From: Octopus sinensis
Taxonomy: Eukaryota
DNA length: 29,984 nucleotides
Direction of reading: 5' to 3'
NCBI RefSeq assembly: GCF_006345805.1
Contig: NW_021834052.1
Span: forward strand, 1-29,984
Shown here: positions 1 through 29,984 of the stretch, one piece after another
Layout of the letters: the number at the start of each line of letters is the position of its first letter
Numbering within the stretch: the stretch's first letter is position 1
The notes under the pieces: model-generated
Told to the model about the DNA's origin: nothing
Seen by the model: only the letters and a program-made list of their open reading frames with translations
The model's database searches: none
Position numbers and translations under genes: made by a program

Positions 1-473
1 GTAGATCTTAAGTTTTTTGTCAATCCTTTTTCCGTAAAAATTAATGTTTTGCCTTCAAATATTCAAGAAGAAGTTATTGAATTAATAAATTCTTACGAGT
101 CAAAAATCTTATTTGAATCTGCACCATTAATTGAATTTTGGTGTAAAATGACATCAAAATATCACAATATTGGATTTTATATAATCGATTTTTTGCTTTT
201 GTTTCCGACTACATATCTCTGCGAACAAGGATTTTCATCGTTGTTTAATTTAAAATCAGTTCATCGTGCGAGGCTGAATGTTGTTCATGATATTCGGGTG
301 TGTCTTTCGTCAAAGGATCCAGAAATCGATAGATTAGTGATTGATAAACAACACCATCCATCTCATTAATTAAATATTTTTTTTCCTTAATTTTTTAAAA
401 ATCGATAAGGGGTACGCGAAAAATTATTTAGATGGCAAGGGGTACGCAAGGAAAAAAAGTTTGAGAACCACTG
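1..473 (+). mobile_element. 3' end of a hAT (Buster/Charlie-type, ZBED5/SCAND3-like) DNA transposon, inserted into the Tigger element; 5' part lies outside the window
   Basis: ORF 49-369 ends PTTYLCEQGFSSL...RARLNVVHDIRVCLS...HPSH (hAT C-terminal dimerisation region). Terminus gtttgagaaccactg at 459-473 is the reverse complement of CAGTGGTTCTCAAAC. The following ttttaatg fits the NNNTANNN 8-bp target. Confidence 0.88.
49..369 (+). pseudogene. hAT transposase C-terminal fragment
   Basis: FW, PTTYLCEQGFS and terminal HPSH motifs; the N-terminus is outside the window. Confidence 0.85.
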
Positions 474-2815
474 TTTTAATGTCAATTTTTTGTATGAATT
501 GAATACAGAAATATTTTCAGTCTCCAGCAAATCAGTTAAGTACTGTAGCTTTCTTCTCATGAAATAAGTCTTGAAAGTTTTTATAATTCCAATATCCATT
601 GGTTGTAGTAATCCAGTAGAATTTTTAGAAAAAAATAAAATCTTAATACAATCCAAGTTTTGAAGAAAAGAATGTGCAGGACACTGGTCTATTAGCAATA
701 AAATTTTCTTCTTTTTAATTTTAAGCTGGAGATCAAAGCTAATAATCCAATCAATAAAAATAGATCCAGTCATCCAAGCTTTCTGCGAGCTATAATATGA
801 GACAAGACATTCATAGTCAAAATTTCTAAAACATCTAGAGACTTTCGGTTTTCCAATCATCACAGGTTTCAATTTATGACTTCCGTTCATGTTTGAACAA
901 AGCATAATAGACACACGGTCTTTAAAATTTTTGTATCCTTGGAATCGGTTTCAGCATACGCTTTTCGATAGAATAAGTTTGTAGTATAATACAGTTTCAT
1001 CCAAATTATAAATTAGATCAAGCTTATACGATTTAGAAATTTCTTCCTTTAAATTAATGTCAACTTCTCTATCAGTTTGCATCTCTCCATGTAATTTTAG
1101 CATTCTAAAACCGTGTCTCTTTTTGAATTTTGCCGAAAATCCATTAGAATTTTTAAAGTTACTAAGTTGTAACTCTTTGGCAAAATGCGAAGCCTTACAC
1201 CGGGGGTGTCAAAGATACGGCCCCCGGGCCAGAGCTGGCCCGCGGACGATCTCAAATGGCCCGCGGTAAAAGTTTAAAAGTGTATTTAAAATCTAAAATT
1301 ATTGTTTAACACCAAATAAAAATACAAGAATCTAGATTCTAGAATATAAATAAAAAAATTATTACTTAAAAAATAATTAATTGTTTAATAATTTTATTTA
1401 AATGAATAGAGACAAGGTATTAATCAAAAAGAGTTCTTCAAAATAGCTAATTAAGTGTCGGCAGTGGCTGCACCTCGGATTGCAAGCGAGTTACCTCGCA
1501 AGATTGCGATCGATATCCTCTGGTACAGCCAGCCGATTTGGCGGTGGTCCTTCGTGCACTTGTGGATGGATGCACTTCCCGATTTAAATGAATATATTTT
1601 TAGATTTATATTATTCTAATTGTTTTTCTTGTCTTGTGCTGATGCCTTTTTCAACATAACGTAAGGTTGATACAGAATGCAGATATTTTCAAAAAAGTGG
1701 AAACTGGAATATTTATTTGCCGATTTAAATCGGAAACCTACTTGTTTGGTCTGTAGACAAGAAATTTCAGTTGTCAAAGAATATAACATTTGACGACATT
1801 ACCAAACCCACGATAATCATGAATACAATAATTTGATGGGAAAAATTAGAAAAGAGAAGTACGATGCACTACTTGCATGTTTGCGGAATCAGCAATCTTC
1901 TTTTTTCAAATTTCGAGATGATAGTGAGGCAGCTGGTTAAGTCGAGGTTTGTTATTGAAGAGATTTTTCGATTTAAAAGAAGAAATCAAACACATCATGT
2001 TTGCAAAAAACAAACCTTTACCAGAATTGGAATCTCTTGATTGGTTGCTAAACTTGGCATTTTTGGTGGATATTACAGAACACCTGAACACACTTAACAA
2101 AAATTTGCAAGGACGAAATAAAGTTGTTACACAATATTTCGAATGCATACAAGCTTTCACCGTGAAGCTAATGTTATGGAAGACACAATTGACAGTGGGA
2201 AACACTGAGCATTTTTCTTGTTTAAAAAGTGTAATTTCCACCACATCGAATGTTGATATGAGTCGTTATAAAGTGAACATAACAGGATTACTTCAACAGT
2301 TTGAGACACGTTTGTAACTTTTTCGTGAACTTGAAAAAGAATTTACTGTTTTTCGATCACCATTCACTGCAAATATTACACATCTTGCAGCTAACTTACA
2401 ATTGGAAATTATTGATTTGAAATGTGACTCAGAAAAGATGTCAAGTTTCTGGAACATATTTTAATTATAAAAATTAATAAATGTGTTGTTAAATGATTTT
2501 AAATTAAAATTATAAATTAAAAATCATAGTATGAATTTTGTTAAATCAAAAATAAATAGTCTGGCCCGCGGAGCCTAAAATTTTTTTAATCCGGCCCGTG
2601 TAAGGCTTACACGATATTAAGGAATCATTCAAAAAACCACCTAGAAATTAGTTTTCAATTAATACCTTCTGACTCTATTGTATCCATCCATTCAATGAAT
2701 TTTTCTTCAAGCGTAGGAAATTTTGATTTGTGAGCAGCTTTAAACGAATTTTGATAGATTTTCAAATCCCGTAAAATAGAGTCTTTATTAAGTAGTAGAT
2801 TATTGATCGTCTAAA
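474..2815 (-). pseudogene. Decayed pogo/Tigger transposase (CENP-B HTH plus DDE_1), interrupted by hAT insertions at 1201-2597 and 1-473
   Basis: Minus strand reads ESEG|GFLNDSLISCK across a 25-nt intron (2641-2665), then after the hAT insertion ASHFAKELQLSNFKNSNGFSAKFKKRHG...IYNLDET...KDRVSIMLCSNMNGSHKLKP...KAWMT...LLLIDQCPAH...LQPMDIGII. Stops and frameshifts present. Confidence 0.88.
1201..2597 (+). mobile_element. Internally deleted SPIN/GTF2IRD2-like hAT element, right TIR lost
   Basis: Starts cgggggtgtcaaa (CAGGGGTGTCAAA-like) after ccttacac (1193-1200). ggcccg subterminal motifs at both ends. Remnants RKVDTECRYFQKKW..KPTCLVC..KEYNI*RHYQTH (~1642-1812) and LKRFFDLKEEI..LAFLVDITEHLNTLNKNLQG (1949-2317). 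Confidence 0.85.
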
Positions 2816-2823
2816 TAAAAAAA

Positions 2824-3243
2824 TTAATTCAAAAATTGTGGCCAATTTGAGGAGTTCCCTAGCGGCATTGTCAAAACTTTGAGGAGGGTTTTGTGAAAAA
2901 CTATTAAATTGATTATGTTTATCAAAGACTCTTTTTGTACTATTATCAATCCCTTCACATCTACAACTTGTTCACTTGTGAAGCCGTAATTAGCCAAGAA
3001 ATACGCCTTTATGGTTGCAAAATGACTAGCTCGCGTTTTTTCCGTATGCAAGATCGCGTAGATTTTGTTTGATATTCTGGCATCAGACACCAGGAGGTTA
3101 TCATGCATCTTTAGGAAATTACGCTCATTTAAATGGGCGACTTCAAAGAACCCCTTTCCGAACGAAGCAGGCAGTAGATACAATCTTTTTTTATTGACTG
3201 TCAGCAAATAGACATGTTTTTCCCTTATTACTCTACGGATCAT
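2824..3243 (-). CDS. 139-aa ORF of unknown function
   Basis: ATG-initiated open frame with protein-like composition in AT-rich DNA; no motif recognised. Confidence 0.3.
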   Translation of the reverse strand: MIRRVIREKHVYLLTVNKKRLYLLPASFGKGFFEVAHLNERNFLKMHDNLLVSDARISNKIYAILHTEKTRASHFATIKAYFLANYGFTSEQVVDVKGLIIVQKESLINIINLIVFHKTLLKVLTMPLGNSSNWPQFLN

Positions 3244-3471
3244 AAAATCTATATCAGTGTAGTAATGTATAGCTCAAACTCCACAATACCAACATAATAA
3301 TTTCTATCTTGTGATGTCGCATTATAATATTTTTCTTAATTCAATCCTTATCCAATCCTTATTAAATTATTATCTTCTGTCACAGCCCGAATAAAATACA
3401 CGCCGAATAATCTACACTTGTCACAAATGGCCGAAAAAAATAGAAATTTAAAAAATTAGTCTGACATAATA

Positions 3472-5433
3472 GAATAGAATTTATTGACCGAAAAGAAAAA
3501 CAAGGAAGAAATCATTAACGGGGAGATAAAAACAAGGCACCGAAGTGTCTCTTTCCATGCGTATCCCCAATTGTAGTCATAGTTGACAACAATTCTCCAA
3601 GACCATCCGGATCGTGGACACAGAGGATTTTTGTTAGTCTTTTAACCTTCCGTCAAGTTGTACTCCGTAAGCAAATTTCATAGCGAAACGTCTTGTCTTT
3701 TCCAACTGTTCGATCAGGTAGTCACTCTCCTCTGTACCATACCAGCCCTCGTAGCCATATGTGAGGACTGGCTGCACACACGTTTTGTATACGTAGATGT
3801 ACGTTTCCGAATCCAGATGAAACCTGGTTAAGCTTTTGAGAATTCGCACACTCCTCTTTCTCTGATTTGCTATATGATCTGCGTACGAGCCACGACAGTT
3901 GATGGTTGCTCCCAGGTAATAAAGATTTTTGCTTTTCGAGAGATCCATCACATAACTACTCATCGCATATGCACACGACTCCGCATAGCGACTCCCTCTC
4001 CGCAACCATGAAATGGTGCCCTTCTCCGGTGCTAGGGTCAAACCCTTCTCTATAGTCCACATCTTTAGCGTTGCAATGTATGATTTAAGTCGTCTCCAAG
4101 ACTGCGATATCCTTTTCGAGGTATCCATGACCAGGATATCGTCAGCATAGATGACGAGCTTGCCAGTACGTGTCGACGGCAGAGGAATGTCCGCCAAGAA
4201 GAGGTTGAACAGAAGTGGACTCAAGATAGATCCCTTCGGGACTCCCCTTCTAAGTTCCACACACCCCGATAGGCGGTTTCCACAGCGGACAAATGATTGT
4301 CTTCCTGACAAGAACCTCTCCAGCCATCGATAGATCTTTATCCCGGCTCCGGTGTCATGGACTCTGGGGAGTAGGCCCAGGTGCCACACGCTATCGAAGG
4401 CTTTGGCCAGGTCTAGATACACCACAGTTAGCCATGCTTTATTTCTGTCAGCTCGAGATAATTGGTGCTCTAACTCTCTGAGGCAGTCCCCTGTGGATCT
4501 TCCTTCACGAAATCCCCATTGTTCGGGTAAAAGCAAATTTTGTGATTCTATATGACCAGAGAATCTGTTAAAGACAATCTTTTCCATTGTCTTAGAGAAG
4601 TAGTTCTCTGCTAGCAGTGTCGATTTACCAGATTTTGGAATCATTCGAACAATCGTATGCTTCCACGCCGATGGAAGGTGTCCGAACGTCCAGCTGGCGT
4701 GAAACAACATAGTCAGTGCTTTTATCAAGATTTCAGGGGCCTTCTTTAACAACATCTGAGGGATGTAGTCGAAGCCAGGCGCTTTGTTTTTCAACCCAGC
4801 AATTGCATTTTCAACCTCTTCCTGTGTTATCGCCCCACATAATGGTCCCTCCGATAATTGCGAAGGACCAAGCTTCTTCACAATTTGGTCATAAGTCCCT
4901 CGTGGAACGGTAGATTCGACCTCTTGAACCTGACAGAGTTGGTTCCTGAGTACTTCCGGGATACGATCAGAGGAGATATATTTCCCGTCTGGTTCTTTTA
5001 GTGAAATTTCAAATCCTTTGGGATCATTTCTGGTAAGGCATTGATATGCTTTCTAGAAATTAAGGTTTTGCTTATCCAGTTTTCTGCATTCAGACCTCCA
5101 TTTACTTTCGACCTCAGTCTTGGCAATTTTTGCAATAGTAGATTTTATCTTGTCGATCTCCAATTCCAGGCGGCATTTAATTGACTCAACCCGACATCTT
5201 TTCCTGCGATTTTCCAGAGTACCTTTCGTTCTGATCAGAATGACAAGTTTCGAATTCATCCGCTTTTGAGTTCCTTTAGGTTTCCATACATTTTTTAATG
5301 CATAAACATCCATGAATTTTATGATTGACGATCTAAGGTGATCATCGAGATTGTCAATATCATCTCTGCCTCTCAGAGGCTGGAACACAACATTTCGAAG
5401 AGAATCCCGCATATATGATTCGAATAAATAATT
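3472..5433 (-). mobile_element. 5'-truncated non-LTR retrotransposon (LINE; Jockey/I/CR1-like RT, clade not resolved)
   Basis: RT remnants plus a 3' tail AATAAATTCTATTCTA on the minus strand. 13-bp direct repeat GTCTGACATAATA at 3459-3471 and 5434-5446 is the TSD. Confidence 0.88.
3634..4881 (-). pseudogene. LINE reverse transcriptase (degenerate ORF2 fragment)
   Basis: KAPGFD, WK..IVRMIPKSGK, QWGFREGRST, YLDLAKAFDSV, GVPKGSILSPLLFN, YADD. The conserved RPISLL after 'ENY' is deleted, and the upstream part (5053-5433) is disrupted. Confidence 0.88.
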
Positions 5434-6142
5434 GTCTGACATAATAAATAATTGATTATTTATTGTCACCGTTCGCTGAATGGACCACGCCGTTGAGTAG
5501 ACCGACAACTTTTTATTAAAATAAAAATGTAATTTTTATGAAATAGATGACAATCGAATTATTTTAAGTTAATAGATAATATTATGTCACAGTCCGATAA
5601 AGAAACACGCCGTTAATGAAACGCCAACATCAAATTGACAAAAAATCATATCGAAAAAAAGATAAATTAATACAAATCGTCATTGGAAATGATTAATTAG
5701 TTATAAATTTTAATAAAATCCGTTTTTTAAAGTTTAAATAAAGAAGCGTGAAAGTATGCGGATAGTGAGACTAACTAATGAAATTCTCAGTATTATACAA
5801 AATATCAAAGAATAAAATTCAGAAATTAGAATTTCCTGATAGCATGAGCTGCCTCGACAGGTTCAGAATCAGGAAACTCTCTGAATCTGTTACATTCGAA
5901 AATGGAGTTGTATTCTACAATAGAACTGGTCTATAATTGCGTTTTTTGCGAGGTTGAAATGGAGCTGAAGCTCAAATTTGTTGAAGTTAAAATTTATTTC
6001 AATATAATTTAGGCGGAACATAATCTTAATCACTTTGGACGGGACCGCTTATTTTCATAGCTAAGAAGATTGATTTGTAGGTACAAGGTCAAGTGGAGAG
6101 GTTGTATTTTAATTATTTTCTTAATTAGATTTAACCAAAGTA

Positions 6143-7154
6143 CAGTATAACCTCCATTTGGGGCATCAATTTTGAAAAATTGCCCCAAAAATAGAGGTTT
6201 CCCCAAAAATGGAGGTCTGAAATTTTCTTTATTTTTATAAAAATTTTAATAGTTTTAGCATATTTTTCATTAATTTATAAATAAATAAAGTATTTTTAAG
6301 AACATTTAAACATGTTTTCCACTAATTTTATTGATAATTAGAGTATTTTTCAAGTAGAAAAAATTTTTTATTCTATTACACGAAAATAATCTGTTATTTT
6401 GTTTCCTGTTGCAGATTTCTTCATATGTATGCCCAATAACATATCAAGCGAAGAAACATCGGAAGAGTTTTTCTCTCCACTAATTGTCTTAAATGACAAC
6501 ATATGTCTTTTCTTAAATTTTTCCAACCAGCCATTGGACCCTTTGAACGCCGAATAATTCAACATCCTTGCTACTTTGGAAGCAATATTTTTTAAAAGAG
6601 GACCGGACACAGGAATAAATTCTTCCCTTGTCTTGGTGAAAGCCTCAAAAACAATTTTATCCAATTTTTGGGATAAAGTATGAGGAGAGCGTTGAATATT
6701 TCTGGGAAAATCTGTTTGAACAGCCCCAGTATTAAAAAAATTGAGATAATTTTTTTTAATACGTGACACAGCGCCTAAAAACTTACATTAATAAAAAACC
6801 TTTACTAATTTTGTACTTATCTACAATATCTCGTTCAGTAAGATGTTTATTTTCACTTAATTCCTTGGCAATTTTGATCTTTAACTCAAGACTAAGCTTA
6901 CGAGCCATAACAACAAGAATACAAAAATTACACGAGGCTTCCAAATGAAATTTTATATAATTAATTTTAATTTTAATAGCAAATATGTATATAAATTAAA
7001 AATCCTGTGCCCCACTTAGAGGTTCCGGTAATTTCTAAATTTGGAAATTACCGCATAAAAATTATATCCTTTTCAAACTACCCCAAAAATAGAGGTTTCC
7101 CCAAAAATAGAGGTTCCCCAAGCCAGAGGTCTGCCCCAAATGGAGGTTATACTG
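6143..7154 (-). mobile_element. Internally deleted pogo/Tigger element
   Basis: Perfect 23-bp TIRs CAGTATAACCTCCATTTGGGGCA with TA duplication (6141-6142, 7155-7156). Subterminal ccccaaaaat(a/g)gagg repeats near both ends. Removing it restores the integrase frame NQSIKRW. Confidence 0.93.
6368..6908 (-). CDS. Spliced 171-aa truncated Tigger transposase: HTH_psq plus CENP-B HTH, no DDE domain
   Basis: Exon 1 6908-6800 (MARKLSLELKIKIA...YKISK), 25-nt GT-AG intron 6799-6775, exon 2 GAVSRIKKN...PVSGPLLK...FKGSNGWLEKFKKRH...ISGE...KITDYF; open throughout. Confidence 0.7.
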
Positions 7155-7366
7155 TATAAAGCGATGGATCTCATCTACTAGCGCCTCAAATGAATTTTTT
7201 GGAAGATACGTTGCATGCATTAAGGATATTGTTTTCGACTACAACAATATAGTGCACTCGACGACGAAGATAGTCCCTTTCTATGGAAAATCCAGTGAAT
7301 ATTGAGAATGACAAAATGGAAGGCGTAATATATTATGCAGGAAATTTAAGTTATTACATCTTTTTT

Positions 7367-7391
7367 ACCCTAACCCTAACCTAACCCTTAA
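7367..7391 (-). repeat. Short telomere-like tract (TTAGGG/TTAGG on the minus strand)
   Basis: accctaaccctaacctaacccttaa. Confidence 0.6.
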
Positions 7392-7873
7392 ATCAACAAG
7401 ATCTACGATGTATCGGTCTCTCGGTGCATAAGCAATGATAGGCGTAATTATAGGTTTGGTAGCAAGCATTCTTTTAGACTAATCTTGTTAAAAAAAATAA
7501 ATAACCTGACAATAAACGCATTTAAATACCACAGTGGAAACTTCACTACGTCTTGCACCATAAATCGTCAGTGACCATAAACAATATAATTTATCCCGTC
7601 CAAAAAGGTTTAAATTGTGTTGAGCCTAATTTAAATCAGGAAATATCAAACTTCAATGTATTTGAGCTTTAATTCAGCTTCCTCGATACAAAAGAATCGC
7701 AACTCTCGACCATTTTTAGCAATGTAGGCTGTGGAATTCTTGAAAGTGAAACTTTCAGCATATCGCTTGATTTTTGCCCTTTCCCTCCAGTCGATGCATT
7801 CATCTAGTAGTTTGGATTCACTGAAATTCTTAATTTTTTGAATTGTTTCAAGTGTTAATTCCACGAGAACCAT
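7389..7873 (-). pseudogene. N-terminal half of a Ginger-like integrase, paralogous to 5756-6050 and truncated just after the first catalytic Asp
   Basis: MVLVELT...ELKLKYIE|AQHNLNLFGRDKL...KCVYCQ|SKRMLATKPIITPIIAYAPRDRYIVDLVD with introns 7651-7626 (26 nt) and 7505-7479 (27 nt). Its probable 5' TIR is at 11122-11164, beyond the CRE insertion. Confidence 0.78.
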
Positions 7874-7922
7874 TTTTATAATTAATATTTAAATTAAAAT
7901 TATATAATAAGTTTTATTTTTT

Positions 7923-10900
7923 GGGGATGAAGAAAATAATACACGTTGTTGTTGTTGTGGTGTAATTTTTTTCAATTTATCTGTTATTTTTCATATCTTT
8001 TGTATAATTTAATACATTATCGAGTTGTCTTAGTTGTTACTATTTCTTTCGTCGGTATTTCTGTTATCTTTCTTAATACTTTTTTCCTATTTTTACATGT
8101 CATCCCTTTTCCACGATCCATTACCATGTGGTAAATGCAGTAAAATTAACTGCCGCAAAAACGGCATCTACTGCGCCAAATGCCATGCTTACTTCCATAT
8201 TGGATGTCTCAAGATTTCGAAGAAATCTGCTTCCAGCATCCCAATATGGCACTGTAACTCTTGCCTGGCAGCTTCCTCATTCCACGACACACCCACATTG
8301 TTTGAGAGTTCCCATGATCAATCTCCCAATATACTAACTTCATCGAACGCAATACTATCTTATCTATCAAGATATCGTCATTCGAGAAGCATCCCTATCC
8401 GTTTACCGAAACCAGCTCGTCCAGCAGCTGCGGAGGCCTTGTCTCATCTGATATCCAGAGCTATGTCCTCAAACAGGGACGAGGATTGGGCAAAAGCGTT
8501 CTACTTCCCCTTTTTCGGACTTGGCCTGACCCGTGGAGATAAATTGCCCGGGAATTTTACTTTCAAACTTAAAAGATCTATTTCTTCTTACCTCCCCTTT
8601 TCCATCGACACATTAATATCTCAGGAAAGCCACTCACTGTCAAAACCAAGACTAAACCACAACGAAAACCTACGCAAGAGAGTACGTTCCAAGTTAATGT
8701 CGGGCGACTTCTCGGCCGCCTTGAAAATAATTTCCTCAGACGATAAAGTTGCGAGGGTTGACGAACAAACATTACAGTCCCTCCTAGCAAAACATCCCAC
8801 TCCATCTTCTCCTACAACAGTACCAACACCAAGATCATGATTTTGTGCATGTGATAAAGACGAAGGGTTGAGAGCCCTGAAGTCTTTTCGCCCTAGTAGC
8901 AGCGGTGGAATCGATGGCCTCCGTCCAAGTCATATCATGGATCTGGTCTCCCCTTTAGCTTCCGCAGCCGGAGAACGTCTTTTGACGGATATTTGTGGTC
9001 TAATGAACGCATTCCTCGAAGGGTCTCTGTCTGATTACCCACGCTCCCTTTTTCTCTCGGGTAACCTGACCGCGCTGAATAAAAAGGACGGTGGAATCCG
9101 TCCCATATCCGTCGGTAATGTTTTCAGGAGACTGGCGGCTAAGATCGCTTGCGCCAGGTCTTCACATCTGTTTCCGAAAATTTTCCATAACATACAGATG
9201 GGTGTCGGTGTTAAAGGTGGCTGCGAAGCCACTGTCCACGCCGTGAGTGATTTTACAGAGTTTTCACACTCGGCTTATAACGACTGTATTCTTGCTAAAT
9301 TGGACATGAAAAATGCTTTTAATTGCATCGATCGCTCATACTTCCTTAAAGAATGCAGCAAACATAACATTCCATTACTCCCGATGGCCAGCATGTGCTA
9401 CGGTTGCACACCTGAACTAATGATAGACGGACACACGATCTTGTCCTCCTCTGGGGTCCAACAAGGTGACCCCCTTGGTCCATTACTCTTCTCCATGCGC
9501 GTTAACCCAACAGCACACGCCGTAAAATCACCGCTCAACGTTTGGTATCTGGATGACATTACTATTGCTCACCAAGTCATCTTGGATATCGAATCAATCG
9601 CTGTAAGTCTGAACAAAATTGGATTACAGTTGAACCCTTCAAAGTGTGAGATCATAAACCTCAACGCCAACGAGGAAGATTTCGCGACTATAGTGGAAAA
9701 ATATCACTCAGTCTTACCGGGTGGTATTATAACCAGGAAAGGGTCGCTTGAAGTCTTAGGATCTCCCATTTCTCTGAAGGAATCGAGAAAATACTGTCCG
9801 GAAAATTATCCACTTTTGAGTTTATGTCAAGCAGGCTATCCGTCCTGGACGCTCACGAAGGGTTTTTCTTGTTGAAAAACTTCATATCACTCCCCAAGCT
9901 ACAACACGTTCTCCGGTCTGCCCCCTGCTTTATAAACCCTGAACTTCTCAAAGAACTGGAAACAGGGCTGAAACACAGTGCCGAAAATCTCTGCAACATT
10001 CGTTTTGACGAAGCCTCGTGGACCCAAGCCACGCTTCCAATACGATTTGGAGGCATTGGTCTCCGCTCCCCAGCAGATATTGCATTACCCGCTTTCCTCT
10101 CTTCTCGATTGTCGTGTGACTCACTGGTGGTTGCTGTTCTCCCCCTTTCCACTGAACGTAACGCATCCTCCTGGTATCAGATGGCAATCGAAATTTGGTC
10201 GAACAAAGGCCTCAAGACACCTGCTAACTCATTCTCACAGAGATGTTGGGACGACCTGTACTTTATGTCAATTTACCACCACTTGGAAAAGGTCTCTGAT
10301 CAATCTCGACTTGCATGCCTTAGAAGCGCTTCACAAAAACAATCCGGAGCGTGGCTCAATGCATGTCCTATCCCTTCAGTCGGAAACAAACTGGACGACG
10401 AGACATTGCGAATTGCAATCTCCTTACGCCTTTGCATGAAGATCTGTCGTCAGCACCGCTGTAGTTGCGGGGCTTCCGTTGACGAATTCGGACGGCACGC
10501 TCTCTCATGCAGACGCAGTGCAGGACGGTTTCCAAGACATCATGCAATGAACCTAATTGTCAAGAACGCTTTGCATGCAGCTGGTTTCCCGGCACAGCTG
10601 GAGCCTCCTGGTCTCATCCGCACAGACGGAAAAAGGCCTGATGGGGTAACAATTTTCCCGTACACCAACGGGAAGTGCCTTGTCTGGGACTGCGCCTGCA
10701 CCGACACCTTCTCAGAGACAAACCTGATCGCCTCAGCCTCCTCTCCAGGATATGCTTCACAGAACTACGAAAAAATTAAAAAATTAAAATATTCAGAGCT
10801 CAAGGACAGGTTCATAGTGCAACCGATTATTGTGGATTCATCTGGAGTCTTCGGTCCGGATTCAATCTCTTTCATTAGGAAACTTGGATCCCTGATCTCG

Positions 10901-11037
10901 GCTCAGACGAAAGATAGGAGACCGAATGGCTGATCCAACGCCTTTCAACGACCGTTGTCAGGGGCAATAGCCACGCTATCCTTTCTGCTCTTAAGCAACC
11001 TTAATTAAATTATATTTTCTTTTATTTCGTTTTCAAT
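7923..11037 (+). mobile_element. Near full-length CRE-like non-LTR retrotransposon (PHD finger, RT, restriction-like endonuclease)
   Basis: Domain order and motifs as in the ORF entry. Candidate 18-bp TSD TAATAA(G/A)TTTTATTTTTT at 7905-7922 and 11038-11055 (low complexity, so boundaries are less certain). Confidence 0.87.
8097..11004 (+). pseudogene. Single PHD-RT-RLE ORF broken by one in-frame stop (8838-8840) and frameshifts near 9770 and 10918
   Basis: PHD CGKC..CAKC...FHIGC...WHCNSC. RT GGIDGLRP, KKDGGIRPISVG, LDMKNAFN, GVQQGDPLGPLLF, WYLDD, GGIGL. CCHC CSCG..GRHALSC, then RH, RPDG, WD, EKIKKLKY. C-terminal WLIQRLSTTVVRGNSHAI in the shifted frame, stop 11002-11004. Confidence 0.9.
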
Positions 11038-11121
11038 TAATAAATTTTATTTTTTTATTATTAATAATTTTTTCCAATGAAAAGTTTTCTAAAAAATATA
11101 TTTTTTTTGCATTTTAAGCAT

Positions 11122-11164
11122 TGACCTCGCAGCCATGGACGGCTCGCAGCCCTGGACTGTAACA
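11122..11164 (-). repeat. Probable Ginger-type TIR (TGTTACAGTCC... on the minus strand) abutting the satellite
   Basis: TGT terminus with two tandem ctcgcagcc(a/c)tggac units, the same architecture as the 41-bp TIR of the satellite-resident element. Confidence 0.65.
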
Positions 11165-12432
11165 TATTATTTATTTTGGGAGGTCCCTAGATGTGAGCAT
11201 ATGTGGGTACTTGAGATTATGTAATAAATTGCGTTATATATTATTAATTTTGGGAAGTCCCTAGATGTGAGCATATGCGGGTACTTGAGATTATGCAATA
11301 AATTACGTAATATATTATGCAATTTTGTGAGGTCCCTAAATGTGAGCATATGGGGGTACTTGAGATTATGTAATAAATTCCGTAATATATTATGCAATTT
11401 TGGGAGGTCCCTAGATGTGTACATATGCGGGTACTTGAGATTATGTAATAAATTCCGTAATATATTATGCAATTTTGGGAGATCCCTAGATGTGAGGATA
11501 TGGGGGTATTTGAGATTATGCAATATATTGCGTAATATATTATGCAATTTTGGGATGTCCCTAAATGTGAGCATTTGTGGGTACTTGAGATTATGCAATA
11601 AATTGCGCAATATATTATGCAATTTTGGGATGTCCCTAGATGTGTAAATATGCAGGTACTTGAGATTATGCAATATATTGCGTATTATATTATGCAATTT
11701 TGGGATGTCCCTAAATGTGAGCATATGTGGATACTTGAGATTATGCAATAAATTACGTAATATATTATGCAATTTTGGGAGGTCCCTAGATGTGTACATA
11801 TTCGGGTACTTGAGATTATGCAATAAATTACGTAATATATTATGCAATTTTATGAGGTCCCTAAATGTGAGCATATGGGGGTACTTGAGATTATGTAATA
11901 AATTGCGTAATATATTATGCAATTTTGGGAGGTCCCTAGATGTGTACATATTCGGGTACTTGAAATTATGCAATAAATTACGTAATATTTTATGCAATTT
12001 TGGGAGCTCCCTAGATGTGAGCATATGCAGGTACTTGAGATTATGCAATAAATTGCGTAATATATTATGCAATTTTGGCAGGTCCCTAGATGTGTACATA
12101 TGCGGGTACTTGAGATAATGCAATAAATTACGTAATATATTATGCAATTTTGTGAGGTCCCTAGATGTGAGCATATGGGGGTACTTGAGATTATGTAATA
12201 AATTCCGTAATATATTATGCAATTTTGGGAGATCCCTAGATGTGAGCATATGTGGATACTTGAGATTATGCAATATTACGTAATTATATGCAATTTTGGG
12301 AGGTCCCTAGATGTTGCATATGTGGGTACTTGAGATTATGCAATAAATTTCGTAATATATTATGCAATTTTGGGAAGTCCCTAGATGTGTACATATTCGG
12401 GTACTTGAGATTATGCAATAAATTACGTAATA
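11165..12432. repeat. 75-bp satellite, block 1 (array edge; first monomers diverged)
   Basis: Consensus ttttgggaggtccctagatgtgagcatatgtgggtacttgagattatgcaataaattacgtaatatattatgcaa; period 75 (gtacttgag at 11281 and 11356). Confidence 0.97.
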
Positions 12433-13880
12433 TGTCGCGACCCACGCTGGCGACCATCCCACGCTGGCGACCAGAGCGACCTTCATTGTTGACAAGATTG
12501 ACAGGGCGACCTACATAGTTTGACATTAATTACTGACTAAAGATAATTGCTAAAAAATCAAAAAACTTAACATTTTTTATCTCTATTCATAGTAACTATT
12601 TCGTAATTCGAACTAAATGTTTGTTAGTAAAGACAACAAACCATTAATCTGTATTTAGACATTATATTTTTTACTTTTCCCTTTTCTTCATATGGGGATT
12701 CAAATCTGTGCAGCTTCAATGACGGATTCGCCCCACAATCTTTTATTATTCGTTTCTAAAAATAAATACATCGTAAATTTACCATTAAGTTCATCTTCGA
12801 CAAACGATGCCTCGTTATTTTCATATAAATTATAAATAAGATTATAACCTGGTATTTTATGAATCACAGTGTTAATTCCAGAAATACCCTTAAACTTTTG
12901 AAGGGGGTCTCATTGATCGCCGAGTGGTGTGTCGTATTATAGGAAAAAGTTACTTTGTCTAAAAATTGTTTCCAATTTTTACGTATTTTTGGTTTTTGAA
13001 TTCCAACCCGTTGTCCGTTTGCAAGATCTGACAATATCCAATTTGATAAAACAATTTTTGGAATTTATTCACCACTTCTTCAATTAAATTTTAAGTCTTA
13101 CCAGAAGCAGTTTTATTTTTTAGAGATTTGCAGACAACAAATTTGCTGTGGATGTCAATAATTGTCAGTATCCAATTACATCCATCGTTAAACTCCTTAT
13201 ATCTTCTAACATCAATAATATCCGCCTGGAATCTTTCATTGGGTTTTCCTGCAGTTACATGGTATTTAGAATCCGACACCTAGGTATATTTTTTTTAAAT
13301 ACTTTCAATGGTAGGGCAAATTTACAAATTTCGCAGTATTTTATAATTTGTTCGATGATTGGACGTTTTACAGTGAAATAGAATTCACTGCACTTTTTCT
13401 GAAGCTTTCGTATTCCCCAGTGGGATTCTTGGTGAATGGCGAATGCTAGTGTCCTCATCTCCATTTCATTGTCCAGATAAATGACCAATTTGTGTTTTTG
13501 GTTATTCTCGTCCTTTAGATAGAGACTATGAGTTAGGAGTTGCAAATATACAGATCATTAATAATGATAAATTGAGTCGCTTTTTTCATGCTAACATCTT
13601 TTGAGAGAAACCATAATTTTTTTTCTAAAATGACGCTAAACCATTTCTTAAAATGAATTTTTTCCGGTTTAAATTAAATATCAAATTCAGAGAATCCTGC
13701 TGGCTGTCATGCGTGGCAACAGCTGTTCCCTCCGTCTCGCTGGGAGAATTTATTAGTTTGTTGACTTTACTTAGTAGTTTGAATATCAAATTTAAATTAA
13801 ATCACCTGTCAAACTGAAGGTCACAACCTGTCAAGCTGATGGTCGCCAGCGTGGGATGGTCGCCAGCGTGGGTCGCGACA
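12433..13880 (-). mobile_element. Ginger2/TDD-like element copy 1 (class A, plus a 94-bp insert)
   Basis: 41-bp TIRs TGTCGCGACCCACGCTGGCGACCATCCCACGCTGGCGACCA with TAATA on both sides; HQESHWG...CEIC, FQADIID and QTDNGLEF motifs. Confidence 0.92.
13688..13781 (+). mobile_element. 94-bp 5'-truncated insertion from a CRE-like retrotransposon 3' end
   Basis: Absent from copies 2-7; flanked by AATATCAAATT (13677-13687, 13782-13792); translates QRILLAVMRGNSCSLRLAGRIY*. Confidence 0.8.
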
Positions 13881-16800
13881 TAATATATTATGCAATTTTA
13901 TGAGGTCCCTAAATGTGAGCATATGGGGGTCCTTGAGATTATGTAATAAATTGCGTATTATATTATGCAATTTTGGGAGGTCCCTAGATGTGAGCATATG
14001 TGGGTACTTGAGATTATGCAATAAATTACGTAATATATTATGCAATTTTGGGAGGTCCCTAGATGTGAGCATATGTGGGTACTTGAGATTATGCAATAAA
14101 TTACGTAATATATTATGCAATTTGGGAGGTCTCTAGATGTGTACATATTCGGGTACTTGAGATTATGCAATAAATTACGTAATATATTATGCAATTTTGG
14201 GAGCTCCCTAGATGTGAGCATATTTGGGTATGTAATAAATTACGTAATATATTATGCAATTTTGGGAGGTCCCTAGATGTGAGCATATGTGGGTACTTGA
14301 AATTATGCAATAAATTACGTAATATTTTATGCAATTTTGGGAGCTCCCTAGATGTGTACATATGCGGGTACTTGAGATAATGCAATAAATTACGTAATAT
14401 ATTATGCAATTTTGTGATGTCCCTAGATGTGAGCATATGGGGGTACTTGAGATTATGCAATAAATTACGTAATATATTATGCAATTTTGGGAGGTCCCTA
14501 GATGTGAGCATATGGGGGTACTTGAGATTATGCAATAAATTACGTAATATTATGCAATTTTGGGAGCTCCCTAGATGTGAGCATATGTGGGTACTTGAGA
14601 TTATGTAATAAATTACGTAATATATTATGCAATTTTGGGAGGTCCCTAGATGTGAGCATATGGGGGTACTTGAGATTATGCAATAAATTACGTAATATTT
14701 TATGCAATTTTGGGAGGTCCCTAAATGTGAGCATATGGGGGTACTTGAGATTATGCAATAAATTACGTAATATATTATGCAATTTTGGGAGGTCCCTAGA
14801 TGTGTACATATGCGGTACTTGAGATAATGCAATAAATTACGTAATATTTTATGCAATTTTGGGAGGTCCCTAGATGTGAGCATATGGGGGTACTTGAGAT
14901 TATGCAATAAATTACGTAATATATTATGCAATTTTGGGAGGTCCCTAGATGTGAGCATATGGGGGTACTTGAGATTATGTAATAAATTGCGTAATATATT
15001 ATGCAATTTTGGGAGGTCCCTAGATGTGAGCATATGTGGGTACTTGAGATTATGCAATAAATTACGTAATATATTATGCAATTTTGGGAGGTCCCTAGAT
15101 GTGAGGATATGTGGGTACTTGAGATTATGCAATAAATTACGTAATATATTATGCAATTTGGGAGGTCTCTAGATGTGAGCATATGTGGGTACTTGAGATT
15201 ATGCAATAAATTACGTAATATTTTATGCAATTTTGGGAGCTCCCTAGATGTGAGCATATGGGGGTACTTGAGATTATGTAATAAATTCCCTAATATATTA
15301 TGCAATTTTGTGAGGTCCCTAAATGTGAGCATATGGGGGTACTTGAGATTATGTAATAATTTCCGTAATATATTATGCAATTTTGCGAGGTCCCTAGATG
15401 TGAGCATATGTGGGTATTTGAGATTATGCAATAAATTACGTAATATATTATGCAATTTTGGGAGGTCCCTAGATGTGAGCATATGTGGGTACTTGAGATT
15501 ATGCAATAAATTACGTAATATATTATGCAATTTTGGCAGGTCCCTAGATGTGTACATATGCGGGTATGTAATAAATTACGTAATATATTATGCAATTTTG
15601 GGAGGTCCCTAGATGTGAGCATATGTGGGTACTTGAAATTATGCAATAAATTACGTAATATTTTATGCAATTTTGGGAGCTCCCTAGATGTGAGCATATG
15701 CAGGTACTTGAGATTATGCAATAAATTGCGTAATATATTATGCAATTTTGGCAGGTCCCTAGATGTGTACATATGCGGGTACTTGAGATAATGCAATAAA
15801 TTACGTAATATATTATGCAATTTTGTGAGGTCCCTAGATGTGAGCATATGTGGGTACTTGAGATTATGCAATAAATTACGTAATATTTTATGCAATTTTG
15901 GGAGCTCCCTAGATGTGAGCATATGTGGGTACTTGAGATTATGCAATAAATTACGTAATATATTATGCAATTTTGGGAGCTCCCTAGATGTGAGCATATG
16001 CAGGTACTTGAGATTATGCAATATATTGCGTAATATATTATGCAATTTTGGGAGGTCCCTAAATATGAGAAAATGGGGGTACTTGAGATTATGCAATAAA
16101 TTACGTAATATGTTATGCAATTTTGGGAGGTCCCTAGATGTGTACATATGCGGGTACTTGAGATTATGCAATAAATTACGTAATATGTTATGCAATTTTT
16201 GGAGGTCCCTAGATGTGTACATATGCGGGTACTTGAGATTATGCAATAAATTACGTAATATATTATGCAATTTTGGAAGGTCCCTAGATGTGTACATATG
16301 CGAGTACTTGAGATTATGCAATAAATTACGTAATATATTATGCAATTTTGGCAGGTCCCTAGATGTGTACATATGCGGGTACCTTGAGATTATGCAATAA
16401 ATTACGTAATATGTTATGCAATTTTGTGAGGTCCCTAATTGTGAGCATATGGGGGTACTTGAGATTATGTAATAAATTCCGTAATATATTATGCAATTTT
16501 GGGAGGTCCCTAGATGTGTACATATGCGGGTACTTGAGATTATGTAATAAATTCCGTAATATATTATGCAATTTTGGGAGATCCCTAGATGTGAGGATAT
16601 GGGGGTATTTGAGATTATGCAATATATTGCGTAATATATTATGCAATTTTGGGATGTCCCTAAATGTGAGCATTTGTGGGTACTTGAGATTATGCAATAA
16701 ATTGCGCAATATATTATGCAATTTTGGGATGTCCCTAGATGTGTAAATATGCAGGTACTTGAGATTATGCAATATATTGCGTATTATATTATGCAATTTT

Positions 16801-17076
16801 GGGATGTCCCTAAATGTGAGCATATGTGGATACTTGAGATTATGCAATAAATTACGTAATATATTATGCAATTTTGGGAGGTCCCTAGATGTGTGCATAT
16901 GTGGGTACTTGAGATTATGCAATAAATTTCGTAATATATTATGCAATTTTGGGAAGTCCCTAGATGTGTACATATTCGGGTACTTGAGATTATGCAATAA
17001 ATTACGTAATATATTATGCAATTTTGGGAGCTCCCTAGATGTGAGCATATTTGGGTATGCAATAAATTACGTAATA
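13881..17076. repeat. 75-bp satellite, block 2
   Basis: About 43 monomers, including 65-bp deletion variants. Confidence 0.97.
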
Positions 17077-18412
17077 TGTCGCGACCCACGCTGGCGACCA
17101 TCCCACGCTGGCGACCAGAGCGACCTTCATTGTTGACAAGATTGACAGGGCGACCTACATAGTTTGACATTAATTACTGACTAAAGATAATTGCTAAAAA
17201 ATCAAAAAACTTAACATTTTTTATCTCTATTCATAGTAACTATTTCGTAATTCGAACTAAATGTTTGTTAGTAAAGACAACAAACCATTAATCTGTATTT
17301 AGACATTATATTTTTTACTTTTCCCTTTTCTTCATATGGGGATTCAAATCTGTGCAGCTTCAATGACGGATTCGCCCCACAATCTTTTATTATTCGTTTC
17401 TAAAAATAAATACATCGTAAATTTACCATTAAGTTCATCTTCGACAAACGATGCCTCGTTATTTTCATATAAATTATAAATAAGATTATAACCTGGTATT
17501 TTATGAATCACAGTGTTAATTCCAGAAATACCCTTAAACTTTTGAAGGGGGTCTCATTGATCGCCGAGTGGTGTGTCGTATATAGGAAAAAGTTACTTTG
17601 TCTAAAAATGTTTCCAATTTTTACGTATTTTTGGTTTTTGAATTCCAACCCGTTGTCCGTTTGCAAGATCTGACAATATCCAATTTGATAAAACAATTTT
17701 TGGAATTTATTCACCACTTCTTCAATTAAATTTTAAGTCTTACCAGAAGCAGTTTTATTTTTTAGAGATTTGCAGACAACAAATTTGCTGTGGATGTCAA
17801 TAATTGTCAGTATCCAATTACATCCATCGTTAAACTCCTTATATCTTCTAACATCAATAATATCCGCCTGGAATCTTTCATTGGGTTTTCCTGCAGTTAC
17901 ATGGTATTTAGAATCCGACACCTAGGTATATTTTTTTTAAATACTTTCAATGGTAGGGCAAATTTACAAATTTCGCAGTATTTTATAATTTGTTCGATGA
18001 TTGGACGTTTTACAGTGAAATAAATTCACTGCACTTTTTCTGAAGCTTTCGTATTCCCCAGTGGGATTCTTGGTGAATGGCGAATGCTAGTGTCCTCATC
18101 TCCATTTCATTGTCCAGATAAATGACCAATTTGTGTTTTTGGTTATTCTCGTCCTTTAGATAGAGACTATGAGTTAGGAGTTGCAAATATCAGATCATTA
18201 ATAATGATAATTGAGTCGCTTTTTTCATGCTAACATCTTTTGAGAGAAACATAATTTTTTTTCTAAAATGACGCTAAACCATTTCTTAAATGAATTTTTT
18301 CCGGTTTAAATTAAATATCAAATTTAAATTAAATCACCTGTCAAACTGAAGGTCACAACCTGTCAAGCTGATGGTCGCCAGCGTGGGATGGTCGCCAGCG
18401 TGGGTCGCGACA
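17077..18412 (-). mobile_element. Ginger-like copy 2 (class A)
   Basis: Same TIRs and TAATA flanks; nearly identical to copy 1 without the insert. Confidence 0.92.
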
Positions 18413-20175
18413 TAATATATTATGCAATTTTATGAGGTCCCTAATGTGAGCATATGGGGGTACTTGATATTATGTAATAAATTGCGTTTATATTATGCAA
18501 TTTTGGGAGGTCCCTAGATGTGAGCATATGTGGGTACTTGAGATTATGCAAAATTACGTAATATTATGCATTTTGGGAGCTCCCTAGATGTGAGCATATT
18601 CGGGTATTTAATATATTCCGTAATATATTATGCAATTTTGGGAGCTCCCTAGATGTTTACATATGCGGGACTTGAGATTATGCGATAAACTACGTAATAT
18701 ATTATGCAATTTTGGGTGCTCCCTAGATGTGTACATATGCGGGTACTTGAGATTATGCAATAATTACGTAATGTATTATGCAATTTTGGAGGTCCCTAGA
18801 TGTGTACATATGCGGGTACTTGAGATTATGCAATAAATTACGTAATATGTTATGCAATTTTGTGAGGTCCCTAGATGTGAGCATATGTGGTACTTGAGGA
18901 GATTATGCAATAAATTACGTAATATATTATGCAATTTTGGGAGCTCCCTAGATGTGAGGATATGCAGGTACTTGAGATTATGCAATAAATTACTTAATAT
19001 ATTATGCAATTTTGGGAGGTCCCTAAATGTGAGATATAGGGGTACTTGAGATTATGTAATAAATTGCGTAATATATATGCAATTTTGGGAGGTCCCTAGA
19101 TGTGTACATATTCGGGTACTTGAGATTATGCAATAAATTACGTAATATATTATGCAATTTTATGAGGTCCCTTAATGTGAGCATATAGGGGTACTTGAGA
19201 TTATGTAATAAATTGCGTAATATATTATGCAATTTTGGGAGGTCCCTAGATGTGTACATATTCGGGTACTTGAGATTATGCAATAAATTACGTAATATAT
19301 TATGCAATTTTATGAGGTCCCTAAATGTGAGCATATGGGGGTACTTGAGATTATGTAATAAATTGCGTAATATATTATGCAATTTTGTGAGGTCCCTAGA
19401 TGTGAGCATATGTGGGTACTTGAGGAGATTATGCAATAAATTACGTAATATATTATGCAATTTTGGGAGCTCCCTAGATGTGAGGATATGCAGGTACTTG
19501 AGATTATGCAATAAATTACTTAATATATTATGCAATTTTGGGAGGTCCCTAAATGTGAGCATATGGGGGTACTTGAGATTATGTAATAAATTGCGTTATA
19601 TTATGCAATTTTGGGAGGTCCCTAGATGTGTACATATGCGGTACTTGAGATTATGCAATAAATTACGTAATAATTATGCAATTTTATGAGGTCCCTAAAT
19701 GTGAGCATATGGGGGTACTTGAGATTATGTAATAAATTGCGATTATTTATTGCAATTTGGGAGGTCCCTAGATGTGTACATTTCGGGTACTTGAGATTAT
19801 GCAATAATTACGTAATATATTATGCAATTTTATGAGGTCCCTAAATGTGAGCATATGGGGGTACTTGAGATTGTAATAAATTGCGTAATATATTATGCAA
19901 TTTTGGGAGGTCCCAGATGTGTACATGCGGGTACTTGAGATTATGCAATAAATTACATAATATATTATGCAATTTTGGGAGCTCCCTAGATGGAGCATAT
20001 TCGGGTATTTAATAAATTCCGTAATATATTATGCAATTTTGGGAGCTCCCTAGATGTGTACATATGCGGGTACTTGAGATTATGCGATAAACTACGTAAT
20101 ATATTATGCAATTTTGGGTGCTCCCTAGATGTGTACATATTCGGGTACTTGAGATTATGCAATAATTACGTAATA
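18413..20175. repeat. 75-bp satellite, block 3
   Basis: About 24 monomers, with 78-bp (gaggaga) variants and many 1-bp indels. Confidence 0.96.
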
Positions 20176-21507
20176 TGTCGCGACCCACGCTGGCGACCAT
20201 CCCCGCTGGCGACCAGAGCGACTTCATTGTTGAAAGATTGACAGGGCGAACTACATAGTTTGACATTAATTACTGACTAAAGATAATTGCTAAAAATCAA
20301 AAACTTAACATTTTTTATCTCTATTCATAGTAACTATTTCGTAATTCGAACTAAATGTTTGTTAGTAAAGACAACAAACCATTATCTGTATTTAGACATT
20401 ATATTTTTTACTTTTCCCTTTTCTTCATATGGGGATTCAAATCTGTGCAGCTTCAATGACGGATTCGCCCCACAATCTTTTATTATTCGTTTCTAAAAAT
20501 AAATACATCGTAAATTTACCATTAAGTTCATCTTCGACAAACGATGCCTCGTTATTTTCATATAAATTATAAATAAGATTATAACCTGGTATTTTATGAA
20601 TCACAGTGTTAATTCCAGAAATACCCTTAAACTTTTGAAGGGGGTCTCATTGATCGCCGAGTGGTGTGTCGTATTATAGGAAAAAGTTACTTTGTCTAAA
20701 AATTGTTTCCAATTTTTACGTATTTTTGGTTTTTGAATTCCAACCCGTTGTCCGTTTGCAAGATCTGACAATATCCAATTTGATAAAACAATTTTTGGAA
20801 TTTATTCACCACTTCTTCAATTAAATTTTAAGTCTTACCAGAAGCAGTTTTATTTTTTAGAGATTTGCAGACAACAAATTTGCTGTGGATGTCAATAATT
20901 GTCAGTATCCAATTACATCCATCGTTAAACTCCTTATATCTTCTAACATCAATAATATCCGCCTGGAATCTTTCATTGGGTTTTCCTGCAGTTACATGGT
21001 AATTAGAATCCGACACCTAGGTATATTTTTTTTAAATACTTTCAATGGTAGGGCAAATTTACAAATTTCGCAGTATTTTATAATTTGTTCGATGATTGGA
21101 CGTTTTACAGTGAAATAGAATTCACTGCACTTTTTCTGAAGCTTTCGTATTCCCCAGTGGGATTCTTGTGAATGGCGAATGCTAGTGTCCTCATCTCCAT
21201 TTCATTGTCCAGATAAATGACCAATTTGTGTTTTTGGTTATTCTCGTCCTTTAGATAGAGACTATGAGTTAGGAGTTGCAATATACAGATCATTAATAAT
21301 GATAAATTGAGTCGCTTTTTTCATGCTAACATCTTTTGAGAGAAACCATAATTTTTTTTCTAAAAATGACGCTAAACCATTTCTTAAAATGAATTTTTTC
21401 CGGTTTAAATTAAATATCAATTAAATTAAATCACCGTCAACTGAAGGTCACAACCTGTCAAGCTGATGGTCGCCAGCGTGGGATGGTCGCCAGCGTGGGT
21501 CGCGACA
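20176..21507 (-). mobile_element. Ginger-like copy 3 (class A)
   Basis: TIRs (one internal variant), TAATA flanks and the same internal sequence. Confidence 0.92.
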
Positions 21508-22242
21508 TAATATATTATGCAATTTTATGAGGTCCCTAAATGTGAGCATATGGGGGTACTTGAGATTATGTAATAAATTGCGTATTATATTATGCAATTT
21601 TGGGAGGTCCCTAGATGTGAGCATATGTGGGTACTTGAGATTATGCAATAAATTACGTAATATATTATGCAATTTTGGGAGGTCTCTAGATGTGTACATA
21701 TTCGGGTACTTGAGATTATGCAATAAATTACGTAATATATTATGCAATTTTGGGAGCTCCCTAGATGTGAGCATATTTGGGTATGTAATAAATTACGTAA
21801 TATATTATGCAATTTTGGGAGCTCCCTAGATGTGAGCATATTTGGGTATGTAATAAATTACGTAATATATTATGCAATTTTGGGAGGTCCCTAGATGTGA
21901 GCATATGTGGGTACTTGAAATTATGCAATAAATTACGTAATATTTTATGCAATTTTGGGAGCTCCCTAGATGTGTACATATGCGGGTACTTGAGATAATG
22001 CAATAAATTACGTAATATATTATGCAATTTTGTGAGGTCCCTTGATGTGAGCATATGGGGGTACTTGAGATTATGCAATAAATTACGTAATATATTATGC
22101 ATTTTGGGATGGTCCCTAGATGTGAGCATATGGGGGTACTTGAGATTATGTTAATAAATTGCGTATATATTATGCAATTTTGGGAGGTCCCTAGATGTGA
22201 GCATATGTTGGTACTTGAGATTATGCAATAAATTACGTAATA
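21508..22242. repeat. 75-bp satellite, block 4
   Basis: About 10 monomers between the inverted copies 3 and 4. Confidence 0.96.
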
Positions 22243-23575
22243 TGTCGCGACCCACGCTGGCGACCATCCCACGCTGGCGACCATCAGCTTGACAGGTTGT
22301 GACCTCAGTTTGACAGGTGATTTAATTTAAATTTGATATTTAATTTAAACCGAAAAATTCATTTTAAGAAATGGTTTAGCGTCATTTTAGAAAAAAATTA
22401 TGGTTTCTCTCAAAAGATGTTAGCATGAAAAAAGCGACTCAATTTATCATTATTAATGATCTGTATATTTGCAACTCCTAACTCATAGTCTCTATCTAAA
22501 GGACGAGAATAACCAAAACACAAATTGGTCATTTATCTGGACAATGAAATGGAGATGAGGACACTAGCATTCGCCATCACCAAGAATCCCACTGGGGAAT
22601 ACGAAAGCTTCAGAAAAAGTGCAGTGAATTCTATTTCACTGTAAAACGTCCAATCATCGAACAAATTATAAAATACTGCGAAATTTGTAAATTTGCCCTA
22701 CCATTGAAAGTATTTAAAAATAATATACCTAGGTGTCGGATTCTAAATACCATGTAACTGCAGGAAAACCCAATGAAAGATTCCAGGCGGATATTATTGA
22801 TGTTAGAAGATATAAGGAGTTTAACGATGGATGTAATTGGATACTGACAATTATTGACATCCACAGCAAATTTGTTGTCTGCAAATCTCTAAAAAATAAA
22901 ACTGCTTCTGGTAAGACTTAAAATTTAATTGAAGAAGTGGTGAATAAATTCCAAAAATTGTTTTATCAAATTGGATATTGTCAGATCTTGCAAACGGACA
23001 ACGGGTTGGAATTCAAAAACCAAAAATACGTAAAAATTGGAAACAATTTTAGACAAAGTAACTTTTTCCTATAATACGACACACCACTCGGCGATCAATG
23101 AGACCCCCTTCAAATTTAAGGGTATTTCTGGAATTAACACTGTGATTCATAAAATACCAGGTTATAATCTTATTTATAATTTATATGAAAATAACGAGGC
23201 ATCGTTTGTCGAAGATGAACTTAATGGTAATTTACGATGTATTTATTTTTAGAAACGAATAATAAAAGATTGTGGGGCGAATCCGTCATTGAAGCTGCAC
23301 AGATTTGAATCCCCATATGAAGAAAAGGGAAAAGTAAAAAATATAATGTCTAAATACAGATTAATGGTTTGTTGTCTTTACTAACAAACATTTAGTTCGA
23401 ATTACGAAATAGTTACTATGAATAGAGATAAAAAATGTTAAGTTTTTTGATTTTTTAGCAATTATCTTTAGTCAGTAATTAATGTCAAACTATGTAGGTC
23501 GCCCTGTCAATCTTGTCAACAATGAAGGTCGCTCTGGTCGCCAGCGTGGGATGGTCGCCAGCGTGGGTCGCGACA
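22243..23575 (+). mobile_element. Ginger-like copy 4 (class A, opposite orientation)
   Basis: Reverse complement of copies 1-3 with TAATA flanks; introns 22463-22488, 22710-22732 and 22911-22934 restore the integrase frame. Confidence 0.92.
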
Positions 23576-23643
23576 TAATATATTATGCAATTTTATGAGG
23601 TCCCTAAATGTGAGCATATGGGGGTACTTGAGATTATGTAATA
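23576..23643. repeat. 68-bp partial satellite monomer spacer, repeated at 24971-25038 and 26449-26517
   Basis: taata-tattatgcaattttatgagg...gagattatg-taata, virtually identical in all three places. Confidence 0.92.
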
Positions 23644-24970
23644 TGTCGCGACCCACGCTGGCGACCATCCCACGCTGGCGACCATCAGTTTGACAGGTTA
23701 TGACCTTCAGCTTGACAGGTGATTAGTTTGATATTTAATTTAAACCGGAAAAAATTTATTTTAAGAAATAGTTTAGCGTCATTTTAGAAAAAAAATTATG
23801 GTTTCTCTCAAAAGATGTTAGCATGAAAAAAGCGACTTAATTTATCATTATTAATGATCGGTATATTTGCGACTCCTAACTCATAGTCTTTATCTAAAGG
23901 ACGAGAATAACCAAAAACACAAATTGGTCATTTGTCTGGACAATGAAATCGAGATGAAAACACTAGCATGCGCCATTCACCAAGAATCCCACTGGGGAAT
24001 ACGAAAGCTTCAGAAAAAGTGCAGTGAATTCTATTTCACTGTAAAACGTCCAATCATCGAACAATTATAAAATACTGCGAAATTTGTAAATTTGCCCTAC
24101 CATTGAAAGTATTTAAAAAAAATAACCTAGGTGTCGATTCTAATACCATGTAACTGCAGAAAACCCAATGAAAGATTCCAGGCGGATATTATTGATGTTA
24201 GAAGATATAAGGAGTTTAACGATGGATGTAATTGGATACTGACAATTATTGACATCCACAGCAAATTTGTTGTCTGCAAATCTCTAAAAAATAAAACTGC
24301 TTCTGGTAAGACTTAAAATTTAATTGAAGAAGTGGTGAATAAATTCCAAAAATTGTTTTATCAAATTGGATTTTGTCAATCTTGCAAACGGACAACGGGT
24401 TGGAATTCAAAAACCAAAAATACGTAAAAATTGGAAACAATTTTTGACAAAGTAACTTTTTCCTATAATACGACACACCACTCGGCGATCAATGAGACCA
24501 CCCTTCAAAAGTTTAAGGGTATTTTTGGAATTAACACACTGTGATCATAAATACCAGGTTATAATCTTATTTATAATTTATATGAAAATAACGAGGCATC
24601 GTTGTCGAAGATGAACTTAATGTAAAATTTACGATGTATTTATTTTTAGAAACGAATAATAAAAGATTGTGGGGCGAATCCGTCATTGAAGCTGCACAGA
24701 TTTAATCCCATATGAAGAAAAGGGAAAAGTAAAAAATATAATGTCTAAATACAGATTAATGGTTTGTTGTCTTTACTAACAAACATTTAGTTCGAATTAC
24801 GAAATAGTTACTATGAATAGAGATAAAAAATGTTAAGTTTTTTGATTTTTTAGCAATTATCTTTAGTCAGTAATTAATGTCAAACTATGTAGGTCGCCCT
24901 GTCAATCTTGTCAACAATGAAGGTCGCTCTGGTCGCCAGCGTGGGATGGTCGCCAGCGTGGGTCGCGACA
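23644..24970 (+). mobile_element. Ginger-like copy 5 (B-left / A-right chimera)
   Basis: Left diagnostic sites match copy 7 up to ~23975; class A sites and the A deletion from ~24070. Confidence 0.88.
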
Positions 24971-25038
24971 TAATATATTATGCAATTTTATGAGGTCCCT
25001 AAATGTGAGCATATGGGGGTACTTGAGATTATGTAATA

Positions 25039-26448
25039 TGTCGCGACCCACGCTGGCGACCATCCACGCTGGCGACCATCAGTTTGACAGTTATGACCTT
25101 CAGCTTGACAGGTGATTATTTGATATTTAATTTAAACCGGAAAAAATTTATTTTTAGAAATAGTTTAGCGTCATTTTAGAAAAAATTATGGGTTCTCTCA
25201 AAAGATGTTAGCATGAAAAAAGCGACTTAATTTATCATTATTAATGATCGGTATATTTGCGACTCCTAACTCATAGTCTTTATCTAAAGGACGAGAATAA
25301 CCAAAAACCACAATTGGTCATTTCTGTCGGACAATGAAATCGAGATGAAACACTAGCATGCGCATTCACCAAGAATCCCACTGGGGAATACGAAAGCTTC
25401 AGAAAAAGTGCAGTGAATCTATTTCACTGTAAAACGTCCAATCATCGAACAAATTATAAAACTGCGAATTTGTAAATTTGCCTTACCATTGAAAGTATTT
25501 AAAAAAATATACCTAGATGTCGTCTGCAAATCTTTAAAAAATAAAACTGCTTCTGGTAAGACTTGAAATTTAATTGAAGAAATGGTGAATAAATTCCAAA
25601 AATTGTTTTATCAAATTGGATATTGTCAGATCTTGCAAACGGACAACGGGTTGGAATTCAAAAACCAACTTATGGCTTAACTATGCGAGAAATAAATTTG
25701 AAATAAATTAGGGTGTAATTGAGCGCTTTAATTAAATATTGACACGTGGTATGGCAAAACTGATGGATAAAGAAGGAACTAAAAATTGGAAACAATACGG
25801 CGGACATATTACGAACAAATTTCGACCTCTTTAAAAATCAAATTATACAACATGCTACTGAAACCGGTCTTATTGTACAATTTCTCTACATAAAAAAATA
25901 CGTAAAAATTGGAAACAATTTTTGGACAAAGTAACTTTTTCCTATAATACGACACACTACTCGGCGATCAATGAGACCCCCTTCAAAAGTTTAGGGGTAT
26001 TTCTGGAATTAACACTGTGATTCATGAAATACCAGGTTATAATCTTATTTATAATTTAGATGAAAATAACGAGGCATCGTTTGTCGAAGATGAACTTAAT
26101 GGTAAATTTACGATGTATTTATTTTTAGAAACGAATAATAAAAGATTGTGGGGCGAATCCGTCATTGAAGCTGCACAGATTTGAATCCCCATATGAAGAA
26201 AAGGGAAAAGTAAAAAATATAATGTCTAAATACAGATTAATGGTTTGTTGTCTTTACTAACAAACATTTAGTTCGAATACGAAATAGTTACTATGAATAG
26301 AGATAAAAAATGTTAAGTTTTTTGTTTTTAGCAATTATCTTTAGTCAGTAATTAATGTCAAACTATGTAGGTCGCCCTGTCAATCTTGTCAACAATGAAG
26401 GTCGCTCTGGTCGCCAGCGTGGGATGGTCGCCAGCGTGGGTCGCGACA
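25039..26448 (+). mobile_element. Ginger-like copy 6 (class B with an A-type right end)
   Basis: Carries the B deletion and the B-specific ~230-bp segment; B alleles to 26059, A alleles from 26101. Confidence 0.88.
25797..25902 (+). mobile_element. ~105-bp insertion with a 17-bp TSD inside class B (also at 27284-27387)
   Basis: TAAAAATTGGAAACAAT at 25780-25796 and 25903-25919; A-rich 3' end. Confidence 0.72.
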
Positions 26449-26517
26449 TAATATATTATGCAATTTTATGAGGTCCCTAAATGTGAGCATATTGGGGGTA
26501 CTTGAGATTATGTAATA

Positions 26518-27916
26518 TGTCGCGACCCACGCTGGCGACCATCCCACGCTGGCGACCATCAGTTTGACAGGTTATGACCTTCAGCTTGACAGGTGATTAG
26601 TTTGATATTTAATTTAAACCGGAAAAAATTTATTTTAAGAAATAGTTTAGCGTCATTTTAGAAAAAAAATTATGGTTTCTCTCAAAAGATGTTAGCATGA
26701 AAAAAGCGACTTAATTTATCATTATTAATGATCGGTATATTTGCGACTCCTAACTCATAGTCTTTATCTAAAGGACGAGAATAAAAAACACAAATTGGTC
26801 ATTTGTCTGGACAATGAAATCGAGATTGAAAACACTAGCATGCGCCATTCACCAAGAATCCCACTGGGGAATACGAAAGCTTCAGAAAAAGTGCAGTGAA
26901 TTCTATTTCACTGTAAAACGTCCAATCATCGAACAAATTATAAAAGACTGCGAAATTTGTAAATTTGCCTTACCATTGAAAGTATTTAAAAAAATATACC
27001 TAGATGTCGTCTGCAAATCTTTAAAAAATAAAACTGCTTCTGGTAAGACTTGAAATTTAATTGAAGAAGTGGTGAATAAATTCCAAAAATTGTTTTATCA
27101 AATTGGATATTGTCAGATCTTGCAAACGGACAACGGGTTGGAATTCAAAAACCAACTTATGGCTTAACTATGCGAGAAATAAATTTGAAATAAATTAGGG
27201 TGTAATTGAGCGCTTTAATTAAATATTGACACGTGGTATGGCAAAACTGATGGATAAAGAAGGAACTAAAAATTGGAAACAATACGGCGGACATATTACG
27301 AACAATTTCGACTCTTTAAAAATCAAATTATACAACATGCTACTGAAACCGGTCTTATTGTACAATTTCTCTACATAAAAAAATACGTAAAAATTGGAAA
27401 CAATTTTTGACAAAGTAACTTTTTCCTATAATACGACACACTATCGGCGATCAATGAGACCTTCCCAAAAGTTTAGGGGTATTTCTGGAATTAACACTGT
27501 GATTCATGAAATACCAGGTTATAATCTTATTTATAATTTAGATGAAAATAACGAGGCATCGTTTGTCGAAGATGAACTTAATAGTAAATTTACGATGTAT
27601 TTATTTTTAGAAACGAATAATAAAAGATTGTGGGACGAATCCGTCATTGAAGCTACACAGATTTGAATCCCCATATTAAGAAAAGGGAAAGGTAAAAAAT
27701 ATAATGTCTAAATACAGATTAATGGTTAGTTGTCTTTCGTAACAAACATTTAGTTCGAATTACGAAATAGTAAAAATGTTAAGTTTTTTGATTTTTTAGC
27801 AATTATCTTTAGTCAGTAATTAGTGTCAAACTATGTAGGTCGTCCTGTCAATCTTGTCAACAATGAAGGTTGCTCTGGTCGCCAGCGTGGGATGGTCGCC
27901 AGCGTGGGTCGCGACA
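26518..27916 (+). mobile_element. Ginger-like copy 7 (class B)
   Basis: TIRs; flanks gattatg-TAATA and TAATA-aattacg define a second insertion site; has GVIERFN but lacks FQADIID. Confidence 0.92.
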
Positions 27917-29984
27917 TAATAAATTACGTATTTTATTATGCAATTTTGGGAGGTCCCTAGATGTGAGCATATGTGGGTACTTGAGATTATGCAATAAATT
28001 ACGTAATATATTATGCAATTTTGGGAGGTCCCTAGATGTGAGCATATGTGGGTACTTGAGATTATGCAATAAATTACGTAATATATTATGCAATTTGGGA
28101 GGTCTCTAGATGTGTACATATCGGGTACTTGAGATAATGCAATAAATTACGTAATATATTATGCAATTTTGGGAGCTCCCTAGATGTGAGCATATTTGGG
28201 TATGTAATAATTACGTAATATATTATGCAATTTTGGGAGGTCCCTAGATGTGAGCATATGTGGGTACTTGAAATTATGCAATAATTACGTAATATTTTAT
28301 GCAATTTTGGGATTCCCTAGATGTGTACATATCGGGTACTTGAGATTATGCAATAAATTACATAATATATTATGCAATTTTGGGAGCTCCCTAATGTGAG
28401 CATATTGGGTACTTGAGATTATGTAATAATTGCGTAATATATATGCAATTTGGGAGGTCCCTAGATGTGTACATATGCGGTACTTGAGATTATGCGATAA
28501 CTACGTAATATATTATGCAATTTTGGGAGCTCCCTAGATGTGTACATATGCGGGTACTTGAGATTATGCAAAATTACGTAATGTATTATGCAATTTTGGA
28601 GGTCCCTAATGTGTACATATGCCGGTACTTGAGATTATGCAATAAATTACGTAATATATTATGCAATTTTGGGATGTCCCTAAATGTGAGCATATTGGGG
28701 TACTTGAGATTATACAATAAATTACGTAATATATTATGCAATTTTGGGAGGTCCCTAGATGTGAGCATATTGGGGTACTTGAGATTATACAATAAATTAC
28801 GTAATATATTATGCAATTTTGGGAGGTCCCTAAATGTGAGCATATGTGGGTACTTGAGATTATGTAATAAATTGCGTAATATATTATGCAATTTTGGGAG
28901 GTCCCTAGATGTGAGCATATGTGGGTACTTGAGATTATGCAATAAATTACGTAATATATTATGCAATTTTGGGAGGTCCCTAGATGTGAGCATATGAGGG
29001 TACTTGAGATTATGCAATAAATTACGTAATATATTATGCAATTTGGGAGGTCTCTAGATGTGAGCATATGTGGGTACTTGAGATTATGCAATAAATTACG
29101 TAATATTTTATGCAATTTTGGGAGCTCCCTAGATGTGAGCATATGGGGGTACTTGAGATTATGTAATAAATTCCCTAATATATTATGCAATTTTGTGAGG
29201 TCCCTAAATGTGAGCATATGGGGGTACTTGAGATTATGTAATAATTTCCGTAATATATTATGCAATTTTGCGAGGTCCCTAGATGTGAGCATATGTGGGT
29301 ATTTGAGATTATGCAATAAATTACGTAATAAATTATGCAATTTTGGGAGGTCCCTAGATGTGAGCATATGTGGTACTTGAGATTATGCAATAAATACGTA
29401 ATTATTATGCAATTTTGGCAGGTCCCTAGATGTTAGTACATATGCGGGTATGTAATAAATTACGTAATATATGCAATTTTGGGAGGTCCCTAGATGTGAG
29501 CATATGTGGGTACTTGAAATTATGCAATAAATTACGTAATATTTTATGCAATTTTGGAGCTCCCTAGATGTGAGCATATGCAGTACTTGAGATTATGCAA
29601 TAATTGCGTATATATTATGCAATTTTGGGGGTCCCTAGATGTGTACATATGCGGGTACTTGAGATAATGCAATAAATTACGTAATATATTATGCAATTTT
29701 GTGAGGTCCCTAGATGTGAGCATATGTGGGTACTTGAGGAGATTATGCAATAAATTACGTAATATTATGCAATTTTGGGAGCTCCCTAGATGTGAGGATA
29801 TGCAGGTACTTGAGATTATGCAATAAATTACTTAATATATTATGCAATTTTGGGAGGTCCCTAATGTGAGCATATGGGGGTACTTGAGATTATGTAATAA
29901 ATTGCGTAATATATTATGCAATTTTGGAGGTCCCTAGATGTGTACATATCGGGTACTTGAGATTATGCAATAAATTACGTAATA
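27917..29984. repeat. 75-bp satellite, block 5 (runs off the window)
   Basis: About 28 monomers. Confidence 0.97.

Follow-up and report, generated by a model that had tools for sequence, protein, structure and literature searches.

The closest described relatives of the element analysed here are the Ginger2/TDD transposons (Bao et al. 2010, PMC2836005; Kojima and Bao 2023, PMC10045372), which have TGTNR termini, terminal inverted repeats (TIRs), an integrase with H2C2 and DDE domains that comes without reverse transcriptase (RT) and has neither the YPYY nor the GPY/F motif, and an AT-rich palindromic target. Their target site duplications (TSDs) are 4 or 5 bp long (PMC10045372); 5 bp is found only in Dictyostelium TDD-4/5, and the listed animal families duplicate 4 bp on RTATAY (PMC2836005, PMC10045372). 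Two further groups of integrases are close: the KRBA2/SCAND3 type, assigned to GINGER2 by Llorens et al. 2012 (PMC3575427), and the Ginger2-like integrases of sesarmid nimaviruses, which have introns, a 46-bp TIR and an AT-motif target (PMC10871703).

The window (the whole stretch of 29,984 nucleotides analysed) contains an array of a 75-bp satellite (11159-29984, no strand assigned) with seven copies of an element that had been described as a Ginger2/TDD-like TIR transposon, an assignment which we uphold: the termini are TGTCG, the TSD is 5 bp, and H2C2 and DDE domains occur without RT, as judged from Pfam matches below the cut-off and from predicted residues. It differs from the listed Ginger2/TDD families in combining a 5-bp TSD with TAWTA, in its size (1.8 kb, against 2.7-6.7 kb for autonomous families), in its TIR (24-41 bp, against 45-297 bp) and in eight predicted introns of 23-27 nt (PMC2836005, PMC10045372). 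The nimaviral integrases differ in hitting (AT)n microsatellites and in mobilising viral genomes of 265-285 kb (PMC10871703), whereas the present element has no viral genes. A search of mainly open-access article texts found no description of this family, no Ginger transposase introns below 30 nt and no cross-family Ginger dimers.

Seven copies, probably from two insertions

We put at roughly 80% the probability that the window copies are non-autonomous members of a dispersed Ginger2-like transposon with a 5-bp TSD and a preference for a short AT palindrome built around TAATA/TATTA, and that they derive, likely, from two insertions multiplied by array duplication and unequal crossover. All seven lie within the array, whose monomer has three 12-bp subrepeats and TAATA/TATTA at three positions, and TAATA forms the junction 5-mer in 14 of 14 cases, as first reported. 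Copies 1 (12433-13880), 2 (17077-18412) and 3 (20176-21507) are on the minus strand; copies 4 (22243-23575), 5 (23644-24970), 6 (25039-26448) and 7 (26518-27916) are on the plus strand. At site 1, copy 1 is a deletion derivative of type A and has a private insert of ~105 bp; copies 2 (one substitution from copy 1) and 3, likewise of type A, are probable duplicates of the site-1 insertion. Copy 4, also at site 1, is purely type A and lies inverted with respect to copies 1-3, and copy 7, a deletion derivative at site 2, is purely type B. Types A and B are 97% identical. Copies 5 and 6 are chimeras, B on the left and A on the right, each with a single switch, which lies between alignment columns 441 and 545 in copy 5 and between columns 1286 and 1380 in copy 6.

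The 41-bp TIR of the preliminary description is exact in five of the seven copies, and shorter in copies 3 (28 bp) and 6 (27 bp) because of single-base deletions; it consists of a short terminus and a 17-bp repeat, the latter present one to three times per end genome-wide. The same description distinguished two sites, ATTACG-TAATA and ATTATG-TAATA. This holds for the left flanks (ATTACG in copies 1-4, ATTATG in copies 5-7), but copies 5 and 6 join the left flank of site 2 to the right flank of site 1. The left flanks of copies 1-4 are different monomer variants, and site 1 may have been hit more than once.

Between copies 4 and 5, a 68-bp satellite spacer (23576-23643, no strand assigned) leads from site 1 to site 2, and it recurs at 24971-25038 and 26449-26517. 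Empty sites are present where they had been noted: site 1 at 11833-11837 on the plus strand, with an empty site 2 63 bp downstream, as well as 19143-19147 and 19293-19297, all followed by the same monomer variant as the filled sites. This rare variant follows copies 1-6 and is empty only five times among ~120 monomers.

The DD35E integrase of full-length copies would act in trans, moving the element by cut and paste with cuts staggered by 5 bp. In a single monomer, type A would have entered site 1 and type B site 2; the two founding insertions were likely 63 bp apart. Out-of-register pairing of the near-identical A and B could then have produced the order A-spacer-BA-spacer-BA-spacer-B, with copies 1-3 arising as duplicates of A and A being inverted once, via TIR recombination or re-insertion. 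The count of only two insertions in the window and their co-amplification with the array, both proposed earlier, are retained. Had the copies instead been inserted one by one at equivalent positions of the satellite, the inversion of copy 4 and the differing left flanks of copies 1-4 would be accounted for, but not the single rare monomer variant that copies 1-6 all precede, the mere 1-2 substitutions among copies 1, 2 and 4, or the chimeric copies 5 and 6; we regard this alternative as scarcely credible and largely refuted.

Copies 3 and 5-7 carry many 1-bp indels, and misassembly could account for part of the tandem block. That the copy number as a whole is an assembly or read artefact would fit a window that makes up a whole 30-kb contig and shows homopolymer-type indels, but is very improbable given the private insert in copy 1, the different crossover points of copies 5 and 6 and the differences between the array segments that separate the copies. 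The multiplication of two insertions resembles the tandem TE dimers attributed to double insertion, in which site preference yields neighbouring copies that unequal exchange expands (McGurk and Barbash 2018, PMC5932611). Here the expanding unit is two insertions within a satellite monomer, and same-site dimers elsewhere in the assembly (G000) join different families.

Dispersal and target motif

Searches of G000 returned 84 exact matches to the 41-mer of the TIR and 117 to an 18-mer, against 0 for a backwards control. After six elements with duplicate flanks were merged, tabulation of flanks and TSDs, as had been proposed, gave ~57 independent insertion sites, 52 outside and 5 inside the satellite. 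The element had been called satellite-resident and possibly satellite-targeted. We abandon this part of the description: about nine-tenths of the sites (91%) are outside the satellite, where the deletion subfamily of copies 1-4 also occurs (0.9-1.2% diverged), and a repeat-targeted element would have most of its insertions in the target repeat, as against 5 of 57 here.

Of the 51 elements with both ends, 50 have an exact TSD of 5 bp and none matches at 4, 6 or 7 bp; at 14 of the 52 outside sites the TSD was read from one end only. TAATA/TATTA occupies 33 of the 52 non-satellite sites, compared with 0.57% of flanking 5-mers (P ~1e-60), an excess that persists among AT-only 5-mers (P ~2e-42), and NAWTN occupies 48 of the 52. 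The target is AT-rich and palindromic, TAWTA with TWT flanks, and not RTATAY. The preliminary description had named copies lying mostly outside the satellite with varied TSDs, or TAATA use following base composition, as observations that would speak against it. Most copies are indeed outside. Their TSDs, however, show no such variety, and base composition is rejected as the source of TAATA use; the claim of a sequence-specific target stands.

A weight matrix was trained on the outside sites only, leaving out the C6252 site, whose end looked displaced. Three positions of the satellite monomer weigh 203, 181 and 54 on it, and the next weighs 4.2; all five satellite insertions are at these three. 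One is outside the 12-bp-subrepeat register that had been thought common to the insertions, and the third register is used both at C3523:8885 and in C8750, which rules out register-specific targeting of the subrepeat.

Satellite sites are nevertheless more frequent than the ~1.2% expected from the motif (5 of 57, P 0.0006); with the window left out, 3 of 55 remain (P 0.03, ranging from 0.0008 to 0.5 across assumptions). A secondary preference of the integrase for the satellite on top of the motif, for example through chromatin or protein tethering, would explain why five sites fall in what is estimated as 0.3 Mb out of a ~100-Mb assembly, and why a sister Ginger family lies inside the C8750 array. 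We consider it improbable, as the great majority of sites are elsewhere, the window was picked for its insertions, the C8750 subfamily adds to the numerator yet scarcely to the denominator (two core matches in 8.8 kb), and assemblies collapse satellites. Unrelated transposons (Tc1/mariner-like, hAT-like and others) are also found inside other arrays of this satellite, as they would be in a neutral refuge.

A predicted transposase gene with ultra-short introns

One family copy appears unbroken (1,782 bp, G000:C12469:171027-172808). The exact TIR of full-length copies is 27 bp, and that of the window copies 41 bp, at or below the ~45-300 bp published for Ginger2/TDD. Predicted splicing of eight 23-27-nt introns from the C12469 copy, which the host spliceosome would excise, yields a stop-free 423-aa H2C2-DD35E integrase with D145, D206 and E242 and an SH3-like tail containing ESPY. 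Single exons match Pfam PF17921, PF00665 and PF13683, each under the curated cut-off, and a motif search of the protein found neither GPY/F nor YPYY. The predicted splice joins the two halves of Pfam rve contiguously, the product aligns to intronless relatives, and seven of the eight intron positions are common to sister families, whose intron sequences differ. Intron 1 is without independent support.

In copy 4, on the plus strand, sequence and homology to the full-length copy predict intron 2 (26 nt, 22463-22488), intron 3 (23 nt, 22710-22732) and, within the rve core, intron 4 (24 nt, 22911-22934). The rve match of the integrase remnant is at 22751-22909. A splice parser free of similarity information gave a spurious ninth intron in the C12469 copy, mis-parsed C8851 and was noisy on CCT genes; it is dependable only where checked, and the intron claims therefore rest on Pfam, the alignment to intronless relatives and the sister-family positions. 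A weak search with a natural 153-aa frame returned no longer homologues at 1e-5.

The remnants in the window had been termed gypsy-like; their presence is borne out, their type is not. On its predicted sequence, the integrase is Ginger2-like and falls beside the KRBA2-like clade, not with gypsy, in a tree built without reference Ginger2, TDD, Ginger1 or Polinton sequences, which groups it with KRBA2-like proteins to the exclusion of nine host LTR-type integrases (100/99). An Atlas neighbour is likewise named KRBA2-like. It forms a branch separate from the KRBA2-like group (92/96), in a subclade with short microsporidian integrases, and differs from the KRBA2/SCAND3 type in core identity (28-39%) and in being shorter, with the SH3-like tail.

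Ginger1 shares TGT termini, strong target specificity and a transposase with introns, but its 4-bp CCGG/CCGT TSD, YPYY, GPY/F and OTU or Ulp1 tails are all unseen here, and the element does not fit Ginger1. Polinton/Maverick elements are large and multi-gene, with a 6-bp TSD, and are ruled out by the 5-bp TSD, the size of 1.8 kb and the single gene. A gypsy LTR retrotransposon is likewise excluded by the inverted termini, the presence of an integrase only and its position outside the gypsy clade.

A probable second eukaryote in the assembly

Every family copy is on unplaced contigs of G000. Neither the 41-mer nor the 18-mer search of G000 matched C1-C30, which rules out residence in the host chromosomes. 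CCT genes are present in G000 as two full sets, of which the compact one lies on unplaced contigs that include carriers of the element. The unplaced contigs with family copies appear to come from a second, co-assembled eukaryote with introns of ~20-30 nt, whose share of G000 appears to be ~100 Mb, and we infer that this ultra-short-intron organism is the host of the transposon. Reports of such introns in animals are limited to a dicyemid and the myxobolid myxozoans (PMC13644364).

Junctions with sister-family ends

A sister-family terminus adjoins 4 of 58 TAWTA ends, and in the local background 19 out of 4503 half-sites (odds ratio of 17, P 1.7e-4); a further sister-abutting case, C9733, fell short of the fixed GC criterion. 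Four partners are complete TIR elements, with a far-side TSD repeat that is exact in three and has one mismatch in one; it is always the 3' end of the element that is adjoined. The junction pattern has 22 of 48 matches on unplaced contigs, ~7 more junctions link recurring termini of other families, and in other cases G seldom occupies this flank position (4 of 86).

These observations would fit a transpososome that is attracted not only by the motif but also by the ends of resident sister elements, with end-to-end dimers around a single shared TSD as the outcome; such end-targeting would add to the two-insertion reading of the window. It is rather improbable, as there are only 4-6 events in this family, either member of a dimer may have been inserted first, and strict two-sided evidence exists in only 3 of 16 other junctions. 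Drosophila dimers are explained by intrinsically hot or tolerated sites hit twice (PMC5932611). A broader scenario is doubtful: a compact 5-bp-TSD Ginger lineage allied with microsporidian integrases may have radiated in an ultra-short-intron parasite, its families gaining differing sets of ~21-31-nt introns and its transposases homing on sister ends, chaining families around shared TAATA duplications.

Implications

The window is a clear example of a transposon-satellite composite that two insertions can give rise to through a short target motif and unequal crossover, with no need for targeting of the satellite. The apparent presence of a second eukaryote in G000 bears on any finding from these contigs. 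Within this one genome, sister transposases range from genes with no introns to one with a predicted eight (23-27 nt), some positions being shared, and the sister families lend themselves to studying how introns are gained and lost near the smallest size that a spliceosome can handle. If true, sister-end homing would be a eukaryotic counterpart of the end-targeted insertion of bacterial IS911, and it would give a transposon a way to avoid genes in a dense genome.

Elements within the satellite array

The 75-bp satellite array extends from position 11159 to the end of the window and is interrupted by seven elements of 1327-1448 bp (copies 1-7: 12433-13880, 17077-18412, 20176-21507, 22243-23575, 23644-24970, 25039-26448 and 26518-27916), each with TAATA on both sides. 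This bears out the preliminary description, which had reported seven TAATA-bounded elements in the satellite; the empty sites it had named are also present. The 41-bp terminal inverted repeat (TIR) is exact in five of the seven copies. Copies 1-3 are oriented one way and copies 4-7 the opposite way, and all have internal deletions.

Copies 1-4 (type A) occupy site 1 of the satellite monomer and differ from one another by 1-8 substitutions, while their divergence from type B (copy 7, at site 2) is ~3%. One monomer variant directly follows each of copies 1-6 and is found empty only five times in about 120 monomers, and a single 68-bp stretch that reaches from site 1 to site 2 separates copies 4-7 from each other. 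Copies 5 and 6 are chimeras: at the diagnostic columns, copy 5 matches B twelve times before turning to A, and copy 6 matches B before ten matches to A. Both switch only once, and each has one column that fits neither type. Their large deletions agree with this pattern. The arrangement of copies 4-7 is what unequal crossover in an A-spacer-B dimer would be expected to produce, in which case two insertions and a single inversion or re-insertion would account for the window, in keeping with the two independent insertions originally proposed. The left flanks, which differ among copies 1-4, leave room for near-end exchange or one more event at site 1.

An insert of ~105 bp is found only in copy 1 (about 13688-13792), between 11-bp direct repeats, and type B copies carry ~110 bp extra inside the integrase gene, between 16-bp direct repeats (about 25785-25925 and 27270-27410). 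Elsewhere, the window contains a DDE_1 remnant (387-950), a non-LTR reverse transcriptase (3634-5535), a pogo-like element (6141-7156; perfect 25-bp TIRs, Tc5 HTH), and a non-LTR retroelement with a PHD finger and reverse transcriptase (8034-11000), which ends about 150 bp before the satellite. Several transposon copies elsewhere contain nested fragments of a similar kind. The region 1200-2600, in which no Pfam match was found, we take to be a probable hAT remnant.

Genome-wide distribution and target preference

Searches of the Octopus sinensis assembly (its contigs denoted C, the window being the whole of C10523) returned 84 exact matches to the TIR 41-mer, 12 of them in the window, and 117 to an 18-mer; backwards-sequence controls for both returned none. 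The flanks of these matches gave 120 termini belonging to 69 elements, and the 5-bp target site duplication (TSD) is exact in 50 of the 51 with two ends. Once six duplicate-flank elements were merged, 52 distinct insertion sites lie outside the satellite. The 11 satellite elements represent, by our reading, five independent sites: two in the window, two on C3523 and one duplicated on C8750. Copies diverge from the full-length element by 0.2-9%, mostly 2-5%, and type A also occurs outside the satellite (0.9-1.2% diverged). The element and its target motif are real, but with 52 sites outside against five inside, and type A among the former, the system is not satellite-targeted as had been suggested.

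TAATA/TATTA is used at 33 of the 52 non-satellite sites (the TSD of 14 sites being taken from a single end), versus 0.57% of flanking 5-mers and 3.5% even of AT-only 5-mers, which argues against base composition as the explanation. NAWTN accounts for 48 of the 52, with the flanking bases tending towards T-W-T-T. A weight matrix built from 51 non-satellite sites ranks site 2 of the monomer first (203), followed by site 3 (181; TATTA, five bases beyond site 1) and site 1 (54), with no other position above 4.2; the five satellite insertions used site 1 once and sites 2 and 3 twice each. As the used sites are the top-scoring ones, the "equivalent positions" of the preliminary description are the motif matches of the monomer, and site 3 falls outside the register described.

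By this matrix, the satellite outscores flanking DNA 3.9-fold as a target, base for base. We estimated its size at about 0.3 Mb (1,957 core matches at 156 bp per match). For the element-bearing genome we obtained about 98 Mb (range 49-260): the 49 contigs that carry the element total at least 12.3 Mb, and by hand count they hold 6 of the 48 compact CCT and DEAD loci. The satellite received 8.8% of insertions against about 1.2% expected (P 0.0006), as would follow if it were targeted beyond the motif alone; with the window left out, 3 of the 55 sites lie in the satellite (P 0.03, range 0.0008-0.5 across assumptions). However, such targeting has low odds, given an ascertainment effect, the collapse of arrays in the assembly, and unrelated inserts in other arrays: elements presumed from terminal sequence to be Tc1/mariner-like and hAT-like, a 215-bp insert, and a sister Ginger (one of the other Ginger-like families of the assembly).

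On C7755:14156-20122, the same satellite holds four repeats of the 215-bp insert, spaced about 2 kb apart, as another co-amplified unit. C8750:88520-108753 holds an 80%-diverged satellite subfamily with a 7.1-kb duplicated block containing this element and a hAT-like element; the sister Ginger lies near this block. C499 and C1537 contain further arrays with the satellite core, spaced at 74 bp and about 87 bp.

Transposase gene and its predicted ultra-short introns

The full-length copy (C12469:171027-172808; 1,782 bp, TSD TACTA) yields a stop-free 423-residue frame once eight predicted GT-AG introns of 27, 26, 23, 24, 23, 26, 25 and 25 nt are removed. Single exons match H2C2 and adjoining halves of rve, each below the curated Pfam cut-off, and the catalytic residues of the predicted protein have DD35E spacing. 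Aligned to intronless relatives (best full-length match 31% identity over 396 columns), the element is gap-free at junctions 3, 4, 5 and 7 and has small gaps at junctions 2 and 8, the alignment being uninformative at junctions 1 and 6. In a spliced alignment of 15 sister stretches (34-62% identity), seven of the eight intron positions are shared to the codon and phase, the intron sequences themselves being different; other families have theirs at other places, and two show none. Splicing of the eight ultra-short introns is predicted.

One intronless sister family (C12602:200516-202754, also on C419) is a TGT...ACA element of 2.2 kb whose TSD is 5 bp long (ATATA, AAAAA), with a 461-residue open frame and many near-identical copies. 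In length-limited searches, its closest named relatives were stand-alone microsporidian integrases (Enteropsectra, Cucumispora, Dictyocoela), followed by KRBA2-like proteins. A tree of 35 rows, drawn from a subset of matches and without a Ginger1, TDD or Polinton anchor, unites the element, its sisters and the microsporidian proteins (92/96); this branch joins the KRBA2-like proteins at 100/99, excluding nine host LTR-type integrases. Published work assigns KRBA2 to GINGER2 (PMC3575427) and describes Ginger2 as having TGTNR ends, an AT-rich target, neither a YPYY nor a GPY/F motif, and a TSD of 4 bp in animals and 5 bp in TDD-4/5 (PMC2836005; PMC10045372). The element behaves as a Ginger2 element, and formal membership is likely.

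The genome carrying the element

Neither the 41-mer nor the 18-mer search found a TIR match on contigs C1-C30. The assembly contains two full CCT gene sets: one on chromosome-scale contigs, with genes spread over kilobases, and one on unplaced contigs, with genes within about 2 kb and consecutive matches about 20-26 nt apart. A rough, noisy parse of the compact set gave an intron-length peak at 23-25 nt, and the element is present on two of its contigs, C1794 and C8459. From the two gene sets and the compact genes on element-carrying contigs, we infer that the compact contigs represent a second eukaryote co-assembled with the octopus. Unplaced contigs such as C1794, C8459, C8693, C8695, C8702 and C9076 appear to belong to this genome, of roughly 100 Mb and with introns of about 20-30 nt. 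Introns in this size class have been reported from ciliates, microsporidia and, among animals, myxobolids and a dicyemid (PMC13644364).

End-to-end dimers with sister families

On C12442, C4897, C9300 and C9733, the 3' end of the element is followed by TATTA and then by a complete TIR element that belongs to a different family. TATTA recurs on the partner's far side in three of these four dimers and with one mismatch in the fourth, and three of the four partners show integrase homology. C8851 is a probable further dimer. By one fixed criterion, TAWTA ends abut a terminus in 4 of 58 cases; for background half-sites the figure is 19 of 4503 (P 1.7e-4, odds ratio 17). The junction pattern matched 26 times on chromosome-scale contigs and 22 times on unplaced contigs: element evidence was present on both sides of 3 of 16 unplaced junctions examined and on one side of 4, compared with 0 and 1 of 15 chromosomal controls, and about seven junctions unite termini that recur at other places. 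On C5849:2120-4130, three different Ginger-like elements lie end to end with TAATA at each junction.

A bolder reading of these dimers is true targeting of sister-element ends, for which IS911 offers a parallel. Because double insertion through site preference is already known (PMC5932611), the dimers are by default read as repeated use of hot or tolerated sites. The interest of the element lies in its predicted ultra-short introns and its cross-family dimers more than in the satellite association that headed the preliminary description.
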